This document shows, piece by piece, positions 1-64,000 of a stretch of DNA of 64,000 nucleotides; positions within the stretch are counted from its first letter, which is position 1; every line of letters begins with the position of its first letter. The notes below the pieces were generated by a model. The model saw only the letters and a list, made by a program, of their open reading frames with translations. It had not been told where the DNA came from and searched no databases. The stretch lies in the IMG/VR virus record IMGVR_UViG_3300047561_000814, positions 32,001 through 96,000 of that record, one strand, 5' to 3'. The translations under genes and the position numbers were made by a program. This DNA is from a virus. Its lineage: Duplodnaviria > Caudoviricetes.

Positions 1-2
1 CA

Positions 3-311
3 GAAAGATATTTTGTTATAACAAAACAACTTCAACAACTATATAGAACATCTGGATTTGATTGGAATGCTGTTTCTGTAGTTAAGGTGTACGCATGCGT
101 TATTGATGGAGTTAATCCTTCTGGTAATTATTATGTAGCCTTAGATGCTTTAAAACTAGAAAATGTTGCTACAGTAAATCCACTCTACGGACTAACAGGA
201 TATTCAGTAATTCAAACTGCAGGCGCAGCAACAATAGTTAAGAGTCCTAATACTAGCAACTATGTTGAATTTAGATTTTCAATAGATCTTTCTAGCGGAA
301 ATAATTCATAA
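3..311 (+). CDS. C-terminal part of a probable virion/tail protein (gene starts before the window)
   Basis: Frame open from the window edge to the stop at 311; beta-rich composition; abuts the next structural-looking gene. Confidence 0.5.
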   Translation, partial: ERYFVITKQLQQLYRTSGFDWNAVSVVKVYACVIDGVNPSGNYYVALDALKLENVATVNPLYGLTGYSVIQTAGAATIVKSPNTSNYVEFRFSIDLSSGNNS

Positions 312-736
312 TGGCTGATGCAGGAATTAAAAAGGTTATAATTAAAAAAGCATCTTTACCAGCAGTAGACAGCAATAAGGTTGGATACGTTTTTAGATAT
401 AGAATTGTTTCTGAAGATAAGAATAGAACTTCTCAGTGGTCTCCAATAAACCTTGTATTAGATAACTCAATTACAAGTGTTGCTGGAACCGTACAGGTTT
501 CATCCTCAGTTATTAGTACAGTATGGGGGGATGAATTAAATAGACCCAAATATGATATTTTTGTTGCATTTGATGGGGCTACAGCAACCTATCACGGCAC
601 AACCCCAATTCACTCATATCAATTTATTAAAACTGGAACCACAAATGTACGTGTAATTATTCAAGTTGAATCATCTGAAAAAACACTAAACGCCAATTTG
701 CAAATATACAACTCTGGCCTAGTTTCTTTGGTATAA
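311..736 (+). CDS. hypothetical, probable virion protein
   Basis: 141-aa ORF, overlapping stop/start, beta-strand rich (YRIVSEDKNRTSQWS). Confidence 0.5.
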   Translation: MADAGIKKVIIKKASLPAVDSNKVGYVFRYRIVSEDKNRTSQWSPINLVLDNSITSVAGTVQVSSSVISTVWGDELNRPKYDIFVAFDGATATYHGTTPIHSYQFIKTGTTNVRVIIQVESSEKTLNANLQIYNSGLVSLV

Positions 737-752
737 TAAATTATGAGGACAT

Positions 753-1439
753 ATGAATAAAATAATAACATTTACAAATATACTTGGACTAGATTTTTTT
801 CCGCCTAAACCAGCAGTAAAAGAAGTGCCAAATTGGTACAAAGATACACCAGAGTATGTTAGTAATCTAGGTAAAAGATATGTTGATGGTGAGACACCCC
901 ATACAATTAAAAAATGTATGCCAGTATTTGATGCTATAACTGCTGGATATATTCTTTATACTCAAGTAGAGATACAAGTAACCCAACAAAATAATGTTCC
1001 ATACTATGTGTGGCCAAGTCAAGATTTTATAAATCACCATCTGCTGATACAAGCCCCTTTACACCCAGCAAAAAATGATGCAGGATATGCTAAGTTTAAT
1101 AATCCTTATTCAATTACTACTCCACCTGGATACTCAACCTTATTTATACAACCGTTTCACAGAGAGTCTGTATTCACTATTTTCCCAGGTATAGTAGATA
1201 CTGATACCTACAAAGCCCCAGTTAATTTTCCATTTGTACTTAATGATCTCAAATGGGAAGGAATAATTCCAGCAGGAACGCCAATGGCTCAAGTTATACC
1301 ATTTAAAAGAGAATCTTGGGAACATAAAATAGGTTCTAATAAAGAACGAGAAGAGCAAGAAAAAAACAGTAAAAAATTAAAAACTATGCTTTTTAATTCT
1401 TATAAAAAACAATTTTGGTTTAAAAAAGAATACAAATAG
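753..1439 (+). CDS. conserved phage protein, DUF6065-like/dUTPase-like fold (paralog 1)
   Basis: KKCMP..D..GY, TPPGYS, PGIVDTD, GTPMAQVIPFKR motifs shared with 45967 and 60563; own TGGTATAAT promoter. Confidence 0.55.
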   Translation: MNKIITFTNILGLDFFPPKPAVKEVPNWYKDTPEYVSNLGKRYVDGETPHTIKKCMPVFDAITAGYILYTQVEIQVTQQNNVPYYVWPSQDFINHHLLIQAPLHPAKNDAGYAKFNNPYSITTPPGYSTLFIQPFHRESVFTIFPGIVDTDTYKAPVNFPFVLNDLKWEGIIPAGTPMAQVIPFKRESWEHKIGSNKEREEQEKNSKKLKTMLFNSYKKQFWFKKEYK

Positions 1440-1448
1440 GAGAAATAA

Positions 1449-1889
1449 ATGGCTAAAGTACCACTACCAGAAAGAGGGCAACCTCTTGATGTTACATATC
1501 TATATCAATTGATTGAGGCCGTAAACGACCTTTCTACAAATGTTGCTTCTAAGCAAACAAGTAAGACAATTATTGATACAGCAAGTGCGGGTAAGGCAGA
1601 GGTGCAAACCTCTAATACAAGAATAGTAGGCGGTTTGGTTGAAGTTGCAAACAACTCCACAGTTTCGGCGGGAAACGAAAGAACGTTCACCTACGACTTT
1701 AAAGACTTTAAATACCCACCAATAGTATCAGCAACTCCAGTAAACACTGGACAAACACCAGCAGGGCAAAACGTAAATATTGTTTTAAAAAGCGTTACAG
1801 AAACAAGAGTAGAGGGTGTTGTAAGGTTTGGTGCTTCTGGAGACCTATCCCTATCAGTACATCTAGTCATTGTTGGTATTCCAAATTAA
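1449..1889 (+). CDS. hypothetical, probable tail-associated protein with an H-type-lectin-like C-terminus
   Basis: GGAG RBS; FK.PPIVSATP motif typical of tail-fibre C-terminal domains. Confidence 0.45.
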   Translation: MAKVPLPERGQPLDVTYLYQLIEAVNDLSTNVASKQTSKTIIDTASAGKAEVQTSNTRIVGGLVEVANNSTVSAGNERTFTYDFKDFKYPPIVSATPVNTGQTPAGQNVNIVLKSVTETRVEGVVRFGASGDLSLSVHLVIVGIPN

Positions 1890-1900
1890 AGATAAAATTA

Positions 1901-2092
1901 ATGATTTATTGTAAAAAATGTAAAGGTAGAACTTTTGTTGACAGGCAGTATAGCAGTGCCCAGCATATGGAGACATACTGCATGGTATGTGGTATGAGAA
2001 AATTTTTTCATCCACCAGCAGAAAGTGAAGAAGGACGATGGTTACTAGCAAAGGAATTATCCAGAGCGAAATCTACAATAGCGAAACTGTAA
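1901..2092 (+). CDS. small Zn-ribbon protein
   Basis: CKKC...CMVC. Confidence 0.6.
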   Translation: MIYCKKCKGRTFVDRQYSSAQHMETYCMVCGMRKFFHPPAESEEGRWLLAKELSRAKSTIAKL

Positions 2093-2580
2093 TACAAGGA
2101 AATAAAAAAATATGGTTTCTTAATGGAGATTTAGTAAGACTACATCACAGTTCAAGATCTACTGGAATGGTATCTGTTTATAATATTACTAAAGATAGAA
2201 TTGAAACTTGCTTACGATCTGATTTTAGAAAAAATAGAGAACGTGCATATACTGTTACTGAGACTGCTAAATTAATTAATCGTCATAGAAAATATATGCC
2301 TAAATTAATGAAGACTGGAATGATACCAAAACCAATTGGTGCAAGGCTAAATGGACAAAGGGGTTGGCAAATTAGATCCTATTACTCAGAAAGCATGGTA
2401 AGGGATATACGTGCTATACTGGCTACTATACATATAGGACAGCCAAGAAAAGACGGACTTATAACAAATAATATGACTCCTACAAGCCAAGAGTTGACAC
2501 GGCGAATGGGAGACGGTATACTTACATATACAAAGACAGAAGATGGAAGATTTATTCCTGTTTGGGCAGAAAACATTTAA
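2038..2580 (+). CDS. putative DNA-binding protein (MerR/excisionase-like HTH)
   Basis: YTVTETAKLINRH...GMIPKP...R.YYSE pattern. Confidence 0.5.
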   Translation: MVTSKGIIQSEIYNSETVIQGNKKIWFLNGDLVRLHHSSRSTGMVSVYNITKDRIETCLRSDFRKNRERAYTVTETAKLINRHRKYMPKLMKTGMIPKPIGARLNGQRGWQIRSYYSESMVRDIRAILATIHIGQPRKDGLITNNMTPTSQELTRRMGDGILTYTKTEDGRFIPVWAENI

Positions 2581-2599
2581 TAATAGAAACGGTGGGGTA

Positions 2600-2812
2600 A
2601 TGGAAAACGAAAATACAAAAGTATCAGTAGCACTTGGATATACACTTAATTTAGGTAACTTTCAATCACTAAGGTTTGATTTTAATGTTATAGATAATAC
2701 ACGAAATGGTGAGACAGTAGACCAGGCTTTTAATCGTGTCTATAAGTTTGTAGAAGATAAGTTAACAGAAAAAGTTAAAGAAGCCGAAACAGAGGCTGAA
2801 AGTAACAACTAA
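2600..2812 (+). CDS. hypothetical conserved actinophage protein
   Basis: GGGG RBS; TLNLGNFQSLR motif. Confidence 0.55.
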   Translation: MENENTKVSVALGYTLNLGNFQSLRFDFNVIDNTRNGETVDQAFNRVYKFVEDKLTEKVKEAETEAESNN

Positions 2813-3120
2813 TGACTGAACGCAAAGACCGTATGGCTTTGCTAAGTAGATACAATAAGTTGCATCTACAAAGATATGAAGCCAAAAGCAACATGAATCT
2901 TAATGTTGAACAATGGGCTGCAGATGCTCTTGTTGAATCTTATGGTATAGGAGTTTGTTATGATTTATTGGATTATTATTTTAATATTTCTCTTTCTCCT
3001 GCTTGGAATTACTTTGCATACAATGCACAGAAAATATTGGAAGCAAAACTAGAAGTAGAGCAAGACATTAAAGACCGAGAAGAGCGAAGAAAACTAGCAA
3101 GGAAGTGGATTAATGAATAA
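2812..3120 (+). CDS. hypothetical protein upstream of the helicase
   Basis: Translationally coupled ORF. Confidence 0.55.
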   Translation: MTERKDRMALLSRYNKLHLQRYEAKSNMNLNVEQWAADALVESYGIGVCYDLLDYYFNISLSPAWNYFAYNAQKILEAKLEVEQDIKDREERRKLARKWINE

Positions 3121-4339
3121 TACAGAAGCAAAGTTAATCACCGCAGTATTAAATGATAAACAGATTCATGTATTATTACAAGCAAATGTTGATAATCTTT
3201 TAAGAACCCACAATGACGTCTGGGGTTTTATCAGACTATATTCAGAAAATAATCAATCGGTTCCACCAGTATCTTTAGTTGTAGAAAAATTTAGAGACTT
3301 TGTGCCCGTAGAAGGGGTTGGTGCAACAAAGCATCACCTTGAAGAATTACAAACAGAATATCTAAATGATAGTCTTAAAGACATCCTACGGAATGCAGCA
3401 TCTGAAGTTCAAGTTGGTAATGGATCAAAGGCTCTTGAGCATATTATTACAAAAACATCAGAATTAAAAAAGAATACTGCTGCAATAAGAGATATTGAAG
3501 TAACAGACCTTGAGTCAGCAATTGCATACTTTGAGAATGTAAAGAAAATGCAAAGCCTAGGTCACATTGGAATTAAAACAGGTTTGCCAGGGTTTGATAA
3601 CTATTTACCTTCTGGAATCATGCCAGGACAACTAGGAGTCTTCCTTGCATATCCTGGTATTGGAAAGTCTTGGTTGGCTCTGTACTTCGCTGTACAGGCC
3701 TGGAAACAGGGTCGTAGCCCACTTATCATAAGTCTTGAAATGTCTGAAACAGAAGTTCGTAACCGTGTGTTTGCAATTATGGGTGAGGGCTTATGGTCTC
3801 ATCGTAAACTTAGCAATGGCGAAGTAGAAATTGAAATGCTTAAAAAATGGCATGCAGATAAATTACAAGGCAAGCCAGAGTTTCACATTATCTCTAATGA
3901 TAACGGAGGAGATTTAACTCCTTCAGTTATACGTGGAAAGATTGATCAATATAAGCCAGACTTTGTTGTTGTTGATTATTTACAATTAATGTCACCAAAT
4001 CAAAAGGCCGATAGTGAGACGGTACGTATGAAAAACCTTTCACGAGAACTTAAACTTATGTCTATTAGCGAAGAGGTTCCCATTATTGCTATTTCATCTG
4101 CTACTCCAGATGATGTTAAGGATCTTTCTACACCGCCAACTTTAGGACAAACGGCTTGGTCAAGACAAATTGCTTATGATGCTGACTGGGTAATGGCTTT
4201 AGGTCGTGCTACGAACAGTGATATTATTGAATGTGTATTTAGAAAAAATAGAAATGGTTTTATGGGGGACTTTTTAGTTCAAGTAGATTTTGATAGAGGA
4301 TACTATCGCTATAAGGATTATGAGGATAAAAATGGTTAA
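3113..4339 (+). CDS. dnaB: DnaB-like replicative helicase
   Basis: Walker A AYPGIGKS, SLEM, VVVDYLQLM, KNRNG. Confidence 0.95.
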   Translation: MNNTEAKLITAVLNDKQIHVLLQANVDNLLRTHNDVWGFIRLYSENNQSVPPVSLVVEKFRDFVPVEGVGATKHHLEELQTEYLNDSLKDILRNAASEVQVGNGSKALEHIITKTSELKKNTAAIRDIEVTDLESAIAYFENVKKMQSLGHIGIKTGLPGFDNYLPSGIMPGQLGVFLAYPGIGKSWLALYFAVQAWKQGRSPLIISLEMSETEVRNRVFAIMGEGLWSHRKLSNGEVEIEMLKKWHADKLQGKPEFHIISNDNGGDLTPSVIRGKIDQYKPDFVVVDYLQLMSPNQKADSETVRMKNLSRELKLMSISEEVPIIAISSATPDDVKDLSTPPTLGQTAWSRQIAYDADWVMALGRATNSDIIECVFRKNRNGFMGDFLVQVDFDRGYYRYKDYEDKNG

Positions 4340-5255
4340 AGATTCTTATACTGCAGAACAAGTTAATCGTGTGCTAACTGGTGCTGGCATTGATATTGAG
4401 GCTGAGTATGGAACAGACTATATTATATTTTGTCCGTATCATAACAACAACAGAACTCCCGCTGGTGAAGTATCAAAAGAGCATGGATTGTTTTTTTGCT
4501 TTGGATGTCAAACCACAAAAACTCTTGTTGAGTTTGTAATGTATATATCCAATAGAACCTACTTTGAGGCAATAAGATATATTAAAAGTAAAGAGCAAGA
4601 AAGTAGCATTGAGACATCAGTCAATAAGGCGTTAGTAAGTAAACCAGAGTTTATCCAGTATGATGAACTATTAATTAAAAGATTAAATAATAATGCATTA
4701 GAGTCTCCAAGAGCAGTTAGGTATTACGAAGGTAGAAAAATAACTAAAGACTCAATGATAAAATTTAATCTTGGCTATTCAGAAAAACAAGATTCAGTTA
4801 CAATTCCAGTACACTCTCCAGACGGCATGTGTATTGGATTTGTTGCTAGAACAGTTGAAGGCAAAGAATTTAAGAATACCCCTGGTTTGCCAAAAGGGAA
4901 AACCTTATTTAATTTACATAGAATAAAGGCTTCAAGCATTGTCTATGTAGTAGAGTCTTCTTTTGATGCAATTAGGCTAGATCAAGTAGGATTCCCTGCG
5001 GTTGCTACGCTGGGTGCTAATGTTTCTGCAGCACAAATAAAACTATTAGAAAAGTATTTTAATAGTATTGTTTTGATTGCAGATAACGATGATGCAGGAA
5101 TAATAATGAGAGATAAGTTAATTCAAAGACTTGGACCTGTTGTTACTTCTGTTTACGTAGATAAAAAATATAAAGATATAGGCGACATGGATGATGATGC
5201 AATTAAAAAGTTGGAGTTCCAATTTGACAATTCCATCACTAGTATGTTAAAATAG
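4332..5255 (+). CDS. dnaG: DNA primase (Zn-finger + TOPRIM)
   Basis: CPYH...CFGC zinc domain; VVES.FD and DND.AG TOPRIM motifs. Confidence 0.92.
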   Translation: MVKDSYTAEQVNRVLTGAGIDIEAEYGTDYIIFCPYHNNNRTPAGEVSKEHGLFFCFGCQTTKTLVEFVMYISNRTYFEAIRYIKSKEQESSIETSVNKALVSKPEFIQYDELLIKRLNNNALESPRAVRYYEGRKITKDSMIKFNLGYSEKQDSVTIPVHSPDGMCIGFVARTVEGKEFKNTPGLPKGKTLFNLHRIKASSIVYVVESSFDAIRLDQVGFPAVATLGANVSAAQIKLLEKYFNSIVLIADNDDAGIIMRDKLIQRLGPVVTSVYVDKKYKDIGDMDDDAIKKLEFQFDNSITSMLK

Positions 5256-5282
5256 ATATAACACATAAGGAGAAAAAATAAT

Positions 5283-5939
5283 ATGACTATTGTAAAGGGA
5301 CTAAAGAACATTAATGCCCTAGTTGACAAGCCAAAGTATGATGAAAACTCTCCAAAGGTAAGATGGTTAAAACTTGCCGATGGACAGTCTGCAAAGATTA
5401 GGTTCGTTGAAGAACTTGATGAAGACTCTGCAAACTATAATGCAGATCGTGGGTTAGCACTTGTTGTTAAAGAACACACAAATCCAAAAGACTACAAACG
5501 CAAGGCTGTAGACACTATGGAATCAGAAGGTCGTGACTGGGCTGAAGAAATGCATCGTAAAGATGTAAAGGCTGGCTGGAGAGCACGTCTTCGTTTTTAT
5601 TGCAACGTACTTGTAGATGATGGCATTGAAGAGCCATACGTAGCCATTTGGTCAATGGGCGTAAGTAAGCAATCTGCATTCAATACTATTCGTGAGTATG
5701 CCCTTGAAACAGGCAGCATCTCAAACATCTTATGGAAGTTAAAGCGTAACGGTCAGGGGACTGAAACAAGTTACACACTTATTCCATCTGCACCAGATAA
5801 AGAACCATTTAACTGGACAACACATAAGCCATACGCTCTTGAATTAGCATTAAAGAAAATTCCTTATGCTGAACAAGAAGCATTCTATTTGGGGTTTGAT
5901 ACTCCATCCGTAACTTCATCAACCAATACAGATTGGTAA
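5283..5939 (+). CDS. probable ssDNA-binding protein (gp32-like)
   Basis: Position between primase and polymerase; KRNGQGTETSY motif. Confidence 0.6.
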   Translation: MTIVKGLKNINALVDKPKYDENSPKVRWLKLADGQSAKIRFVEELDEDSANYNADRGLALVVKEHTNPKDYKRKAVDTMESEGRDWAEEMHRKDVKAGWRARLRFYCNVLVDDGIEEPYVAIWSMGVSKQSAFNTIREYALETGSISNILWKLKRNGQGTETSYTLIPSAPDKEPFNWTTHKPYALELALKKIPYAEQEAFYLGFDTPSVTSSTNTDW

Positions 5940-5940
5940 G

Positions 5941-8900
5941 ATGAACTACGTAGGCTTACATGTTCATACTCACTACTCCCTATTTGACGGCATAGCAACT
6001 CCACAAGAGTATGTAGACCGTGCTATCAAGTTGGGTATGAACGCTCTTGCAATTACAGATCACGGATCACTTTCTGGTCACAGAGAGTTTTACCGTTCTG
6101 CAAAAGAAAAGGGCATTAAGCCAATCCTTGGTCTAGAAGGATATATGTGTGCAGACATATCAGATAAAAGAGATAAGTCTGAAAGAACAGGTCAACAAGA
6201 TCTTGTTTATAATCATATTATCCTTCTAGCCAAGAACCAAAAAGGTTTAGAAAATCTTAATAAAATTAGCGAAATAGCATGGACGGATGGATTCTTTAAA
6301 AAACCAAGATTTGATTTTGAAATTCTTCAAAAATACAAAGATGGCATTATCGTAACATCTGCTTGCCCTAGCAGCGTTATTGTTAAAGCATTAGAAGAGC
6401 AAGAGTTTGCACTTGCTAAAAAACACATTAAGTGGTTTAAAGATAATTTTGGTAGCGACTACTACATTGAGGTCATGCCACATAATACGCCAGAAATAAA
6501 TAAATATCTTATTGATCTTGCTGATGAATTTAATATTAAAGTAGTAGTTACACCAGACTGTCATCATGTTGATGAATCACAAAAACATATTCAAGAGTTT
6601 AAACTTTTAATGAACACTCATGCTAAAGTACAAAAAGATGCTACATATACAAAATCTGTAAAGATTGATTCTATGATGGAGCGTCTTGATTATCTTTACG
6701 GAGAAGACCGCCAGATAACATTTAATAAGTTTGACATTCATTTACTTTCCTATGAAGAGATTAAGGTAGCAATGAAAAAACAGGGTATTGATAGAGAAGA
6801 CATATACTCAAACACACTATTACTAGCAGAGACAGTAAAAGACTATGAAATTAAAGATGGTCTTGATTTACTTCCAGTTCAATATAAAAATCCAGATCAA
6901 GAATTAGCAACCTTAGCATTTGCTGCATTAGAAGAAAAAAGATTAAACCCTAATTGGCTTGGCAACGATGTTTATGAACAAAGACTTATGGAAGAATTAG
7001 AAATTATTCGTGATAAAAAGTTTGCACCATATTTCTTAGTAGTTCAAAATATGATTTCTTGGGCAAAGAAAGAAGGAATCTTAGTTGGTCCAGGGCGTGG
7101 ATCTTCTGCTGGTTCTTTGGTTTGTTATCTTCTTGGCATTACTGATATTGATCCATTAGAGCATGGGCTTTTGTTCTTTCGTTTTATTAATCCAGAACGT
7201 AATGACTTTCCCGATATTGATACAGACATTCAAGATACTCGTCGTGATGAAGTAAAAGATTATTTAGTTAGACAGTATAGGCATGTAGCATCTATTGCAA
7301 CGTTCCTTCAATTTAAAGATAAAGGTGTTGTGCGAGATGTTGCACGAGTTTTAGATATTCCACTTGCAGATGTTAATAAGGTTTTAAAACTTGTTGACAC
7401 TTGGGATGAATATTGCACATCTAAAACTACATTATCATTTAGAGAAAAATATCCAGAGGTGGAAATTTATGGAGAACAGTTACGTGGTCGTATTAGAGGT
7501 ACTGGCATTCATGCTGCTGGTGTGGTTACTAGTAAGGATCCAATCTTTAGGTATGCGCCATTGGAAACTCGTTCTTCTCCTGGATCCGATTATCGCATTC
7601 CTGTGGTCGGTGTTGATATGGAAGAGGCTGAAAAGATTGGTCTTATTAAAATTGATGCATTAGGACTTAAAACTTTAAGTGTAGTAAAAGATTGTATTGA
7701 CATGATTAAACAAAATCACTACAAAGATATTGATCTTTTATCAATTGATATGACAGACTCTAAAGTATACGAAATGCTTTCAGATGGATATACCAAAGGT
7801 GTGTTTCAGTGTGAGGCAACTCCGTACACAAACCTTCTAGTAAAAATGGGAGTAAAGAATTTTAGCGAGTTAGCAGCATCAAACGCCCTAGTTCGTCCAG
7901 GCGCTATGAACACTATTGGTAAAGATTATATTGCTCGTAAACACGGAAAACAAAACGTTTCTTATATTCATCAAACTATGAAAGAATTCACAGACGACAC
8001 ATATGGGTGTATTCTTTATCAGGAACAGGTTATGCAGGCTTGCGTTTATCTTGGTGGAATGACAATGGCTGAGGCTGACAAGGTTCGTAAGATTATTGGA
8101 AAGAAAAAAGATGCAAAAGAGTTCAATCTATTTCAAGATAGGTTTGTTGCTGGGGCGAGTAAGTTCATATCTCCTAATAAAGCCTTGGATCTATGGAAAG
8201 ACTTTGAGGAACACGCAGGTTATTCGTTCAACAAGAGTCATGCGGTTGCTTATTCTACACTCTCGTATTGGACGGCGTGGTTAAAATACTACTATCCACT
8301 TGAGTTTATGTTTGCCCTTCTTAAAAATGAGAAGGATAAAGACGGTAGAACAGAATATCTAATTGAAGCAAAACGTATGGGTATATCAGTTAAACTACCA
8401 CATATAAATGATTCAGACCTTGACTTTAAAATTGAAGGTAAGGGGATTCGTTTTGGATTAACTGGTATCAAGTTTATTTCAAATAACATTGCACAAAAAT
8501 ATATTGATGCAAGACCATTTAATAGTTATAAACAACTTGAAGAGTTTACATTTACAAAAGGTAATGGCGTAAACAGTAGAGCACTAAATGCGCTTAGGCT
8601 AACTGGTGCTGCAACATTTTCTGATAATCCACGTAACGATGAAGACATTAAAGAAAATCTTTATGAGTATTTAAATCTTCCAGAGTTCAATATTTCTATT
8701 CCATCTCACTATTATGCATTTATTCAATCAATTGAGGATTTTGAAGAAAAAGGATCTTTTATTTTAATGGGTATGGTTAAAGCAATTAAACGAGGAAAGG
8801 GATGGTCAAGGGTTGAAATTTTAGACAAAACTGGAAGCGTTGGTATATTTGATGAAGAATCAACAACTATTGAAACAGGTCGCACCTACTTAATTCTTGC

Positions 8901-9228
8901 TAATGATAATAGAATTGTTTCTGCAGTTCCTATTGACGAAGTAAAAGGATCAACAAATGCACTTGTTAAGTTTTTAAGTTATAAGCAACTACCCTATACA
9001 GAAGATGAAATGTTTGTTGTTTCATTTAAATCAAGAATAACAAAGGCTGGAAAGAAAATGGCTTCTTTAACCTTAGCAGATACGTCAAGAGACTTACACT
9101 CAGTGACAGTATTCCCTACTGCATTTCCAAAAGCATACATGCACATTGAAGAAGGCAAGTCGTATAAATTTAGTTTTGGTAAAACCAAAGATGGCACGGT
9201 AATTATGGAGGATGTAAATGTCAGTTAA
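5941..9228 (+). CDS. dnaE: DNA polymerase III alpha subunit
   Basis: PHP LHVHTHYS, AITDHG; GRGSSAGS; PDIDTD; YSFNKSHA. Confidence 0.97.
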   Translation: MNYVGLHVHTHYSLFDGIATPQEYVDRAIKLGMNALAITDHGSLSGHREFYRSAKEKGIKPILGLEGYMCADISDKRDKSERTGQQDLVYNHIILLAKNQKGLENLNKISEIAWTDGFFKKPRFDFEILQKYKDGIIVTSACPSSVIVKALEEQEFALAKKHIKWFKDNFGSDYYIEVMPHNTPEINKYLIDLADEFNIKVVVTPDCHHVDESQKHIQEFKLLMNTHAKVQKDATYTKSVKIDSMMERLDYLYGEDRQITFNKFDIHLLSYEEIKVAMKKQGIDREDIYSNTLLLAETVKDYEIKDGLDLLPVQYKNPDQELATLAFAALEEKRLNPNWLGNDVYEQRLMEELEIIRDKKFAPYFLVVQNMISWAKKEGILVGPGRGSSAGSLVCYLLGITDIDPLEHGLLFFRFINPERNDFPDIDTDIQDTRRDEVKDYLVRQYRHVASIATFLQFKDKGVVRDVARVLDIPLADVNKVLKLVDTWDEYCTSKTTLSFREKYPEVEIYGEQLRGRIRGTGIHAAGVVTSKDPIFRYAPLETRSSPGSDYRIPVVGVDMEEAEKIGLIKIDALGLKTLSVVKDCIDMIKQNHYKDIDLLSIDMTDSKVYEMLSDGYTKGVFQCEATPYTNLLVKMGVKNFSELAASNALVRPGAMNTIGKDYIARKHGKQNVSYIHQTMKEFTDDTYGCILYQEQVMQACVYLGGMTMAEADKVRKIIGKKKDAKEFNLFQDRFVAGASKFISPNKALDLWKDFEEHAGYSFNKSHAVAYSTLSYWTAWLKYYYPLEFMFALLKNEKDKDGRTEYLIEAKRMGISVKLPHINDSDLDFKIEGKGIRFGLTGIKFISNNIAQKYIDARPFNSYKQLEEFTFTKGNGVNSRALNALRLTGAATFSDNPRNDEDIKENLYEYLNLPEFNISIPSHYYAFIQSIEDFEEKGSFILMGMVKAIKRGKGWSRVEILDKTGSVGIFDEESTTIETGRTYLILANDNRIVSAVPIDEVKGSTNALVKFLSYKQLPYTEDEMFVVSFKSRITKAGKKMASLTLADTSRDLHSVTVFPTAFPKAYMHIEEGKSYKFSFGKTKDGTVIMEDVNVS

Positions 9229-10231
9229 CATACAAGATGTACTAGCACAGTTAGACCCAAGAATTAGAAAACGTCTTGGGACAGGAGAGGGAATTACTTT
9301 TGAGTATCAACCAACTCCAAGTTTTGGTTTAAATCGTGCCCTTGGCGGTGGATTGCCATACGGAAGACAGGTTCTTATATGGGGTAGCAAGTCATCTGCT
9401 AAGTCTTCTATGTGTCTACAAATGATTGCTTTAGCACAAAAAGAAGGCAAGGTTTGTGCATGGATTGATTCTGAAATGTCCTATTCGGAAGACTGGGCTA
9501 AACTGATGGGGGTAGATCCAACAAAACTAATTTACTCTCAAGCACGTACTATTAGCGATATGGTAGATGTTGGCGTTGGACTTATAAATGCTGGAGTTGA
9601 TCTTATTGTTATTGACTCAATTACATCAATGCTTCCTGCAATATATTTTGAAAAAGATTCAGACGAAATGAAGGCGCTTGAAAATACAAAGCAGATTGGT
9701 GCAGAGTCTAGAGACTTTAGCAATGCCTGGAAAATGCTTAACTATGCTAACAATAAAGTAAAGCCCACGCTGCTTGTTCTTATTTCACAATCAAGAAATA
9801 ATATTAATGCAATGTACACAAGCCAACAACCTTCTGGCGGTCAGGCAACTAAGTTCTACTCATCTTGCGTAATTAAATTGTTTTCTTCTGAATCAGAAAA
9901 TCAAGCAATTAAAGGAAAGATTAAAATTGGAGATAAATTAATTGAAGAAAAAATTGGTAGAAAGATTCGTTGGGAACTACAATTCTCTAAAACCTCTCCA
10001 GGGTTCCAATCTGGTGAGTATGATTTTTATTTTAGAGGTGACAATATTGGTATTGATGCAATAGGAGATTTAGTTGATACTGCAGAATCAATGGGCTTGG
10101 TTAATAGAACTGGCGCATGGTATCAGTTAGATGACGGCACAAAGGTACAAGGCCGTGATGGTTTTATTGCTCGTGTTAAAGAAGATCTAGATTTACAGGA
10201 ACAACTTAAGAAAAAAATAATTGATGCCTGA
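9218..10231 (+). CDS. recA: RecA-like recombinase
   Basis: GGGLPYGR, GSKSSAKS, WIDSE, VIDSI, GAWY. Confidence 0.93.
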   Translation: MSVNIQDVLAQLDPRIRKRLGTGEGITFEYQPTPSFGLNRALGGGLPYGRQVLIWGSKSSAKSSMCLQMIALAQKEGKVCAWIDSEMSYSEDWAKLMGVDPTKLIYSQARTISDMVDVGVGLINAGVDLIVIDSITSMLPAIYFEKDSDEMKALENTKQIGAESRDFSNAWKMLNYANNKVKPTLLVLISQSRNNINAMYTSQQPSGGQATKFYSSCVIKLFSSESENQAIKGKIKIGDKLIEEKIGRKIRWELQFSKTSPGFQSGEYDFYFRGDNIGIDAIGDLVDTAESMGLVNRTGAWYQLDDGTKVQGRDGFIARVKEDLDLQEQLKKKIIDA

Positions 10232-10421
10232 GCAAATTTTTACTGTATATCCTGGAAAATGGCCATGCAAGACTTGTCAAGAAGTTGTAATATCTTTAAG
10301 GTATTGGCCAGAAACTGGAAATGCCACCTGGATGTGTACACAAAAACATATTTCAAAAGTTAATCTATTACCTCCAACAAAGAAGGACTATGAGCAAAAA
10401 CAAAGAAAAGAGATTATATAA
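10224..10421 (+). CDS. small Zn-binding protein
   Basis: CKTC...C...H. Confidence 0.5.
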   Translation: MPEQIFTVYPGKWPCKTCQEVVISLRYWPETGNATWMCTQKHISKVNLLPPTKKDYEQKQRKEII

Positions 10422-11012
10422 ATGAGTAATAATAAAAAAAATGAAACTGAAACAGGATTTTATAATTTTATAGATAAAACTATTTTTGGACAAAGTTTAA
10501 TTCATTTAATTAATTTAAATTTGCCCAAAGACTCTGTTATTGTAGAGGTAGGAACTGGCTATGGCACAACAGCATGTATGATTGCACAGCATTGTCCAAA
10601 TATTAAAAAAATATATACAATAGATCCATATACGCCATACAACACATCTTGGGTTGGAGGCGATATTTTTTTTGGTAAAAAAGAAATTGATAATGCAAAA
10701 GTTATTGCAAAACATAATATTGAGTTTAGTGGATTTAAAGAAAAAATAGAATCATTAAATATAACATCTGACTCTTCTTTATCAATTTTTGATAATGAAT
10801 CTATAGATTTACTTTTTTATGATGCAACGCAAACTGTTGAAATTATATATAAAGATCTTTTTAATTGGTATAAAAAAATAAAAAGAAAAGGAATTGTTTC
10901 TGGACATTGTTGGAGCGTTTTAAAAGATGGAATATTGAAATTTAAAAATAATATAGACAGTGATAGCATTTTAAGTGTTTATGATGATGTTTGGGTGTGG
11001 CAAAAAAAATGA
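10422..11012 (+). CDS. class I SAM-dependent methyltransferase (Methyltransf_24-like)
   Basis: VEVGTGYG, IDPY, IDLLFYDA, GH. Confidence 0.8.
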   Translation: MSNNKKNETETGFYNFIDKTIFGQSLIHLINLNLPKDSVIVEVGTGYGTTACMIAQHCPNIKKIYTIDPYTPYNTSWVGGDIFFGKKEIDNAKVIAKHNIEFSGFKEKIESLNITSDSSLSIFDNESIDLLFYDATQTVEIIYKDLFNWYKKIKRKGIVSGHCWSVLKDGILKFKNNIDSDSILSVYDDVWVWQKK

Positions 11013-11308
11013 CAGAAAAAAATGAATCAAAAAAAATAGGTGCAAAACAGCATAAAAATTCTGGTAGAAATACACAGAAAGGCGATGCCACTTGGAGAGG
11101 ATTTGTTGTTGACTTTAAAGAAGCCAGCAAATCTTTTACATTAAATAAAGATGTATGGGCAAAGGTCGTTACTGACTCAATCCAGGCAGGTAGAGATAAA
11201 TCTCCAGCCATTATTGTAATTCTTGGAGAAGGCAATACAAAGGTAAGACTTGCTATAATTGAAATGAACATGCTAGAGCAATTAACAGAGGAGGAATATA
11301 ATGTCTGA
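11009..11308 (+). CDS. small PD-(D/E)xK nuclease, Holliday-junction-resolvase-like
   Basis: SGR..KGD...VDFK. Confidence 0.6.
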   Translation: MTEKNESKKIGAKQHKNSGRNTQKGDATWRGFVVDFKEASKSFTLNKDVWAKVVTDSIQAGRDKSPAIIVILGEGNTKVRLAIIEMNMLEQLTEEEYNV

Positions 11309-11615
11309 AACAGGAACACAGAAAACAACACTTGACATGGTAAATGGTTTAACAGAAATTGCAGACTATATGCAAGATGAGGAGTTAACCGTTGCCTTAA
11401 CTATGATTGCAAAGATTATCATAAAACCAGATATTCCCCTACAGGCTGCTAGTCTTGAAATTGTAAGGCTACAGGCCATTGCAGCAAAGATGTCTTTTAA
11501 AGCCACTTGGATGGCTAATGTTGACAAATCTGACAGGGCAAAGAAAAATATATACTTTACAGCAGCACAAGCAATAAACGATTTGGTCTCAGCGCTTAAA
11601 TACATAATGCGCTAA
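11301..11615 (+). CDS. hypothetical protein
   Basis: GGAGG RBS, coupled ORF. Confidence 0.6.
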   Translation: MSETGTQKTTLDMVNGLTEIADYMQDEELTVALTMIAKIIIKPDIPLQAASLEIVRLQAIAAKMSFKATWMANVDKSDRAKKNIYFTAAQAINDLVSALKYIMR

Positions 11616-11648
11616 CCTGCTATAATTAATATAAACAAAGGATAAAAC

Positions 11649-12512
11649 ATGGCTAAAAACTTACTAAAACAGATTATGATTAAAGATATCAAAAAGAACA
11701 AAAGAAATAGTGAAGAAGATGAAAATCTTGTTGAGGGGTTAGACACTGCCATAAACGCTGGCTATCTTACTAAAACAAAACCAAAATTTACTAAGAAAAA
11801 TAACTTCTCTGCATCCAATCTAACATATGGCTCAGGAGAATGTCCAAGGTATTGGTCTCTAGCCTTTGATGGTCAGATCTTCTATGATAATTCAGACGCA
11901 ATTGGTGTAGCAAATAGAACACAAGGAAGCCTTGGACATGGAAGAATTCAAGAAGCAATAGAAGCCTCTGGTTTACTTGCAGAAGATTTAGAGTTTGATC
12001 CAATACCAAGAAAGTATAACCAACAAACTCATCCAGCAATGGAGTTTAGAGTTAAAATTGATGATCCACCGTTTGATGGGTATGGAGATGTCATGCTTGA
12101 CTACAAAGGTGAAAGACTTGTTGGTGAAATTAAAACAGTAAGAAACGATGACTTTGAACATAAAAAATTAAGTAGAAAACCTAAAATGGGTCACTTAATG
12201 CAATTACTAATGTATATGAAGGTTTGGAAAATTGGTAAGGGTGTAATGATTTATGAAAATAAAAACAATCACGAATTACTTACCTTACCCGTTATAGTAA
12301 ATGATCAGTATCGTACTTGGGTAGATGAAACATTTGAATGGATGAGAGTAGTTTACAAAAGTTGGCAAGATAAACAATTACCAGAAATTCCCTATCGTTC
12401 AAATTCAAGAGTTTGCAAGGTGTGTCCTATTCAAAAAGCATGTGCAGAAGCAGGGGACGGAACAATCAAAATTAAACCTATGAAATTATTAAAGGACGAG
12501 AAAGATGAATAA
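11649..12512 (+). CDS. Cas4/RecB-like exonuclease
   Basis: CPR, G..H, D...EIK, QL..Y, C..CP....C Fe-S staple. Confidence 0.85.
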   Translation: MAKNLLKQIMIKDIKKNKRNSEEDENLVEGLDTAINAGYLTKTKPKFTKKNNFSASNLTYGSGECPRYWSLAFDGQIFYDNSDAIGVANRTQGSLGHGRIQEAIEASGLLAEDLEFDPIPRKYNQQTHPAMEFRVKIDDPPFDGYGDVMLDYKGERLVGEIKTVRNDDFEHKKLSRKPKMGHLMQLLMYMKVWKIGKGVMIYENKNNHELLTLPVIVNDQYRTWVDETFEWMRVVYKSWQDKQLPEIPYRSNSRVCKVCPIQKACAEAGDGTIKIKPMKLLKDEKDE

Positions 12513-12514
12513 AT

Positions 12515-12805
12515 GTGAAACTATGTGAAAGGTGCGAGACCCAGTTTAAACCAAAGGTAAGTTATCAAATTTATTGTGGAGATGTTTGTAGAGAAGAAGC
12601 CACCAAAATAAAGATAGCCGAAAGGTATCACATAACTCGTAGACAAAGAAGGATAGGTAAAAAAAGACTTTGTATTGGTGGCTGTAAAGAACAACTTTCA
12701 ATATATAACGATTCTGGCTTTTGTCCTAATTGTAATATAAATAAAAAAGAAGTAGACAAAATGTTAAAACAACTAAAAGGATTCTTTGACTATGAACAAA
12801 AATAA
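12515..12805 (+). CDS. Cys-rich Zn-finger protein
   Basis: Multiple CxxC/CxxxC pairs. Confidence 0.6.
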   Translation: MKLCERCETQFKPKVSYQIYCGDVCREEATKIKIAERYHITRRQRRIGKKRLCIGGCKEQLSIYNDSGFCPNCNINKKEVDKMLKQLKGFFDYEQK

Positions 12806-13364
12806 CCAAAAAACAATTTGTGCTATTGATGCAAGCACCAACAGTCTTGCTTTTGCTATTTTTAATAATAAGACCCTAGGTAGTATTGGTAAAATTAATT
12901 TTAATGGAAAAACAAATTATGAAAAAGTAATAGATGCCTGTGCTAAGACAAGGGCATTCTTTGAACATTTTGGTGGATTTGAAGCAATTATAATTGAACA
13001 TACCGTATTTATGAACAGTCCTAAAACTGCTGCAGATCTAGCATTAGTTCAGGGGGCACTATTAGGTGCTGCTGGACTAACTGGAACAAAAGTTATAGGA
13101 ACCGTATCACCAATAACCTGGCAAAATTATTTAGGAAATAAAAGGTTAACCAAAGAAGAACAACTAGGAATTAGATTAATGAATCCTGGAAAATCAGTTT
13201 CTTGGTACAAAACATACGAACGGCAAATAAGAAAAGAAAGGACCATAAAACTAATTGAAATTAATTATGATAAAATTATTAAAGACAATGACGTTGCTGA
13301 TGCTTGTGGTATCGGCCATTGGGCTATTAATAACTGGAACAAAGCAATGAGAATTGAGGAATAA
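12792..13364 (+). CDS. RuvC-like Holliday junction resolvase
   Basis: AIDAS, IIIE, D..DA.GI RNase H-fold acidic motifs. Confidence 0.8.
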   Translation: MNKNNQKTICAIDASTNSLAFAIFNNKTLGSIGKINFNGKTNYEKVIDACAKTRAFFEHFGGFEAIIIEHTVFMNSPKTAADLALVQGALLGAAGLTGTKVIGTVSPITWQNYLGNKRLTKEEQLGIRLMNPGKSVSWYKTYERQIRKERTIKLIEINYDKIIKDNDVADACGIGHWAINNWNKAMRIEE

Positions 13365-14008
13365 TGCCAGAGTTAAATGCAAACATACCACCAATTGAGT
13401 GCTATGTTCGTGGTAACTTCTTAAGAGATCAAGAAGATAGTCATGATAAATATTTTCCATGTGTAATTTTTGGAGTATCTAGCGTTAAGGCCAGAAGTCC
13501 TTTGTTTCATTTTTTAATGGAAGATGGTGGTATTTGGTGGCGAATGCCAATCAATGCATTTTGCACTAAACCTAATGTACCTGAAGAGCCTATATACAAC
13601 CTTGTGTTGTGGAATTCATTTTCTCCACACATATCTGTAACTAAATTTCAAAACTTAAGCAATATGAGAATGTCATACTTAGATAGAGAAAAGAATCAGG
13701 TTCCTGGCAAGTACCTATTTACTTTAGATTGGCATAATCCAGATAGCAATGTATTAGACGATGGCTATTCTGAAAATCCAGGGCAGCATAAGTGTGGTCA
13801 TGTTATTCAAAGAGATGATGGCAATTTTGCTATTCAACCTAACAATAGGGTTAAGTTATACGAGCCATCATTTGTTACTAAACCAGACCTTCTGCTTCAT
13901 AGATTAGTTAATACAAATAAGTGGGATGTTGAAAGTTATGATAAATGGGTACTAGAAGACTCAAATTCCTATAATTATGATATTAATATTGCTGAAATTG
14001 ACAAATAA
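13364..14008 (+). CDS. conserved hypothetical phage protein
   Basis: 214-aa ORF with GAGG RBS; GNFAIQPNNR motif. Confidence 0.6.
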   Translation: MPELNANIPPIECYVRGNFLRDQEDSHDKYFPCVIFGVSSVKARSPLFHFLMEDGGIWWRMPINAFCTKPNVPEEPIYNLVLWNSFSPHISVTKFQNLSNMRMSYLDREKNQVPGKYLFTLDWHNPDSNVLDDGYSENPGQHKCGHVIQRDDGNFAIQPNNRVKLYEPSFVTKPDLLLHRLVNTNKWDVESYDKWVLEDSNSYNYDINIAEIDK

Positions 14009-14012
14009 TCCA

Positions 14013-14168
14013 ATGGCTGCTAAACTATATACAAGCGAGACTTGGTTACGTAAAAGATTTCTTATGGACAAAAAATCTCCACAAGATATTGCTAAAGAGT
14101 GTGGGGCAAGCATAGAAACAATTTATGTGTACCTTGCAAAATTTGGATTAAGGAAATCAAAAAGATGA
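14013..14168 (+). CDS. small helix-turn-helix protein
   Basis: SPQDIAKECGASIETIY.YL. Confidence 0.7.
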   Translation: MAAKLYTSETWLRKRFLMDKKSPQDIAKECGASIETIYVYLAKFGLRKSKR

Positions 14169-14920
14169 GCAAAAAAGATACAGTAAATGTATATTGGGCA
14201 CCAGCATATTCTATGAACATGAAAGGGGCAAAAGAATGGAACATGATTTATCAAGATCCATTTAATTTATTTACAGAATTAAACAAAGATAAAAACTTAC
14301 TTATTGATAAATCGTCTTATTTTACTTGTCCAGTAACAAAAAATTTATTTAAAAACACATATTTTTTTAAAAATACAATAAGTTGTAAGTATGAATATGA
14401 TTTTACTGTAAATCCTCCTATTATTAATCCACTTACAGAAAATTTTATTAATTTAAATATAATCAGAGACCCAAACATGAAGTCTTATCCATTAATAGCA
14501 ATGTCTTTATATTATATATTGTTTTCCGAAGAACCACTTGTTGCAACATTCTCAAATCCAACATTTCATAAACCAGAGTATATCAATTATGGAACATGTA
14601 TTCCTGGAGAATTTGATATTGGTCAGTGGTTTAGACCATATCCAATGGAAATTCAATTGTGGAATCAAAAAGGAATATTTGAATTAAAAGAATATGAGCC
14701 ATTATTTTATGTTAAATTTAACACCGATAAAAAAATTAACTTACAAAGATTTGTTTTTAATGAAAAATTATCACAATATTCTGATCATTGTATTAATTAT
14801 AAAAATATTTTTGGATTTTTTCATCCATTAAGTAAAATGTATTCAAAATTTAAAGAGTCTAAGTTAAATACTTTAATTTTAAAAGAAATTAAAAATAATT
14901 TAGTGGAAGAAATAAAATGA
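14165..14920 (+). CDS. hypothetical, distant relative of the 753..1439 family
   Basis: CP early, PGEFDIGQWFRP, EPLFYVKF. Confidence 0.5.
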   Translation: MSKKDTVNVYWAPAYSMNMKGAKEWNMIYQDPFNLFTELNKDKNLLIDKSSYFTCPVTKNLFKNTYFFKNTISCKYEYDFTVNPPIINPLTENFINLNIIRDPNMKSYPLIAMSLYYILFSEEPLVATFSNPTFHKPEYINYGTCIPGEFDIGQWFRPYPMEIQLWNQKGIFELKEYEPLFYVKFNTDKKINLQRFVFNEKLSQYSDHCINYKNIFGFFHPLSKMYSKFKESKLNTLILKEIKNNLVEEIK

Positions 14921-15252
14921 AACCAAGTGCAGTATTTAAAGATGTTAAAGATTTTAAATGTGAGGATCTTTATCTTCAATCAATTGGGGCGCCATCTGGC
15001 ACTTTAATTTGGCAAACATGTCATTCTATAACACAAATGCTTATTGAAAAAAACATAGCATACGGTGACTCTGCCTTAGATCCTGTAAGAATTTTTAGCA
15101 AGTCCGATCCAGCAGAACAACTTAAAGTTAGAATTGACGACAAACTAAGTCGTCTTATGAAAGGCACAGACTATCCTGGAGATAATGACATTGATGATTT
15201 AATAGGATATTTAGTTTTATTAAAAATAGCAAAGGAAAAAAATGTCAACTGA
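14917..15252 (+). CDS. nucleotide-modification-associated domain 1 (all-alpha NTP-PPase-like)
   Basis: KN.AYGDS, RIDDKLSR, DDLIGYLVL. Confidence 0.7.
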   Translation: MKPSAVFKDVKDFKCEDLYLQSIGAPSGTLIWQTCHSITQMLIEKNIAYGDSALDPVRIFSKSDPAEQLKVRIDDKLSRLMKGTDYPGDNDIDDLIGYLVLLKIAKEKNVN

Positions 15253-15775
15253 ATCAGAATTAATTGAGCACCTTGATGAAGTTAATAAGGTAGTTACAGA
15301 ATATCTTAAAGGTCAAGATCCAACAAAAATTTCTAAAGAGTTAGATATTCCACGTACTCGTGTTGTTTCATTAATTAATGAGTGGAAAGTTATGGCATCT
15401 GCAAATGATGCGATTCGTGCTCGTGCTAAAGAAGCCCTTGCTGGAGCAGATACTCATTACACAAAACTTATTACAAAGGCTTATGAGGTAATTGATGAAT
15501 CAAGTATGACTAATAATCTTAGTGCAAAGACTCAAGCAATTAAGTTGGTGATGGATATTGAAAAATCTAGAATTGAAATGTTACAAAAAGCAGGACTTTT
15601 AGAAAATAAAGAACTTGCAGAAGAAATGGTTGAAATTGAAAGACGACAAGAAGTTCTTGTTGAAATCTTAAGAGACATTGCCTCAACCCATCCAGAGGTT
15701 CGTGATTTAATTATGAGACGCCTTTCTCAAATTGCTAAAGATGGAGAGGTAATTACAATTGTCCAAGATGTTTAA
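15242..15775 (+). CDS. probable terminase small subunit
   Basis: N-terminal HTH, helical, overlaps the large subunit. Confidence 0.55.
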   Translation: MSTESELIEHLDEVNKVVTEYLKGQDPTKISKELDIPRTRVVSLINEWKVMASANDAIRARAKEALAGADTHYTKLITKAYEVIDESSMTNNLSAKTQAIKLVMDIEKSRIEMLQKAGLLENKELAEEMVEIERRQEVLVEILRDIASTHPEVRDLIMRRLSQIAKDGEVITIVQDV

Positions 15776-17543
15776 TGATTTTTTAGAAGTTTTAAAAGAA
15801 AATCAATTTGACGAGATTCCAGTAGACGCAAAAACATTTGTTGAGTCTGCTGATTATCTTGGACAGCCACAATTATCTTTAATTCAATATGAAATTGTAG
15901 AAGCAATGAGTCAAATTTATCGTAAAGAAGAACTACAAGAAATTTTTGGATCTGTTGCTGGCTCTCAATATTTTGATAAATACACTAAAAATGAAATTAT
16001 TTTGCAACTTGGCAAGGGATCTGGAAAAGACTTTGTATCAACGGTAGCCTGTGCATACATAGTCTATAAACTATTGTGTCTTAAAGATCCTGCTAGATAT
16101 TATGGAAAACCAAGCGGGGATGCAATTGATATCATAAACGTAGCCATTAACGCACAACAAGCAAAGAACGTATTCTTTAAAGGATTTAAAACTAAGATAG
16201 AAAAATCACCATGGTTTGCAGGAAAGTATAACGCAAAGGCTGATAGTGTTGAGTTTGATAAATCAATTACTGTCTACTCTGGACACTCAGAAAGAGAATC
16301 ACACGAAGGGTTAAATTTACTTCTTGCAGTACTTGACGAAATTTCTGGCTTTGCATCTGAAGTTGGAACTGGTAATGAACAAGGTAAGACTGCAGAAAAT
16401 ATTTATAAAGCATTTCGTGGTTCTGTAGATTCTCGTTTTCCAGATTTGGGTAAGTTAGTATTACTTTCATTTCCCCGCTATCAAGGTGACTTTATTTCTA
16501 AAAGATATGAAGATGTTATTGCAGAAAAAGAAACTATTGAAAAGAAACATTTATTTATTATGAATGAAGACCTTCCACATGATGATCCAAATAATCAATT
16601 TGAAATTGCATGGGAAGAAGATACAATTCTTTCTTATAAAGTTCCAAAAGTTTTAGCACTTAAAAAAACAACTTGGGATGTAAACCCTACTAGAAAAATA
16701 GATGATTTTAAGTTAGCATTCTATACAGACCTTGGCGACGCCATGATGCGGTTTGCATGTACGCCAACCTTTGCATCAGATGCATTTTTTAAGGATAAAG
16801 CAAAACTAGAAAAAGTAATGACATTAAGAAATCCAGTTGACAATTTTAGAAGGTTTGATGAATCATTTAAACCTGATCCAGAAAAAATATATTACATTCA
16901 CGCCGACCTTGCTCAGAAACACGACAAATGTGCTGTAGCAATTGCTCACGTAGACAAGTGGGTAAACATTCAAGTTATTAAAGATTATGAACAAGTAGCG
17001 CCAATGGTTATTGTTGATGCAGTTGCTTGGTGGGAACCAAAAGCAGAAGGTCCAGTTAATTTATCAGAAGTAAAACAATGGATTATTAATTTACGAAGAC
17101 AAGGATTCAATATTGGTGTTGTTTCGTTTGACCGTTGGCAGTCATTTGACATTCAACAGGAATTAAAAGCGGTAGGCATAAAGACTGACACTGTTTCTGT
17201 TGCTAAAAAACACTACGAAGATTTAGCAATGATGATATATGAAGAAAGAGTTGCAATACCAAGAATTCCTTTATTGCTGGAAGAGATGTCAGAACTCAAA
17301 ATTATGAAAAATACTAGGGTTGATCATCCACGTAAAAAATCTAAGGACCTAGCAGATGCTGTATGTGGCGCTGTATTTGGAGCAATATCACATACACCTA
17401 AAGATTCTAACCATGAGATTGAGATTCATACTTGGTCTACTTCTGCACGACTTGCAGAAAAACAAAGGGATATGGTAGAATTAGACAACAAGGAAATGCC
17501 TAAAGATGTTAGAGATTTTCTTGATAGATTAAACATAATATAA
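15759..17543 (+). CDS. terL: terminase large subunit
   Basis: GKGSGKD Walker A, AVLDE Walker B, HADLA..D and KDLADA nuclease motifs. Confidence 0.9.
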   Translation: MSKMFNDFLEVLKENQFDEIPVDAKTFVESADYLGQPQLSLIQYEIVEAMSQIYRKEELQEIFGSVAGSQYFDKYTKNEIILQLGKGSGKDFVSTVACAYIVYKLLCLKDPARYYGKPSGDAIDIINVAINAQQAKNVFFKGFKTKIEKSPWFAGKYNAKADSVEFDKSITVYSGHSERESHEGLNLLLAVLDEISGFASEVGTGNEQGKTAENIYKAFRGSVDSRFPDLGKLVLLSFPRYQGDFISKRYEDVIAEKETIEKKHLFIMNEDLPHDDPNNQFEIAWEEDTILSYKVPKVLALKKTTWDVNPTRKIDDFKLAFYTDLGDAMMRFACTPTFASDAFFKDKAKLEKVMTLRNPVDNFRRFDESFKPDPEKIYYIHADLAQKHDKCAVAIAHVDKWVNIQVIKDYEQVAPMVIVDAVAWWEPKAEGPVNLSEVKQWIINLRRQGFNIGVVSFDRWQSFDIQQELKAVGIKTDTVSVAKKHYEDLAMMIYEERVAIPRIPLLLEEMSELKIMKNTRVDHPRKKSKDLADAVCGAVFGAISHTPKDSNHEIEIHTWSTSARLAEKQRDMVELDNKEMPKDVRDFLDRLNII

Positions 17544-17559
17544 ACAAACAAGGAGAACA

Positions 17560-19221
17560 ATGAATTCATTTAAAAAAATTGCCCTAGGACTCGCTGCAGC
17601 CATGTCCTTTGGCGTATTATCTGCACTTCCGACACATGCTACGGTGATTGCACCAACCTTGACAATTGACTCTCCTACAGATTCAATTCTCGTAGGTGAG
17701 ACTGCAACAGCAGTAGTTTCGTTGTCATATATTTCAGAAACATCAGCAGACACAGCAACTGTGTTATCTGCTATATTTACACAGCCTTCTACGGCTAATA
17801 AGTCTGCAACACTTACACTGCTTGAAACAAATACAGCAACAGTAGTAATTGCAGGAGATAGTTTGACTGCAAATGTTAACTCAACAGTTAATACAACAGG
17901 ATATGTAACAGCAAAATTTACAGTTACTTTGGCAGCGCCAACAGTTGCTGGAACATATGAGGCAAGAATTATTACAACTCGCCCATCAACTGGTCCATCA
18001 GTTATATGGACAATAACAGTTGGTGCTGGAGATACAGTTCCTTCTGCTTCAACAACAACTTCAATTCTTAACAGAGGCGAAGTAATTACTGCAACAGTAG
18101 ATGATTCAGTATTTGCTCCAAAAGCAGCAGCAACAGATGCAGCAGCAGTCATTGTTATTGCACAAAAAAATGCAGCAAGCAGAACAACTTCAGAATCACT
18201 TCTTGCTACAGTAACTGGATCAGGATCAATTGGATATGGCACTAATGCTACAACAATGTCAGTTCTTGGTCGTTCACTTGTAATCCCATCAGGCAACTAC
18301 ATTGGTGTATTTGCTGACGGTACTGCAGGAGTTGGAACAATTACAATTACAACCCTTACAGGTACAGTGCTTGCAACAGAAAAAGTAACATTCTACGGAG
18401 ATATTGCAACAATTGAAGCAACTGCAGTTAAGTCTGTTATTGCAGTTGGTGCAAATACAACTACAGTCAAGGCAGTTGCAAAGGATGCTTCTGGCGTAAC
18501 AGTCGGAGCAGGAACTCTTTATGCATATTCATCAGATGTAACAACAGTATCTGATTCAGCAACAGCAACAACAATTGTTAACGGTGAAGCCGTATTTACA
18601 ATTACTGGTGTTAAGACTGGTGGAGCAGCAATTACAGTTAAGTCTGGAACAATTGCATCAGCACCAGTTTCTACTCGTGTAGAAGCAGCAGCAGCAACTG
18701 TAAAGATTTCATTTGATAAGGCTACATACCTTCCAGGTGAGGCAGCAACAGTTAAGGTTCAAGTTCTTGATGCAGTAGGTCTGCCAGTTTCTGGTAAGAC
18801 ACACTCAGCACTATTCGCAACAGGTGGAATCACTTCTACTTATGCATTTGGTTCAGGATCTGACGTACTTACAGCAACATCAGTTACAACTGATACTGAT
18901 ACAGCAAAGTCATACAAGGTATATATGCCTTTGACTGAAAACACTGTAAAACTTTCAGCAACTGGTGGTACATCCCTACCTCTAGCAGGACAGATTGCAG
19001 TAACCGCATCAGCAACAGTTTCAAATTCTTCTTCTAGCACAAACGCTACTCTTGCAGCATTAGTTGCACAGATTACCGCCATGCAGGGAATTTTTGATGG
19101 CCTAAAGGCAGAAGTTGCAACTTCAAAAGCAGAAAGAGTTGCTTTTGTAAAGCAATACAATATTCTTGCTAAAAAGTGGAACGCAAAGAATCCTAAGTCT
19201 AAGGTTGCACTAATTAAGTAA
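17560..19221 (+). CDS. exported Ig-like/S-layer-like protein
   Basis: Signal peptide (FKKIALGLAAAM), Ala/Thr/Val-rich beta domains, C-terminal coiled coil. Confidence 0.65.
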   Translation: MNSFKKIALGLAAAMSFGVLSALPTHATVIAPTLTIDSPTDSILVGETATAVVSLSYISETSADTATVLSAIFTQPSTANKSATLTLLETNTATVVIAGDSLTANVNSTVNTTGYVTAKFTVTLAAPTVAGTYEARIITTRPSTGPSVIWTITVGAGDTVPSASTTTSILNRGEVITATVDDSVFAPKAAATDAAAVIVIAQKNAASRTTSESLLATVTGSGSIGYGTNATTMSVLGRSLVIPSGNYIGVFADGTAGVGTITITTLTGTVLATEKVTFYGDIATIEATAVKSVIAVGANTTTVKAVAKDASGVTVGAGTLYAYSSDVTTVSDSATATTIVNGEAVFTITGVKTGGAAITVKSGTIASAPVSTRVEAAAATVKISFDKATYLPGEAATVKVQVLDAVGLPVSGKTHSALFATGGITSTYAFGSGSDVLTATSVTTDTDTAKSYKVYMPLTENTVKLSATGGTSLPLAGQIAVTASATVSNSSSSTNATLAALVAQITAMQGIFDGLKAEVATSKAERVAFVKQYNILAKKWNAKNPKSKVALIK

Positions 19222-19237
19222 TATTACTTATAAATTA

Positions 19238-19268
19238 AAGGGTTAGCCAAGCGCTAGCCCTTTTTTTT
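19238..19268 (+). terminator. intrinsic terminator
   Basis: AAGGGTTAGC-caagc-GCTAGCCCTT followed by a T run. Confidence 0.8.
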
Positions 19269-19324
19269 ATTGGATAAAAATGGTATAATTGCTAATATAA
19301 CTACACATTGGAGATTATACATAA

Positions 19325-21994
19325 TTGACTAGCCTCAAGCGTAAAATATTATTGGCTTTGGGGATAGGGTTATGCTTAACAATTTTTGGTATTATGGCGC
19401 CTAATGAAGCCTATGCTACGGATAATCAAGAACAGGTAGTAGTTAGCCCTGCCCAACAGGCAGTCAATACAGCCCTTGCAACGGCTACTACAGAGGTTCA
19501 ACAGGCTATTTCAGCCACAGACACAGCCACCGCCACCGTTGCAGTAGCAGTAGTTCAAAATGTAGAGGCGCAGTCAGCGGTAGATACAATAACAGCCACG
19601 GTAGCAATAGCACAATCAAATATAACCTTAGTAGACACAGCCACTGCCACAATTAATGCTATAGATTTATCTCTTACGCCAATAGATCAAAGTTCTCAAA
19701 TAGTTCAAGATGCAAAAAATACAATTACAACAGCACAAACCTCCATAAATAATATTGATACATCAACTGCACAAGTACAAATATCTGAAGCCATTGCAGC
19801 AAAAACAACAGCAACAACGGCACAAACCACTGCACAAACCGAATTAACTCAAGCCAACATTGCAATTAACAACGCTCAAGATGCAGTAAATGCTTTGGTA
19901 GCCACAATTGGAACAACAACAAATGTTTTAGCAAATACAGATGATGCTGGTATTCGCATGAACCTTCCATTTAATTTACAAATGGGCGGAGTAACATATT
20001 CAAATATTTATGTTGGATCTAATGGAACAATTATGTTTGGAGTAAATCAAGGGACAAACTACTCTTCTACACCTACCGCTCCTTCTATTTCTGTAGCGGG
20101 ATACGACTGGACTACATGGAGTAATGGTTCTGGTATTACTTATTCAACAACAACAAATACGCTATCTATTGCATGGGACGTTAGAGTATTCCCGTTAACA
20201 ACGGCAGAAACACAGATGACTCAGATTCGTTTTAATGCAGACGTAAATCCTACAGATGGTGCTTGGGCAGCAGATATTAATGTTACTGGACCAATACCAA
20301 ACGGCACAAGGTTTAACGTAAGAGAAACTACTAATGGAACAGTAACTGCCACTCTTGATACAAATCCTGGCGCTGGATATAACGCAACAATTAGTCAAGG
20401 CGCTGCATTTACTCCCACTCCTGATCCAAATAATGCAACTGTTTTGGCGGCAATTGATACAGCAAATGCACAAATTGCTACATTAAACTCAGAAATTACT
20501 GCAGTTGTTGCTCAAAATACTACAAACACATCAGCAATAAATGCTATTAATACAACATCTTTAACCAATACCGTAAACTCAGCGATATCAACAAAAACAT
20601 CTCTTCAATCAACATTAAATACTAAATCAAGTCAACTAGTTACTGCAATTAATAATAATATTCCTACACCAGCCCCTATCATTACAATCCCAGCACCTGG
20701 TCCATTAATGTATGTTGAAGTAGACATGCCAACAGGGTATGAAGGAAACACATGGTTTTATCAAGTTACTACTCAAAATCCAACTGCTGCAAACCCATAT
20801 GCTGGTGGAACATACAATACAGATGGCGCTCCTGCATCAATTGAGTTAAGTGGTTTGACACAAGGCGCTACCTATACTATTAGAGTTGCTAACTGGTCTG
20901 GACCTGTAAGTGAATATACTGAGACTGTTATTTCTATACCCGCTACTCAAGGCGCAAATTTAAATGGTGGTGGAGCAATTCAACCGCCACCTGCTCCAGA
21001 GCCTCCTGTTGAGCAACCATCTGATCCAGCACCTATACCAGTGCCACCTGCAGAAGAACCTCCTATTGTAATTGAAGAACCCCCTATTATAATTGAAGAG
21101 CCACCCGTTGTAGTTGAAGAACCCCCTATTGTAATTGAAGAGCCACCTGTTGTAGAACCTGAACCTCCTGTTATTGAAGAATTACCACCATTAACTGTTG
21201 AAGAAATTATCTCAGTTGTAGAAGATCTGGTTGCTGACGGTAATTTAACAGCAGCAGATGCAGAAGCAGTGCTAGATGCTTTAATGTCTGATGGAGAAAT
21301 AACATCTTCAGAAATTAGTGCACTGACTGATAATTTAATATCAGATGGAACCTTAAGTGCAAATGAATCAGCACTAATTATAGATGCTTTAAATTCTGAC
21401 GGGGTAGTTACAAACTCAGAGGTCACATCATTAGTTGAAGCACTTGTATCTGAAGGCGGATTATCTACAAATGAAACAAAATTAATTGTAGATGCATTAT
21501 CTGCAGATGGAAATATCACTACGTCAGAAGTAAATAATCTATCTGATGCTTTAACTAAAGATGGTTCATTTACATTAGCAGAAAAAGATTTAGTTTCACA
21601 AGTATTGATTACAGCAGCAGATGGAGCACCAGTAACTGCTGCCAACATAGAATCGGCGGGACTTGAATATCAGGATCTTCCTCCTACAATACCAGTAGAG
21701 GTAAGAGAAGACGTTAATGGTAATCCTGTAGTTATTACTGCAGAGGTGGCATCAGCATTGCTTGTATTGGAAAGTCCAGCAGCATTATTAGATGCAGTTG
21801 CTACTTGTTTTAATCCAGATGAAGCAATTGAAGGTTTGACAGAAGAGCAAAAATGTGAATTGGGCAAAGCCTTACTTAGCATAGGTGCTGATATGTCTAT
21901 ACCAGAACGTGAAAAAGCAAAAGATATTGTAGTTGTAACAATCATTGCTGGTCAAATGATAGTTGGAACTGCATCAAGAAGAAGGAGAGCATAA
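19325..21994 (+). CDS. large exported, membrane-anchored repeat protein (coiled coil, FN3-like domain, Pro/Glu linker, acidic repeats)
   Basis: Signal peptide; LSGLTQGATYTIRV FN3 signature; EEPP repeats; C-terminal hydrophobic segment + RRRR. Confidence 0.7.
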   Translation: MTSLKRKILLALGIGLCLTIFGIMAPNEAYATDNQEQVVVSPAQQAVNTALATATTEVQQAISATDTATATVAVAVVQNVEAQSAVDTITATVAIAQSNITLVDTATATINAIDLSLTPIDQSSQIVQDAKNTITTAQTSINNIDTSTAQVQISEAIAAKTTATTAQTTAQTELTQANIAINNAQDAVNALVATIGTTTNVLANTDDAGIRMNLPFNLQMGGVTYSNIYVGSNGTIMFGVNQGTNYSSTPTAPSISVAGYDWTTWSNGSGITYSTTTNTLSIAWDVRVFPLTTAETQMTQIRFNADVNPTDGAWAADINVTGPIPNGTRFNVRETTNGTVTATLDTNPGAGYNATISQGAAFTPTPDPNNATVLAAIDTANAQIATLNSEITAVVAQNTTNTSAINAINTTSLTNTVNSAISTKTSLQSTLNTKSSQLVTAINNNIPTPAPIITIPAPGPLMYVEVDMPTGYEGNTWFYQVTTQNPTAANPYAGGTYNTDGAPASIELSGLTQGATYTIRVANWSGPVSEYTETVISIPATQGANLNGGGAIQPPPAPEPPVEQPSDPAPIPVPPAEEPPIVIEEPPIIIEEPPVVVEEPPIVIEEPPVVEPEPPVIEELPPLTVEEIISVVEDLVADGNLTAADAEAVLDALMSDGEITSSEISALTDNLISDGTLSANESALIIDALNSDGVVTNSEVTSLVEALVSEGGLSTNETKLIVDALSADGNITTSEVNNLSDALTKDGSFTLAEKDLVSQVLITAADGAPVTAANIESAGLEYQDLPPTIPVEVREDVNGNPVVITAEVASALLVLESPAALLDAVATCFNPDEAIEGLTEEQKCELGKALLSIGADMSIPEREKAKDIVVVTIIAGQMIVGTASRRRRA

Positions 21995-21995
21995 A

Positions 21996-22169
21996 ATGAA
22001 AAAGTTCAAAGAATGGGGTATGGCAGCCCTAAACGAAAACTTTACATTCCTTGGCTTCTTTGTAGCATGGGTGGTTTTAGAGGGTAGCGCAAAGACGGTG
22101 GTAGGGTACGTAACCCTGGCATCAATAGCCGTATGGTTTGCAACCATAGGAATTCGTAAAGAAGACTAA
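21996..22169 (+). CDS. small two-TM membrane protein
   Basis: GGAG RBS, two hydrophobic segments. Confidence 0.6.
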   Translation: MKKFKEWGMAALNENFTFLGFFVAWVVLEGSAKTVVGYVTLASIAVWFATIGIRKED

Positions 22170-22222
22170 TACTATTTAATAATACTATAAGTTATTATTT
22201 TAATGTATAGTATACTATTAGT

Positions 22223-22423
22223 ATGAAGAAATTAACATCAGCCATTGGTTGCTGTATACTTGTATTGATGCTATCAGGATGTGGCATTGAACTAGGTCAT
22301 TATCGTTACCCTTGTCAAAATCCTGATAACTGGAACGCTAAAGATTGCATACCTCCAATTTGTGAAGCAAAAGGTGTATGTACAAAAGATATTATTAAGG
22401 TAGAGGACACAAAAAATGCGTAA
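22223..22423 (+). CDS. small Cys-rich putative lipoprotein
   Basis: LSGC lipobox; leaderless start after TATACT. Confidence 0.55.
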   Translation: MKKLTSAIGCCILVLMLSGCGIELGHYRYPCQNPDNWNAKDCIPPICEAKGVCTKDIIKVEDTKNA

Positions 22424-22820
22424 TCGTAGAACACAGTCAGAGATGGACTCTTTATTAAAGTTTATTTTAGGATTAACCCTTGGAGCAATTTTATTTTTTA
22501 CATCAATGGGAATTCTGTATGGTTTGCTTTTTGTTGAGCAACCACTAAATGCCCAATCAGAAAACGATAAAATGTTTTTTAACGTTCTTGGTAGCGTAGC
22601 AACTTTTATTACAGGAACACTTGCTGGTCTTCTTATTGGATCATCTGGCGCTAAAGATATTATGTCTGCACAGATTGCAAATAAAGAAGTTGATGCCAAA
22701 AATACAATGGCAGATAAAAAATTAGAATCAGAGATTGACGCAACAGCAGCACGTCTAGCAGCAAAGCCAGACGGGGCAATGCCAGAAGAACAACCAGTTG
22801 ATACGGATTGGAATAAGTGA
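22416..22820 (+). CDS. two-TM membrane protein (holin-like)
   Basis: Two TM helices, upstream of the endolysin. Confidence 0.5.
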   Translation: MRNRRTQSEMDSLLKFILGLTLGAILFFTSMGILYGLLFVEQPLNAQSENDKMFFNVLGSVATFITGTLAGLLIGSSGAKDIMSAQIANKEVDAKNTMADKKLESEIDATAARLAAKPDGAMPEEQPVDTDWNK

Positions 22821-23026
22821 TGTCAAAAGATTCTACAAAAAAGACTTTACTAAAAACATTAAGTTGGGAAACTTTTCACTTAGTGGGCGTCGCTGGTATT
22901 ATTTATTTATTTACTCGTGAATGGGAATACGCAAGTCTTGGAGCCCTAATCTATATTGGTTGGGAAGCATTAGGCTACTTTATTCATGAAAGAATTTGGG
23001 CAAAATTTGGGAATAAGGTAAGGTGA
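22817..23026 (+). CDS. DUF2061-like membrane protein
   Basis: KTLSW...Y.IHERIW. Confidence 0.7.
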   Translation: MMSKDSTKKTLLKTLSWETFHLVGVAGIIYLFTREWEYASLGALIYIGWEALGYFIHERIWAKFGNKVR

Positions 23027-23604
23027 TGGCGGAGCAAGGTACAGCAGCACGTTTAATTGAAGTTGCTACAGCAGAGATTGGGACTATTGAAGGTCCAAAA
23101 GATAATGAAACAAAGTACGGCGCTTACACAAAGGCTAACTTTCAACCATGGTGCGGATCATTTGTTAATTGGTGCGGTAACGAGGCTGGCGTAAAAATTC
23201 CTAACACTGTTTATACTCCAGCAGGGGTAACAGCATTTAAAAAAGCCAACTCATGGATTGATGGAGACATAGCAGATCCAGAATCAGGGGATATAGCCTA
23301 TTTTGATTTCCCCTCAGATGGCGTTGATAGGGTGAGTCACGTAGGCATTGTTGTTAAAGATAATGAAGACGGAACTGTTTGGTGTATTGAAGGAAATACT
23401 TCTTCAAAGAAGTCTGGAAGTCAACGAAATGGCGGAGAGGTTTGCAAACAGTTACGTGCTTATAAAAAAAACAAGGCTGGAGTTTTAATCTCAATAGTTG
23501 GGTTTGGTCGTCCAAAATTTGGAGCATCTACACCTACTACAACTGCTAAAAAATCTCAAAATAAAACAAAAACATGCTCAGCATGCGGTCAAAATATTAA
23601 ATAA
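23023..23604 (+). CDS. CHAP-domain endolysin
   Basis: PWCGSFVNW, HVGIV, IEGNT. Confidence 0.85.
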   Translation: MMAEQGTAARLIEVATAEIGTIEGPKDNETKYGAYTKANFQPWCGSFVNWCGNEAGVKIPNTVYTPAGVTAFKKANSWIDGDIADPESGDIAYFDFPSDGVDRVSHVGIVVKDNEDGTVWCIEGNTSSKKSGSQRNGGEVCKQLRAYKKNKAGVLISIVGFGRPKFGASTPTTTAKKSQNKTKTCSACGQNIK

Positions 23605-23666
23605 AGGTGTTTGACTAAGCAAAAATGCTTTGATATACTTAAGGTTATAGTCTGAGGGGGAATTGT

Positions 23667-24197
23667 ATGACCGTACTGGCTGTTGTGCGTGATCAACTAA
23701 CTAATAAAATTTATATGGCTGGTGATCGGGGGGCTTCAGATGATAATACTATCTTGGCTCTAACTTCTCCAAAAGTTTGGAAACTTGGTCCATACCTAAT
23801 TGGATATGCTGGAGCATTAGACGGTGAACGTATTCGTTATAATTTTAATCCATATGTTCCAGACATTAAAGACACAGACAAGTTTATGCAAACTAAGTTT
23901 ATTAAACAACTTAGAGATTTTTATAATAACTGGTGGGTAGATACTAGCAAAGAAGGTGACCTAGGTCTTATTATTTGTATTAAAGGACAAATATATGAAC
24001 ACAATGCTATTGATATGTCCTTGTCTAAATACAATTTGGATTATTTGGCTATGGGATCTGGTGCTGAGTACGCCTATGGATATTTAAATGCTACAGAAAA
24101 ATCTAAAGATGCTCGTAAAAGAGTTATTGGAGCAGTAAATTCAGCAATAAAATTTAGTCCAACCTGCTTGGGTCCAGTTGACGTAGTAAGCATTTAG
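23667..24197 (+). CDS. Ntn-hydrolase (HslV/proteasome-beta-like peptidase)
   Basis: N-terminal Thr2, AGD, PKV, AMGSG. Confidence 0.75.
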   Translation: MTVLAVVRDQLTNKIYMAGDRGASDDNTILALTSPKVWKLGPYLIGYAGALDGERIRYNFNPYVPDIKDTDKFMQTKFIKQLRDFYNNWWVDTSKEGDLGLIICIKGQIYEHNAIDMSLSKYNLDYLAMGSGAEYAYGYLNATEKSKDARKRVIGAVNSAIKFSPTCLGPVDVVSI

Positions 24198-24212
24198 CGC
24201 TATACTTAATAT

Positions 24213-24419
24213 ATGAATCATAAGTATAAAGAAGATTTATCTTTAGAAGACAAAAAGTTTGGCGTTTGGCTTGAAAAAGGAATTGAAAAAGGTTGGGTAA
24301 CACCGCCTTATTGCAATACCCATGATGGTGGATACGAATATATGGGTGAAGAAGAACAAGAAGAATGGGAAGCAGGTGGCGACCCATGTTGTCATGTCAT
24401 CAGATTGATGATATCTTAA
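24213..24419 (+). CDS. hypothetical protein
   Basis: C.THDG...GGDPCCH; leaderless start. Confidence 0.6.
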   Translation: MNHKYKEDLSLEDKKFGVWLEKGIEKGWVTPPYCNTHDGGYEYMGEEEQEEWEAGGDPCCHVIRLMIS

Positions 24420-24435
24420 ATAGATTAGGAAGAAT

Positions 24436-25104
24436 ATGAAAACAAAAAATAAAGTTTTTACTGCAATTTTAAGCGTAGTTGCATCATCATTTTTATTTAT
24501 TGCCGTTCCAGAGGCAGCAACTGCTGCACCGTGTTCGGCATCCGATCCTTGTCAAACTTATGCAATGGTAGATAATACAAATAACGTTATAAATGTTATT
24601 GTTTGTCAGCCATCAGTTTGTGGTAGTGGAACTTTTGCTGGTTATCGTGTTGTTTTACAAATTGCTGCTAATCCACAAACAAATGATCCAACTGGAACAA
24701 GTGGTCAGATGACAAAACCAGAAGAAAATAGAGTTGTTACGTTGTCAGATAATAATACTTTTACTGTAAAACAGAATGAAGTTGTTATTCAGACTATTGC
24801 AGTTCCAGAAGTTCAAACTCAAAATACAAATAATACAACAACAACAACAACAACATCTATGCAGGCACAGTTTATTGATACAAGTACTGGATCTGTAAAA
24901 ATTGACGCAACTCAAACTACTGATTCTACTACAGTAACTTCTAATTCTACAGTAAATAGTACAAACACTATTAAAGAAACTGTTATTTTTCAAGAAAGAA
25001 AAACTGCAGCACAAGTATCTTCTGTGCTTGAACAACAAAAACTTACTTTATTCCAATCAAGAATGAATAAGTTATTAATACTTTTAAGCGGTTGGCTTAT
25101 TTAG
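24436..25104 (+). CDS. exported Thr-rich protein
   Basis: Signal peptide, Cys pairs, poly-Thr. Confidence 0.6.
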   Translation: MKTKNKVFTAILSVVASSFLFIAVPEAATAAPCSASDPCQTYAMVDNTNNVINVIVCQPSVCGSGTFAGYRVVLQIAANPQTNDPTGTSGQMTKPEENRVVTLSDNNTFTVKQNEVVIQTIAVPEVQTQNTNNTTTTTTTSMQAQFIDTSTGSVKIDATQTTDSTTVTSNSTVNSTNTIKETVIFQERKTAAQVSSVLEQQKLTLFQSRMNKLLILLSGWLI

Positions 25105-25120
25105 TTTAATCCTTAATGTT

Positions 25121-25194
25121 GCGGATATTGCATAGTGGTAGTGCGTAACCTTGCCAAGGTTAATGTGCGGGTCCGATTCCCGCTATCCGCTCCA
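25121..25194 (+). tRNA. tRNA-Gly(GCC)
   Basis: GCGGATA/TATCCGC acceptor, anticodon loop TTGCCAA, encoded CCA. Confidence 0.92.
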
Positions 25195-25195
25195 A

Positions 25196-25267
25196 GGCCC
25201 TATCTTCTAGTGGTCAGGATACCAGGCTTTCATCTTGGTGAGCAGAGTTCAATTCTCTGTAGGGCTA
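25196..25267 (+). tRNA. tRNA-Glu(TTC)
   Basis: GGCCCTA/TAGGGCT acceptor, CCAGG-CTTTCAT-CTTGG, GTTCAAT T-loop. Confidence 0.9.
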
Positions 25268-25341
25268 CAAAATTCTGATATAATAATATTGTATCTGCCA
25301 AATGGGGATACATTAACTTATTCGCTTGAAAGGGGAATAAA

Positions 25342-25758
25342 ATGGTAACACAGTTTGCAATGGATCTATTCAATGATCCTTTTTTTATTGGCTTTAATAG
25401 AGAGTTAGGCCGTTTAAATACAGCACATAAAGTAAATTCACAGTCATATCCTCCATATGATCTTCTTAAATTAGATGAAGACACCTATATACTATCTCTT
25501 GCTATTGCAGGATTTACAAAAGAATATATTGACGTATCGGTAGACAATGGAACCCTTGTAATTAAAGGAGAAATTGTAGAAGTTACAGATGCTGAAGTTG
25601 TTCACAAGGGAATCGCTGGTCGTAAGTTTGTACGATCTTTTGCTCTTGGCGAATACATGGAAGTATCTAGTGCTGAACTAAAAGATGGACTGCTAACAAT
25701 TAATATTGTTCGTGTTATTCCTGAAGATAAAAAACCTAAAGTAATTAAAATAAAATAA
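25342..25758 (+). CDS. small heat-shock protein (Hsp20/IbpA family)
   Basis: YPPYD, LAIAGF, HKGIA.R.F.R.F.L, DGLL. Confidence 0.95.
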   Translation: MVTQFAMDLFNDPFFIGFNRELGRLNTAHKVNSQSYPPYDLLKLDEDTYILSLAIAGFTKEYIDVSVDNGTLVIKGEIVEVTDAEVVHKGIAGRKFVRSFALGEYMEVSSAELKDGLLTINIVRVIPEDKKPKVIKIK

Positions 25759-25763
25759 AAATA

Positions 25764-25792
25764 ACAACCTGGGCATGTTGCAAAACTGCCTA
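25764..25792 (+). ncRNA. repeated H-type pseudoknot element, copy 1
   Basis: CAAC-CT-GGGCA-T-GTTG-CAAAAC-TGCCT just after the Hsp20 stop. Confidence 0.65.
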
Positions 25793-25829
25793 TTTTTTGA
25801 TATACTTAGATATAACCATAGGAGATTTA

Positions 25830-26003
25830 ATGCCAAGAGATGACTACAGATGTTCTATTTGTTCTTCACAAATTGAATTTGAAAGATCAATTGGTGATGA
25901 CAAATATCCAATATGCTGTAATGAATCTATGCAAAAAGTATGGAGTTCACCTGCTGCAATTTTTCGGGGTAATGGATTTTACTCAACTGACAACAGAAAG
26001 TAG
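25830..26003 (+). CDS. FmdB-family zinc-ribbon protein
   Basis: YRCSIC...CC...FRGNGFYSTD. Confidence 0.85.
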   Translation: MPRDDYRCSICSSQIEFERSIGDDKYPICCNESMQKVWSSPAAIFRGNGFYSTDNRK

Positions 26004-26018
26004 ATGTATAATATGAGT

Positions 26019-26276
26019 ATGACTAATATTGTTGAAGATCATCCAAGCGTAGTTTCAAAAAAGTATATACTAAATGCCAGTGATCGTTGCGATAAATGTA
26101 CTGCTCAAGCCTTAATTAAGGTTAAGGGCTTGTCGGGAGAGTTAACATTTTGCAGTCATCATTATGAAAAAATAATGAATAGTTCTGAATCACATAATAA
26201 AATGATGGCTTTTTTAGTAGAAATTCTTGATGAGCGTGAAAAACTTATTAAAGACAAACCAGTGGGAGGCATATAA
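26019..26276 (+). CDS. small actinobacterial-type Zn-binding protein
   Basis: DRCDKC.AQA...L.FC.HH; leaderless start. Confidence 0.65.
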   Translation: MTNIVEDHPSVVSKKYILNASDRCDKCTAQALIKVKGLSGELTFCSHHYEKIMNSSESHNKMMAFLVEILDEREKLIKDKPVGGI

Positions 26277-26842
26277 TGTTATACAATAAAGAAATTTTAG
26301 ATTTTAGATTTTCTTACATTAAAAACTATAATATTGAAAAAATAAAAAAAATTGTTAAAAATCTTGAAAATGAATGGTTAGTTGATCATTCTAGGCAAGA
26401 TATGTTTTATGTACATAGATATACAAACTCATACATTATAAATAAAGTTTCGCTTGACTGGAAACAAGGAGAGCCATTGCAGTCAATAAATAAATTAGAA
26501 TCAACAGAACTTTCAGAACTTGCATTAGAAATTGCTTGTGATTTAGAAAAACAAATTGATGGAAAAATGGGTCAAGTTTTATTTACAAAACTTCCTGCAA
26601 AAAAAATTATTGATCCTCACGAAGACCATGGAGATTATTTACACTGTGTTGCACGTCATCACATTCCAATTATTACAAATTTAGGGGTAAGGTTTATTAT
26701 AGATGGAGAAGGCCGACATGTTCCAGAGGGTGAGTGCTGGGAAATAAATAATAACAAAACACATGCAGTTGAAAATAATGGAGAAGAGGACCGAATTCAT
26801 CTTTTAATTGACATAATACCAAATAAATATTTAACAGTATAA
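26276..26842 (+). CDS. aspartyl/asparaginyl beta-hydroxylase-like 2OG-Fe(II) oxygenase
   Basis: I.PHED, RHHIPI, THAVEN..DRIHL. Confidence 0.85.
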   Translation: MLYNKEILDFRFSYIKNYNIEKIKKIVKNLENEWLVDHSRQDMFYVHRYTNSYIINKVSLDWKQGEPLQSINKLESTELSELALEIACDLEKQIDGKMGQVLFTKLPAKKIIDPHEDHGDYLHCVARHHIPIITNLGVRFIIDGEGRHVPEGECWEINNNKTHAVENNGEEDRIHLLIDIIPNKYLTV

Positions 26843-26866
26843 ATAATTAAAAAGAAATGGAGAAAA

Positions 26867-27274
26867 ATGTACGAATACTTTGTTAGAGAAGTAAAAAATG
26901 TTGTTGATGGAGACACCATTGACGTAGTTATTGATTTAGGGTTTGATATTTTATTTGAATCCCGTGTTCGTTTGGCTGGTATTGATACGCCAGAGTCACG
27001 GACAACAGATAAGGCTGAAAAGGCTCTTGGTCTTGAGGCTAAGGAATATTTAAAAAAACAACTTAAGGATGCTAAGTCAGTTGTCATTCGTACAGAAAAA
27101 ATGGATTCATCAGAAAAGTATGGTCGTATTCTTGGTTGGGTTTATGTTAATGGGGAATCAGATTCCGTAAACAATAAAATGATTAAAGATGGTTATGCTT
27201 GGGGATATCTTGGTGATACAAAAATTAAAGATTTTGAAATTCTTAAAAAGGCTAGATCAAAGTCTGGTAAATGA
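26867..27274 (+). CDS. thermonuclease (SNase) family
   Basis: VVDGDT, RLAGIDTPE, KYGRILG. Confidence 0.93.
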   Translation: MYEYFVREVKNVVDGDTIDVVIDLGFDILFESRVRLAGIDTPESRTTDKAEKALGLEAKEYLKKQLKDAKSVVIRTEKMDSSEKYGRILGWVYVNGESDSVNNKMIKDGYAWGYLGDTKIKDFEILKKARSKSGK

Positions 27275-27543
27275 AAAACGTTTTTTATTTTACAGCAGAC
27301 TGGTGTAGTCCTTGTAAAAAAACAAGACCAGTTGTTGAGGAATTAAAAAAAGAAGGTTTTCAATTTCAAATGATAGATGTTGATTACGAACAACTTTTGG
27401 CTAAACAGTTTCAGGTTAAATCAATTCCTACATTTATTTTATTAGAAGACGGCAAAGAACTTGATCGTGTAACTGGGGCACAAACAAGGGCAGAGTTGGA
27501 GAACTTTATTAATTATGAAAAAATTATTCAAGAGAATATTTAA
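27271..27543 (+). CDS. thioredoxin
   Basis: WCSPC, SIPT. Confidence 0.92.
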   Translation: MKNVFYFTADWCSPCKKTRPVVEELKKEGFQFQMIDVDYEQLLAKQFQVKSIPTFILLEDGKELDRVTGAQTRAELENFINYEKIIQENI

Positions 27544-27892
27544 TCCAGATGGGAAAAGCATGAGTTCAGATGAAAATGAAATGATTGAAAAGTTGATCCT
27601 TGAGGGTGGACTAGAGGTTGCGGGTATTGATTCTGAAAACGGATCATTCCTATATTCATTTACACCTAAAATTAAAGAACTAATGCCAGAACTTTATAAT
27701 GATCATCTTAATAGAGTCAATGCTGAGATACTTTCTTTATGGGAAAGAGCCTACGTAGACATAGATTTTTTGGCAAAAGAGCCAGTGGTAACTCTTACAG
27801 ATAAGTCTTTTGATCCAGTAGAAATGTCAAAACTACGCAAGCAAGACGTTTGGGCTATAGAAGAACTTAAACGCCTTACTCGTAAAAAATAA
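27515..27892 (+). CDS. hypothetical protein
   Basis: 125-aa ORF. Confidence 0.55.
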   Translation: MKKLFKRIFNPDGKSMSSDENEMIEKLILEGGLEVAGIDSENGSFLYSFTPKIKELMPELYNDHLNRVNAEILSLWERAYVDIDFLAKEPVVTLTDKSFDPVEMSKLRKQDVWAIEELKRLTRKK

Positions 27893-27910
27893 GTCTGATA
27901 TAATAAAAGC

Positions 27911-28678
27911 ATGAGTCATGTTGTAGAAGGCGATTTCGTAATGTTTGTTCATGAAGATGATGGAATTATGGCTGGTCGTGTTGAATATGTTATGACTAAT
28001 CCTGGCTTACTTGGTATTCCTGGCTCTGAATACTCAATGGAATATGCTGAAGATGATAAACCAGTCATTGTTCGTGCTTATAAAGAAGAAGATGGCGCAT
28101 GGGAAGAACAGCCATACGTTTTCTATCATCGCATGTCAGAAGTTGTGAAGATTGAATCACTATCTGTATCTGTTGATATGGTAATGGAAATTGGATCAAG
28201 TGGAACTGGAATTCCAACAATGCCATCGCAATCCGATATGGAAAACATGTATGCTGTTCAAATAGGAAAATCTTATAACTCAGATAATCAAGATGAAGAT
28301 AAATGGGATAACATGGAAAAAAAGTGCTGGGTTGGATATGAACAACGTGGCATGAAAGACAAGGGTGGACGAATGGTTCCTAATTGCGTTCCTGTTGGCA
28401 AATTAAATGAAATGGATGACAACATGGGAAAAGCAAAACCAAAATATGAAGACTTTATTAAACCAAGAAGTGGTGGAACTGAGCCATCTAATCCAAAACT
28501 TTATGCAACAGTTGTTCAAGCAGCAAAAGATAAGTTTGACGTTTATCCATCTGCAGTAGCAAATTCCTGGGTAGTGCAAGAATATAAGCGTCGTGGTGGC
28601 ACATACAAATCAGAATCAAAATCTACAACCAAAAGTATTTGGGGTGGAGCATTTGATCCTTTGACATTGGAAAAATAA
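27911..28678 (+). CDS. hypothetical multidomain protein
   Basis: CW.GY...VPNCVP and QEYKRRGG motifs; leaderless start. Confidence 0.6.
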   Translation: MSHVVEGDFVMFVHEDDGIMAGRVEYVMTNPGLLGIPGSEYSMEYAEDDKPVIVRAYKEEDGAWEEQPYVFYHRMSEVVKIESLSVSVDMVMEIGSSGTGIPTMPSQSDMENMYAVQIGKSYNSDNQDEDKWDNMEKKCWVGYEQRGMKDKGGRMVPNCVPVGKLNEMDDNMGKAKPKYEDFIKPRSGGTEPSNPKLYATVVQAAKDKFDVYPSAVANSWVVQEYKRRGGTYKSESKSTTKSIWGGAFDPLTLEK

Positions 28679-28836
28679 TGTCTAAAAAATCTTCAGGATC
28701 TTATTTTAAAAATTACGGGTTTAATCCAATACAAATTAAAGACGGCAGAATTGTTCGTTTAAGAAAAGATGGTAGTGTTAAAGCGGACTTAGGTCCATAT
28801 CCAAAAACAAAGATAGGGGTAACTCATGGCAAATAA
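28678..28836 (+). CDS. small basic protein (not in ORF track)
   Basis: MSKKSSGSYFK...GVTHGK, coupled to the upstream stop. Confidence 0.5.
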   Translation: MSKKSSGSYFKNYGFNPIQIKDGRIVRLRKDGSVKADLGPYPKTKIGVTHGK

Positions 28837-28930
28837 AGAACAAAAAGGTAATGCTAATAAAAAGAAAGAGCCAAAGATGACTCTTAAAGAAAAACGTGCT
28901 GTTAAGCAAGAAAAAAAGAAATCAAAATGA
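28826..28930 (+). CDS. 34-aa Lys-rich peptide (not in ORF track)
   Basis: GGGG RBS; MANKEQKG...TLKEKRAVKQEKKKSK. Confidence 0.5.
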   Translation: MANKEQKGNANKKKEPKMTLKEKRAVKQEKKKSK

Positions 28931-29026
28931 ATACATTTTATTTCTTGCATTCTTTAGTAATAGGTTTGTTAATGATTGGATCATTTTTTTGGGGTAAGTC
29001 TTATGAAACAAATAGGGTAAAGAAAA

Positions 29027-29395
29027 ATGGCTGATACATACACACCTACTTCAGGTATGAAGGCTGCTGCTCGTCGTGCTTTAAAATGGAAAGCAGATGG
29101 CAAGGCAACTGGTGCAGGAACTCCAGTAGGTTGGGGTAGAGCAACAGATATTGTAAATGGATCTGCTATGTCTCTTAGTACTGTTAAGAGAATGTATTCT
29201 TTTTTTTCCCGTCATGAGGTAGATAAAAAGGGTAAGGGTTTTTATTCTGGTCCAGATTTTCCATCTAATGGAAAAATTATGTGGGATGCTTGGGGTGGCG
29301 ATGCAGGATTTTCATGGAGCCGTGCAATTGTAGAAAGAGAAAAAAAGAAAGTAGAAAAGGTTTGGCAGGGAACTGCCTTTGATCTAAGAAAGTAG
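29027..29395 (+). CDS. conserved phage protein
   Basis: GTPVG..RA, MYSFFSRHE, WGG.AG..W. Confidence 0.65.
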   Translation: MADTYTPTSGMKAAARRALKWKADGKATGAGTPVGWGRATDIVNGSAMSLSTVKRMYSFFSRHEVDKKGKGFYSGPDFPSNGKIMWDAWGGDAGFSWSRAIVEREKKKVEKVWQGTAFDLRK

Positions 29396-29402
29396 TGGGT
29401 AT

Positions 29403-29564
29403 ATGGATAATTTAGAAAAAAATGAGTTAATTCAGTTAATATCATTTTATAAGCAAAAACTATCTGACGTAGAACTAGAGTCATTAAAACTACAACTTGA
29501 AGTTAATAAACTTAACTCTATGGTTTTAGGCTTGAGCAAAGAATCAGTTAAAAAAACTAAATAA
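29403..29564 (+). CDS. small coiled-coil protein (not in ORF track)
   Basis: MDNLEKNELIQLI... fills the intergenic gap. Confidence 0.5.
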   Translation: MDNLEKNELIQLISFYKQKLSDVELESLKLQLEVNKLNSMVLGLSKESVKKTK

Positions 29565-29565
29565 A

Positions 29566-29994
29566 ATGGAATATTTATTAGTTATGGGCTTGACATTGCT
29601 GGCCTACTGGTCTATAATTAAGATATCAAATAAAAAAAGAATATCATTTTTAAAAAAAATTAAATATCGGCAAAGCAATATTCATGAAATGATTAAAGAT
29701 GTTATTCCAAAAGAAAGGTTTGAGAAGCCTAAGTTTATTACTCAATCTCAAAGACATATTCAAAAAAATATGTTAAAAGTAGTAATAGAAAAAGATAAAG
29801 CATATTGGATAATGGATAATGTTTTTTATACTGCTGATGCTATTAATGGCAGGGTAGATGAAAATACAGCAAAACCATTAGATATTGAAAATATGCCAAC
29901 AAAAGAATTAGATAATATGTTATCAATACTTGATGACTTAAAACAAGGAGTGGGACCAAATGATAGTGGCAGTACAGGGAACAAAAGAGTTTAA
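29566..29994 (+). CDS. hypothetical protein with N-terminal TM
   Basis: 142-aa ORF. Confidence 0.55.
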   Translation: MEYLLVMGLTLLAYWSIIKISNKKRISFLKKIKYRQSNIHEMIKDVIPKERFEKPKFITQSQRHIQKNMLKVVIEKDKAYWIMDNVFYTADAINGRVDENTAKPLDIENMPTKELDNMLSILDDLKQGVGPNDSGSTGNKRV

Positions 29995-30310
29995 CCAGTA
30001 CAACATTTTTCTACGTGCCATGAGTGTTGCCTTATCAGGAATGAAAGATGAAGATAGTGAGTTCATTATTTATTCCGCTGGCCCATCAAAAATAAATAAT
30101 TTTGTTTCAGAGTTCTCTAATTTATCAGAACGTGGAATGAAGGCAAGAGGCAAAAAAATTAAATTTTATAATGTAGCACCCGTATGGTTGAGTGAGCATA
30201 TAAAGCAAATTAATTATTTTGCTTTTTTAAGTAATCCAAAAGAACCAAAATCAAAATTGGTTTTAACTGCAGAAGCAAACAACATTGACGTTGGTCTTTT
30301 TAAGTATTAG
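29960..30310 (+). CDS. hypothetical protein (possible SLOG-like fold)
   Basis: MIVAVQG start, GGAG RBS. Confidence 0.45.
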   Translation: MIVAVQGTKEFNQYNIFLRAMSVALSGMKDEDSEFIIYSAGPSKINNFVSEFSNLSERGMKARGKKIKFYNVAPVWLSEHIKQINYFAFLSNPKEPKSKLVLTAEANNIDVGLFKY

Positions 30311-30318
30311 GAGAAAAA

Positions 30319-30528
30319 ATGATTATTAGAAGTTTAAAGACAATGGAAAAAATTGTAAATAAAAACGAAAACCTTATTTGGCATGCGTGGGATGTAATTG
30401 ATTTAAAAGAATCTGATACAGCAAAAACCTCTCCTATGGGCATTAGAGTAAAAAACAAATGGTATCTGCATAGAATTTATAAGCCTGGTCGCAATGGTTG
30501 GGATATACCAAATAAGTATAAGGATTAA
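30319..30528 (+). CDS. hypothetical protein
   Basis: AGGAG RBS. Confidence 0.6.
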   Translation: MIIRSLKTMEKIVNKNENLIWHAWDVIDLKESDTAKTSPMGIRVKNKWYLHRIYKPGRNGWDIPNKYKD

Positions 30529-30530
30529 CC

Positions 30531-30815
30531 TTGAAACAGCATTTATGGAAAGACCAAGCCTTGTGTTTGGGAACGGATAACAACGCATTTTTTGATAAAT
30601 ACGAAGACCATGAGGGATCTAGAAGAGACATTGATTCACTTTGCAAACAGTGCCCAGTTAGAAAAGTATGCTTTGCTAATGGCGTTTCAGGAAAAGAGTG
30701 GGGTGTTTGGGGTGGGGTATACTTAGAAGGTGGAGAAGTTTCAAGAGAGTTTAATAAACATAAAACCAAAGAAGATTGGTCTAAAACATGGCAATCACTA
30801 ACAATGGAGGAATAG
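30531..30815 (+). CDS. whiB: WhiB-family Fe-S transcription factor
   Basis: Four Cys (ALC, LCKQC, VC) and GVWGG turn. Confidence 0.93.
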   Translation: MKQHLWKDQALCLGTDNNAFFDKYEDHEGSRRDIDSLCKQCPVRKVCFANGVSGKEWGVWGGVYLEGGEVSREFNKHKTKEDWSKTWQSLTMEE

Positions 30816-30819
30816 TAAA

Positions 30820-31575
30820 ATGATTATACAAATTATAGGTTTACCAGGATCTGGCAAAACGACATTAGCAAAAGAATTAGTAAAAAAAATTAATGCAATT
30901 CATCTCAATGCTGATGAAGTAAGATCTGATTTAAATAAAGACTTAGGTTTTACCTTAGAAGATAGGATTGAGCAGTCTCGTCGTATGGGGGCTTTGTCAA
31001 GACTTCTTTCAAATCAGGGGTATGACGTTGTTGTAGACTTTGTTAATCCAACAAAAGAAACAAGAGATGCTTTTGGAAAACCAGATAGACTTATTTGGAT
31101 GAATACATTTGAAAAAAGTAAATATCCAGATACAGACAAAATGTTTCAATATCCAGAAACTTTTGATATGTGTTTTGATAAAACAATTCCAATGGAAGAA
31201 AGAATTAACATAATCATTGAAGGTTTTGGATTACATGACTGGAGCAAGCCAACTACATTAATGCTTGGTCGTTATCAACCATGGCATGAAGGACATCATG
31301 CTCTTTATACAGAAGCGCAAAATCGTACAGAGCAAGTAATGGTTGGCGTTAGGGATACACATGGAACAACAGAGAAAGATCCTCTTACCTTTGATGAAGT
31401 AAGAGAATATATATCAAAAGATTCATACATGGATAAAGCAATGGTAATTAAAATGCCAAACATTACAAATATTGTTTATGGTCGTGATGTAGGATATAAG
31501 ATTGAACAAGTAGATTTGGGGGCAGACATTCATGCTATTTCGGCTACTGAAAAACGTAAAGAATTGGGTATTTAG
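30820..31575 (+). CDS. adenylylsulfate-kinase-like domain fused to an HxGH nucleotidyltransferase domain
   Basis: GLPGSGKT, ADEVR..LN.DLGF..EDR; GRYQPWHEGH, ISAT..R. Confidence 0.8.
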   Translation: MIIQIIGLPGSGKTTLAKELVKKINAIHLNADEVRSDLNKDLGFTLEDRIEQSRRMGALSRLLSNQGYDVVVDFVNPTKETRDAFGKPDRLIWMNTFEKSKYPDTDKMFQYPETFDMCFDKTIPMEERINIIIEGFGLHDWSKPTTLMLGRYQPWHEGHHALYTEAQNRTEQVMVGVRDTHGTTEKDPLTFDEVREYISKDSYMDKAMVIKMPNITNIVYGRDVGYKIEQVDLGADIHAISATEKRKELGI

Positions 31576-31640
31576 TTTTGGGAAAGGCATTGCAGATGCA
31601 GAAGATAGATTTGTTAAAAGCATGTTTGAAGAAGATATAG

Positions 31641-31847
31641 ATGATGAAAGTAACAAAGACTAGATCATTTATTAAAGCATTAAGTTATAGAATTTGGGGA
31701 ACCCTTTCATCTGTTGCTGTTGCTTATGTTATTACAAAAAATGCTTCACTTTCTATAACAATTGCTTTTTGGGAAACCGTTGTTAAAATATTTATTTACT
31801 ACGCACATGAGCGTGGCTGGAATAAAGTTCAGTGGGGAAGAAAATGA
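31641..31847 (+). CDS. DUF2061-like membrane protein
   Basis: RS.IKA.SYR...YY.HER.W...WG. Confidence 0.8.
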   Translation: MMKVTKTRSFIKALSYRIWGTLSSVAVAYVITKNASLSITIAFWETVVKIFIYYAHERGWNKVQWGRK

Positions 31848-32077
31848 TGTATACGGAAGAAATGCGTAGGGCTGTGCATTCAATTACACCGCCTAAAGGA
31901 TTTGGCGTTGAGATTATTGACAATGAGCACTTCCTTACGGTAAAATTAGATGAAAGAAAATTTTTGCACATGGTGCATGATGATAAAATATCAGCGCTCC
32001 AGTATGTAGTAAAAATAAAAAAGGCTTTAGAGGAGTGTGCTGCTATAGTTTTAGTAACTAGGGAGGCAATAAAATGA
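31844..32077 (+). CDS. hypothetical protein
   Basis: Coupled ORF. Confidence 0.55.
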   Translation: MMYTEEMRRAVHSITPPKGFGVEIIDNEHFLTVKLDERKFLHMVHDDKISALQYVVKIKKALEECAAIVLVTREAIK

Positions 32078-32329
32078 TAAAACAATTTAGTCTGTTTTTT
32101 ATTTGTAAAATAAAATCACATAACTTTGTTGACGCTGGTTCTTGTCCATTTACTGGTAAAACCTATGTAGCCTGCCTAAGATGTGGAGCAACAATAACAA
32201 AATGAAAAAAAAAATAATTATATTAGTATTATCAACTATATCTGCTCTTGTTGCAGTTAGTTTATTTTTTGCTTCAAGGCTTAGTCAATTATCAGACTTA
32301 GATTTATTTGACATTGAAGAAGATGATTA

Positions 32330-32818
32330 ATGCAAACATTTTTACCATATAAAGACTTTGATCAATGTGCTGAATCTCTTGACAATAAACGTTTAAATAA
32401 GCAAATATTAGAGTCCTATCAAATACTCAAAGTCTTATCTGGTCAATCCCCTTCAGGTGCATGGCGCAACCATCCAGCGGTACTTATGTGGAAAAATGCT
32501 GAAAAGTCATTACGTATATACGTTAATGCCATGATTAAAGAGGCTAGACTTAGAGGTATTAGGACAGATGGCAATGAGTCCAACCTAGACGCCTTAGAGG
32601 CCGTTTCTGGGCATCTGTGGGGTACTCAGAAGCCAGTCTGGAGTCAGGTATCTCATGTAAATCGTGTCAATATTACCCATAGGGCTAATCTTTATCGTAA
32701 AGATCATATTTATTATGCAGAGTTTTATAAAGATACTAAAAGTGAATATAACAAGCCTTGTTGTGATAAATGTTTATATTATTGGACAACTCACGCTATT
32801 AGGAATGGAGTACAATAG
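32330..32818 (+). CDS. pyrimidine-dimer DNA glycosylase / endonuclease V-like
   Basis: MQTFLP, LD.KRL.KQ..E, HPA..MW, H...L..KD. Confidence 0.85.
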   Translation: MQTFLPYKDFDQCAESLDNKRLNKQILESYQILKVLSGQSPSGAWRNHPAVLMWKNAEKSLRIYVNAMIKEARLRGIRTDGNESNLDALEAVSGHLWGTQKPVWSQVSHVNRVNITHRANLYRKDHIYYAEFYKDTKSEYNKPCCDKCLYYWTTHAIRNGVQ

Positions 32819-32823
32819 ATAGT

Positions 32824-33186
32824 ATGGAGATGATGTTTCTGATATTTTTTGCCACCCTGTCTTTTTCCTTTGGACTATCCTATTGGGCTACCCTTGATAA
32901 ACTAAAAAAGTCTAACCTATTATTGGCTGAACTTTTTATAAAAAACAGGGCACTTGAAGAATTAAACTCTCAAGCCAATAGTGGTATCAACATGTCTGAC
33001 GACACACTACATAAAGAAAACTTTATAAAATTCCTATCTGATTCTAGAGACTGGGCATTTGAATATATTGAAAAGTCACAGCAAACAATTAAAGAGGTTT
33101 CTGATGAATTGAAGGTAAAAGGTTTGGATAAATACTCCGATAAACTTTTAGCGCTTTTACCAGAAATAAATCAAGGGAAAAAATAA
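32824..33186 (+). CDS. hypothetical protein with N-terminal TM
   Basis: 120-aa ORF, leaderless-type start. Confidence 0.55.
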   Translation: MEMMFLIFFATLSFSFGLSYWATLDKLKKSNLLLAELFIKNRALEELNSQANSGINMSDDTLHKENFIKFLSDSRDWAFEYIEKSQQTIKEVSDELKVKGLDKYSDKLLALLPEINQGKK

Positions 33187-33187
33187 T

Positions 33188-33346
33188 ATGAAAGATGTTC
33201 TGTTATCAATTATCACAGGTTTTGGATGCGGTGTCGTGTTCGCAGCATTCAAATTGCCAGTACCAGCACCACCAGTTTTTGCGGGAGTCGCAGGAATTAT
33301 TGGTTTATGGATTGGCTATAAAACACTAACACAGATTATATCCTAG
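33188..33346 (+). CDS. XapX/DUF1427-like membrane protein (not in ORF track)
   Basis: G.VFAAFKLPVPAPP..AG..GI.G.W.G. Confidence 0.8.
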   Translation: MKDVLLSIITGFGCGVVFAAFKLPVPAPPVFAGVAGIIGLWIGYKTLTQIIS

Positions 33347-33354
33347 GAGGAATA

Positions 33355-33633
33355 ATGAATAACATACTAAATGATAAGACAAAGGCAATGCTGGCATCAT
33401 ATGGACGATCAGTTCTTGGTTCAGTAATTGCACTTTACATGGCTGGCGTAACAGATCCAAAAGATCTATGGACTGCATTAATTGCTGCCCTGGCGCCCGT
33501 TGCATTGAGAGCACTTAATCCAAATGACAAATCTTTTGGCGTATTGCCAGATACAGGAGCCATTTCAGATGCTCTTGCTAAAATTGTTCCAGTTAAAAGT
33601 GCACCAAAAAAGAAGACTGCTAAGAAAAAGTAG
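33355..33633 (+). CDS. holin-like membrane protein
   Basis: AGGAGG RBS; two TMs; RALNP.D motif; basic tail. Confidence 0.55.
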   Translation: MNNILNDKTKAMLASYGRSVLGSVIALYMAGVTDPKDLWTALIAALAPVALRALNPNDKSFGVLPDTGAISDALAKIVPVKSAPKKKTAKKK

Positions 33634-33644
33634 TTTATTATATA

Positions 33645-33684
33645 AAGGGGGCAAACTTAAAAACTTGCCCTCTTTATTTTTTTT
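33645..33684 (+). terminator. probable intrinsic terminator
   Basis: AAGGGGGCAA...TTGCCCTCTT then T run. Confidence 0.65.
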
Positions 33685-33697
33685 ATAATGGGGATTA

Positions 33698-34390
33698 ATG
33701 GATTTTGTATATATATGTAAAGATGGAATAAACGAAGAATTAAAGTATTCAATTAGATCTGTCGTTGAAAGTTTTCCAGAAGCAAACATATGGGTTGTTG
33801 GCGGTAAGCCTGATTGGTATGTAGGCAATTATATAAAAGTAGAACAAAAAGAATCAAAGTATAAAAATGCTGTAAAAAATTTAGAAACAATTTGTTTTTC
33901 ACAAGAAATATCAAAATCTTTTATTTTAATGAATGATGACTTTTATATCATTAAAAAAATAAATAGAATAGAAAATTTTCATAGTGGCTTCTTATTAGAT
34001 AAAATAAACTTATACCAAAAATTAAATGGCAACTCTCAGTACACCAGAAAACTTTCAGGAACATATAAGAAACTTAAAGCGTTAGAATTTGAGAACCCGC
34101 TAGACTATGAACTCCACGTTCCAATGATTATGGAAAAAGAAAAATTAAAGATAGTGTTAGAACTTTTAGATCAGTTTTTATGGAGATCTATATATGGAAA
34201 CAAGTTTAATGTTGGTGGCACACAAATGGAAGACGTAAAGGTTTACAATTCTGGACCATTAGTTCTTAAGTCTTATAATTTAAACATAGATGATCATACA
34301 TATTTATCTAGTTCCGATAGTTCATTTAATAATATATTTAATAAAATACTTAAAGACAAGTTTAACAAAAAAACTAGATTTGAGCAATAA
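33698..34390 (+). CDS. Stealth-family-like hexose-1-phosphate transferase
   Basis: DFVY, EELKYSIRSV, FILMNDDF, H.P motifs. Confidence 0.6.
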   Translation: MDFVYICKDGINEELKYSIRSVVESFPEANIWVVGGKPDWYVGNYIKVEQKESKYKNAVKNLETICFSQEISKSFILMNDDFYIIKKINRIENFHSGFLLDKINLYQKLNGNSQYTRKLSGTYKKLKALEFENPLDYELHVPMIMEKEKLKIVLELLDQFLWRSIYGNKFNVGGTQMEDVKVYNSGPLVLKSYNLNIDDHTYLSSSDSSFNNIFNKILKDKFNKKTRFEQ

Positions 34391-35411
34391 GTTCTAGGTA
34401 TTTATCTTTTAATATTGTTGGAGAAAAGTTGTTAAACCCTAACTCGTAAGCCTGTTGTTTATAAATAGTTTTATCATTGATAGACATGTACTTATCAATT
34501 GTTTGTGCTAACAAAACATTATTTGCTTCAACCAAATCAATTCTAACCTTTGTTCTAATGGTTCCAATGGAATCTGAGTCAACTAACCAATCTTGTGGCA
34601 AGATCTGGTTATTGGGTGAAACATTTGTCATAAAAACGGGGAGACCAGAAAGCAAAGCCTCATTCATTGGCAAACACAGTCCTGCATATCGTCTAGGCAA
34701 TACCATAGCATCAAAGCCATTGTATAGGTCTTCCCTGTTTTCTGGATTGCCAATTTCAATCTTTAGCCTTGAGTCTGTTACATTAGTTACTACTTCACTT
34801 TGACTTCTAATAACTAATTCATAATCAGCCTTAGAGTGTTTTAACATATTAATTACAGTTTCAGTACCGTTTCTATCTTTGGCTGCCTTCTTACCAGCAA
34901 TGTGTAATAACCTATTATGTGATTTAGAAATGTTATTGTTTTTTACACTTGTAAATAACTCAGGACTGGTTGGTGGCGGAAGATGAATTACCTTTGTTCT
35001 ATCTCCAAACATATTTTTAATTGTTTCAATTTGCCATAAACTAGGAGATAACAATACAGTTGGTAGCGGTAGTTCTGGGTTTGATAAATGACCAAACAGT
35101 TCATAGTTATACTGAAGAATAGTTTTTACGCCACGCCTATTTGCAAACCTTACAAAATTTTGATCATAAAAGGTTTCACAACTCAAGACAACATCTACAT
35201 CTCCTAAAAACATTTTTATCTGTTGAACAGATGGAAAACCTTGTGTCTTAATGCAACTATATTGGTCATACCAGTGTGGATGTTGCTTGTTGTTATTAAA
35301 CGGGGTAGAGTCAATTAAAAGAATCTTATCAGGGTTAAGCATATTAACTAACTCTTTAGTCTGATTACCAAGGCCAGTATTGTCTGATCTTGCTATAATT
35401 CCTAGTCTCAT
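34374..35411 (-). CDS. GT-B glycosyltransferase (GT4-like)
   Basis: P.R..GL.LP..EA...GLPV..T. Confidence 0.8.
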   Translation of the reverse strand: MRLGIIARSDNTGLGNQTKELVNMLNPDKILLIDSTPFNNNKQHPHWYDQYSCIKTQGFPSVQQIKMFLGDVDVVLSCETFYDQNFVRFANRRGVKTILQYNYELFGHLSNPELPLPTVLLSPSLWQIETIKNMFGDRTKVIHLPPPTSPELFTSVKNNNISKSHNRLLHIAGKKAAKDRNGTETVINMLKHSKADYELVIRSQSEVVTNVTDSRLKIEIGNPENREDLYNGFDAMVLPRRYAGLCLPMNEALLSGLPVFMTNVSPNNQILPQDWLVDSDSIGTIRTKVRIDLVEANNVLLAQTIDKYMSINDKTIYKQQAYELGFNNFSPTILKDKYLELIAQI

Positions 35412-36169
35412 TCTTTATACCCCCAGATTTCATCATCGGAAGTATATTTTCTTCCACCTTGGCGACCATCTAGATGATAAGAACGCTTAATGCTTCCCTC
35501 TGGATGATAAATCCAAAGTTTATGCATTTCCCAATTTTCTTGATTAAATACTTCATATGGGAATATGTCATCTTGAATTGCTCCATGAAATGTATCTTCT
35601 ATAAAAAATTTATCTTTACATCTTGGTAGCACAATATCTTTGTAGTATTTTTTTCTACTTAAATGTGGGCGCTGACTCCATTGTATGGTTTTCATAAAGC
35701 CATCCTCTAAACCAAACATAAGGTGTTCATGCTCTTTTGGTATAAATGATTCATGGTGAAAACGAATAGTGTTTGCCTTATTGTATTCAAACATATCCAA
35801 ACACTTGTCCCAGTCTATTGGTGTATCTGAAGTCAAAGGAGCATCTCCTTCAATATAAAGCAATAGCGGTGTTTTAACTTCAGTAATTGTTTGACGCATC
35901 ATATTGGTTTGATGACTATGTTCTTTAAATATAAAAGGTAGGATGTTCTTATCTTCATGCAAACATTTCCATAAAATGCGATTTTTGTATTCATCGTAAT
36001 CTTTTTTACGATTTTTTTGTTCTTCCCTAAGACCATCTATCTGCATAATAATTTCGTTGTCTGGAAAATGAACACGAATATCACTAATGGTTTGATCTAT
36101 CATTTTTGTGCTTGGGTGATCTGTAATTACAGAAGTAGCCATGACAATCGTTATATCCCTTTTATGCAT
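35408..36169 (-). CDS. GT-A-like glycosyltransferase
   Basis: DG, LLLYIEGD, WS.RPH. Confidence 0.55.
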   Translation of the reverse strand: MHKRDITIVMATSVITDHPSTKMIDQTISDIRVHFPDNEIIMQIDGLREEQKNRKKDYDEYKNRILWKCLHEDKNILPFIFKEHSHQTNMMRQTITEVKTPLLLYIEGDAPLTSDTPIDWDKCLDMFEYNKANTIRFHHESFIPKEHEHLMFGLEDGFMKTIQWSQRPHLSRKKYYKDIVLPRCKDKFFIEDTFHGAIQDDIFPYEVFNQENWEMHKLWIYHPEGSIKRSYHLDGRQGGRKYTSDDEIWGYKE

Positions 36170-37010
36170 TTACTTGCCTCATTAACTCAATAAAAAGATC
36201 TCTTTTATATTTAATCCACCAACAAACAACTTGGTGCATTTCAGATATATAATTATTTAATAATTCAGGCAACAAATCAGATAAAGTTTGCCAATTTTCA
36301 ACAGTTTTTATTGAATGCTCACCCTGAAATAAAAAATTAAAAAAATCTGTACGTTGCATTTTTGAATCTAATTTGTCTCCTATTGGTAAACAAAGCATTT
36401 CAATTGCTTCATAAAATCTGAATGAATCAATAACCATTGCTCCGCTAGGACAAGGAACAATCTTTGATAAAAACATTTTATCGTAATATGATTTTGGACT
36501 TAAGCCTTCTGCAAAACCATTAGTTGGATTATAAAAAGAATTTGGTATATTAGGCATAACAATTGCAAGTTCTTGCCTTCTTTGATGTGTTATCTGTCCT
36601 GAAAAAAATGCATCATACGATTTATCTTGATACTCTGGTAAATTATTTGGTAAGTGTTGTGGAACACCTAATGCTAACTTATTATATTGTGAATGTTTTC
36701 TGTGCGGGTATTGAATCCAAATTTCAATATTACTATGTTCTATCTTGTCAACTTTAAATGTGGCACTTTCATCTCCAGTAATAAATAAAACTACCCTGCT
36801 TATTTTATTTAACTCTTTGGATATTTGATCCTCATAATCTACATTTTGTGGTCCAGGAATAACAACAAAGGCTCTATCTGTGTTAGGCAAGGTTGTTACC
36901 TTATCTGGTTTAATATTATTTTTATTAAAAAATTGTTTTAATAAGCCGTAATCCCATTTATCAGCAGCACAATCTTCTTTTTTAACTGAATAAAGATATG
37001 CGTTAATCAT
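36162..37010 (-). CDS. exostosin (GT47)-like glycosyltransferase
   Basis: FFSG, PCPSG, SFRFYEA..C.P. Confidence 0.7.
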   Translation of the reverse strand: MINAYLYSVKKEDCAADKWDYGLLKQFFNKNNIKPDKVTTLPNTDRAFVVIPGPQNVDYEDQISKELNKISRVVLFITGDESATFKVDKIEHSNIEIWIQYPHRKHSQYNKLALGVPQHLPNNLPEYQDKSYDAFFSGQITHQRRQELAIVMPNIPNSFYNPTNGFAEGLSPKSYYDKMFLSKIVPCPSGAMVIDSFRFYEAIEMLCLPIGDKLDSKMQRTDFFNFLFQGEHSIKTVENWQTLSDLLPELLNNYISEMHQVVCWWIKYKRDLFIELMRQVNA

Positions 37011-37624
37011 GTTAAAACCTTCCATAATTTTTCTTCTACAATAAGTTTACCAATTAAATCTTCGTCTATGTAAGATGGGTCATGTACATATGCTATCTGT
37101 GAGTTATATTTTTTGATTGCCTCAATTTTATGCTGTGTAAAATTAATTGGAATGTTTTCTAAAGTATGGACTAACTCAAACTGTTTTAATCTTTCTTTAT
37201 GTAACTCTGGATGCGACATTCTATATGGCAATTCAGCATATATAAAGTATGTTTTATTAAAACTTTTCATTAAATTAAAGAGATTGTCTGATAAAAAAAC
37301 ATGGTCTGGATGATGAATACCCAATGGAATATATACATTATCAAAATTTACAATTATATTTTTTATCCAATCAATTAAAATATCTTCATTTTGTTTTCCA
37401 TAGACATCATCTAATAAATCGCCATTAATAACCTCAGCATTTATCATGGCACAGGCTTCATCGTGCTCCTGTCTTAGTTTGATATGTTTCTTATATCCAA
37501 CTTCATCTGTTGGTATTCCAGCAAATGCAGATGCAATAGTAAAAGAATCCTCATTGTCAATAATATGATCACCTAATGAAAAGATTGCGTCATCTGTATG
37601 TGGACAAAATATTAAATTATTCAT
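37007..37624 (-). CDS. PIG-L/LmbE-family deacetylase
   Basis: PHTDD, R..E, HPDH, Y.SQ. Confidence 0.9.
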   Translation of the reverse strand: MNNLIFCPHTDDAIFSLGDHIIDNEDSFTIASAFAGIPTDEVGYKKHIKLRQEHDEACAMINAEVINGDLLDDVYGKQNEDILIDWIKNIIVNFDNVYIPLGIHHPDHVFLSDNLFNLMKSFNKTYFIYAELPYRMSHPELHKERLKQFELVHTLENIPINFTQHKIEAIKKYNSQIAYVHDPSYIDEDLIGKLIVEEKLWKVLT

Positions 37625-38324
37625 AAAATAAATGTACCTCATGTTGATAATCTAAAAGAGTTTCCTTATATCCTAATCCTTTTATCCATTGTCTAAGATC
37701 ATGTAATGCCTCATTCCACTGTTGCAACATAAATTCAGGGTGTCCAGATAACCAAATCTTAGGTTTATGCTCTCTAAGCACCCTCTCAGCCCCTCCTAGG
37801 ACCCTCCATTCACTACCTTCTACGTCCAAAGAAATGGCGGTAGGTGGTTTAATACCGTGATCATATACACAAGAATCTATAGTAATCTGACCATAGGTTT
37901 CTCCTTCAAGGTATAGTTCTTTGAATCCGTGGGCTATTTCAATAACATCATTGACTTCTGGTGGCCATTCATTATAATAAATACGTGAAAGACTGTTTAT
38001 CTTATCAGATGCAAAGCCAGGTATACATACCATTGGAATTTTTAAGTTATTGGCAGACCAAGTTATAGGAAAATGTGACCACACCTTGGGATTTGGTTCA
38101 AATAAAACTAATTCTGCGCCCCACATTTGACATAGTGCTGGAAACTCTCCTTCTTCTGCACCCACATAATAAACAATATCTCCATTACCAATATTTTTAT
38201 GCATTGATTTTAGTCTTAATTTTTCCCATCCATGAGGCTGGTACCAATCTGGTCTATCTGCACGATGTTTTGGCAAGATCATTTCAAACTCTCCGTTTAA
38301 AACTGCTTTGACCATCTCTGTCAT
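37617..38324 (-). CDS. FkbM-family methyltransferase
   Basis: VGA..G, FEP, LDVEGSE.RVL.G. Confidence 0.85.
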   Translation of the reverse strand: MTEMVKAVLNGEFEMILPKHRADRPDWYQPHGWEKLRLKSMHKNIGNGDIVYYVGAEEGEFPALCQMWGAELVLFEPNPKVWSHFPITWSANNLKIPMVCIPGFASDKINSLSRIYYNEWPPEVNDVIEIAHGFKELYLEGETYGQITIDSCVYDHGIKPPTAISLDVEGSEWRVLGGAERVLREHKPKIWLSGHPEFMLQQWNEALHDLRQWIKGLGYKETLLDYQHEVHLFYE

Positions 38325-38830
38325 TTCATTGCCTCCATAAAATAAAATTCATGTTCTCTTGTATCAAGTTCATAAATTTTTTCATTTGATAATACTGTTT
38401 CTTTATATTTTACTTTTGTTATATTTTTAAACCCAGAGTCGTGTAGTTTATACTCTAACGCTTTATCTGTTAGTAATGATCTTGATGTTGAATACCACGT
38501 CAACCAAGCAGAAAAACGTCTATCTAAAATATCTTCAGAGTTGGGGAAAAAGTTAATGTTATTATTTTTATATGCATCAAATCCAGAAACAATATCTGGC
38601 AAACTAATTCTAACGACACCGCCAGGCTTTAATACACGAATAAACTCTAGTAGTGTTGTTTTAATTTCAAGATAGGGTATTGCACATATTGTTGCATGTG
38701 AAACTATAATATCACATGAATTATCTGGAATTGAATGTAAATTTTTGTGTTCTGTTTTATATTCAGGATCAAGGTCTATGTTTATCCAATCAAACGGCTG
38801 AATGCTACCACAACCAAAGTTTATGTTCAT
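38321..38830 (-). CDS. class I SAM methyltransferase
   Basis: NFGCG, W.NID, RVLKPGG. Confidence 0.85.
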   Translation of the reverse strand: MNINFGCGSIQPFDWINIDLDPEYKTEHKNLHSIPDNSCDIIVSHATICAIPYLEIKTTLLEFIRVLKPGGVVRISLPDIVSGFDAYKNNNINFFPNSEDILDRRFSAWLTWYSTSRSLLTDKALEYKLHDSGFKNITKVKYKETVLSNEKIYELDTREHEFYFMEAMK

Positions 38831-39711
38831 TGTTGTATCCAATCCATCAAAGATATTTTTGGAGTCCATCCAGTTAAATCTTTAAACTTGGCATTAGATG
38901 CAAGAGTTTCTTGCACCTCACCAATTCTTGACGGTATAAATTTAACATCATTTGAAATGATATTAGCAATATCAAGTATAGAGTAATTACTTCCATACCC
39001 AATGTTATATACTTCACCAAATCCATTTTCAACCTCAGATGCAAGAATGTTTGCTTGTATTACGTCTGATATGTGAGTAAAATCTCTACGCTGAGATCCA
39101 TCTCCAACTACTGTTAGTGGCTTTGATTCATGATATTGTTTTAAAAATAACCCTATTACTGGTGCATACTGTCCTTTTAATGGTTGTCTATCTCCATAAA
39201 CATTAAAATATCTAAGAGATATAGTCTTTAATCCGTAAAGGTTGTAATAAACTCTTGCAAGGTTTTCACCAAAAACTTTAGCAGCAGAGTATGGAGTTAA
39301 TGGATCAGGCGACTGTGTTTCTTGGTTTGGAAGCAAAGCCTTTTTCCCATAGGAAGAAGATGTGCTTGAATAGATTAGCCTATTTACCTTGTTAACCCTA
39401 CAAAGTTCAAGAACATTGGCTGTTCCTACTGCGTTTGATTGAATAGATTTTTTAGGATTTAATATTGCTGGCTGTATTCTTGCATCAGATGCTACGTGAA
39501 ACACGCAGTCAACATCTTTAAAGAGTGGTGCAATTAAGTCATAGTCACAAATATCATACTTATAGTTTTGTGCTTTATCATTCCAATAGAATTGCTCATG
39601 ACATTCTGCAGACTCATCATCAATACAAATAACATTGTGACCAAGACTAATTAACTTATCAACAAGGTTTGATCCAATAAAACCAGCACCACCAGTAACT
39701 AAATATTTCAT
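38827..39711 (-). CDS. NAD-dependent nucleotide-sugar epimerase/dehydratase
   Basis: TGGAGFIG, Y...K, RYFNVYG, RDF. Confidence 0.95.
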   Translation of the reverse strand: MKYLVTGGAGFIGSNLVDKLISLGHNVICIDDESAECHEQFYWNDKAQNYKYDICDYDLIAPLFKDVDCVFHVASDARIQPAILNPKKSIQSNAVGTANVLELCRVNKVNRLIYSSTSSSYGKKALLPNQETQSPDPLTPYSAAKVFGENLARVYYNLYGLKTISLRYFNVYGDRQPLKGQYAPVIGLFLKQYHESKPLTVVGDGSQRRDFTHISDVIQANILASEVENGFGEVYNIGYGSNYSILDIANIISNDVKFIPSRIGEVQETLASNAKFKDLTGWTPKISLMDWIQQ

Positions 39712-40667
39712 TTTATATTTAAGGTTTCTAATATGCTTGCCCATCTATGAACATAGGTGTGTTCTTGTTTAGTTCTTTCATGACCATTAAATCTAATTTG
39801 CTCCCGTTCAAGATTAACATTAAGATAGTGATCTATCTTATTTTTTAGATCTTCAAGATTACCGTGTTCATAGAATACAATATCATTACCATCTTCAAAG
39901 TATTCTTCAAGTCCTGTAATGCGAGGGTAAATAGTAAAACCACCACGACCAGTACTCTCAAACAACCTATCACTAGTATAGTAAGGATAGTTAAAGTTAA
40001 TGTTTAAACTATCACCTATTGCTATCTTGCTTTTTGCATAGATACGATTAAGCGCTTCTCCACGTACAGTTCCAGTGTCACCATCTCCACCAACATGTAG
40101 GAATCTTTTACCGTATGTGTTTCTTAAAAAGTCTATTAATTCTGGACGGTATTTATGTTCATGATGATAACCTTTACTACCAACAAAGATTATGTCATGC
40201 TCAAAGTTGTCTGGATCATAATCTTGATGTAGATAACACTCTTTATCATATACACCAGCAGGTAAGAAGTGTCCTCTAACTTCTGTATTTTCATTAAACC
40301 AATCACACATTAACTTATCTGTAGCAAAAAAGTGACCTATACTCGTGTAGAAATCATCATTCTTTAAATCTTTTTCACGCTCAATTCCAAACCACAAATC
40401 CAAGTGATAAGTCATAGTTGGTATGCCAGCAGACTTTAATTCTTTTAGTACATCAGTCATAGATCTAGATCCTGGAGTCTGCCATCTATGTGTGTGTACC
40501 CAGATGAATAGATCAGAGTTTAATGATTTGTTTAATATTTCTGTGCTACCTGCTTTTTTTTCTTGCAGTTTTTGCACGGTATGCCCAAGAGATTCCAAAG
40601 ACTTAGCATGATGATTCTCACTACTATAAGGCACTTCAAAGTTGCCAAGAAAAACTATGTTAGCCAT
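39708..40667 (-). CDS. CgeB-like glycosyltransferase
   Basis: F.GS, SDRLFE..G.GGF, HTY.HR. Confidence 0.8.
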   Translation of the reverse strand: MANIVFLGNFEVPYSSENHHAKSLESLGHTVQKLQEKKAGSTEILNKSLNSDLFIWVHTHRWQTPGSRSMTDVLKELKSAGIPTMTYHLDLWFGIEREKDLKNDDFYTSIGHFFATDKLMCDWFNENTEVRGHFLPAGVYDKECYLHQDYDPDNFEHDIIFVGSKGYHHEHKYRPELIDFLRNTYGKRFLHVGGDGDTGTVRGEALNRIYAKSKIAIGDSLNINFNYPYYTSDRLFESTGRGGFTIYPRITGLEEYFEDGNDIVFYEHGNLEDLKNKIDHYLNVNLEREQIRFNGHERTKQEHTYVHRWASILETLNIK

Positions 40668-40881
40668 TTATTTGTTCGTTTTCCCCTCTAGCAATAGCAG
40701 CAGATGCCTCAAAGGCTTTTTGTGTTCTACGAGATTTCAATAAACCTTTTGACTTCCAAAGTGGGATGGTTGCTTCAATGTCTTTGGCTATCTGTTCTCT
40801 TATTTCTTTAACAGTAAAAACAACAAAGTTCCAGACATCTTCTTTTTGTTTGTCGTTAAGTTCTTCAGTCCAGTTAGTCAT
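40660..40881 (-). CDS. hypothetical protein
   Basis: GAGG RBS; REQIA.DIE...A.IARG. Confidence 0.55.
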   Translation of the reverse strand: MTNWTEELNDKQKEDVWNFVVFTVKEIREQIAKDIEATIPLWKSKGLLKSRRTQKAFEASAAIARGENEQING

Positions 40882-40996
40882 CTTCTTCCTCAAATTCTCT
40901 TAAAGCATTGACATTTTTAAGACAGTTGTAACAATCTTTATTTATTAGTCTTTCCCCACAATATTCACAGAACATATGTATATCATATCATGCGTG

Positions 40997-41067
40997 TAGG
41001 ACTGGAAGGTAACGCTCCTTCTTCTCAGGATTAAAAGTCCTGAGCATCACTTTAATGCTTCAATCCC
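40997..41067 (-). tRNA. tRNA-Lys(TTT), atypical D- and T-loops
   Basis: GGGATTG/CAGTCCT acceptor, CAGGA-CTTTTAA-TCCTG, T-stem GAAGG/CCTTC with AGCGTTA loop. Confidence 0.75.
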
Positions 41068-41071
41068 ATAG

Positions 41072-41144
41072 TACCCACAGTTGGATTTGAACCAACGCTT
41101 TGTGAATTTTAAGTCCACTGCCTCTACCGCTGGGCTATATGGGT
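41072..41144 (-). tRNA. tRNA-Leu(TAA), short variable loop
   Basis: ACCCATA/TGTGGGT, loop CTTAAAA, GTTCAAA. Confidence 0.88.
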
Positions 41145-41147
41145 TTG

Positions 41148-41220
41148 CTGGTCTGGTAGGACTCGGACCTACGACTTGCGAATTAACAGTTCGCCACTCT
41201 ACCAACTGAGTTACAGACCA
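41148..41220 (-). tRNA. tRNA-Asn(GTT)
   Basis: TGGTCTG/CAGACCA, GCGAA-CTGTTAA-TTCGC. Confidence 0.92.
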
Positions 41221-41224
41221 AGAG

Positions 41225-41298
41225 TACACTAGGTAGGACTTGAACCTACGATATCCGAATTATGAGTTCGGGGCCTTAACCAACTTGGCTACTAGTGT
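41225..41298 (-). tRNA. tRNA-CAT (elongator Met or Ile2)
   Basis: ACACTAG/CTAGTGT, CCGAA-CTCATAA-TTCGG. Confidence 0.9.
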
Positions 41299-41325
41299 CT
41301 GCTGTGGTTTTTATACCTTTATGTA

Positions 41326-41724
41326 TTATTTTTCTATAGACTTACACAGTTTATCAAAATTGGTAACTGAAGAAATTTTTAAATTCATTGCAACAGTAAT
41401 TGTTTCAAAATTTTTATCAGTTATTGCAATTTTTGTATTTTTTTCTGCTGTAATCCAAGAGGCAATAGTTGTTTTAATTTTACCAGTTGTCGTTTTTTGT
41501 TTTGCAGTAAGCATTTTTATATTTAAATCTATTTCTTTTAACACATCTTGATCACTTGCTAAACCATTAGCCCAACTAGCAATCACCTTTGACTCATAAC
41601 TTGTTTTAATAGTTTTACATGAAGATTTATTGCCTTTGGTATTTAATGATGTTATTGCAGCCTGTGCAGGTGCGTTTGAGATTAATAATGCAATTAATAA
41701 AGAAGTTGTAATTATTTTTTTCAT
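41326..41724 (-). CDS. exported hypothetical protein
   Basis: Signal peptide ending AQA; leaderless start. Confidence 0.6.
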   Translation of the reverse strand: MKKIITTSLLIALLISNAPAQAAITSLNTKGNKSSCKTIKTSYESKVIASWANGLASDQDVLKEIDLNIKMLTAKQKTTTGKIKTTIASWITAEKNTKIAITDKNFETITVAMNLKISSVTNFDKLCKSIEK

Positions 41725-41738
41725 ATTATAAGTTTATC

Positions 41739-41930
41739 CTATTCAGATTGTTTTGTAAAGTTCTGACTATCTTTAATAACTGGATCAAGTCTATTCCAAT
41801 GACCTGCAGAACTTCCTTGATATATTTCTCCAGTTTGCCTATCTATAAGCAACCATTTATCTGGGCATTTAGTATGAACGACTAAATCAACAGGTTTGTT
41901 AAATTCTTCAAACTCTTTTATTTTTTTCAT
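41739..41930 (-). CDS. hypothetical protein
   Basis: TKCP.KW...D..TGE.Y. Confidence 0.55.
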   Translation of the reverse strand: MKKIKEFEEFNKPVDLVVHTKCPDKWLLIDRQTGEIYQGSSAGHWNRLDPVIKDSQNFTKQSE

Positions 41931-42092
41931 TTATGCTCTTTCATGTGATTGTATAAAGTTTCATACGCCATTGCTGATCTTACCTGTATTTCTTCACTAC
42001 ATATCTCACAAATAACAACCCTGTTGGCCGACATATATACCAAGTATATCAAAATTTGAGCAGTATGTCAAGATAGGGTATAATAGAGTAAT

Positions 42093-42431
42093 ATGAGATT
42101 TAAACTTAAAGGTATAATCTGGGGACAATCTGCATTAATCGTAATACTTCTTTTGTCTTTGCTTTTTGTAGGGGGAGATTTAAAACAGGCTCGTAAAATG
42201 ACTCTTGACCAAAGCAATTATTGTATAAAATATACCAGTGATATTATTGCAAGCAGCCGTCTTGATTTGATAAGAGAACAAGATGACCATGCAAGAACGG
42301 TAGACAAAGCAAACTCCGTAATAGATGACATTGTTAATAGATATAACTCACTTGTGGCACGGTATAACAAAACCACTAATGGAACCAACTACGACCCACT
42401 TAACACATACTCATATAGGATAAGACCTTGA
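42093..42431 (+). CDS. membrane-anchored coiled-coil protein
   Basis: N-terminal TM, own TATAAT promoter. Confidence 0.5.
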   Translation: MRFKLKGIIWGQSALIVILLLSLLFVGGDLKQARKMTLDQSNYCIKYTSDIIASSRLDLIREQDDHARTVDKANSVIDDIVNRYNSLVARYNKTTNGTNYDPLNTYSYRIRP

Positions 42432-42432
42432 C

Positions 42433-42615
42433 ATGTGTCCGCATTGCAATAATAAATTAATCCCACTATTATATGGTTTTGTAGATCCTGAATATGTGGA
42501 TATGCATAAACAAGGTTTGGTATTCTTGGTATCAACTACCTATCATACAAAAAATAGTCCTACTTCATATTGTAAAAAATGTGAAAAAAGTTTTGATATC
42601 AAAGTAAAATATTAA
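42433..42615 (+). CDS. small Zn-ribbon protein
   Basis: CPHC...YG...CKKC. Confidence 0.55.
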   Translation: MCPHCNNKLIPLLYGFVDPEYVDMHKQGLVFLVSTTYHTKNSPTSYCKKCEKSFDIKVKY

Positions 42616-42617
42616 TC

Positions 42618-43337
42618 TTAATTACTTTGTTTTTTTATTTTACCCTCTTCCAAAGAAGACCAATACAAATTATAATAATTTATATCGTAAGCAAATCTTT
42701 TCATATGTGGGACATAGGCGCCAGAATGAACGTGTAACTTTATTCCAGCCTTTTTTAAATTTCTAAAAAATGCAATATCTTCACCAACAAAACTTTCTGT
42801 ATTGTGAGCCTTTTCCGCAAATAAAGAATAGTCAGGAGAAATTTTTCTTAATGGATCAATTATTGATTTATGCATTAAAACAAACCCAAAGCCTGCGTAA
42901 TCAACAACAATGACTTTATCGTTTGGAATATCGTTTACAACTTGAATTAAAAATTCATCTTCTGTTTCATTAAAAATAACTGGCATAGGTTCCATTAATG
43001 AATGTTCGCTTTGTTTAGATATAAAATATAATCCAGATATTACTGGAACAGAGACTTTATCTGCAGAATTCCATAATTTTTTAAAAATTTCTGGCGCTAT
43101 AACTATATCGGAATCAACCCATAGAACCCAATCAGACTTTATTGTATCTGCCCAAACATCAAAAGCAACCTGTCTTTGTCTTGCAATTTGATTTCCATGG
43201 ACTCTTAAACTAGAAACATTTTTAATTCCAACTGATTCCATTGCTAAGATAGTTTTTATAACTCCATCCATAAATAATCCGTCAACACTACCATTGTCAC
43301 ACCAAACTATTGTTAAAGATTCATCTTTAGCATGCAT
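42618..43337 (-). CDS. GT2-like glycosyltransferase
   Basis: WVDSD, G.GF.L, GED..F. Confidence 0.8.
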   Translation of the reverse strand: MHAKDESLTIVWCDNGSVDGLFMDGVIKTILAMESVGIKNVSSLRVHGNQIARQRQVAFDVWADTIKSDWVLWVDSDIVIAPEIFKKLWNSADKVSVPVISGLYFISKQSEHSLMEPMPVIFNETEDEFLIQVVNDIPNDKVIVVDYAGFGFVLMHKSIIDPLRKISPDYSLFAEKAHNTESFVGEDIAFFRNLKKAGIKLHVHSGAYVPHMKRFAYDINYYNLYWSSLEEGKIKKQSN

Positions 43338-43436
43338 AATTATTTAAACCCCATTTTCTATCATAGAATAATTATACCAAATTTAGGAGAAAAAAGCAAA
43401 GCGCAAAATATAAATTTCAAGTTTGGCGACGGTAAG

Positions 43437-43485
43437 AGATATTAAACCTTCCCATGCCCTAAGAGGGCACTAGTGGTTAGTATCT
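43437..43485. repeat. nested hairpin repeat, copy 1 (copy 2 at 45174-45218)
   Basis: AAACCTTCCYATGCCCTAAGAGGGCAMTAGYGGTTARTATC in both copies. Confidence 0.75.
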
Positions 43486-43594
43486 TCTATCTTTGCCAAT
43501 ATAGACAATGATATTTTTTCTCGTTCTTGCGGGGATAATTGAATACCTGTATCTATCTCTGTCATTGAAATGGCTAGATCAACTAAATCTTTAC

Positions 43595-43819
43595 TCATAG
43601 ATTTTCTTTCCAATCCACCTCATAGTATGTGCCCCATCGTTCATAAGGCTTATTAAGATAATACCAAACCTTGCTATGGAATTTAAAACGGTATCCAAGA
43701 TTGCCTTGTTCCTGTAACTCAATGGCTTTAACTAAACTACTAGTAGCAGGATAACTTAATTGGTTTGCAATCCACCTCAGCGGAAGTATCTTCGTCTTTT
43801 GATGTTTCTGGAACTCCAT
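43595..43819 (-). CDS. hypothetical protein
   Basis: 74-aa ORF. Confidence 0.5.
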   Translation of the reverse strand: MEFQKHQKTKILPLRWIANQLSYPATSSLVKAIELQEQGNLGYRFKFHSKVWYYLNKPYERWGTYYEVDWKENL

Positions 43820-44204
43820 TTTTAGGTATCCACACTTTCTTTCCGTCTTTGTATACAGGCCAATATCCTGCTGATCGCCAATCCATTCTCATAATCTTTG
43901 GCTCTTTAATTTTGGTCAACCTTGTATGTCATTGCAAAATAGCAAGCCAAATATCCTACAAAAAATGCGGGAATAAGAAATAAAACATTAATCATTTGTA
44001 ACCTCCTTTATTATATAAGTATAACAAATTTTGGCGGGGAAGTCAAAGAACACCGTAATCCCCCTAGTATAAGACTACTGAGAACACATAAGGCAAGTAA
44101 AGGATTTACCAGAGGCTGATATAAAGATTTTTTGGCATTTACTACATTTAATCTTATATGTATCAAAGTCTAAAGAGTTTTCAAAGTTATCTAGTGTTCC
44201 CATA

Positions 44205-44534
44205 TTAATGAAAACTATCCCCACAGGCGCATGAGCCTTGTGCATTAGGATTATCTATTGTAAAACCTTGCTTTTCTATAGTGTCTACAAAATCTAAGTT
44301 TGACCCTTGTAGGTATGGATCTGACATTCTATCCAATCTAAGATCAAAGCCTTCAAACTTATAGATTACATCGCCTTCTTTTTCTTCATAATCAAAATAG
44401 GTTTGATATCTAAGTCCTGAACATCCTCCAGGAGAAACCGACACTCTTAAAAATTGTGGTCGTCCAGGAGTTGAAATTTGAGACTCTGTAATTAGTTCGG
44501 CAACTTTTTTAATTGCATCTTTAGTTAGTATCAT
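44205..44534 (-). CDS. HesB/IscA/ErpA A-type Fe-S carrier
   Basis: GGCSG, NPNA..SCACG.SF. Confidence 0.95.
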   Translation of the reverse strand: MILTKDAIKKVAELITESQISTPGRPQFLRVSVSPGGCSGLRYQTYFDYEEKEGDVIYKFEGFDLRLDRMSDPYLQGSNLDFVDTIEKQGFTIDNPNAQGSCACGDSFH

Positions 44535-44750
44535 TAAAGTTTAGAAACAATGTTGGATGCCATCTTAAGGCCCTTGACTACACCATCATGATAGTCTTGA
44601 TTCTTCATTACTTTAGCAGTATCCCAAATGCGATAAGAGGCTTTGTCTAATATCTCTGCTATTTCTTTTTTTAGCATTATGTCGTCTAGGCTCATACATC
44701 CATCATACCAAATTTTGGCAGTAAAGTCAAGGCAAAAAATATAATCAATC

Positions 44751-45131
44751 TTATGGCCTAGAAAATGCTGACCAAAATTTTTTCATGTCCGTAATAGTAG
44801 CAGGATCTTTTGTTGGTATCCCTGCTCTAGAATATGCTGCTCTCATTGTTGCATTATTATCAATTGCCAAATTAACTTGAGATCGCAATTTCATGCCAAC
44901 TTCATATTTATATTTAGCGGTATCTGCAGAAGACCCTGGATTCATAATAAGTTTAGAATACTTAACTCCTGCTGTTCTTAATGCTGCCACAGTTTCTTTA
45001 CGTTCTGACACATTTCTGCCTGTTACAATAATCAAAGACCCTGGCAAAGCGTTTACATAATCAATAACTCGGCGGATAGGTTGAGTTCCGTTTCGCAGTA
45101 AGGTATCGTCAATATCAACTATGGTGGCCAT
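44751..45131 (-). CDS. HAD-family phosphatase (PNKP-phosphatase-like)
   Basis: DIDDT, TGR, K, IDN. Confidence 0.8.
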   Translation of the reverse strand: MATIVDIDDTLLRNGTQPIRRVIDYVNALPGSLIIVTGRNVSERKETVAALRTAGVKYSKLIMNPGSSADTAKYKYEVGMKLRSQVNLAIDNNATMRAAYSRAGIPTKDPATITDMKKFWSAFSRP

Positions 45132-45173
45132 TTGTTAATTATAGCATTTATTAAATTCGGCGCAAAATAGAAC

Positions 45174-45218
45174 TATCAAACCTTCCTATGCCCTAAGAGG
45201 GCAATAGCGGTTAATATC
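45174..45218. repeat. nested hairpin repeat, copy 2
   Basis: Near-identical to 43437-43485. Confidence 0.75.
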
Positions 45219-45416
45219 ATAATTTCGGCGGGTATACAAAGGATGCCGTATTACCCCTAGTGTAATAACAAACCATATATCCCAGACAGCCAGATATCCA
45301 CCATATCCCAGATATAAAGGTTTGACCATGTGTCCAATTACGCTGGTTTGATATAGACAATATAGAGCCAGGATGATGGTTTGAATGTGTGTGTAGTTAT
45401 ATTATTTTATAGAGAT

Positions 45417-45851
45417 TTATTTTATTGAAACAGATAGCATCCAGTGCCATCTTTGGTGCATGCTGATACGATCTGCAAAAAAGTTTGCAAGTCCTTGTTG
45501 TCTTTGAGCAGTTGCAATATCAAATGCATTCGTAAGTTTTATTGTAACCATATCGTTTGCCATTAAAAGATCTTTTGACATTACTATTGGATCAGATGTA
45601 ACTTCTGGTTCTCCAATTTCATTTAACTCTATAAATCTAGATAATTTAAATGGTGCGTATGTATCTAATTTTCTAAGCCATTCAGCATATGTATCTGTTG
45701 CTTGTTCGTAGTCTGCATAAATATCTCCAAAAAGTTCATGATATTGAGAAAATTCAATGCCTTCTACATTCCAATGATACCCATGAGACTTTAGTTTAAG
45801 GGTAATATTATCTGCAAGCAGAATCTTAATTAAATTTATTAATTCTTCCAT
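45417..45851 (-). CDS. dps: Dps/ferritin-like DNA-protection protein
   Basis: HWNV.G..F...HE.F, D..AE, WML. Confidence 0.92.
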   Translation of the reverse strand: MEELINLIKILLADNITLKLKSHGYHWNVEGIEFSQYHELFGDIYADYEQATDTYAEWLRKLDTYAPFKLSRFIELNEIGEPEVTSDPIVMSKDLLMANDMVTIKLTNAFDIATAQRQQGLANFFADRISMHQRWHWMLSVSIK

Positions 45852-45966
45852 AAAAACAGTATATCACTTAGTTTGATTTTTTTAGGATAATTGGGATATG
45901 AACAATCTGGAGCCAGGGCGATGGTTTTAATATGGCCTAGCCGTATCTTATGGATACCCTGAGATT

Positions 45967-46722
45967 TTATGGTTTTTGATGATCCTTAAACTTATTTCCA
46001 TAGACATCCTTACCCTGCATATAATGCTTTCCAACACCATCTTTTAAAGTTGGCTCTACTTCGGCTCTATGATTACTAGCATCATGGTCTGCTTTAAGTT
46101 CTTCGTCTACTATTTCTTTGCTAAATATATTTTCAGCAAAATCAAGATTAAATTCATCACAATAGTACCTAGGAATTGGCATAAATGCAGCCAAAGGATA
46201 CCCAGCAGGAATAGTTACCTTTATGTTAGGCATCTGCACTTTTAAGTTAAAGGTAAAATTTTTTCTAAGATTGTCTGTTTCTATAACCCCAGTCATAACT
46301 GTTACGTTTGGGATTACATAATTAGGTGGATTCATTGTTATTAGGTTAACCCCTGGAGGAGTCCTAAAGAAATATGGAGGATTTATGGTTAAAATACCAC
46401 TGCCAAAATGACTATCTACGTTTGGGTAATAGTTTATATTGTCTACTTTTTCGTTTACATAGGTCCGTATACTAGTCTTATCATTCCCACCATCCCACTC
46501 AAAAGCAATGTCATATTCTAAAGATATCGTAAAGCCATACTGATTTCCAATAGTTAAAGGTAAACATCTATAAAAATGTGGAGTAAACCAATCTCTTTTT
46601 TTATTAGGTTTTTTTATCATATTGAGAATTCTATCCTGTGTTAGATTTTTATTCTCGTTGTTAGGAGCAATAAATACCGCTATGGTTTTATCTGGAACAT
46701 TATTTATTCCATCATTTATCAT
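45967..46722 (-). CDS. DUF6065-like protein (paralog of 753..1439)
   Basis: YRCLPL..GNQYG, TPPG, GVIETD, G.PLA..PIPR. Confidence 0.7.
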   Translation of the reverse strand: MINDGINNVPDKTIAVFIAPNNENKNLTQDRILNMIKKPNKKRDWFTPHFYRCLPLTIGNQYGFTISLEYDIAFEWDGGNDKTSIRTYVNEKVDNINYYPNVDSHFGSGILTINPPYFFRTPPGVNLITMNPPNYVIPNVTVMTGVIETDNLRKNFTFNLKVQMPNIKVTIPAGYPLAAFMPIPRYYCDEFNLDFAENIFSKEIVDEELKADHDASNHRAEVEPTLKDGVGKHYMQGKDVYGNKFKDHQKP

Positions 46723-47405
46723 TAAATTTCCTTATCTTTAAATATAGGATGTAAACACTAAGTATATCATCTACAAATAACCCAGTAAACACAATATAAA
46801 TCTTACTGATATTTTTTATATTTGGTCTAGGTGGAGGAAAGTGGAGGATAGTGGGTGATTGAGCGTTTTTATAGATGGCGTCGTAATCCTCTGGCGGCCA
46901 AACCTCCCATCCCCAAACCTCCAAACCTTTCTATCCCCATATCTGGCATGCATTATATACCCAAAGCAATGGTTTGTCAACTCTAAAACCCCTATAAAAA
47001 CATAACAAAAAAGTTATAAAATCTTTTAAAACACCAGGAAAAAATCTAGAAAGGTTTGATAACTATAGGGAAAGTTTTGATTAGTTGTGGATTTAAATCC
47101 CCGCTTCGTAATGTCTAACAATACTATTACTCAGCGCCCCGCAGGGACGCAAAAACGGCGGGGATAAAAAGATACACCCATATCACTAGTATAAGATACA
47201 TACATACTCTGGATATAAGGTTTGAGATATAGAGGTTTGATGGTTTGAGATAGAAAGGTTTGAAGGTTTGGCATGAATCTGGAAAATATTCTATGCTACG
47301 TAATCTCCCACGATCTGGGATTTTTTTGAAAGGGTTCTTAATGTCTTTCAGGAAAAAAGGATGTCCTATTTGTGGTGGTTTGATATACTTGACCCGAGTG
47401 CAGGG

Positions 47406-47672
47406 CTATGCCTGGTCGCCAAGCAACTCATCAAGACTTCCCCATTCTCTATCCTCAACACCAAGAGAAGCAATAAATAGATTATAGGTTTCATCTATAT
47501 ACACAGCAGATTGCAGAGTTGGCAAAACAATTTCGTTCATTAAAAAATAAGCAAGTGGCAAACCTAGATCGTTATACTCTACAAAATCTTGCAAGTCCTC
47601 ATCATCACGATAGTTCATCCACAACTCAGCAAGAATACTTATCTTGTTGTCAAAGGTATTACCTTGTGTCAT
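47406..47672 (-). CDS. hypothetical protein
   Basis: YNDLGLPLAY; coupled to the upstream ORF. Confidence 0.55.
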   Translation of the reverse strand: MTQGNTFDNKISILAELWMNYRDDEDLQDFVEYNDLGLPLAYFLMNEIVLPTLQSAVYIDETYNLFIASLGVEDREWGSLDELLGDQA

Positions 47673-47892
47673 GATAAACCCCTCTATCTAATTGGTCAAC
47701 CTCTTTATTATACTGCATGGCTTCTAATATTTCATTAGTCCTTGAATAAATAATGTGTGGAGATATTTTTGCCAAGTAAAATCCTATGGCTTCTAAGTCA
47801 AGGTTCAAGTCAGAAAGCAGAGTAATAATCCTGCTAGCAACCTTTTCCTCTTTACTTATTCCCAGCCTAATAGAATTACGCATAAAACCCAT
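47659..47892 (-). CDS. hypothetical protein
   Basis: GGAG RBS. Confidence 0.55.
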   Translation of the reverse strand: MGFMRNSIRLGISKEEKVASRIITLLSDLNLDLEAIGFYLAKISPHIIYSRTNEILEAMQYNKEVDQLDRGVYHDTR

Positions 47893-47984
47893 TTCTCCAT
47901 TGTATCAAAAAGTGTGGGAAAGCACAAGCCCACCACAAACCTGTGCCTTCCCCTATCTCTAGCGAGAGGTGACCCTACCTCCGC

Positions 47985-48356
47985 TTATGAAGCCCCCACA
48001 GTGGAAAGGACACTGCTGGGCAAATTATAACTAATAAAACTATCAATGTCTTTGTGGTCTACACCATCATGACTAATAGTATTATCTGTAAGGTCAATTA
48101 ATATTGGATGGTCCGCAAAACCTAGGTCATTAGGATTGCATGCATATATACCAAACCCTGTTTCATCCAAGATAGAGTCTTGAATCAAGTAACTGATAGC
48201 CATGCGGACGTAGTATTCATTGTCTCCGCTGCGTGGCTTAGCATGCTGCAGGGCCTGCGCTAGGTCTGAATACATACCGTCTTCACCCCAATGGCTATAC
48301 AGCGCTACGGCTAGGTCCTCTGATTGTTTAAATACAAATGTACAACGTGCTCCCAT
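47985..48356 (-). CDS. hypothetical protein
   Basis: MGAR...LYSHW motif. Confidence 0.6.
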   Translation of the reverse strand: MGARCTFVFKQSEDLAVALYSHWGEDGMYSDLAQALQHAKPRSGDNEYYVRMAISYLIQDSILDETGFGIYACNPNDLGFADHPILIDLTDNTISHDGVDHKDIDSFISYNLPSSVLSTVGAS

Positions 48357-48513
48357 TACTCTTCCTCATTCTTTTCTATTAGGTTAGGTACGATGGATAA
48401 TTGGTTTGCTACTTCGTTAAAAATAAACTCTTCATCTTCAGTATCAGTCTCATACACAAAGTTCATGTAATCACCTGTTGGTTCAAAGATTACTTCAATT
48501 TCCCATTTAGCCA

Positions 48514-48705
48514 TTATAAGGTCTCCTCTGATTTTATTGATTCAACTAAGTCCCACGCAATTCCTAAACCATCTGAACCTGTTGCGGCAAAATTATCTAG
48601 GAATTCACTTTCGGCAATGTTTCTAGCGTCAATCTCATCTTGTGCGTCTTCAATACGAACAGACTTGGTGATTTGTCCTATAACTTTAATATCATAGGTT
48701 GGCAT
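48514..48705 (-). CDS. small acidic protein (DpnD/PcfM-like)
   Basis: MP.YD.KV...V.IE...E..A...AE; paralog of 49545. Confidence 0.5.
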   Translation of the reverse strand: MPTYDIKVIGQITKSVRIEDAQDEIDARNIAESEFLDNFAATGSDGLGIAWDLVESIKSEETL

Positions 48706-49141
48706 TTTTTGGGCTCTCCACTCCTACTAGTTTGAGTTCTTCAACTGTACCACATTGAGGGCACTTTTCCAAATCCTGTTCATCAAAGGCATCTCTGATA
48801 GTATTATCAGGGTCTTCAAATTCAGCACCACAGTTTTCACAGTAGAACCAGTTATGGCTAATCAAGACCTGAATAGTCGTATCAGGTGGACAAGGAACCT
48901 CAGTGACAAAGTATCCTATTCTATTTACAATGTGCCAGCCGTTCCAGATGTAGGAACCACCGTCGTCACCATCACCATACATCCAGATATAGGCAGGGTC
49001 TTGTTCTTTTACAAACTCAACCTCTTTATCGTAGGTCTCAAACATATGCCCATCAAAACTAGCATTCTCATCTAGATGATTCTTAATAGGCTTATAAGTG
49101 TCAAACCACTCATCTTCCGTCATCTCAATAAAGTTATCCAT
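48692..49141 (-). CDS. hypothetical protein with Zn ribbon
   Basis: GWHIVNRIGY; CENC...CPQC. Confidence 0.6.
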   Translation of the reverse strand: MDNFIEMTEDEWFDTYKPIKNHLDENASFDGHMFETYDKEVEFVKEQDPAYIWMYGDGDDGGSYIWNGWHIVNRIGYFVTEVPCPPDTTIQVLISHNWFYCENCGAEFEDPDNTIRDAFDEQDLEKCPQCGTVEELKLVGVESPKNANL

Positions 49142-49406
49142 TTTTCTTAGTCCTATCACTAATAGCAAATGCTAACTCATATGTTAATTGATATACAACT
49201 GAATAGGCGTCTAGCATGCCTTCCCAATATTTACGTTCCATTGAATCCATTGCTTCTTCTGATTCATCTTCAGCCTCTTGGGCAAGAGTTAGTTGCTCCT
49301 CTGCTTCTAGCATGAAGTTCTTTAGTTCACCATGAAGAATATCAGTACCTGATTCTCCTAGGTCTATTAGTTTCTGTAGTCGTGGTGCTAGGGTCATGTT
49401 ATTCAT
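49134..49406 (-). CDS. small acidic hypothetical protein
   Basis: Coupled ORF. Confidence 0.5.
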   Translation of the reverse strand: MNNMTLAPRLQKLIDLGESGTDILHGELKNFMLEAEEQLTLAQEAEDESEEAMDSMERKYWEGMLDAYSVVYQLTYELAFAISDRTKKNG

Positions 49407-49544
49407 TCTTTAATCATACCCTCTGCCACTGACAAATAGTGACGGGACACATGAATGGCACCCTCAAGATAAGGAACAATGCTATCAGCACCATCCTCAT
49501 TCTCTAGGTCTTGTTCAAGGCTAATCGCATGAATCTTAATATAC

Positions 49545-49745
49545 TCAGTTAGAGTCTGTAGGTTCATCTTCATCCTCTTCTTCTTCGTCTTCTTCTTCAG
49601 GTTGTTCATCTACATCAATAGAATAAACTTCACTTGAATATCCGTAGTCTTCGTAGTGCCAGCCTTGTTCTTCGGCTTCTGCCTCGTTCTCTGCTTCTAC
49701 CTCGTAATTGTATTCTACAATCACCTTTACATCATACATTGGCAT
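49545..49745 (-). CDS. small acidic protein (DpnD/PcfM-like)
   Basis: AGGAG RBS; EVEAENEAEA; poly-acidic tail. Confidence 0.6.
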   Translation of the reverse strand: MPMYDVKVIVEYNYEVEAENEAEAEEQGWHYEDYGYSSEVYSIDVDEQPEEEDEEEEDEDEPTDSN

Positions 49746-50460
49746 TTTGTTCTCCTTTAGGTCTATATATTAATTATAGGGGTTGGTGTTGATTTTAACA
49801 AGTCCTGTAGGTGTGACCTTGCTCACATCTGTAATGATAGGGACAAAGGCATCTGACAACCCAATATTAACTAAATTAGGAGATCCACAAGAACACCAGC
49901 CTCGCCAGTCTCTGATATTTTTCAGGGTAGTAATCTCCATCAAGGCATCACAATCATTACATACATAATCATACTTAGTCCACATACTTAGTCTCCATAC
50001 ACTTATAAATATTTGTATCACTCATAGCATGAATCCACTCCATGAATTCTTCTTTAGCAAAGTCCTCAGCATCTTCATCTGCTACTTCCATGCCCATTTC
50101 TTTCCAGGAATCTAAATAAATATCTAACTCAAGAGTCACTCTAATACGATTCATTAGTCAAAGTACCCTTCTGCCCATAGACCTTGTAGGAAGTCTTGTG
50201 CCATAACTAAATAATTATGAATAGCGGGGTTTTGGTCTGCATCAAGCATGAAGTCAGCAGTTTTAACTCCATAAACCATGTTTTCTAAATCTTCCAGTGT
50301 ATAGCCTAACATTATCCTACCTCTATTCCTGCATACTTAGCAATAGTGTTTAGTGTAATATGGATATGGCAGTCACAATCAATACCGCCCATGTTTTCCT
50401 CAAACTCTAGGTGTGAGAAGTTATCATCATAGATTTCATTTATTAGGTCATTTATGGTGT

Positions 50461-50679
50461 TCAAGCATATTCCTTTTCATAGGCAGGAAGTGAGGTTACT
50501 ACCAATTCTAACATTTGTGCAGGGTATCTGTCAAGTACCCAATTAAGAGCCTCTCCAGCAGTTTTAAAATCAGAGGCGGTGCTACTGTATCCATACCCCT
50601 GGATAGTTGCTTCCCAGCAATCAATCCCACCAGGAGATACGGCATAGTTCATTTCATAGATTTCTACTTTTAGGGTCAT
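50461..50679 (-). CDS. hypothetical protein
   Basis: Leaderless start below a TTGACA-17-GATAAT promoter. Confidence 0.55.
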   Translation of the reverse strand: MTLKVEIYEMNYAVSPGGIDCWEATIQGYGYSSTASDFKTAGEALNWVLDRYPAQMLELVVTSLPAYEKEYA

Positions 50680-50799
50680 GTATTAATTATCCTACAAACT
50701 GGGAAAAATGTCAAGTATCCGTAATGAGAAAATGGGAAAAATATCATTTCAACGTAATAAGATTATAACAAAAATGTTATCAAACTCGGGGCCCCTTTG

Positions 50800-50873
50800 C
50801 GGCTCTGATGGGACTTGAACCCACGATCTCTACCGTGACAGGGTAGCGCATTAACCAACTATGCTACAGAACC
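50800..50873 (-). tRNA. tRNA-Asp(GTC)
   Basis: GGTTCTG/CAGAGCC, CTACC-CTGTCAC-GGTAG, GTTCAAG. Confidence 0.92.
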
Positions 50874-50880
50874 AAAATAG

Positions 50881-50909
50881 TGAGCAGTTTTAAATCATGC
50901 TCAGGATTT
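50881..50909 (-). ncRNA. repeated H-type pseudoknot element, copy 2
   Basis: AAATC-CT-GAGCA-T-GATTT-AAAAC-TGCTCA. Confidence 0.7.
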
Positions 50910-50914
50910 TTTTA

Positions 50915-51931
50915 CTAAACTAGTTGCAAAGTATTTTGCACAATAGTTAGCAAACGATTTTTCTCTGCATTGGTAGCAGGGTCAAATCCAGAAGCAGCAG
51001 CAAACATGCTTTCGCCATTTGCACTACGAGCAGAACGATACCAGTCTAAACGCTCAGTTAGCGCATTAAACGCACCCCAAGCATTACCACTAATCATTCC
51101 GTTAAATTCACCAGTGTAAATATCGTTAATCATATCTACCTTGTTTTCCCATTTCTTTACAGCACCCTTAGTATCTTTATCAGGCTTAGGGTAAGCAGCA
51201 AGAATAATGTTATTGAAATCTTGTGCGGAGATTTCTTTTGCTATCATGGCATGAGCCATCTTATCAAATTCGTCCATGTAAGAATTAGCCATGCCTAGTG
51301 CCTGACGAGCAACAGCAATTTTGCCCTCAGCGGTTTGGGTATGACGGATTTTGAAAGATTGCTTAACGCCATCTTTCTTGCGTGTGCGGTTAAGTGCAAC
51401 ATTAAGAGTATTAGCACACACAACACGAACTGGTGTTATGCTTGCTTGAATAGCGATTGAACCATCATGTGATGTGTTGATGAGTAAATAAGTCTTTACA
51501 ACATCAGCAACGCCATTAGGGTCTAATACGGTTTCACGCTCTAATGCAAGAGAGCCAAATACCACACGCCCACCACTAATTGAACCAGCGGTTTCCCAAC
51601 GCCCACCACCATCAAGAATGTTATCGCCAAAGGCAAATAAATCCTCATTTTGTAGTGGAACATAACGCTGACCAACAATTCCCAAAACATCAGTTTGAGA
51701 TTTATCAGTAGGGTTAGTGCGAACAACATATTGATATTGTTTATCAGATACTAGGGTAGTGGGGATTTCTAAATCCTCTAGTCTAACATTCCAATTATTA
51801 AGATTAGCAGCAACAAGCATTTCACTTGTATTTTTTTCAGTATCAAATACTGTGCCTAGATTATGCCAAGCAGGTTCTCTAAATGAAGCAAAACTTGCTA
51901 CGCCATTTTGAGTTTCTAAATCATGAGCCAT
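50915..51931 (-). CDS. DUF932-family phage protein
   Basis: AWH.LG, ETAG...GG, SHDG, RVVC.NT, W..FNA..E. Confidence 0.9.
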   Translation of the reverse strand: MAHDLETQNGVASFASFREPAWHNLGTVFDTEKNTSEMLVAANLNNWNVRLEDLEIPTTLVSDKQYQYVVRTNPTDKSQTDVLGIVGQRYVPLQNEDLFAFGDNILDGGGRWETAGSISGGRVVFGSLALERETVLDPNGVADVVKTYLLINTSHDGSIAIQASITPVRVVCANTLNVALNRTRKKDGVKQSFKIRHTQTAEGKIAVARQALGMANSYMDEFDKMAHAMIAKEISAQDFNNIILAAYPKPDKDTKGAVKKWENKVDMINDIYTGEFNGMISGNAWGAFNALTERLDWYRSARSANGESMFAAASGFDPATNAEKNRLLTIVQNTLQLV

Positions 51932-51957
51932 TTTTATCCTTTCGGTTGTTTTAACTA

Positions 51958-51986
51958 AGTCTAGCAGTCATGACTGACAATGTCAA
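51958..51986 (-). promoter_or_regulatory. sigma70 promoter with TGTCAG spacer motif
   Basis: TTGACA-TTGTCAGTCATGACTGC-TAGACT. Confidence 0.8.
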
Positions 51987-52070
51987 CTAGGACTGGGGAA
52001 AATGGTTTAATCTTCTTAAATGGTATAAATCGGACATTTGGGGCCCCCCGAGTTTTTCTGCAGAAATATA

Positions 52071-52098
52071 GAGCCTTTTTAAATCATGCTCAGGATCT
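52071..52098 (-). ncRNA. repeated H-type pseudoknot element, copy 3
   Basis: AGATC-CT-GAGCA-T-GATTT-AAAAA-GGCTC. Confidence 0.65.
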
Positions 52099-52156
52099 TT
52101 GGCCCCTTATTTATACTGGCTGTACCGTCGCCAGTTTTGATAGCCCCCTATCAAAT

Positions 52157-52636
52157 TTAGTAGTGGTCCTCTAATGAAACTTCGTCCACAGTTAAGTCTG
52201 CGTCGTAGTCATATGAATTAAGTTCTGCTTCAATTGAAACATTGCTTAAATCAAAGTCAGCAATTTCTGACATTGGGACGCTGATTGTTCCGCTGAATGA
52301 AACTGTACCTTGTACTTCAATTTCCTTGACTGGATTAACACCAAAGAGTTCACATAGCGCTACAAGAACTTCTTCTTTAGAATAGTTAGGGTCATACCAT
52401 TCTACGATATTGTCTTCAAGTTGACTTACTGTTCCCTGCAGGCTACGCAATAAATCTTCTTTAGCACGTGCACTATGAAGGTCCCATTCAAGTTCTGTTA
52501 CCTTGGATGTTAAATATGTTGGCTCTTCAGGAGCAGCATATGTTCCCGCAATAGCCTTGTACGTTACAAGAAGATTTGGGTTGTACGGTACTTCTAGTTT
52601 ATCAATTGTTACTGCATCGCTGATATTGGTTGACAT
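52157..52636 (-). CDS. acidic hypothetical protein
   Basis: GAGG RBS before MSTNI. Confidence 0.6.
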   Translation of the reverse strand: MSTNISDAVTIDKLEVPYNPNLLVTYKAIAGTYAAPEEPTYLTSKVTELEWDLHSARAKEDLLRSLQGTVSQLEDNIVEWYDPNYSKEEVLVALCELFGVNPVKEIEVQGTVSFSGTISVPMSEIADFDLSNVSIEAELNSYDYDADLTVDEVSLEDHY

Positions 52637-52793
52637 TGTGGGGCCTCTTCCTTGTTGTTTGGTTATTAATCTAATCATAGCAGCGGTCACTGACAAATGC
52701 AAGTTGTAAGCCTAGGGTTCTTAATTAGTCTCACATAATGAGATGTGATTTAGATCACGTTGCCTCGGGGGATTTTTGCAGGGCAATTAAAAA

Positions 52794-52821
52794 TAAGCCT
52801 TTTTGATTCATGCTTAGGAAT
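52794..52821 (-). ncRNA. repeated H-type pseudoknot element, copy 4
   Basis: ATTC-CT-AAGCA-T-GAAT-CAAAAA-GGCTTA. Confidence 0.65.
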
Positions 52822-52891
52822 TTACACCTCTTACAGTTAGTGCGAACTGTGCTCTATAGTATTTCTATGATCGCCCTAATCAGCCTGGCGA

Positions 52892-52919
52892 AAGCAGTTT
52901 GAAATCATGCTCAGGATTT
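52892..52919 (-). ncRNA. repeated H-type pseudoknot element, copy 5
   Basis: AAATC-CT-GAGCA-T-GATTT-CAAAC-TGCTT. Confidence 0.65.
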
Positions 52920-52923
52920 TTTA

Positions 52924-53094
52924 TTATTTAGTTGTGCTTACCATAGCAAGACGACGAGAGCCGTTTGCTAGTTGTAATGAAACCCTAGTAAGTTTAGAAT
53001 TAAGTGGTGAGAACTTTACAATTCTACCTGTAATTCCAGTTTTGCTAGTGGTGAATAAATCACCTAGTTGATATGTGTATCCGCCTAGTGTCAT
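52924..53094 (-). CDS. 56-aa SH3/KOW-like protein (not in ORF track)
   Basis: AAGGA RBS; YQLGDLFTTSKTGITGRI; paralog of 53708. Confidence 0.65.
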   Translation of the reverse strand: MTLGGYTYQLGDLFTTSKTGITGRIVKFSPLNSKLTRVSLQLANGSRRLAMVSTTK

Positions 53095-53188
53095 GATTTT
53101 CCTTTTCTGTTTGGGTGGTTTGCTTACTTACTTAGTCTAACATTTTTTAGGGGGGAAGTCAATTACCCTTCCCCACCTAATTATCTAA

Positions 53189-53611
53189 TTAAAGATAACG
53201 AGCAATAGCGTTATAGGTGCTAGTGCTAACTGTTTCCTCGTCTGTCATTTTAAGGATACGGATAGCGTTTTCCATTTCCTCTTTTTGCTCACGATAAGTG
53301 TGCTGATGTAGTTGCTCAAAATTACGCTCAGGCTCTTTAGGGAACTCGCCTTCCTTAACTGTAATATCAAAATCAACATTAAGGTTTTGGCTGTATGAGC
53401 GATAGTTGGTGCGTAGGTTTTCTGCCTTAGCAACATTAGCGATAGCAAAAACAAATAATTCTTTTTTCCAAGCCTCTATTGCGGTTTGGAACTTTGCTTC
53501 GTTTTCGTCTTGCTTTTTATAGTTAGCCTCTAACTCTGCTAATCTATTTGTTAAGGCTGTAATAACCTTAGCAGTAGCGATTTTTACGCTGATGGGTTTG
53601 CTTCTTGCCAT
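53189..53611 (-). CDS. hypothetical helical protein
   Basis: AAGGA RBS, 140 aa. Confidence 0.65.
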   Translation of the reverse strand: MARSKPISVKIATAKVITALTNRLAELEANYKKQDENEAKFQTAIEAWKKELFVFAIANVAKAENLRTNYRSYSQNLNVDFDITVKEGEFPKEPERNFEQLHQHTYREQKEEMENAIRILKMTDEETVSTSTYNAIARYL

Positions 53612-53658
53612 TTGTTTTGGTTTCCTTTTCGTTTGGTGTAGTTGATGGGGGTTTGAGT

Positions 53659-53688
53659 TGAGCAGTTTTAGTTGTCATGCTCAGGACA
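53659..53688 (-). ncRNA. repeated H-type pseudoknot element, copy 6
   Basis: TGTC-CT-GAGCA-T-GACA-ACTAAAAC-TGCTCA. Confidence 0.7.
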
Positions 53689-53707
53689 TTTAGCCACTAG
53701 GCTAAGA

Positions 53708-53875
53708 CTATGACTTTGCTGTCCAAGTTGTCCAGCGAGTTGCGCCATTAACCTCTAACTTAACACGAACATTACCATTTGCTTGTGGCACGATTTCTGT
53801 AATTGTTCCAGTTGCCTTTGACTTTTGGCTTGTGTAGGTATCTCCTACTTTGTAGATTGCGTTTGCTACTGACAT
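53708..53875 (-). CDS. 55-aa SH3/KOW-like protein (not in ORF track)
   Basis: AGGAG RBS; YKVGDTYTSQKSKATGTI. Confidence 0.65.
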   Translation of the reverse strand: MSVANAIYKVGDTYTSQKSKATGTITEIVPQANGNVRVKLEVNGATRWTTWTAKS

Positions 53876-54096
53876 GGTTCTCCTTTGGTTGTTTTTGCTT
53901 ACTGTATAAGTCTAACATTTTTTGGCTAAAAATACAAATCGTATTTCTAATAATCTCATATTTTGAGATGTGATATCTGTGATGTATATCACACCACGAT
54001 ACCGAAACGGACAAAACGGACATTACTTATGCCCAAGACCTGCGAATAAGACCATGACAAATAAGATAGTTAGAATTGTTAATTCCAAGATTACCC

Positions 54097-54825
54097 CTAT
54101 TTTTTAGATGATGAAAAAACTATGTCGCTCTTAGAGTATACACACAATCCGCAAGAAACGCAAGCAGAGCCAGCGCTTGATATAAGTGGAATGGCTTTTA
54201 AGTTTTCAGGACACTTAGCGCCAGGTTTATTAAATAACTCTTTCATATCTGCTTGACCTATTGCAAAATTCTTTGCAAGGTATGCAAGGCGTATGCCATG
54301 ATCTTTTTTAAGACTAACGCCTATCTCTTTATTCTCGCTGTCTGTAGAATAGTATAAAGATAGATTAGGAATATTCTTAAGCATTAGTGCTGCAGACTGT
54401 ACTCTAGTGTATACCCAAAACTTTATATCTGTATTGTTAAGGATGATATATTGCCATGCTCTAGTGTACTTATCATTAAAGAAGTCACCGTCCCAGTGAA
54501 TGCGAAATAGCAATGGCGCATTTTTCTTTTCACAATCTTTTTTAAAATCAGCAATCATGTTTTCTAATAAATCAACCATGGTAGGTTCATCTGCGTCTTT
54601 CAATAACTCCCAATTGTGTAGGAGGTTAGTCTTTACTCCTTTGAATAACTTTTCAAGTTTTCCCGCGTAGCAAACACTTTCACAAATATTAGTGGCACCA
54701 GGGCATGAGTAAGCCTTTCCAGCAGGGAGGCCGAATGTGTTCGCAATTGCGGCTTGCTTTCCATTTTTTGTAACAAGATTAGCAACCTTTCTATCATGTG
54801 ATCTTTTTAGTTGTGGTGTTGTCAT
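54097..54825 (-). CDS. gp88-like protein (radical-SAM-like Cys motif)
   Basis: CPGA...C...CYA, FRIHW.GDF, YTR, terminal C..C..C. Confidence 0.75.
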   Translation of the reverse strand: MTTPQLKRSHDRKVANLVTKNGKQAAIANTFGLPAGKAYSCPGATNICESVCYAGKLEKLFKGVKTNLLHNWELLKDADEPTMVDLLENMIADFKKDCEKKNAPLLFRIHWDGDFFNDKYTRAWQYIILNNTDIKFWVYTRVQSAALMLKNIPNLSLYYSTDSENKEIGVSLKKDHGIRLAYLAKNFAIGQADMKELFNKPGAKCPENLKAIPLISSAGSACVSCGLCVYSKSDIVFSSSKK

Positions 54826-54906
54826 ATGAAAATTCTAGCAGAATATGGGAAAAATATCAAGTCGCCTTAATTGGTACAAATCGGACAAATCGCCCTCGGG
54901 CGCCTC

Positions 54907-55158
54907 TTAGAGCAACATCATTAAATCAAATTGGTCGTATTCACCAACTTGAATTATTTCACTTTCACCAAAATCATTGACAACTTCTAAAGTGTATCCG
55001 TCAGGTAGTGAAATTATATCTGCAATAGACACAACCTCATCGTCAATTAAAATACAATCATCAACCATTAACTGTCCTGCAGTTAAGATATCAACTTTTA
55101 CGTAGTCCACAATCTGAATAGTATCATCATTTTCTAGATCAATCACATTACTCCTCAA
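54907..55158 (-). CDS. small acidic hypothetical protein
   Basis: ORF in the small-gene array. Confidence 0.5.
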   Translation of the reverse strand: MRSNVIDLENDDTIQIVDYVKVDILTAGQLMVDDCILIDDEVVSIADIISLPDGYTLEVVNDFGESEIIQVGEYDQFDLMMLL

Positions 55159-55229
55159 TTTCTGCTAGTGTTTCCCATAGAATAGGTTCTAGTATTAGTG
55201 CAACTGCGTCTAACTTATCTTGCAAGTCC

Positions 55230-55514
55230 TTACTCATCTACTGGCTCAATAAACCAATGCAGGTGGTGTCCATCAACAATGAATTTTGCTGGTGCTTCTG
55301 ACTGACCACGCCAAGTAATCTGAAAGTCATTTACTTTTGGCAAGGTAATCATACGGTCATAGTCCTCATCATAGTAAGCGTCAATAGCCTCAATACAAGG
55401 TTGCACCATTTCAGAAGGCACTGGTGGATAATGATTACCACGCAAGTGATATAGAATCTGAGTTTCTAAATCTAATACTGAATCCTTGATACCTAGTGCT
55501 GTTACGGAACCCAT
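55230..55514 (-). CDS. hypothetical protein
   Basis: HL..NHYPPVP motif. Confidence 0.6.
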   Translation of the reverse strand: MGSVTALGIKDSVLDLETQILYHLRGNHYPPVPSEMVQPCIEAIDAYYDEDYDRMITLPKVNDFQITWRGQSEAPAKFIVDGHHLHWFIEPVDE

Positions 55515-55515
55515 A

Positions 55516-55725
55516 TTATTTCACACTCACATTTCCGTTGCGATAGAAGGTCTTAGTATACATCTTACCCGTAGGGTCTGACAAGTTGTAGGTTGCGTAT
55601 TCTTTAGCGTCGCCAAAGTCCACACACTTAGTCCAAGCATTGACTGCCTCTAGCATATCGCTAACTCGCAGGGTATGAATTAACTCTCCATCATATGAAG
55701 TAGTAAGTGAATAAGTATATTCCAT
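55516..55725 (-). CDS. hypothetical protein
   Basis: AGGAG RBS. Confidence 0.6.
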   Translation of the reverse strand: MEYTYSLTTSYDGELIHTLRVSDMLEAVNAWTKCVDFGDAKEYATYNLSDPTGKMYTKTFYRNGNVSVK

Positions 55726-56195
55726 TATGCGTTCTCCTTAGTAGAAAATAAAGCGTGGGCAGTAAATAATTCATCAGCAGGGATATTGTAAGGATTACAC
55801 TCACACGCCCATACATCGTAGTCTATCTCATTACCTGCAAATTGCCAACCTTGTCCGTAGCACATGTCGCAAGCAAGTATTTCCATTATGGCATTTTTAA
55901 CTTTTCCCATTAGCAATACCAATCCTCTCCTAAAGCCTTTTCAGCACACCAATCAGTATAGTGCTTATCGCACATAGTTTCAACATTAGAGTTAATCATG
56001 TTGATATTATTTTTTGTAGCGTAACAAATATTACACATAGTTTTCCTTTCGTTATATCTTTATCCTATCAGACTGGACTGACAAAATCCAATTAGACACG
56101 AAGAATCTGGACAATCTGGAGTGTGATCTTAACCACATAATGGCCCTGTGGATAACCCTGTGGAAAACGCCCCGAGGATTTTAGAACAAATGTTC

Positions 56196-56222
56196 GGACA
56201 GTTTTAGATCGTGTCCAGGATT
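56196..56222 (-). ncRNA. repeated H-type pseudoknot element, copy 7
   Basis: ATC-CT-GGACA-C-GAT-CTAAAAC-TGTCC; compensatory stem 2. Confidence 0.7.
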
Positions 56223-56363
56223 TTTATTTATACTTTTAGCGCTTTACGCAATTCATTTCGCAATCTGCGAATTTCTTTATCTTGTGCAACATTTTGTTTA
56301 TAAAACAAAAACATTACCAACATTGAACCGCTTAGCGCAATTATTACAGCAAGCAAATCTAAA

Positions 56364-56555
56364 TTAGTTAACATTTACAAATCCAATCTCGTCAATACCG
56401 CAAGCCTTTTCAAATCTTGCGAAATCAAAGTTTTCGTTATCTGCTTTGAACCAATCAGCAAAAGTATCTACCAAATCCTCATAAATAGTTTGCGGAATAT
56501 CTTGTGCAAAACTTTTAAGAATATTTGCGGTTTGTATGTAGTCTTTTCTAGTCAT
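56364..56555 (-). CDS. conserved small phage protein
   Basis: MTRKDY..A...DN..FD..RF..AC. Confidence 0.7.
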   Translation of the reverse strand: MTRKDYIQTANILKSFAQDIPQTIYEDLVDTFADWFKADNENFDFARFEKACGIDEIGFVNVN

Positions 56556-56703
56556 TAGTTAGCCTCTCCGCTAGTAAATAAATCGCCTAATGCAAAATCG
56601 CTACAATTACATTTTTCTACATCATAGTCAAGGTCGTTGCCCCAAAAGACAAGACCAACACCATTACACTCATCACAAGGAAAAGACATTACAGAATTTA
56701 TCA

Positions 56704-56889
56704 TTATACTAACGCCTTTCCTCTAAGTGTGCCACTAACCCCAAGCATATCGCAAGATAATTTAACAGATACGCCAACAGGTAATTGGTTTGGATAAGTG
56801 CTTATGAATTGAGCAACCGCACCCTTAGAAGGTAGGTTGATTTTTTTTACAGACCCATTATAGGTTTCTAGTTTTACAGTATAAGTCAT
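56704..56889 (-). CDS. hypothetical protein
   Basis: AGGTGG RBS. Confidence 0.55.
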   Translation of the reverse strand: MTYTVKLETYNGSVKKINLPSKGAVAQFISTYPNQLPVGVSVKLSCDMLGVSGTLRGKALV

Positions 56890-57231
56890 TTCTGACCACC
56901 TTTCGTTTGTTTGTTTATATGGTAAGTTTAGCAGGTTTGGCAGACATTATCAAATTCAAATTCGGACATTTAGGACATTGGGGGTGTGAGATACCTCACA
57001 ACGCCCCTTCGTTAAATAAGCCTATTTCTAACTCTAGGAGAGTTTCAGGCGGTATATCTGAAAGATCAAGCCACCCCGCACCCTCAGAATTCATGGTGAA
57101 AATTTCTACATAACCCATTATTTAGCCACCTTCCAATTTAGCACGATACAACTATCGCACATAGCAGGGATACCACGCTTAGAAGCATAAGCGGTATTTG
57201 TATAGCAAAACTCACAAAGTTTTTTTATCAT

Positions 57232-57435
57232 TTACTCACCTACCTTCACCGCAATTGTTGCGTATTTATTTTTTATGCTAGGAGTATTTATAGCAATTAA
57301 ATATGCTTGAGTATTTTCTCCATACCAAACATCAGATTTTTCGGCAGAGATAATCTCACCTGAAAAAAATCTTGAGTTAGAGCGATAGGTTTTACCAATT
57401 AGTAAATCCTCTATTGTGTATAGTTTAGTAGCCAT
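57232..57435 (-). CDS. hypothetical protein
   Basis: AGGTG RBS before MATKL. Confidence 0.55.
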   Translation of the reverse strand: MATKLYTIEDLLIGKTYRSNSRFFSGEIISAEKSDVWYGENTQAYLIAINTPSIKNKYATIAVKVGE

Positions 57436-57756
57436 TAGTGGCACCTTCTTTCTTGTTATTTTCTTACTAGGTAAGTCTACCAAAATTATCAGACATTTAC
57501 AACCTACTAGCCAGTAATCTTAAATAGTGAGACGCTCAGCGGTGTGATATGCCCCACAAAATTTCTGTGATCTTAAACACATTGTCCTTAAAGCGACACG
57601 CCGTCTGCGCCGAGTCAACTCGGGTTTTTTATTTCAATTTATCTTTATGTTTTATTTTTCTTGAATACTTTTTTTTATTTGGAATTGGTGTCGCAGCATT
57701 ACTACGACGCAATTCTTGAATACGAATTATTTTATTTTTTATTTCTTTTAACATTT

Positions 57757-57948
57757 TTATTCCCCTCTACTTTCTGCATCTGCTTCCCAATCAGAAAGCC
57801 AAACACGATAAGCAATTGGGTCGCAGTTAAATAAAATTTCACTAGCAGTAAATGTTAAATAACCAATCTTTGTGTCTGGATAACACTCGTCAAGCATTTG
57901 ATCAAATTCTTCTTTGATTTCTAATTCTTTTTCAAATTCTGATTTCAT
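57757..57948 (-). CDS. conserved small phage protein
   Basis: F..MLDE.Y...S..L...DP.AY. Confidence 0.6.
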   Translation of the reverse strand: MKSEFEKELEIKEEFDQMLDECYPDTKIGYLTFTASEILFNCDPIAYRVWLSDWEADAESRGE

Positions 57949-58148
57949 TTATTTACTCCCAACAATTTGAGCAAGTAATTATATCTTGCTCATCAAATAA
58001 ATCGCTAGAAACTTTGTTATCGCATAAGCGACAATTAAGAGTTATCATTTATATTCTCCTTTTAAGATAAGTTCATCTAGCATTTTTGCTAGAGGGTCTT
58101 GATTTTCATCAAGGTAGTTATTTAATTCTAACTGTTTAACAAAGTCTA

Positions 58149-58331
58149 TCATTTAGACACTTTCCAATCTGACCACATAGATAGTCTTTCTGGGTCAGTA
58201 TCGTTATACCAACGCTCAATATTATTTTCGCAAATTTCACAAAAAGTGAATTGCTCATCATTAACGTCTGAGATAGCAGACTTATTTGGAACGTGTGATT
58301 TACACACTTGGATTATTACATTTGAATTCAT
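58149..58331 (-). CDS. small Zn-binding protein, first gene of the leftward unit
   Basis: AAGGA RBS; C..H, CEIC. Confidence 0.6.
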   Translation of the reverse strand: MNSNVIIQVCKSHVPNKSAISDVNDEQFTFCEICENNIERWYNDTDPERLSMWSDWKVSK

Positions 58332-58381
58332 TTGAATTCCTTTCTAGTTTGAGAACCTTTCTCAACTTTCTTTATACTAGA

Positions 58382-58403
58382 AGTATAGCAGGGGGGTCTG
58401 ACA
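58382..58403 (-). promoter_or_regulatory. leftward promoter TGTCAG-N7-TGC-TATACT
   Basis: One of seven identically spaced copies. Confidence 0.75.
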
Positions 58404-58419
58404 TTTACTCACCAGTAAG

Positions 58420-58612
58420 TAGGACAAAATGGACATTGTGTCTTGTGATGTAGGTCATGTGGATAACTTACGCTCAAAATTCAATGTGATGTGCGTCATG
58501 TGGATAACTGATCACGAGGTCGGGCGTGTCGGTCCCCGAGTCAATGTCCGATTTGCACCATTTGTCATGTGGTGCATATCACTAATTACATGCGTGTTAT
58601 TCACGGCGTGTC
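58420..58612. promoter_or_regulatory. divergent control region with CRP-like, DnaA-box and GACAC motifs
   Basis: TGTGATGT..GTCATGTGGATAACT twice, GGCGTGTCG twice, TGTGGTGCATATCACT. Confidence 0.65.
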
Positions 58613-58615
58613 GTC

Positions 58616-58644
58616 TTGACTTTTAGGCTTATCTCTGCTATAAT
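58616..58644 (+). promoter_or_regulatory. near-consensus sigma70 promoter with extended -10
   Basis: TTGACT-17 bp-(TGC)TATAAT. Confidence 0.85.
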
Positions 58645-58671
58645 TCCATTATACAAAAAAATAAAGAAGCA

Positions 58672-58807
58672 GACTCAATGAGCCTAGCGATTAAGCCTCT
58701 ACAAGAGGATGAGCCTAGCAAATAAGTGAGTCAGAGATTAGATAGCCTCAATGAGCCTACCAAATAAGCCTAGCAATAGGATGAGCGTAGCAATTAAGTG
58801 AGGTATC
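58672..58807 (+). ncRNA. putative structured ncRNA: two hairpins, four repeated internal loops
   Basis: Four ATGAGC-NNNN-CRAWTAAG units inside stems; compensatory CTAG/CTAG vs CTAC/GTAG; strong promoter upstream; no ORF. Confidence 0.75.
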
Positions 58808-58920
58808 TCACACCACGACACTAGAGGAAAGTCCCCAAAATGTCAGCGGTATCTGGTAAGATACTAGTATCAAGGTTAATCAAGGTGATTAACTTAGTAA
58901 AAGAAAGGTTAGGTCTAAAA

Positions 58921-59082
58921 ATGACTAACACTATATATAACGAAATCGCTGATGAGTTTGGCTCATCTGCTCTATCTATTAACTATCCTGAGCCTGAGAT
59001 TAGTATTACTCGTGCTGCTCAGTTGTTAAATCAAATGGGTTTTGACAATGCTAAAGCCTATCTATTAGCAGGGGGTCGCTAA
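58921..59082 (+). CDS. hypothetical protein
   Basis: ATG after AGGT RBS, downstream of the TGTCAG promoter at 58841. Confidence 0.5.
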   Translation: MTNTIYNEIADEFGSSALSINYPEPEISITRAAQLLNQMGFDNAKAYLLAGGR

Positions 59083-59593
59083 TGACTACCTCCAACATAG
59101 ATAAGATTAACGAAGCCATAGAGGCTTTACAAAATGCTAACAAGGCGTTAGTAGAAATGTTTGGAGAGGATAAAGACTAATGCTAACAGTATTACTAATT
59201 ATCTCTACACTATCTTTTATCACAATGATATTTGGTATCGCACTAACTAACGAAGGAGTACTATAAATGAAAATCACTTACACAATTTGGCAGGGTAGCC
59301 TAAACAAAGGCAGACTAACTGCTAAGACCATGAAAGAGATCATCGCCCTAATTGATGAACTAAACGGAGGCAAGCCTACTCTAAAATTTGAGTATCTTGT
59401 CCATAAGATTGAGCAGGTAGCATAGTGAACCTAGAACTATTATTTGACAGAGAATATTTTTCTCTATACATCAATGGCTTATGGCCTAACGGAGTCGCTA
59501 TTGAAATTCCTACATGGTTACTAATTGGCTCTATTGCTTTTATTTATTCTATTCATCTAATTAGAAAAGATAAAGAAGAGGCATAGGCTGTTA

Positions 59594-59640
59594 GGGGCAC
59601 ACTATCCAGAGTGGTGTGCTCACTATTTTTTTTATTTTTT
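59594..59640 (+). terminator. probable intrinsic terminator
   Basis: GGGCACACTA...TGGTGTGCTC then T runs. Confidence 0.6.
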
Positions 59641-59880
59641 ATTTTTAAAATTACATATCATACATCTAAGAAAAATATTCAGATTTTCTCAAAATGAAAA
59701 TTTTTTCAGATTTAGGCGGGTATAGAAATATTTGCTGGATTAAGTTCTGGATAAGTAGTAAAGAAATCTACCTGTATTTCCTGTATTGCCCACTTGCTTA
59801 TGTATGTTAAAATCATTGCTGTTATAAAAAGTCTAAAGATATATTTGCTAAGGGGCATGCTGATAGTATATAATATTATT

Positions 59881-60039
59881 ATGTGCCAACACGTATATAA
59901 ATACACAAATCCTGGGCTATGCCGATATTGTGGTTTGGACACCCACGATACAGATTGGGCTAAACAAAATAAACTATACGCAGAGTACAGGGAAAAAGTT
60001 GGATTCTTCTTCAACAATAATGCCTGGTGGTCAATCTAG
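59881..60039 (+). CDS. small Zn-binding protein
   Basis: Leaderless start after TATAAT; C.H...C..C. Confidence 0.5.
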   Translation: MCQHVYKYTNPGLCRYCGLDTHDTDWAKQNKLYAEYREKVGFFFNNNAWWSI

Positions 60040-60562
60040 CCAAAATATGGTAAGATAGATATATGTACTTACTAGGACTAGAAATTCGCAAAGACCGTAG
60101 AGAAAAACAATACTCTATGAAGACTTGTTTTGGCTGTAACAAAATAATGTGGGTAGCCCAAGAAAACATAAGAGTCTATAACTATTGCGGTAGTTGCAAA
60201 TGAAACAACAAATCCTAATCTCTATCATCATAATTGGTTTGGCAGCACTGGTATGGCTATTCTAGACAACCTTGAAGACTCTATGGCAGATGACGACGGT
60301 ATGCCAAGTCAAAAAGTTACAGATGCTATCAAAGAAATGCTTGAAGATCCAGAGCACCATAAACTCATGGAACGATTAAAATACATGGAGGACCATGGAG
60401 TCTAAATATCCTATACCACCTTACAGACATACTCCAAAAGGTTTGAACATAATAAATGAAACAACTAAATCAACAAAGTGTTGTGATGCCTGTGAATGTG
60501 GTAATTCTGAAGAAGAAAAGTTTAATAAACTTATGGAGACTCAGTCATCATTTGAAGAGTAG

Positions 60563-61270
60563 TTAGTTTTTGCTATCTCTTTTTCTTTGCATTTTTCTAT
60601 ATACTCCATTTGGCATAAAAGCAGAATGCAAATTAAATTCAGTTTTGTTAAATATCTTTTTATCTTTTTCTGTTTGATATCGTATTTCTTGTTTTAATTT
60701 TTGTGATCTTTTAAAAGGAATATACAGAACAAAAGGCTCTCCTCTTTTGATAGTTATTTCTTTTCCATTTCCATGATATAAAACTTGTTGATTAATTGTT
60801 TGATCTATATCTGTATCTGTAACTCCAGGAAGTACGGACCAATCCTTATTAAAATGATAAAATAATGGTAACTGTAAAACAGACCAACCTGGAGGAGTTA
60901 TAATTTTCCATGGAGAAATTGCTTTAAAAACAAATTGTCCATCAACTCCATTAAAATTTGCACTTGTATAGTTTATAAATTGATCATTGCCATGATGCTC
61001 CCAAGAAACTAGTGGTGTGGATGTTTCCACAAGCCACTTATCATTATTACATTTTAACTTTGTATCACACCACATTGGTAGAATATAGCCTTGAGAAAAA
61101 TAATCTGGAAAAGATGGACAGTCTTTTACGGTCCCTATTTTTGTAGATGGAATATTCTTAAACCATTGTGGAATAAAATGTTTAGCAGGTCTTGGCAAGC
61201 ACTCTTCTATGGATTCTAGACCTTCAATAGTACTGATAAACTGTATCTTATTTGTTTTATTTTTAAACAT
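60563..61270 (-). CDS. conserved phage protein (paralog of 753..1439)
   Basis: P.W.K, CP..D..GY, TPPGWS, LPGV.DTD, GEP...IPFKR. Confidence 0.6.
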   Translation of the reverse strand: MFKNKTNKIQFISTIEGLESIEECLPRPAKHFIPQWFKNIPSTKIGTVKDCPSFPDYFSQGYILPMWCDTKLKCNNDKWLVETSTPLVSWEHHGNDQFINYTSANFNGVDGQFVFKAISPWKIITPPGWSVLQLPLFYHFNKDWSVLPGVTDTDIDQTINQQVLYHGNGKEITIKRGEPFVLYIPFKRSQKLKQEIRYQTEKDKKIFNKTEFNLHSAFMPNGVYRKMQRKRDSKN

Positions 61271-61325
61271 ATATATTATTATATCCTATCGCTTACCCAG
61301 TAGGATTCCTGGCTGAATATATATT

Positions 61326-62137
61326 TCATAAAATTAAACTATTCAAATTTTTATATTTTTTTAATATATAGTCAGAAAAGAAATTTTCTGGATTTGCTTT
61401 ATTTAACTCAATTTTTGAATAAACCTTATGAAGATCTTTTGGTAGACCTAGGGCCTCGTCATTTTCCTTTTCCTCTAATACTATGTTATTTAAATCATTG
61501 TTAAATTTTTTAATTCATATATTTTATCCATAACATTTTGTGTATTTGAAATTAAATCATTATATTTAACTACATGAAATACATCTTTGTTTTCTGTCAA
61601 AGAAGAAGCATATAGAAAAGATTTCAGTTGCAATAAAAATCCATTTTCACCCAATAAATAGTTTGCTCTATTATCATTTAGAGATAATCCAGAGTCCCAT
61701 ATAAAACCTTCATCTGTCATTTTTTTATCTAAATAATCTGAGCCACTCTTAATTGCAGACTCAGTAATTTCAAAAGGATTTCTAATAGTAATAATAATTT
61801 TTGGTTTTGTGTTTATAAAATTTTTAATCAAGTTAACAGATTCGTGTGTGCACCAAAATTTATGTCTATCAAAAATTATAGGTTTTTTAATATCTTTGTG
61901 ATATGAGTCAAGAATTCCCTTAATGGTGTTTTTTGATTTTTCAGATTTTGTGTATTTAGGGTCTGCTGGGTTATCTGAAAAATTTTGGCTAACAGAAAAG
62001 GCATAGTCTAAAACTGGACTAAGATGGCTTGCATAAATTTCTGGATGCTGGTTAAGCAAGGCAGATAAAAGTGTATTTCCAGACCTTTGCAATCCTGATA
62101 AATAAAAATATTTTTTAATTTCTGTTTCTTTTTGCAC
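61326..62137 (-). pseudogene. sulfotransferase-family gene with a -1 frameshift near 61505-61511 (main ORF 62137..61490)
   Basis: SGLQRSGNTLL..LLNQHP PAPS-binding motif, RNP, Y.DL; C-terminal part continues in the -1 frame to 61326. Confidence 0.65.
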
Positions 62138-62139
62138 TT

Positions 62140-62736
62140 TTACAATATCTCCAATTTTGTCGGGGCACCAATGAGAGACTCATTAACACTGGTCCATAAC
62201 TGTGACGACATACTAGTATTAATTCTAGCAGACAAACCAATAGACTCCATAATGTAGTTATGTCCCCCAGACTTGGTTTGAACTTTGTTCCAAACCCCAC
62301 TATCATATATCAAGGTTTGAGCATCAAATACAAACAAATAATAAACCTTCTTTTCATTTTCGGCGGGGACAGAAGACCAATCCTCTTCTGCTTTAGCAAG
62401 ACACACATAGTAATCAGCACTATTATCCACTACGCTAGATATCATGGCATCTAAGGTTTGATATTTACCTAGCCTGGAGCCAGAGAAGGTTAGTGTGTTA
62501 TTTGCGTATACACCCGATTTGACAGAGAAACTTTCGCCTGACTCTAAAGACATGTCTACACTGATACTATGGCTTCTATTGGGCTGCCAGTCGTTTATAT
62601 ACCCTGCCTCAGTCAAAGTGTTAGCAATGAGTTCTTCTAGAAATTCACTTGTGCAGGGAAGACGATAAACGCTATGATGTATTTTTAGTTTACTTGTCAA
62701 ACCTTCAATAAGGGTTTGCTTTATAGAATGTAGCAC
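62140..62736 (-). CDS. PD-(D/E)xK-like endonuclease (restriction-enzyme-like)
   Basis: LEE, VD...SVKSG spacing. Confidence 0.45.
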   Translation of the reverse strand: MLHSIKQTLIEGLTSKLKIHHSVYRLPCTSEFLEELIANTLTEAGYINDWQPNRSHSISVDMSLESGESFSVKSGVYANNTLTFSGSRLGKYQTLDAMISSVVDNSADYYVCLAKAEEDWSSVPAENEKKVYYLFVFDAQTLIYDSGVWNKVQTKSGGHNYIMESIGLSARINTSMSSQLWTSVNESLIGAPTKLEIL

Positions 62737-62907
62737 AATTAATTATAACCTATATCGGGCTATTAAGCAAACATAGATATTACATCCAGTTAGACATTAT
62801 TGTGTGTGTCACACATGTTATGTCTTATAGTGGTTTGGTATCTCTATTTTCGGCTTTGTTAATTCCCGCCGAAATTTAATCTCAAATAGTGATATAATTT
62901 GTTTACA

Positions 62908-63126
62908 ATGATGACAGTAGACGACTGGGCAAAACTAACACTTACAATTCTTTCAATAGTTACTATTGTTGGCGGAGGAGTTCGTTGGCTCGTAAAACAT
63001 TATTTAAACGAACTTAAGCCGAATTCAGGATCCAGTTTAAAAGATTCCGTTGACCGCTTAGAGAAAAAAACTGACCAATTGTTTGAACTTTTGCTTGAAC
63101 ACTTTAAAGATCATTCTAAAAAATAA
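62908..63126 (+). CDS. small membrane protein with coiled coil
   Basis: TM then PNSGSSLKD.V.RLE. Confidence 0.6.
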   Translation: MMTVDDWAKLTLTILSIVTIVGGGVRWLVKHYLNELKPNSGSSLKDSVDRLEKKTDQLFELLLEHFKDHSKK

Positions 63127-63447
63127 TTTTCTTTATATATAACATATAAGATACTTTAAAAAACTTACTTGCTAGTTATTCTTTATTCTTTATATTTTTA
63201 AGTATACACTGTAATACTCTGGATTTTTAGAGTTTATGCAGAATTGATTATAACAATTGTATAACAATTCTTTTAATGCCTGGTTTATAACGTTTTGTTA
63301 CAATTTATACCCTTTATAACGTTTTGTTATGATATGTCCTATTTATACCAATATAGTGTTATAATTTTTATGCTGGCGCCTAGATTCTAACCCCCACCCC
63401 ACTGCGTCTAGGTGTCCAGTTTTTATTTAATGGTATAATCAATTATC

Positions 63448-63846
63448 ATGTGTGCTCCTACAGTAGAAAAATATGGCGCCTCGCCAGCAAATATTCAATG
63501 GACAGTAGTCCGTGGAGACACAGCAACCCTGCTTGTAGAGTTTTTAGAAGACGATGAAATAACACCATTTGACTGCGACAATTGGACTTTTAGAGCAACT
63601 GCCTATGATCCAATGGGAAATGTATTAGATAACTTAACAGTAACCGTTGATGATAATGAGGCAACAATTACTGCTCCAGCATCAATTACAGAGGATTGGG
63701 GAACTGGCTATAGTCAAGTGGCAGCCGAGTTAAGGTTTGATCTTGAAGTAATTATAGAAGGCGGTAGTGGACCAAATGCAGACACGGTCTGGACTCCAGT
63801 TATAGGCACAATATGTGTTCTAAGTGATATGACTCCAGGTTTATAA
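63448..63846 (+). CDS. probable virion protein (BppU-N-like)
   Basis: RGDT...F..D motif, beta-rich; TGGTATAAT promoter. Confidence 0.5.
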   Translation: MCAPTVEKYGASPANIQWTVVRGDTATLLVEFLEDDEITPFDCDNWTFRATAYDPMGNVLDNLTVTVDDNEATITAPASITEDWGTGYSQVAAELRFDLEVIIEGGSGPNADTVWTPVIGTICVLSDMTPGL

Positions 63847-64000
63847 TGCCAATAGTAAAAGTATCAAACCCAACACCACTTCTTCCGCCAGTAATAAAAA
63901 TTGGCAATAAAATATTTAAAATCAAAATAAAGTAGTTAGGATAAGTCATGGCTAAGAGCATGGACTTTCCCCCAAAGAAAAAATATCTAGAAACAATCCA

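What the first reader, a model, noticed from the sequence alone, without database searches (positions are those of the whole stretch)
50881..56222. Dispersed family of covarying mini H-type pseudoknots at gene 3' ends (7 copies)
Seen: a ~28-nt element S1-CT-S2-Y-S1'-(A-rich, AAAAC/AAAAA)-S2' at 25764-25792 (+) and at 50881-50909, 52071-52098, 52794-52821, 52892-52919, 53659-53688 and 56196-56222 (-). Both stems change sequence yet keep pairing. S1: CAAC/GTTG, AAATC/GATTT, ATTC/GAAT, TGTC/GACA. S2: GGGCA/TGCCT, GAGCA/TGCTC, TAAGC/GCTTA, GGACA/TGTCC. The CT linker, single pyrimidine and A-rich loop 3 are constant. Every copy is in the transcribed orientation and follows a stop codon (usually within ~20 nt) or another copy; one sits 7 nt before tRNA-Asp. 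Inference: a functional RNA module I cannot assign to a family. Options are a nuclease-blocking 3' cap or processing signal, a non-canonical terminator, or a protein decoy; size and topology resemble type III toxin-antitoxin RNA pseudoknots, which phages are known to mimic.
Basis: partly seen in the sequence, partly recalled or inferred. Interest (0 to 1): 0.85.

Follow-up and report, generated by a model that had tools for sequence, protein, structure and literature searches.

The report
Widespread phage mini-pseudoknot after stop codons
A real, roughly 27-base RNA pseudoknot occurs seven times in this phage and in very many unrelated phages and prophages, it usually sits just outside the space a ribosome occupies at a stop codon, it matches no catalogued RNA family, and what it does is still unknown.

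Summary
The element is an H-type pseudoknot: S1 (3-6 bp, closed by C-G), then C-Y, S2 (5 bp), usually U, S1', N0-3 AAAC, S2', then usually A.

Both stems covary. Whole-IMG/VR scans found GAGCA..UGCUC in at least 118 loci and GGACA..UGUCC in at least 120. The two mixed forms were found in only 2 and 4 loci.

Copies occur in phages of Actinobacteria, Cyanobacteria, Firmicutes and Proteobacteria, and in prophage or mobile-element regions of many phyla. Rfam 15 has no match for the window copies. The closest family is GP20-b, with a weak hit on one relative.

The element follows same-strand ORFs with a sharp minimum spacing, so that a 4-bp S1 starts 5 nt after the stop. In 24 of 433 copies it sits 3-14 nt before a tRNA.

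My best reading (about 40%) is a compact fold that marks and protects ORF 3' boundaries. The type III antitoxin-mimic, canonical-terminator and frameshift readings are not supported.

The parts
25765..25792 (+). Pseudoknot copy 1: CAAC-CU-GGGCA-U-GUUG-CAAAAC-UGCCU-A, followed by U6.
   Evidence: R1 score 35.7 bits. It follows the TAA stop (25756-25758) of ORF 25342-25758 after a 6-nt spacer.
50881..50909 (-). Pseudoknot copy 2: AAAUC-CU-GAGCA-U-GAUUU-AAAAC-UGCUC-A.
   Evidence: R1 score 47.1 bits, and this copy was not in the seed. S1 starts 5 nt after the TAG stop (50917-50915) of the DUF932 gene. The copy ends 7 nt before tRNA-Asp.
52071..52098 (-). Pseudoknot copy 3, second allele: AGAUC-CU-GAGC(A)-U-GAUUU-AAAAA-(G)GCUC.
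   Evidence: R1 score 38.9 bits. It lies 58 nt after the stop of ORF 52157-52702, with the hairpin TTGATAGGGGGCTATCAA in between. A promoter-like site follows at 51986-51958.
52794..52821 (-). Pseudoknot copy 4, second allele: AUUC-CU-AAGC(A)-U-GAAU-CAAAAA-(G)GCUU-A.
   Evidence: R1 score 33.8 bits. It lies 70 nt after copy 5.
52892..52919 (-). Pseudoknot copy 5: AAAUC-CU-GAGCA-U-GAUUU-CAAAC-UGCUU.
   Evidence: R1 score 41.7 bits. There are 8 nt between the TAA stop (52926-52924) and the junction C.
53659..53688 (-). Pseudoknot copy 6, long loop 3: UGUC-CU-GAGCA-U-GACA-ACUAAAAC-UGCUC-A.
   Evidence: R1 score 32.1 bits, and this copy was not in the seed. It lies 20 nt after the stop of ORF 53708-53875, with the hairpin TTAGCCTAGTGGCTAA in between. 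The next ORF starts about 50 nt downstream.
56196..56221 (-). Pseudoknot copy 7: AUC-CU-GGACA-C-GAU-CUAAAAC-UGUCC.
   Evidence: R1 score 25.0 bits. There are 8 nt between the TAA stop (56230-56228) and the junction C.
50799..50873 (-). tRNA-Asp(GUC), immediately downstream of copy 2.
   Evidence: 68.9 bits. The same ORF-pseudoknot-tRNA-Asp order is seen in 13 related contigs.
50915..51931 (-). DUF932 gene, whose stop codon abuts copy 2.
   Evidence: PF06067, E = 6.8e-48; about 53% identity to Streptomyces phage proteins.

Best explanation
The element is a self-contained, very compact H-type RNA pseudoknot, probably stiffened by base triples. Phages and other mobile elements place it at the 3' boundary of an open reading frame.

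Proposed mechanism (inferred, not shown). The knot folds as soon as it leaves the polymerase. It sits at the closest position where a ribosome decoding the stop codon does not have to melt it. From there it blocks exonucleases, and possibly helicases or sliding ribosomes. When the transcript is cut or ends further downstream, the upstream coding RNA keeps a protected end and its stop codon. The downstream cut could be made by RNase P at a following tRNA, by a ribozyme or by a host endonuclease, or the transcript could end by termination or read-through.

A knot rather than a GC hairpin would give protection without creating an intrinsic terminator inside an operon. In Firmicutes phages the same module lies in front of the scaffold and capsid genes, where it may protect the 5' side of the downstream message in the same way.

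What is shown: the fold (by covariation), the strand, the distribution and the positional rules. What is inferred: nuclease blockage, triple-helix contacts and any effect on RNA half-life.
For: Fold.
- S1: with hits chosen without looking at S1, the three outer pairs all form in 147 of 203 copies, against 25 expected after permutation, using 33 different trinucleotides.
- S2: whole-collection scans gave GAGCA..TGCTC in at least 118 loci, GGACA..TGTCC in at least 120, GGACA..TGCTC in 2 and GAGCA..TGTCC in 4.
- On 150 distinct copies the covariation score is 0.407 against 0.155 in shuffles (0 of 500 shuffles reach it), and sliding the 3' partners drops pairing from 89% to 26-37%.
- Orthologous DUF932|knot|tRNA-Asp sites show compensated S1 changes such as ATTC/GAAT, ACTC/GAGT and TTTC/GAAA.

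The element belongs to the upstream ORF.
- 141 of 156 copies have a same-strand ORF stop within 150 nt upstream, and 82 of 156 within 20 nt. Only 14 of 156 have a convergent ORF end that close.
- The distance to the next start codon is broad.

Spacing.
- Among 202 unique copies with an upstream ORF, the number of nt between the stop and the junction C is 8 in 27, 9 in 22 and 10 in 14. Only 5 copies fall at 4-7 nt. The only others closer than 8 are 13 copies whose stop codon lies inside the knot.
- The independent GGACA set shows 20 at 8 nt, 3 at 9, 5 at 10 and none below 8, among 76 copies with an upstream stop.
- Four window copies have 8, 8, 9 and 9 nt.
- This places a 4-bp S1 5 nt after the A-site codon. 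[quoted passage not shown]

Copies lie just before RNA cleavage sites.
- 24 of 433 unique copies have a same-strand tRNA starting 3-14 nt downstream (mode 4 nt). Only 2 have a tRNA ending within 30 nt upstream, and none has an opposite-strand tRNA nearby.
- The arrangement recurs in unrelated phages: Arthrobacter phage Molivia has SSB|knot|3 nt|tRNA-Gly, and Nostoc phage NMeng1 has knot|4 nt|tRNA.
- One copy ends 6 nt before a twister-like ribozyme.

It is not a terminator. Hairpin-plus-T sites are no more frequent near copies than at control ORF ends (9 of 248 and 13 of 248, against 22 of 600).

Conserved unpaired bases fit a triplex-type compact knot.
- The first base of loop 1 is C. Only 7 loci in IMG/VR have another base there, and only 2 of those have 3 or more S1 pairs.
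- The middle A of loop 3 is non-A in 1 locus.
- Compact polerovirus knots with a loop 3/stem 1 minor-groove triplex are described in PMC5009743.
Against: - No experiment or read-level RNA data bears on function. The only RNA libraries holding related sequence are assembled contigs of relatives, which cannot show ends.
- A passive roadblock does not obviously need such strong conservation of C7, A22 and the 3' A across hosts of many phyla. Authors of motif surveys take a pseudoknot plus several >=97% conserved nucleotides in several phyla as a sign of a more demanding biochemical function (passage read in PMC5737381).
- In three Firmicutes-type phages (phiEF-1.1, Javan119, D6E) a terminator-like hairpin plus T-run lies upstream of the knot, so there the knot is not the 3' cap of the upstream gene.
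- In 13 of 202 copies the stop codon lies inside the knot.
- Nested-only folding energies are modest, -2.6 to -9.5 kcal/mol. The stability of the full knot could not be computed with these tools.
Frequencies are therefore lower bounds and the sample is biased.
Confidence: 0.4

Rival explanations
1. It is a cis-regulatory leader for the downstream gene. On this reading the knot is a minimal aptamer, comparable in fold to preQ1-I, that binds a small molecule or a universal or phage protein and so sets translation or stability of the next gene. The Rfam candidate motif GP20-b, found upstream of scaffold genes, would be one branch of it.
For: - A weak GP20-b match (21.9 bits, gathering score 36.2, E = 0.0087 on 201 nt) lies exactly on the copy in Streptococcus phage Javan119. 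The GP20-b hairpin corresponds to S2.
- In four cultured phages the knot lies 31-108 nt upstream of the scaffold gene, which is followed by the capsid gene: Staphylococcus StauST398-3, Javan119, Lactobacillus phiEF-1.1 and phage D6E. The same holds in locus L242, where the downstream protein matches PF06810 at E = 3e-49.
- C7 and A22 are nearly invariant and unpaired.
- PMC10690425 and PMC5737381 treat GP20-a and GP20-b as likely cis-regulatory (passages read).
Against: - The distance to the next start codon is broad and often exceeds 120 nt (56 of 156 copies), while the distance to the upstream stop is sharp.
- Downstream genes are unrelated to each other. Clustering of flanking proteins shows no shared family outside relatives of this phage, apart from scaffold proteins.
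- Copies also precede tRNAs, promoter-like sites and terminators, and they occur in tandem.
- Seven copies per genome in front of unrelated small genes is unlike known riboswitches.
- No Rfam riboswitch matches at E <= 10.
Confidence: 0.2
2. It is an RNA processing signal in its own right. It would be either a new minimal self-cleaving ribozyme or a helix-stack mimic cut by a universal enzyme such as RNase P, and it would chop polycistronic phage RNA into units.
For: - It is found in hosts from many bacterial phyla and on contigs binned with Methanobrevibacter. That favours a universal partner or none at all.
- It lies close to self-cleaving ribozymes in three loci. L172 has twister-like matches of 36-41 bits, one starting 6 nt after a knot. 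L113 has a twister-like match of 46 bits and a hammerhead match of 30.3 bits. L063 has a Pistol match of 44.3 bits, above its gathering score, 56 nt before two knots.
- The base after S2' is A in 96 of 152 copies, and the next two positions are C-enriched (68 and 55 of 152) and G-poor. This loosely recalls an RCC tail.
- Several unpaired bases are nearly invariant.
Against: - About 27 nt is smaller than any natural self-cleaving class I know of (recalled).
- No known ribozyme family matches the knot itself.
- Exact ACCA follows only 6 of 152 copies.
- There is no T-loop-like element.
- Where a tRNA follows, RNase P already has its own site 3-14 nt away.
- The ribozyme neighbours number three loci out of 458 held, and I did not scan all loci for ribozymes.
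Confidence: 0.13
3. It acts on the ribosome at the stop codon. It would be a brake or insulator that stops read-through, sliding or re-initiating ribosomes from entering the next unit, or it would tune termination or recycling, without recoding.
For: - It has the same spacing as recoding stimulators, starting 5 nt or more after the A-site codon (PMC5009743).
- The topology, 2-nt loop 1 beginning with C, 1-nt junction and A-rich loop 3 resemble compact polerovirus frameshift knots (the sequence features of those knots are recalled; compactness and triplex are).
- Placement in front of tRNAs and other structured RNAs would keep ribosomes off them.
Against: - There is no recoding signature. The knot's UGA is in frame with the ORF in 79 of 202 copies, against 64 and 59 for the other two frames.
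- X_XXY_YYZ heptamers at 5-9 nt occur in 11 of 202 copies, and 0 of them lie in frame before the stop. The control rate is 83 of 4040.
- About 40% of copies lie more than 20 nt from any long ORF stop or behind another copy.
- Copies in Firmicutes phages lie behind a terminator-like hairpin.
Confidence: 0.1
4. It is a non-canonical transcription terminator. S2 would play the part of the terminator hairpin, stabilised by S1.
For: - Copy 1 (UGCCUA followed by UUUUUU) and 48 of 248 copies overall have at least 6 T in the 10 nt after S2'.
- In the window no canonical terminator follows the small genes, although promoter-like sites follow four copies.
Against: - 200 of 248 copies lack a T-tract.
- Many copies lie 16-60 nt before the next co-directional gene, or 3-14 nt before a tRNA that must be transcribed.
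- None of the 7 window copies was called terminator-like.
- The tiny-ORF class carries a normal terminator after the knot.
Confidence: 0.05
5. It is mainly a DNA-level cassette boundary. Repeated identical 27-mers would serve as recombination joints for swapping small gene cassettes, like the promoter-early stem-loop cassettes of T4-type phages, or it is a decoy for type III toxins.
For: - Contigs of relatives in RNA libraries join 52793 to 52923, 52096 to 52850 and 50907 to 53715. Their break points therefore lie at the knots.
- In the window each cassette reads promoter-like site, small gene, knot.
Against: - G-U pairs occur on one strand only, and compensatory changes in both stems show selection on an RNA fold.
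- Cross-phylum conservation is not explained by recombination within one phage lineage.
- Against the decoy idea: there is no tandem array, no ToxN-like neighbour among 7 proteins tested and no family match.
Confidence: 0.05

Closest known systems
GP20-b RNA motif (Rfam RF03003; candidate cis-regulatory RNA upstream of phage GP20/scaffold genes; Weinberg et al. 2017, PMC5737381; Fremin et al. 2023, PMC10690425)
   Same: In the one relative that matches (Javan119, L124:2001-2066, 21.9 bits), the GP20-b hairpin (ccgca..ugcgg with loop GgCgUAAAAg) lines up with S2, S1' and loop 3 of this knot. The 5' gGuC lines up with S1. Several copies of the knot lie upstream of scaffold genes.
   Different: - No window copy reaches even E <= 10 against GP20-b.
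- The best relative stays below the gathering score of 36.2.
- The structure line that cmscan printed for this model shows only a hairpin and no pseudoknot.
- GP20-b has an extra conserved 3' block (UAAAAAAGCgUA) that is not part of this element.
- It is defined by one gene context, whereas this element is dispersed, multi-copy and mostly behind stop codons.
Compact -1 frameshift pseudoknots of poleroviruses and enamoviruses (BWYV, PLRV, ScYLV, PEMV-1)
   Same: Both are H-type knots of about 27-28 nt with a very short loop 1 beginning with C, a single junction nucleotide and an A-rich loop 3 opposite stem 1. Both start 5-9 nt after the A-site codon (the sequence features of the viral knots are recalled; compactness, triplex and spacing are from passages of PMC5009743).
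   Different: - This element occurs in DNA phages and prophages.
- It sits behind stop codons, not slippery sites: 0 of 202 copies have an in-frame heptamer, and there is no frame preference.
- S2 is 5 bp, where I recall about 3 bp for the viral knots.
- Copies also precede tRNAs.
preQ1-I riboswitch aptamer (Rfam RF00522)
   Same: It is the smallest known natural aptamer, an H-type knot with an A-rich 3' tail pairing into the hairpin loop (recalled).
   Different: There is no match at E <= 10. Loop 2 here is 1 nt and variable (T 125, A 17, C 9, G 1 of 152). The element is not in the leaders of queuosine-related genes, and it has seven copies per genome.
Type III antitoxin RNAs (ToxI, CptI, TenpI)
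   Same: They are short RNAs that adopt pseudoknot folds, and phages are known to carry mimics (recalled; reviews were listed but not read).
   Different: Those RNAs are tandem repeats of 34-45 nt next to a ToxN-type endoribonuclease gene, and they co-evolve with their toxin. Here the copies are dispersed, no such gene was found among the 7 neighbours tested, and one sequence type spans many host phyla.
3' stem-loop stabilisers (REP/BIME elements, terminator hairpins) and exoribonuclease-resistant RNAs (xrRNA)
   Same: The proposed working principle is the same: a stable fold at the end of a coding segment, or at a processed end, halts exonucleases (recalled).
   Different: Those elements are simple hairpins or larger ring-like folds. 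None is a 27-nt knot with fixed loop bases, and none is known to keep a fixed distance from the stop codon. Function here is inferred only.
Promoter-early stem-loop (PeSL) cassettes of T4-type phages
   Same: Small early genes are each flanked by a promoter and a repeated structured element, and relatives differ by whole cassettes (recalled; window layout).
   Different: PeSL repeats are lineage-specific hairpins. This element is a covarying pseudoknot shared across unrelated phage families.

Membership tests
GP20-b RNA (RF03003) | Scores at or above the Rfam gathering score (36.2 bits). | tested here: not met
   No GP20-b hit on window 50600-56500 at E <= 10, and none in the whole window at gathering threshold. 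The best relative, L124, scores 21.9 bits. Eight loci with the AAAA-GGCUY allele or a scaffold context gave no GP20-b hit at E <= 1.
GP20-b RNA (RF03003) | Lies directly upstream of a GP20 / Phage_scaffold (PF06810) gene. | tested here: not met
   The window genes next to the copies are DUF932, GP88 and proteins with no Pfam family; I found no scaffold gene among the 7 proteins tested. The feature is met in some relatives: L242, and D6E, phiEF-1.1 and StauST398-3.
Type III antitoxin RNA | Tandem array of direct repeats of 34-45 nt. | tested here: not met
   Tandem Repeats Finder on 50000-57000 finds only three 9-12-nt mini-repeats. Copy spacings are 98 nt to several kb.
Type III antitoxin RNA | Adjacent ToxN/AbiQ-type endoribonuclease gene. 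| tested here: not met
   Pfam on 7 neighbouring proteins gives DUF932, GP88, a weak LapA_dom hit and four with no family. Not every ORF of the window was scanned.
Intrinsic (Rho-independent) terminator | GC-rich hairpin immediately followed by a U-tract. | tested here: not met
   None of the 7 copies is among the 8 terminator-like sites of the region. 48 of 248 copies have at least 6 T in the next 10 nt, and 200 do not.
preQ1-I riboswitch | Match to RF00522 and location in the leader of queuosine-pathway genes. | tested here: not met
   No match at E <= 10. Neighbouring genes are unrelated to queuosine.
Programmed -1 frameshift stimulator (polerovirus-type knot) | Compact H-type knot with short loop 1, 1-nt junction and A-rich loop 3. 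| tested here: met
   See the 30-column alignment of 150 copies and its pair counts, and the loop conservation scans.
Programmed -1 frameshift stimulator (polerovirus-type knot) | In-frame slippery heptamer X_XXY_YYZ 5-9 nt upstream, and an extended ORF in the new frame. | tested here: not met
   0 of 202 copies have an in-frame heptamer before the stop. 11 of 202 have any heptamer, against 83 of 4040 control positions. There is no frame preference.
Self-cleaving ribozyme classes (twister, hammerhead, pistol, hatchet, HDV-like) | Match of the element itself to a ribozyme model. | tested here: not met
   No ribozyme model overlaps any copy. Ribozyme matches lie beside copies, not on them. Self-cleavage itself cannot be tested with these tools.
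Exonuclease-blocking 3' stabiliser (functional class) | RNA 3' ends accumulate at the element, and the upstream RNA is stabilised. | not testable with these tools
   Only assembled contigs of relatives were available from RNA libraries.

The most novel reading that the evidence does not exclude
The knot is not a passive roadblock but a new, universal, biochemically active RNA device. It would be either the smallest natural self-cleaving ribozyme or RNase P-type processing signal, or a minimal aptamer, used by phages of bacteria (and perhaps archaea) as a punctuation mark between genes. Three observations favour this reading. First, C7 and A22 are nearly invariant unpaired bases, and the 3' A is conserved in most copies. 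Second, the element is spread across phyla. Third, it lies next to tRNA 5' ends and near twister, pistol and hammerhead ribozymes.
Probability: 0.25. Interest if true: 0.95.

Novelty: new variant of a known kind. Interest (0 to 1): 0.8.

Why it matters
If the reading holds, phages of very different hosts share one tiny RNA module that marks the end of a reading frame. This would be a new and very common layer of gene punctuation in phage and prophage transcripts.

- It would explain many short conserved intergenic stretches.
- It would give genome annotators a strand and gene-end marker.
- It would offer a 27-nt portable stabiliser or insulator for synthetic operons.
- It would tie the orphan Rfam candidate GP20-b to a much larger family with a defined pseudoknot.

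The sharp distance rule also makes a concrete question testable: does a fold that sits at the edge of the terminating ribosome control the fate of the message?

If instead the conserved loop bases reflect catalysis or ligand binding, this would be among the smallest natural functional RNAs known.

Tried and rejected
**Known RNA families.** Rfam 15 at gathering threshold on the whole window and at E <= 10 on 50600-56500 found only tRNAs and chance-level hits.

**Close relatives among cultured phages.** Megablast of the 5.7-kb region found nothing. A search of E. coli genomes with a 34-nt copy also found nothing. That database is very large, so the E-value limit is strict and this is weak evidence of absence.

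**Read-level RNA evidence.** The six RNA runs listed hold only 7-11% of the sampled words and are kept as contigs. The four that I laid (X19-X22) gave fragments of relatives, mostly 90-99% alike. They show no ends and no strand, and they are not proof of transcription. I draw no conclusion from covered or uncovered parts.

**Recoding.** The in-frame test of the knot's UGA and the slippery-site test were both negative.

**Canonical terminators next to copies.** There is no enrichment over control ORF ends.

**General excess of H-type knots in this genome.** A generic descriptor found 29 candidates, against 20-36 in ten first-order Markov simulations. It recovered only 4 of the 7 family copies, so only this sequence family stands out.

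**A sixth S2 pair (loop-1 U with the 3' A).** Rejected. When loop 1 is CC, the 3' base is still A in 26 of 35 copies.

**ACCA-type tRNA-like tail.** Only 6 of 152 copies have it.

**Shared flanking protein family.** None was found beyond relatives of this phage and scaffold proteins.

**Literature.**
- The motif strings were found only as DNA, in unrelated papers by the titles of the 20 listed; I opened none. The RNA-letter strings were found in none.
- Word searches for phage pseudoknots, exonuclease-resistant RNAs and pseudoknots after stop codons gave nothing on this element.
- GP20-a and GP20-b are named in two papers. I read passages of one of them, PMC10690425, and did not open the other.
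- GP20 does not occur in the main text of PMC5737381, which I had found.
- Supplements are closed. The 10,006 candidate RNAs of PMC10690425 and the GP20 notes of PMC5737381 may already include this element, and I could not check.

Full report
**What is in the window**

The window is bases 32001-96000 of a single 104,477-bp contig with 35.6% G+C. Reading the stated coordinates shows seven copies of one element:
- one copy on the + strand at 25765-25792;
- six copies on the - strand at 50909-50881, 52098-52071, 52821-52794, 52919-52892, 53688-53659 and 56221-56196.

The core pattern CCTRRRCAYG hits exactly these seven places. One hundred dinucleotide-preserving shuffles gave a mean of 1.14 hits and never more than 4. 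The rest of the contig holds no further copy.

I built a covariance model from 150 relatives, five window copies among them. It scores the seven copies at 25.0-47.1 bits, and the next best place in the window scores 15.1 bits.

A generic search for any A-rich-loop H-type knot in the contig found 29 candidates, against 20-36 in ten Markov simulations. The signal therefore belongs to this sequence family and not to a general tendency of the genome.

**Anatomy**

In RNA sense the element reads as follows:
- S1: 3-6 bp, always closed by C-G at the junction.
- Loop 1: C-Y.
- S2: 5 nt.
- Junction: one nucleotide. It is U in 125 of 152 unique copies, A in 17, C in 9 and G in 1.
- S1', followed by loop 3, which is N0-3 plus AAAC.
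- S2', followed by A in 96 of 152 copies.

S1' plus loop 3 total 10 nt in 134 of 152 copies. A second allele, AAAA-GGCUY, loses the last S2 pair; window copies 3 and 4 have it.

Nested-only folding picks S2 alone and gives only -2.6 to -9.5 kcal/mol. The two stems are mutually exclusive unless they form a pseudoknot.

**Is the fold real?**

- *S1.* With hits chosen without looking at S1, its three outer pairs all form in 147 of 203 copies. Permuting the partners gives 25. The fully paired copies use 33 different trinucleotides.
- *S2.* With hits chosen without looking at S2, all five pairs form in 122 of 169 copies, against 96 after permutation. The margin is small because S2 is conserved in that sample.
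- *The decisive S2 test* is a 2x2 count over the whole IMG/VR collection. The mixed forms GGACA..TGCTC and GAGCA..TGTCC occur in 2 and 4 loci.
- *Pair counts.* On the 150-row alignment, 8 of 11 proposed pairs show changes on both sides. The covariation score is 0.407 against 0.155 in shuffles (0 of 500 reach it). Sliding the partners by 1-3 columns drops pairing from 89% to 26-37%.
- *Caveat.* I had required seven of these pairs (three in S1 and four in S2) to be formed when collecting the rows. Those percentages are therefore inflated, and searches are the unbiased tests.
- *Orthologous sites.* Sites between the DUF932 gene and tRNA-Asp in 14 contigs show compensated S1 changes.
- *Strand.* G-U pairs fix the strand as the sense strand of the genes.

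**Conserved unpaired bases**

- In the GAGCA allele, only 7 IMG/VR loci have a loop-1 first base other than C. Of the five that my script could read with enough flank, two have three or more S1 pairs.
- 59 loci have a second loop-1 base other than U, and it is mostly C. The 3' A stays A in 26 of the 35 copies with loop 1 = CC, so it is not a sixth S2 pair.
- The middle A of loop 3 is replaced in 1 locus, and the third A in 19.
- A loop-1 C, a single extruded junction base and an A-rich loop 3 facing stem 1 are what I recall of the compact polerovirus frameshift knots. A review describes those knots as remarkably compact, with a loop 3/stem 1 minor-groove triplex (passages of PMC5009743).
- That the same contacts form here is my inference.

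**Distribution**

Short BLAST queries found copies in intergenic DNA of cultured phages of very different kinds (regions read):
- Paracoccus ParMal1 and ParKuw1 (T7-like);
- cyanophages S-RIM4, S-EIVl, S-H35 and S-WAM1;
- Mycobacterium phage Labelle;
- Arthrobacter phage Molivia;
- Nostoc phage NMeng1 and Microcystis phage Mwe-JY13;
- a block of 83 Staphylococcus phage records;
- Streptococcus Javan prophages and Lactobacillus phiEF-1.1;
- the thermophilic phage D6E, Moorella and Bacillus phages, Vibrio phages and gut phages.

Some hits are chance coding matches, for example in Pseudomonas. Many are well-formed copies in Saccharibacteria, Anaerolineae, Thermodesulfobacteriota, Lachnospiraceae, Weissella, Nocardia, Akkermansia, cyanobacterial and Methanobrevibacter assemblies.

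Where I annotated the flanks, they are prophage or mobile-element genes: integrase, D12 methylase, Mu F-like head protein, Phage_scaffold and ArdC/IrrE.

DNA runs from freshwater metagenomes hold the window region, one at 95% of sampled words and many others at about 30%.

**Known families**

No Rfam 15 family matches the window copies.

One relative, the copy in Streptococcus phage Javan119, gives a sub-threshold hit to GP20-b (RF03003) at 21.9 bits, against a gathering score of 36.2. In the printed alignment the GP20-b hairpin is S2 of this knot, and its loop is the junction base, S1' and loop 3. The printed structure line shows no pseudoknot.

GP20-a and GP20-b are candidate cis-regulatory motifs upstream of GP20 genes (passages of PMC10690425). 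GP20 is not discussed in the main text of PMC5737381. PF06810 is now called Phage capsid assembly scaffolding protein.

Eight other loci with the second allele or a scaffold context gave no GP20-b hit at E <= 1. GP20-b therefore looks like one catalogued twig of a much larger family whose pseudoknot has not been annotated.

**Position rules**

The element belongs to the end of an ORF.
- 141 of 156 copies have a same-strand ORF stop within 150 nt upstream, and 82 of 156 within 20 nt. Only 14 of 156 have a convergent ORF end within 20 nt.
- Among 202 unique copies with an upstream ORF, the number of bases between the stop codon and the junction C is 8 in 27 copies, 9 in 22, 10 in 14 and 11 in 10.
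- Only five copies lie at 4-7 nt. The only closer class is 13 copies whose UGA or UAA stop lies within the knot's CC-UGA or CC-UAA.
- The GGACA allele set was collected independently and repeats this: 20 copies at 8 nt, 3 at 9, 5 at 10 and none below 8, among 76 copies with an upstream stop.
- Four window copies have 8, 8, 9 and 9 nt.
- A 4-bp S1 thus begins 5 nt after the stop codon. [quoted passage not shown] That the ribosomal helicase acts near position +11 is recalled, not checked.
- The distance to the next start codon is broad.
- There is no recoding signature. The knot's UGA is in frame in 79 of 202 copies, against 64 and 59 for the other frames. No in-frame slippery heptamer precedes any of the 202.

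**What lies downstream**

- *tRNAs.* In 24 of 433 unique copies a same-strand tRNA starts 3-14 nt behind the knot (mode 4 nt). The tRNAs are Asp, Asn, Leu, Ser, Arg, Tyr and Gly. Only 2 copies have a tRNA ending within 30 nt upstream, and none has an opposite-strand tRNA nearby. Seventeen of the 24 also have an ORF stop 7-13 nt before the junction. The recurrent unit is therefore ORF, knot, tRNA.
- *Scaffold and capsid genes.* In D6E the knot lies between the portal gene and the scaffold and capsid genes. In StauST398-3 and phiEF-1.1 it lies after a small ORF of the head-gene block and before those genes, and in Javan119 it also lies before them. In phiEF-1.1, Javan119 and D6E a hairpin plus T-run precedes the knot.
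- *Promoter-like sites.* In the window, four copies are followed by promoter-like sites, and no canonical terminator follows the small genes.
- *Terminators.* Terminator-like sites are no more common near copies than at control ORF ends, and 48 of 248 copies have a T-tract directly behind them.
- *Ribozymes.* In an ORF-poor 4-kb stretch of one Selenomonadaceae contig (L172) there are seven copies and three twister-like matches. One knot ends 6 nt before the twister's UAA. The two other twisters are preceded by a differently sequenced candidate knot. Pistol and hammerhead matches lie near copies in two further loci.

**Interpretation**

The fold, the strand, the spread and the position rules are shown. 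The function is not. I rank the readings as follows.

1. *Boundary or end-cap module, about 0.4.* The knot sits as close to the stop codon as it can without being melted by the terminating ribosome. It stays folded, and it becomes the terminal structure of the upstream coding RNA once the transcript is cut at a following tRNA (RNase P), at a ribozyme or at an endonuclease site, or once it is trimmed from a distal end. A short 3' tail of 3-8 nt would give processive 3' exonucleases little to hold; that such enzymes need about 7 nt or more is recalled. A knot avoids creating a hairpin-plus-U terminator inside AT-rich operons. In Firmicutes phages the same module behind a hairpin/T-run may protect the 5' side of the abundant scaffold-capsid message.
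2. *Cis-regulatory aptamer in the sense of GP20-b, about 0.2.*
3. *Processing signal or ribozyme, about 0.13.*
4. *Ribosome brake or insulator without recoding, about 0.1.*
5. *Unusual terminator, about 0.05.*
6. *DNA-level cassette joint or antitoxin decoy, about 0.05.*

The strongest argument against reading 1 is the near-invariance of C7 and A22 and the conservation of the 3' A across hosts of many phyla. By the criteria quoted in PMC5737381, that points to a more demanding biochemical task. Triplex contacts within the knot could also explain it.

**Limits**

- Instances were gathered with sequence patterns and pairing filters.
- Gene calls are stop-to-stop ORFs of 40-50 codons or more, not curated genes.
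- RNA libraries gave only contigs of relatives.
- Supplementary tables that may already list this element could not be opened.

Noticed in passing
L143, L148, L159, L163, L177, L179, L196, L199, L202, L231 (stop inside the knot); L206, L222, L245 (stop 6 nt earlier): A family of tiny ORFs (about 20-26 aa, MKRFxxPRxAHCxxGC...) lies in cellular MAG contigs of several phyla. Their UGA stop is the UGA within CC-UGA-GCAUG of the pseudoknot. They are often preceded by a strong promoter-like site and followed by an intrinsic terminator. Third-codon-position variation suggests real coding. No Pfam or NCBIfam family matches.
   Followed up: partly
L216, around position 3420-3449 (- strand): A copy of the pseudoknot lies inside a spacer of a CRISPR-like repeat array (repeat ...CTTTGCAGGCGAAGCAGCATTGAAAC). 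A host has therefore acquired a spacer from a knot-bearing element.
   Followed up: no
L172:1-4200: This is an ORF-poor stretch with seven knot copies, other repeated non-coding modules and three twister-P1-like matches (36-41 bits, below the gathering score). A differently sequenced candidate H-type knot (CCCAG-UUA-GAGCU-CUGGG-UUACCAAA-AGCUC) takes the place of the family knot in front of two of the twisters.
   Followed up: partly
L063:6338-6415; L113:3788-3842 and 6020-6078: A Pistol ribozyme match above its gathering score (44.3 bits) lies 56 nt before two tandem knots in L063. In L113, twister-like (46 bits) and hammerhead (30.3 bits) matches lie within about 1.1 kb of a knot.
   Followed up: no
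window 50785-50791, 52046-52052, 52764-52770, 56170-56176, 58534-58540: The GC-rich heptamer CCCCGAG/CTCGGGG occurs in either orientation, 5 times against 0.81 expected (0 of 100 shuffles reach 5). Four of the five occurrences lie between a knot (or the tRNA) and the next promoter-like site. TGTCCGATTT-like repeats lie beside it but are not significant. On the + strand, one of these sites is part of a terminator-like hairpin.
   Followed up: partly
window 50907/53715, 52096/52850, 52793/52923: Contigs of relatives from freshwater RNA libraries join these positions, skipping 2807, 753 and 129 nt. Relatives therefore differ by whole small-gene cassettes, with break points at the knots. The tandem pair of copies 5 and 4 is a single copy in some relatives.
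   Followed up: partly
window 52100-52156 and 53689-53707 (- strand): In copies 3 and 6, small hairpins (TTGATAGGGGGCTATCAA and TTAGCCTAGTGGCTAA) sit between the stop codon and the knot. Similar GGGGCTA-type hairpins precede knots in related contigs L001, L078, L090, L096 and L097.
   Followed up: no
window 25121-25268, 40996-41298, 50799-50873: The window holds seven tRNA genes in three groups: Gly and Glu; Lys, Leu, Asn and Met; and Asp. Only tRNA-Asp is preceded by a knot.
   Followed up: no

What the first reader, a model, noticed from the sequence alone, without database searches (positions are those of the whole stretch)
58616..58812. Promoter-driven ncRNA made of four copies of one internal loop in two pseudo-symmetric hairpins
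Seen: downstream of a TTGACT-17-TATAAT promoter and with no ORF. Hairpin 1 = GACTCA [ATGAGC CTAG CGATTAAG] CCTCT-ACA-AGAGG [ATGAGC CTAG CAAATAAG] TGAGTC (58672-58732). Hairpin 2 = GCCTCA [ATGAGC CTAC CAAATAAG] CCTA-GCAA-TAGG [ATGAGC GTAG CAATTAAG] TGAGGT (58745-58804). The central 4-bp helix shows a compensatory change (CTAG:CTAG vs CTAC:GTAG), so each hairpin carries two head-to-head copies of the loop AUGAGC/CRAWUAAG. Inference: a multivalent protein-binding RNA (sponge, decoy or anti-defence RNA) expressed from the first rightward promoter of the divergent region. I do not recognise the family.
Basis: partly seen in the sequence, partly recalled or inferred. Interest (0 to 1): 0.85.

Follow-up and report, generated by a model that had tools for sequence, protein, structure and literature searches.

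The report
Modular twin-loop RNA of actinophage early promoters
The two hairpins are real copies of a previously uncatalogued folded RNA that a large group of uncultured freshwater phages of actinobacteria place just behind their strongest early promoters; it repeats one nearly invariant 12-base internal loop several times, which points to a still unknown binding partner.

Summary
Observation confirmed at the stated coordinates. A TTGACT-17-TATAAT promoter (58616-58644) is followed by two hairpins (58672-58732, 58745-58804), each with two copies of one internal loop. 

It is a family. The motif occurs in at least 118 IMG/VR contigs. It is present in 60 of 78 loci fetched through a neighbouring protein gene, in no Rfam family, in no deposited phage, and in only 4 short MAG contigs among bacterial genomes. 

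All three helices covary: 94-95% of cells pair, against 24-42% in slid controls, and the central helix includes paired 1-bp insertions. The loop core UGAGC / CRADUAA is nearly invariant. G-U far outnumbers A-C inside the stem, so the fold is on the promoter's strand. This rules out iterons, operators and the "MSLANK minigene" reading. The scan had noted the same family in another genome under that reading (e1-6112828).

Hairpins carry 1, 2 or 3 loops, and a close relative has 5 hairpins behind 3 promoters. 74% sit 20-39 nt behind a sigma-70-like promoter. None has a U-tract terminator, and they run into a second promoter or a gene. The phage encodes WhiB, so it is an actinophage.

Function is untested. 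My best guess (0.4) is a docking site for a sequence-specific protein on immediate-early leaders, in the manner of nut. It is a new RNA family, of moderately high interest.

The parts
58603..58613 (+). ACGGCGTGTCG box (it contains GACAC on the other strand), 2 nt upstream of the -35 hexamer. It belongs to the promoter module, not to the RNA.
   Evidence: In relatives the same 11-mer, in either orientation, precedes the -35 of most family promoters, usually after an ATCACA box.
58616..58644 (+). P1 promoter: TTGACT, 17 nt, TATAAT with TG (extended -10).
   Evidence: 11 of 12. It is the only TTGACTTTT-type promoter in the 104-kb genome. A promoter of this type lies 20-39 nt upstream of the stem in 110 of 149 family contexts.
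58651..58671 (+). A-rich leader, from the predicted start (about 58651, inferred from the -10 position) to the first stem.
   Evidence: Inferred from promoter geometry. Relatives carry a similar A-rich leader (AATTAAATA). An RNA-library contig aligns from 58655 (weak).
58672..58732 (+). Hairpin 1. Outer stem 58672-58677 pairs with 58727-58732. Outer loop is AUGAGC 58678-58683 opposite CAAAUAAG 58719-58726. Central helix CUAG 58684-58687 pairs with CUAG 58715-58718. Inner loop is CGAUUAAG 58688-58695 opposite AUGAGC 58709-58714. Inner stem 58696-58700 pairs with 58704-58708, with loop ACA.
   Evidence: Covariance model R1 scores 72.1 bits, E 4.5e-17.
58745..58804 (+). Hairpin 2, same plan. Outer stem 58745-58750 pairs with 58799-58804. 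Central helix CUAC 58757-58760 pairs with GUAG 58787-58790. Inner stem CCUA/UAGG closes a GCAA tetraloop.
   Evidence: R1 scores 74.2 bits, E 1.3e-17.
58805..58812 (+). ATCTCACA box. In relatives ATCACA starts the upstream module of the next promoter, so it probably belongs to the following unit and not to the RNA fold.
   Evidence: The same box also precedes first promoters that have no hairpin upstream.
58841..58862 (+). Second promoter type (P2): TGTCAG, 10 nt, TAAGAT. A mirror copy for the leftward operon lies at 58403-58382.
   Evidence: A strict P2 starts within 80 nt downstream of 80 of 186 family hairpins, 60 of them at 9-11 nt.
58921..59082 (+). First rightward gene (53 aa, no known family), with RBS AAAGAAAGG at 58900-58908. 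The longer ORF from 58840 starts inside the P2 motif.
59595..59631 (+). First terminator-like site of the rightward unit: an 11-bp stem followed by a T-run, after four small genes.

Best explanation
This is a new family of modular structured RNA built into the immediate-early transcripts of a clade of freshwater actinophages.

Shown:
- Host-type (sigma-70/SigA-like) promoters are followed about 15-30 nt after the predicted start by hairpins of three covarying helices.
- These helices hold a nearly invariant internal loop, N-UGAGC opposite CRADUAA-N', where N:N' is a covarying A.G, G.A or Watson-Crick pair.
- Most hairpins carry two loops head to head across a 4-5 bp, usually palindromic, helix. 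Some carry one or three.

Inferred:
- The invariant loops are docking sites for a sequence-specific factor, most likely a small, possibly dimeric, protein.
- The RNA acts in cis, in the manner of lambda nut sites. It marks transcripts started at these promoters so that the bound factor changes what happens to the transcribing polymerase (read-through of the first terminators) or to the leader mRNA (stability or translation).

Candidate partners are only guesses from position and charge:
- the basic 61-aa protein encoded directly behind 45% of hairpin contexts (window 56704-56889, - strand);
- the Arg/Lys-rich 41-aa ELRRSNAA protein (57629-57754, - strand).
For: - Structure: 93.6% of 1012 cells pair against 26.0-37.7% when the 3' partners are slid. 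11 of 14 pairs change on both sides. 0 of 500 shuffles reach the covariation score.
- Independent set: the same holds on a set fetched through a protein gene and not through the motif (94.7% against 23.5-41.6%).
- Central helix: 484 of 484 cells are Watson-Crick with six pair combinations, including paired 1-bp insertions.
- Loop conservation: in that protein-anchored set of 58 distinct hairpins, the ten positions U, G, A, G, C, C, A, U, A, A of each loop copy are each held in 57-58 of 58; the two R/D positions vary.
- Flank pair: N:N' covaries as A.G, G.A, C-G, U-A or G-C in 52 of 56 outer and 55 of 58 inner cases.
- Strand: G-U 25 against A-C 3 in outer-stem positions 1-4. GNRA makes up 18 of 47 four-nt terminal loops.
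- Promoter coupling: 110 of 149 contexts against 194 of 20000 random positions.
- Leader position: there is no U-tract. The next feature is an RBS and ATG in 42 of 147, a P2 promoter in 43, a P1 promoter in 35 and another loop in 23.
- Both arms: relatives carry hairpins on both arms of the divergent early region.
- Downstream gene: one gene family follows a hairpin far more often than any other, 35 of 78 contexts against 0-22% for the other 39 families.
- Terminator: a terminator-like site lies 790 nt downstream in the window.
- Distribution: the family is near-universal in the clade, 60 of 78 protein-anchored loci, and 12 of the 18 misses lack the upstream DNA.
Against: - No binding partner was tested, and none can be with these tools.
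- One nut or put site per operon would be enough. Here copy number runs from 1 to 5 hairpins (L101).
- 101 of 147 hairpins are followed by another promoter or hairpin and not by a gene. Polymerases starting at that second promoter would escape any cis mark. This fits a dosage-driven trans-acting RNA better.
- In the window the long leftward operon has no hairpin at all.
- 19 of 149 contexts have no recognisable promoter nearby, some lying just after a stop codon.
- The candidate proteins match no RNA-binding family, and the model of the 61-aa protein has no PDB fold match at E <= 0.001.
- Predicted folding energies are unremarkable.
- Transcription is supported only by assembled contigs of RNA libraries that may contain DNA.
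Confidence: 0.4

Rival explanations
1. Trans-acting multivalent decoy or sponge. Abundant immediate-early RNA, free or still part of leaders, shows 2-10 copies of the loop and titrates a host RNA-binding protein such as a nuclease, a defence sensor or a regulator.
For: - Copy number varies between close relatives: 2 hairpins in the window, 5 behind three tandem promoters in L101, and 1-3 loops per hairpin.
- 101 of 147 hairpins lie in gene-less promoter units.
- In the window the only TTGACTTTT-type consensus promoter of the 104-kb genome drives the hairpins.
- The loops stay invariant while stems and flanking genes diverge.
Against: - No hairpin has a terminator that would release a discrete RNA.
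- The two-loop motif is absent from bacterial genomes apart from 4 short, probably phage, MAG contigs, so no host RNA that it would mimic is known. Single-loop mimicry was not searched.
- CsrA, Hfq and ProQ, the classic sponge targets, are not known in Actinobacteria (recalled).
Confidence: 0.25
2. Processing or stability element. The hairpin is a site for a ribonuclease (RNase III, E or J), or a barrier to one. It separates or protects segments of early transcripts, like the RNase III sites of T7 early RNA (recalled).
For: - The position is intergenic inside early transcripts, sometimes just after a stop codon.
- The pseudo-twofold symmetry would suit a dimeric enzyme.
- A-rich single strands (CAAAUAA) are displayed in the loops.
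Against: - Twelve invariant loop bases are far more than known RNase III or 5'-stabiliser elements need.
- About 20 nt of unpaired leader precede the hairpin, which is poor for 5'-end protection.
- The one-, two- and three-loop forms and the 4 or 5 bp spacing argue against one fixed dimer geometry.
- The phage has no RNase III or dsRBD gene.
Confidence: 0.12
3. Put-like RNA. The nascent hairpin binds RNA polymerase itself, with no protein factor, and makes it resistant to pausing and termination.
For: The genomic syntax matches HK022 put as described in PMC9378689 (passages read): RNAs of about 70 nt placed downstream of the divergent early promoters. The window has a terminator-like site downstream.
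Against: - Put RNAs are two different stem-loops forming one V-shaped unit with a triplex. They are not a repeated identical module.
- The variable valency and the tandem promoter cassettes have no counterpart in put.
- 19 of 149 contexts have no promoter nearby.
Confidence: 0.08
4. The structure forms in single-stranded DNA and not in RNA. It would form on the non-template strand during transcription from P1, or in replication intermediates, as part of an origin or priming signal beside the DnaA boxes, or as a local ssDNA signal for the adjacent PafBC-type promoter.
For: - The non-template strand has the same sequence as the RNA, so the covariation and the G:T bias cannot separate the two.
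- Two perfect DnaA boxes lie 110-190 bp upstream.
- Perfect DnaA boxes are 3.4 times denser within 600 bp of hairpins than elsewhere in the loci.
- 60 of 186 hairpins end 9-11 nt before a TGTCNG-N10-TAnnnT promoter.
- PafBC is switched on by ssDNA (PMC11804915, passages read).
Against: - Coupling to a promoter on the same strand is tight.
- GNRA tetraloops, A.G closing pairs and frequent G-U are typical of RNA.
- Some hairpins sit 13-50 nt before an RBS with no P2 promoter nearby.
- Loops of 5-8 nt are shorter than the 11-12-nt ssDNA ligands used for PafBC.
Confidence: 0.04
5. DNA iterons or operators, or an array of MSLANK-type minigenes.
For: - The four 18-mers are direct repeats spaced 31, 42 and 30 bp, close to whole helical turns.
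- Each 18-mer starts with ATG and can be read as M-S-L-A-N-K (sequence).
- DnaA boxes lie nearby.
Against: - Position 10 of the first copy and position 7 of the second change only together: G:C 41, C:G 26, U:A 6, with 0 of 73 unpaired.
- 20 of 116 units carry a 1-nt insertion in both copies that keeps pairing but shifts the reading frame.
- The stems between the repeats differ completely in sequence yet always pair.
- Third-codon positions are invariant while first positions vary.
- The AAGG before the ATG lies only about 3 nt away.
Confidence: 0.01

Closest known systems
Lambda nut sites (boxB hairpin bound by N) and HK022 putL/putR antiterminator RNAs
   Same: Short structured RNA elements placed just downstream of the divergent early promoters of a phage, transcribed by host polymerase and acting on the transcripts that carry them. 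Put RNAs are about 70 nt, like one hairpin here (PMC9378689). Nut features are recalled.
   Different: - Nut and put occur once per operon. Here there are 1-5 hairpins, each with 1-3 copies of one invariant internal loop, often in tandem promoter cassettes.
- There is no sequence or architectural likeness: put is a V-shaped pair of different stem-loops with a triplex.
- No antitermination was tested.
CsrB/RsmZ-type sponge RNAs and type III antitoxin arrays (ToxI, and phage pseudo-ToxI)
   Same: One short motif is repeated many times in one transcript from a strong promoter, and copy number varies between relatives. This is the logic of multivalent capture of a protein.
   Different: - Here the motif is an internal loop framed by covarying helices. 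It is not a GGA hairpin loop and not identical tandem 34-36-nt repeats.
- There is no terminator.
- No ToxN-like gene was found in the phage (but the control genomes were silent, so this is weak).
- CsrA is not known in Actinobacteria (recalled).
PeSL (promoter-early stem-loop) cassettes of T4-type phages (PMC2839356; abstract and section 13 read)
   Same: Repeated cassettes in the plastic early region that join a strong sigma-70-like early promoter to a stem-loop. Numbers differ between close relatives, which suggests recombination between cassettes.
   Different: PeSL stem-loops are G/C-rich terminators that overlap or precede the promoter, and they have no conserved loop sequence. Here the hairpin is transcribed downstream of the promoter, has no U-tract, and its conserved part is the internal loop.
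UAA/GAN internal-loop motif (GNRA-like loop that makes A-minor contacts; consensus ccUAAg/uGAagg as given in PMC2615604, passages read)
   Same: One strand carries UAA followed by G (CAAAUAAG). The other carries U-GA-N (UGAGC). That is the same letters in the same polarity as UAAg/uGAa.
   Different: In the consensus the loop is closed directly by Watson-Crick pairs on both sides. Here four more bases (CAAA) face a single C on the inner side, and the outer side is closed by the covarying N:N' pair, not by g-u. Whether the 3D motif forms is unknown.
Promoter-coupled small structured RNAs noted by this scan in other phage groups (e1-6009696, e1-1908115, e1-6221081)
   Same: A strong host-type early promoter is fused to a short conserved hairpin RNA, repeated several times, with no Rfam family and unknown function.
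   Different: The sequences and folds are different as far as the short notes show. I did not compare them directly.

Membership tests
Any Rfam 15 family | A covariance-model match at or near the family's gathering score. | tested here: not met
   The E-value scan of 57800-59600 gave only three chance-level hits. The best over the hairpins was PVT1_7 at 17.4 bits against a gathering score of 80. The gathering scan of the window and of four relatives' loci found only tRNAs.
HK022 put RNA | [quoted passage not shown] | tested here: inconclusive
   Position behind early promoters is met. The architecture differs, being a repeated identical loop module. No put sequence was available for a direct comparison.
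HK022 put RNA | Binds RNAP (beta' zinc-binding domain) in cis and suppresses termination without protein factors. | not testable with these tools
   This needs in vitro transcription.
Lambda-type nut site | A hairpin bound by a small phage-encoded arginine-rich protein, plus a boxA for Nus factors. | not testable with these tools
   Small basic early proteins exist, but no binding test is possible. I saw no conserved boxA-like element beside the hairpin apart from the ATCACA box, which belongs to the next promoter.
Iterons / DNA operators | Direct repeats conserved as duplex DNA, with no need for intrastrand pairing. | tested here: not met
   Compensatory changes and paired insertions occur between copies, and the intervening stems covary.
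Minigene / leader-peptide array | A conserved reading frame with a proper Shine-Dalgarno and more variation at synonymous sites. | tested here: not met
   20 of 116 units shift the frame by a paired 1-nt insertion. Variation sits at first codon positions and covaries with the partner copy.
Intrinsic terminator (and PeSL-type stem-loop) | An uninterrupted G/C-rich stem followed by a U-tract. | tested here: not met
   The stems are 4-6 bp and interrupted by 5+7-nt loops, and they are followed by AAAUCACA-type sequence with no T-run.
UAA/GAN internal loop | 5'-UAA-3' opposite 5'-GAN-3'. | tested here: met
   UAA lies within CRADUAA and GAG within UGAGC, both invariant. The consensus is from PMC2615604.
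UAA/GAN internal loop | The loop is closed directly by Watson-Crick or G-U pairs on both sides (ccUAAg/uGAagg). | tested here: inconclusive
   The inner side has CAAA facing C instead of cc/gg. The outer side is closed by the N:N' pair. The 3D fold is not testable here.
Kink-turn | Tandem sheared G.A pairs, that is 5'-GA-3' on both strands next to a 3-nt bulge. | tested here: not met
   The 7-nt strand CRADUAA has no GA in 52-54 of 58 sequences. The definition is recalled.
Type III toxin-antitoxin antitoxin array (ToxI-like) | Near-identical tandem repeats of 34-36 nt next to a ToxN-family gene. | tested here: inconclusive
   The units differ in their stems and only the loops are shared. No PF13958 match was found in the phage, but the control genomes did not ring either.

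The most novel reading that the evidence does not exclude
The hairpins are an immediate-early RNA weapon. Before any phage protein exists, host polymerase makes large amounts of an RNA that shows 2-10 copies of a new 12-base structural module. This RNA captures a conserved actinobacterial protein, such as a ribonuclease, a defence sensor or a transcription factor. It would be the first RNA-based takeover or anti-defence factor described for actinophages. The variable copy number would be the trace of a dosage arms race.
Probability: 0.2. Interest if true: 0.85.

Novelty: new variant of a known kind. Interest (0 to 1): 0.64.

Why it matters
Freshwater actinobacteria and their phages are abundant but largely uncultured, and almost nothing is known about how these phages start infection.

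This element is an unusually clear comparative signal:
- it has twelve nearly invariant bases per loop;
- the loops are framed by helices that change freely;
- it is repeated modularly;
- it is wired to the strongest host-type promoters of several hundred phage contigs.

Conservation of this kind usually marks a specific RNA-protein or RNA-RNA contact, so the motif is a ready handle for fishing out its partner.

If the partner is a phage protein, this would be a nut-like early control system in actinophages. If it is a host protein, it would be an RNA decoy made before any phage protein. The loop may also be a new recurrent RNA 3D module related to UAA/GAN. In addition, the short hairpin is a simple marker for this phage clade in metagenomes.

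Tried and rejected
- Thermodynamics. Folding energies of the region and of each hairpin are within about 1.5 sd of shuffles on both strands, so this gives no support alone.
- Known families. Rfam gave nothing.
- Deposited phages. blastn with 801 nt found no match. With one 69-nt hairpin it found only 9 partial chance hits, none covering 80%.
- Bacterial genomes. 9 pattern hits. The covariance model confirms 4, all short MAG contigs (L121, L124, L125, L126). L122 is marginal (23.7 bits). L120, L123, L127 and L128 have no hit. This gave no host assignment and no host RNA with the two-loop motif.
- Iteron and minigene readings. Rejected.
- Kink-turn. Rejected from the sequence.
- Riboswitch or ribozyme. 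Considered and set aside. There is no expression platform, valency varies, the loops are identical and only 4-5 bp apart so they cannot dock on each other, and the downstream genes vary.
- RNA as activator of host PafBC at the adjacent TGTCNG-N10-TAnnnT promoters. Attractive because 60 of 186 hairpins end 9-11 nt before such a promoter. However, a 12-nt ssRNA did not activate M. smegmatis PafBC in vitro (PMC11804915). I keep it only as a remote possibility.
- Partner hunt.
  - Ten early proteins gave no Pfam family above cut-off and only PHROGs of unknown function.
  - The own genome has no RNase III, dsRBD or L7Ae gene. It has no ToxN either, but the control was silent.
  - The 61-aa protein most often found behind hairpins folds as beta-beta-alpha-beta-beta (pLDDT 86). 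It has no PDB match at E <= 0.001, and the weak rows include small phage inhibitors such as AcrIF9 and Dmd.
  - No negative set was found. Nearly all clade members with enough upstream DNA carry the motif, so gene co-occurrence could not be used.
- Expression.
  - Only assembled contigs could be laid.
  - One RNA library (X23) has a 205-nt contig over 58655-58843, and contigs of single-hairpin relatives.
  - X24 has depth in these bins, but no listed piece crosses the hairpins.
  - Both libraries also cover 24-25 of the 30 bins of the 9-kb stretch, so DNA carry-over cannot be excluded.
  - Bins without cover are not evidence.
  - Of the runs, only X1, X3, X23 and X24 were laid. I draw no habitat from the others.
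- Literature.
  - No paper in the library holds the 18-mer or its core as DNA or RNA letters.
  - A search for phage structured-RNA surveys listed PMC10690425, a catalogue of over 10,000 candidates in viruses. Its main text does not mention promoters, tandem arrangements or internal loops.
  - Other papers: PMC2615604, passages; PMC2839356, abstract and section 13; PMC9378689, PMC11804915 and PMC6789036, passages only.
  - The exact RecA-NDp consensus, T7 RNase III sites, ToxI, CsrB, nut features and the WhiA GACAC motif are recalled or come from earlier notes, not from a call.
Full report
What is in the window. The divergent intergenic region 58332-58920 contains a near-consensus sigma-70-type promoter: TTGACT 58616-58621, a 17-nt spacer and TATAAT 58639-58644 with an extended-10 TG (11 of 12 matches). 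After it come about 20 nt of A-rich leader and then two hairpins, at 58672-58732 and 58745-58804. The degenerate 18-mer ATGAGCSTASCRAWTAAG occurs exactly four times, all on the + strand, at 58678, 58709, 58751 and 58781. Shuffles give 0.34 expected, and 0 of 100 shuffles reach the observed count. No ORF of 30 aa or more crosses the element.

It is a large family. For 22 specified bases, chance would give well under one match (my estimate). An alignment of 74 units (A1) and a covariance model built from it (R1) gave these results:
- only the two hairpins in the window;
- 183 matches in 100 of the pattern-derived loci;
- 38 matches in 27 further sources.

To escape the ascertainment by motif, I fetched loci through the 242-aa gene at 54097-54825, which lies 4 kb away. 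It has 456 relatives in IMG/VR, of which 80 were kept. R1 hits 60 of the 78 new loci. Of the 18 without a hit:
- 12 have less than 2.3 kb of upstream DNA;
- 2 (L181, L184) carry single-loop versions that R1 misses;
- 4 show nothing.

The element is absent from Rfam and from 50,697 deposited phage records. Among one genome for each of 185,579 prokaryote species, it is seen only on 4 short MAG contigs binned to unrelated phyla, most simply phage fragments.

The phage encodes a WhiB-family protein (48.4 bits, cut-off 23.6; window 30546-30719). Its large terminase is closest to those of Streptomyces and Gordonia phages (54% identity). The DNA run that holds 96% of the sampled words is labelled a freshwater metagenome, though it may be the source sample.

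The fold is under selection, and on the promoter's strand.
- On A1, 93.6% of 1012 cells form standard pairs, against 26.0-37.7% when the 3' partners are slid by 1-3 columns. 11 of 14 pairs show changes on both sides. No shuffle in 500 reaches the covariation score (0.698 against 0.150).
- The protein-anchored alignment A2 (65 matches, 58 distinct) gives the same picture: 94.7% against 23.5-41.6%, and 0.696 against 0.158. That alignment is fitted to the model, which favours the structure.
- The central helix is the strongest evidence. In 116 distinct units it is CTAG:CTAG (56), CTAC:GTAG (35), CTAAG:CTTAG (18), CTAT:ATAG (5), CTAAT:ATTAG (1) or CTTAG:CTAAG (1). All 484 of 484 cells are Watson-Crick. 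A base inserted in one 18-mer is matched by a complementary insertion in its partner.
- Inside the outer stem (positions 1-4), G-U occurs 25 times and A-C 3 times. This places the structure on the strand transcribed from the promoter.
- 18 of 47 four-base terminal loops are GNRA.

These facts exclude duplex-DNA iterons or operators. The paired insertion shifts the frame, and the variable positions are first-codon positions that covary between copies.

The conserved unit is one internal loop, used as a module. In the protein-anchored set the 5' strand is U(57/58)-G-A-G-C and the 3' strand is C-R-A-D-U-A-A. The ten positions U, G, A, G, C, C, A, U, A and A of each copy are each held in 57-58 of 58 sequences. 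The bases flanking the loop, N before UGAGC and N' after CRADUAA, covary as A.G, G.A, C-G, U-A or G-C in 52 of 56 outer and 55 of 58 inner cases. They therefore form a closing pair, usually purine-purine.

A strict parser found 99 two-loop hairpins, with the loops head to head as in the window. It also found 7 three-loop hairpins, about 14 one-loop hairpins (some of them spurious matches) and 3 spurious reverse-only matches, among 123 distinct elements.

The letters UAAG/UGAG match the UAA/GAN loop consensus ccUAAg/uGAagg quoted in PMC2615604. The inner side has four extra bases, however, so I treat this as a resemblance only. It is not a kink-turn, because the 7-nt strand has no GA (definition recalled).

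Genomic syntax.
- Upstream. 110 of 149 distinct contexts have a TTGA[CT]-N16-18-TAnnnT site ending 20-39 nt before the stem. 20 have the second promoter type 10-40 nt before it, and 19 have neither. Only 194 of 20,000 random positions in the same loci pass the first test. Each promoter module begins with ATCACA and an 11-mer, ACGGCGTGTCG or its complement. In the window the 11-mer is at 58603-58613.
- Downstream. There is never a U-tract. The next feature is a TGTCNG-N10-TAnnnT-type promoter (43 of 147), an RBS with ATG (42), another consensus promoter (35) or another loop (23). With a strict pattern, 80 of 186 hairpins have the second promoter type within 80 nt, 60 of them at exactly 9-11 nt.
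- Copy number. Many relatives have hairpins on both arms of the divergent region. L101, which is almost identical to the window upstream of the promoter, has five hairpins behind three tandem promoters before the first gene.
- In the window itself. The only TTGACTTTT-type promoter of the 104-kb genome is the one in front of the hairpins. Transcripts would run on through the second promoter (58841-58862) into four tiny genes and reach a terminator-like site at 59595-59631.
- Transcription. One metatranscriptome library holds a 205-nt contig over 58655-58843, but DNA carry-over cannot be excluded.

How it probably works. The following is shown: a promoter-coupled, selected RNA fold that presents several copies of a nearly invariant 5+7-nt loop. 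Everything beyond that is inference. Invariance of this degree, beside freely changing helices, indicates a specific contact, most simply with a protein. Three points incline me to a cis-acting, nut-like docking site on immediate-early leaders (0.4):
- the hairpins are always co-transcribed with what follows;
- they sit on both early arms;
- they lie in front of one particular small basic protein family far more often than in front of any other (35 of 78 contexts against 0-22% for the other 39 families).

Against this stand the variable copy number, the many gene-less promoter-hairpin units, and the second promoter that would bypass the mark. The remaining rivals are a ribonuclease site or barrier (0.12), a put-like direct action on polymerase (0.08; PMC9378689) and a structure in single-stranded DNA linked to the nearby DnaA boxes or to the PafBC-type promoter (0.04). 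The idea that the RNA switches on host PafBC is weakened by the report that ssRNA did not activate PafBC in vitro (PMC11804915).

I could not name a partner.
- The early proteins match no known family.
- The phage has no RNase III, dsRBD, L7Ae or ToxN gene.
- The 61-aa candidate has a confident beta-beta-alpha-beta-beta model without a solved relative.

Comparison with what is known. The element shares genomic syntax with nut and put sites, and with the PeSL promoter-stem-loop cassettes of T4-type phages (PMC2839356). It shares multivalent logic with CsrB-type sponges and ToxI arrays (recalled). It meets the defining features of none of them (see the membership table). Earlier notes of this scan describe other promoter-coupled small RNAs in unrelated phage groups (e1-6009696, e1-1908115, e1-6221081), so the general theme recurs, although with different folds.

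Verdict. This is a real, widespread and uncatalogued RNA family with an unusually clean modular architecture, and its function is open. I rate it a new variant of a known kind (phage early-leader or promoter-coupled structured RNAs), with interest 0.64.

Noticed in passing
window 58444-58468 and 58485-58509; boxes at 58458-58466 and 58499-58507 (- strand); a third at 56147-56155: There are two perfect DnaA boxes (TTATCCACA), each inside a 25-nt direct repeat that also carries a CRP-like TGTGA-N6-TCA half-palindrome. They lie 110-190 bp upstream of the hairpin promoter. Across 118 relatives' loci, perfect boxes are 3.4 times denser within 600 bp of hairpins (0.58 against 0.17 per kb), and 66 loci have one there. 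They may mark an origin or DnaA-linked control of the early region.
   Followed up: partly
window 58841-58862 (+) and 58403-58382 (-); relatives' loci: A second promoter class, TGTC[AGT]G-N10-TAnnnT, has no -35 hexamer and is often preceded by CCCC-AAAA. The fetched loci hold 1165 strict copies, 0.24 per kb-strand. I did not verify the consensus in a paper.
   Followed up: partly
window 58603-58613, 58523-58531, 57594-57604: The 11-mer ACGGCGTGTCG / CGACACGCCGT contains GACAC and occurs in either orientation a few bases upstream of the -35 of most family promoters. Earlier notes suggest WhiA binding, which I did not test.
   Followed up: no
window 30546-30719 (+): A WhiB-family gene (48.4 bits, cut-off 23.6) marks the phage as an actinophage.
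   Followed up: partly
window 57629-57754 (-): A 41-aa protein with net charge about +8 to +13 and the conserved core ELRRLxELRRSNAA(S/T)xxPxKKxYxRK occurs in 49 of 119 loci. It matches only phrog_11957, of unknown function. It resembles an arginine-rich RNA- or DNA-binding peptide. This is untested.
   Followed up: partly
window 56704-56889 (-): The most widespread early gene (87 of 119 loci) encodes a 61-aa basic protein. AlphaFold gives a beta-beta-alpha-beta-beta fold with pLDDT 86, and there is no Pfam, PHROG or PDB match. In relatives it is the gene most often found directly behind a hairpin, 35 of 78 contexts.
   Followed up: partly
L101 8560-9140 (- strand): A near-identical relative of the window carries five tandem hairpins behind three consensus promoters before a small zinc-ribbon-like gene. 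This shows recent cassette duplication.
   Followed up: yes
window 58823-58835 and equivalent places in relatives: A small GGGG-N4-5-CCCC hairpin lies directly before the AAAATGTCAG of the second promoter wherever the large hairpin is not adjacent to it. So this promoter type is usually preceded by a stem whose 3' arm is C-rich. The meaning is unknown.
   Followed up: no
window 25121-25268, 40996-41298, 50799-50873: There are seven tRNA genes: Gly, Glu, Lys, Leu, Asn, Met and Asp.
   Followed up: no
window 58046-58093 (-): A sub-threshold Rfam match to freshwater-2 RNA (23.4 bits against a gathering score of 49.9, E 0.78) lies over a small hairpin plus RBS. It is probably chance.
   Followed up: no
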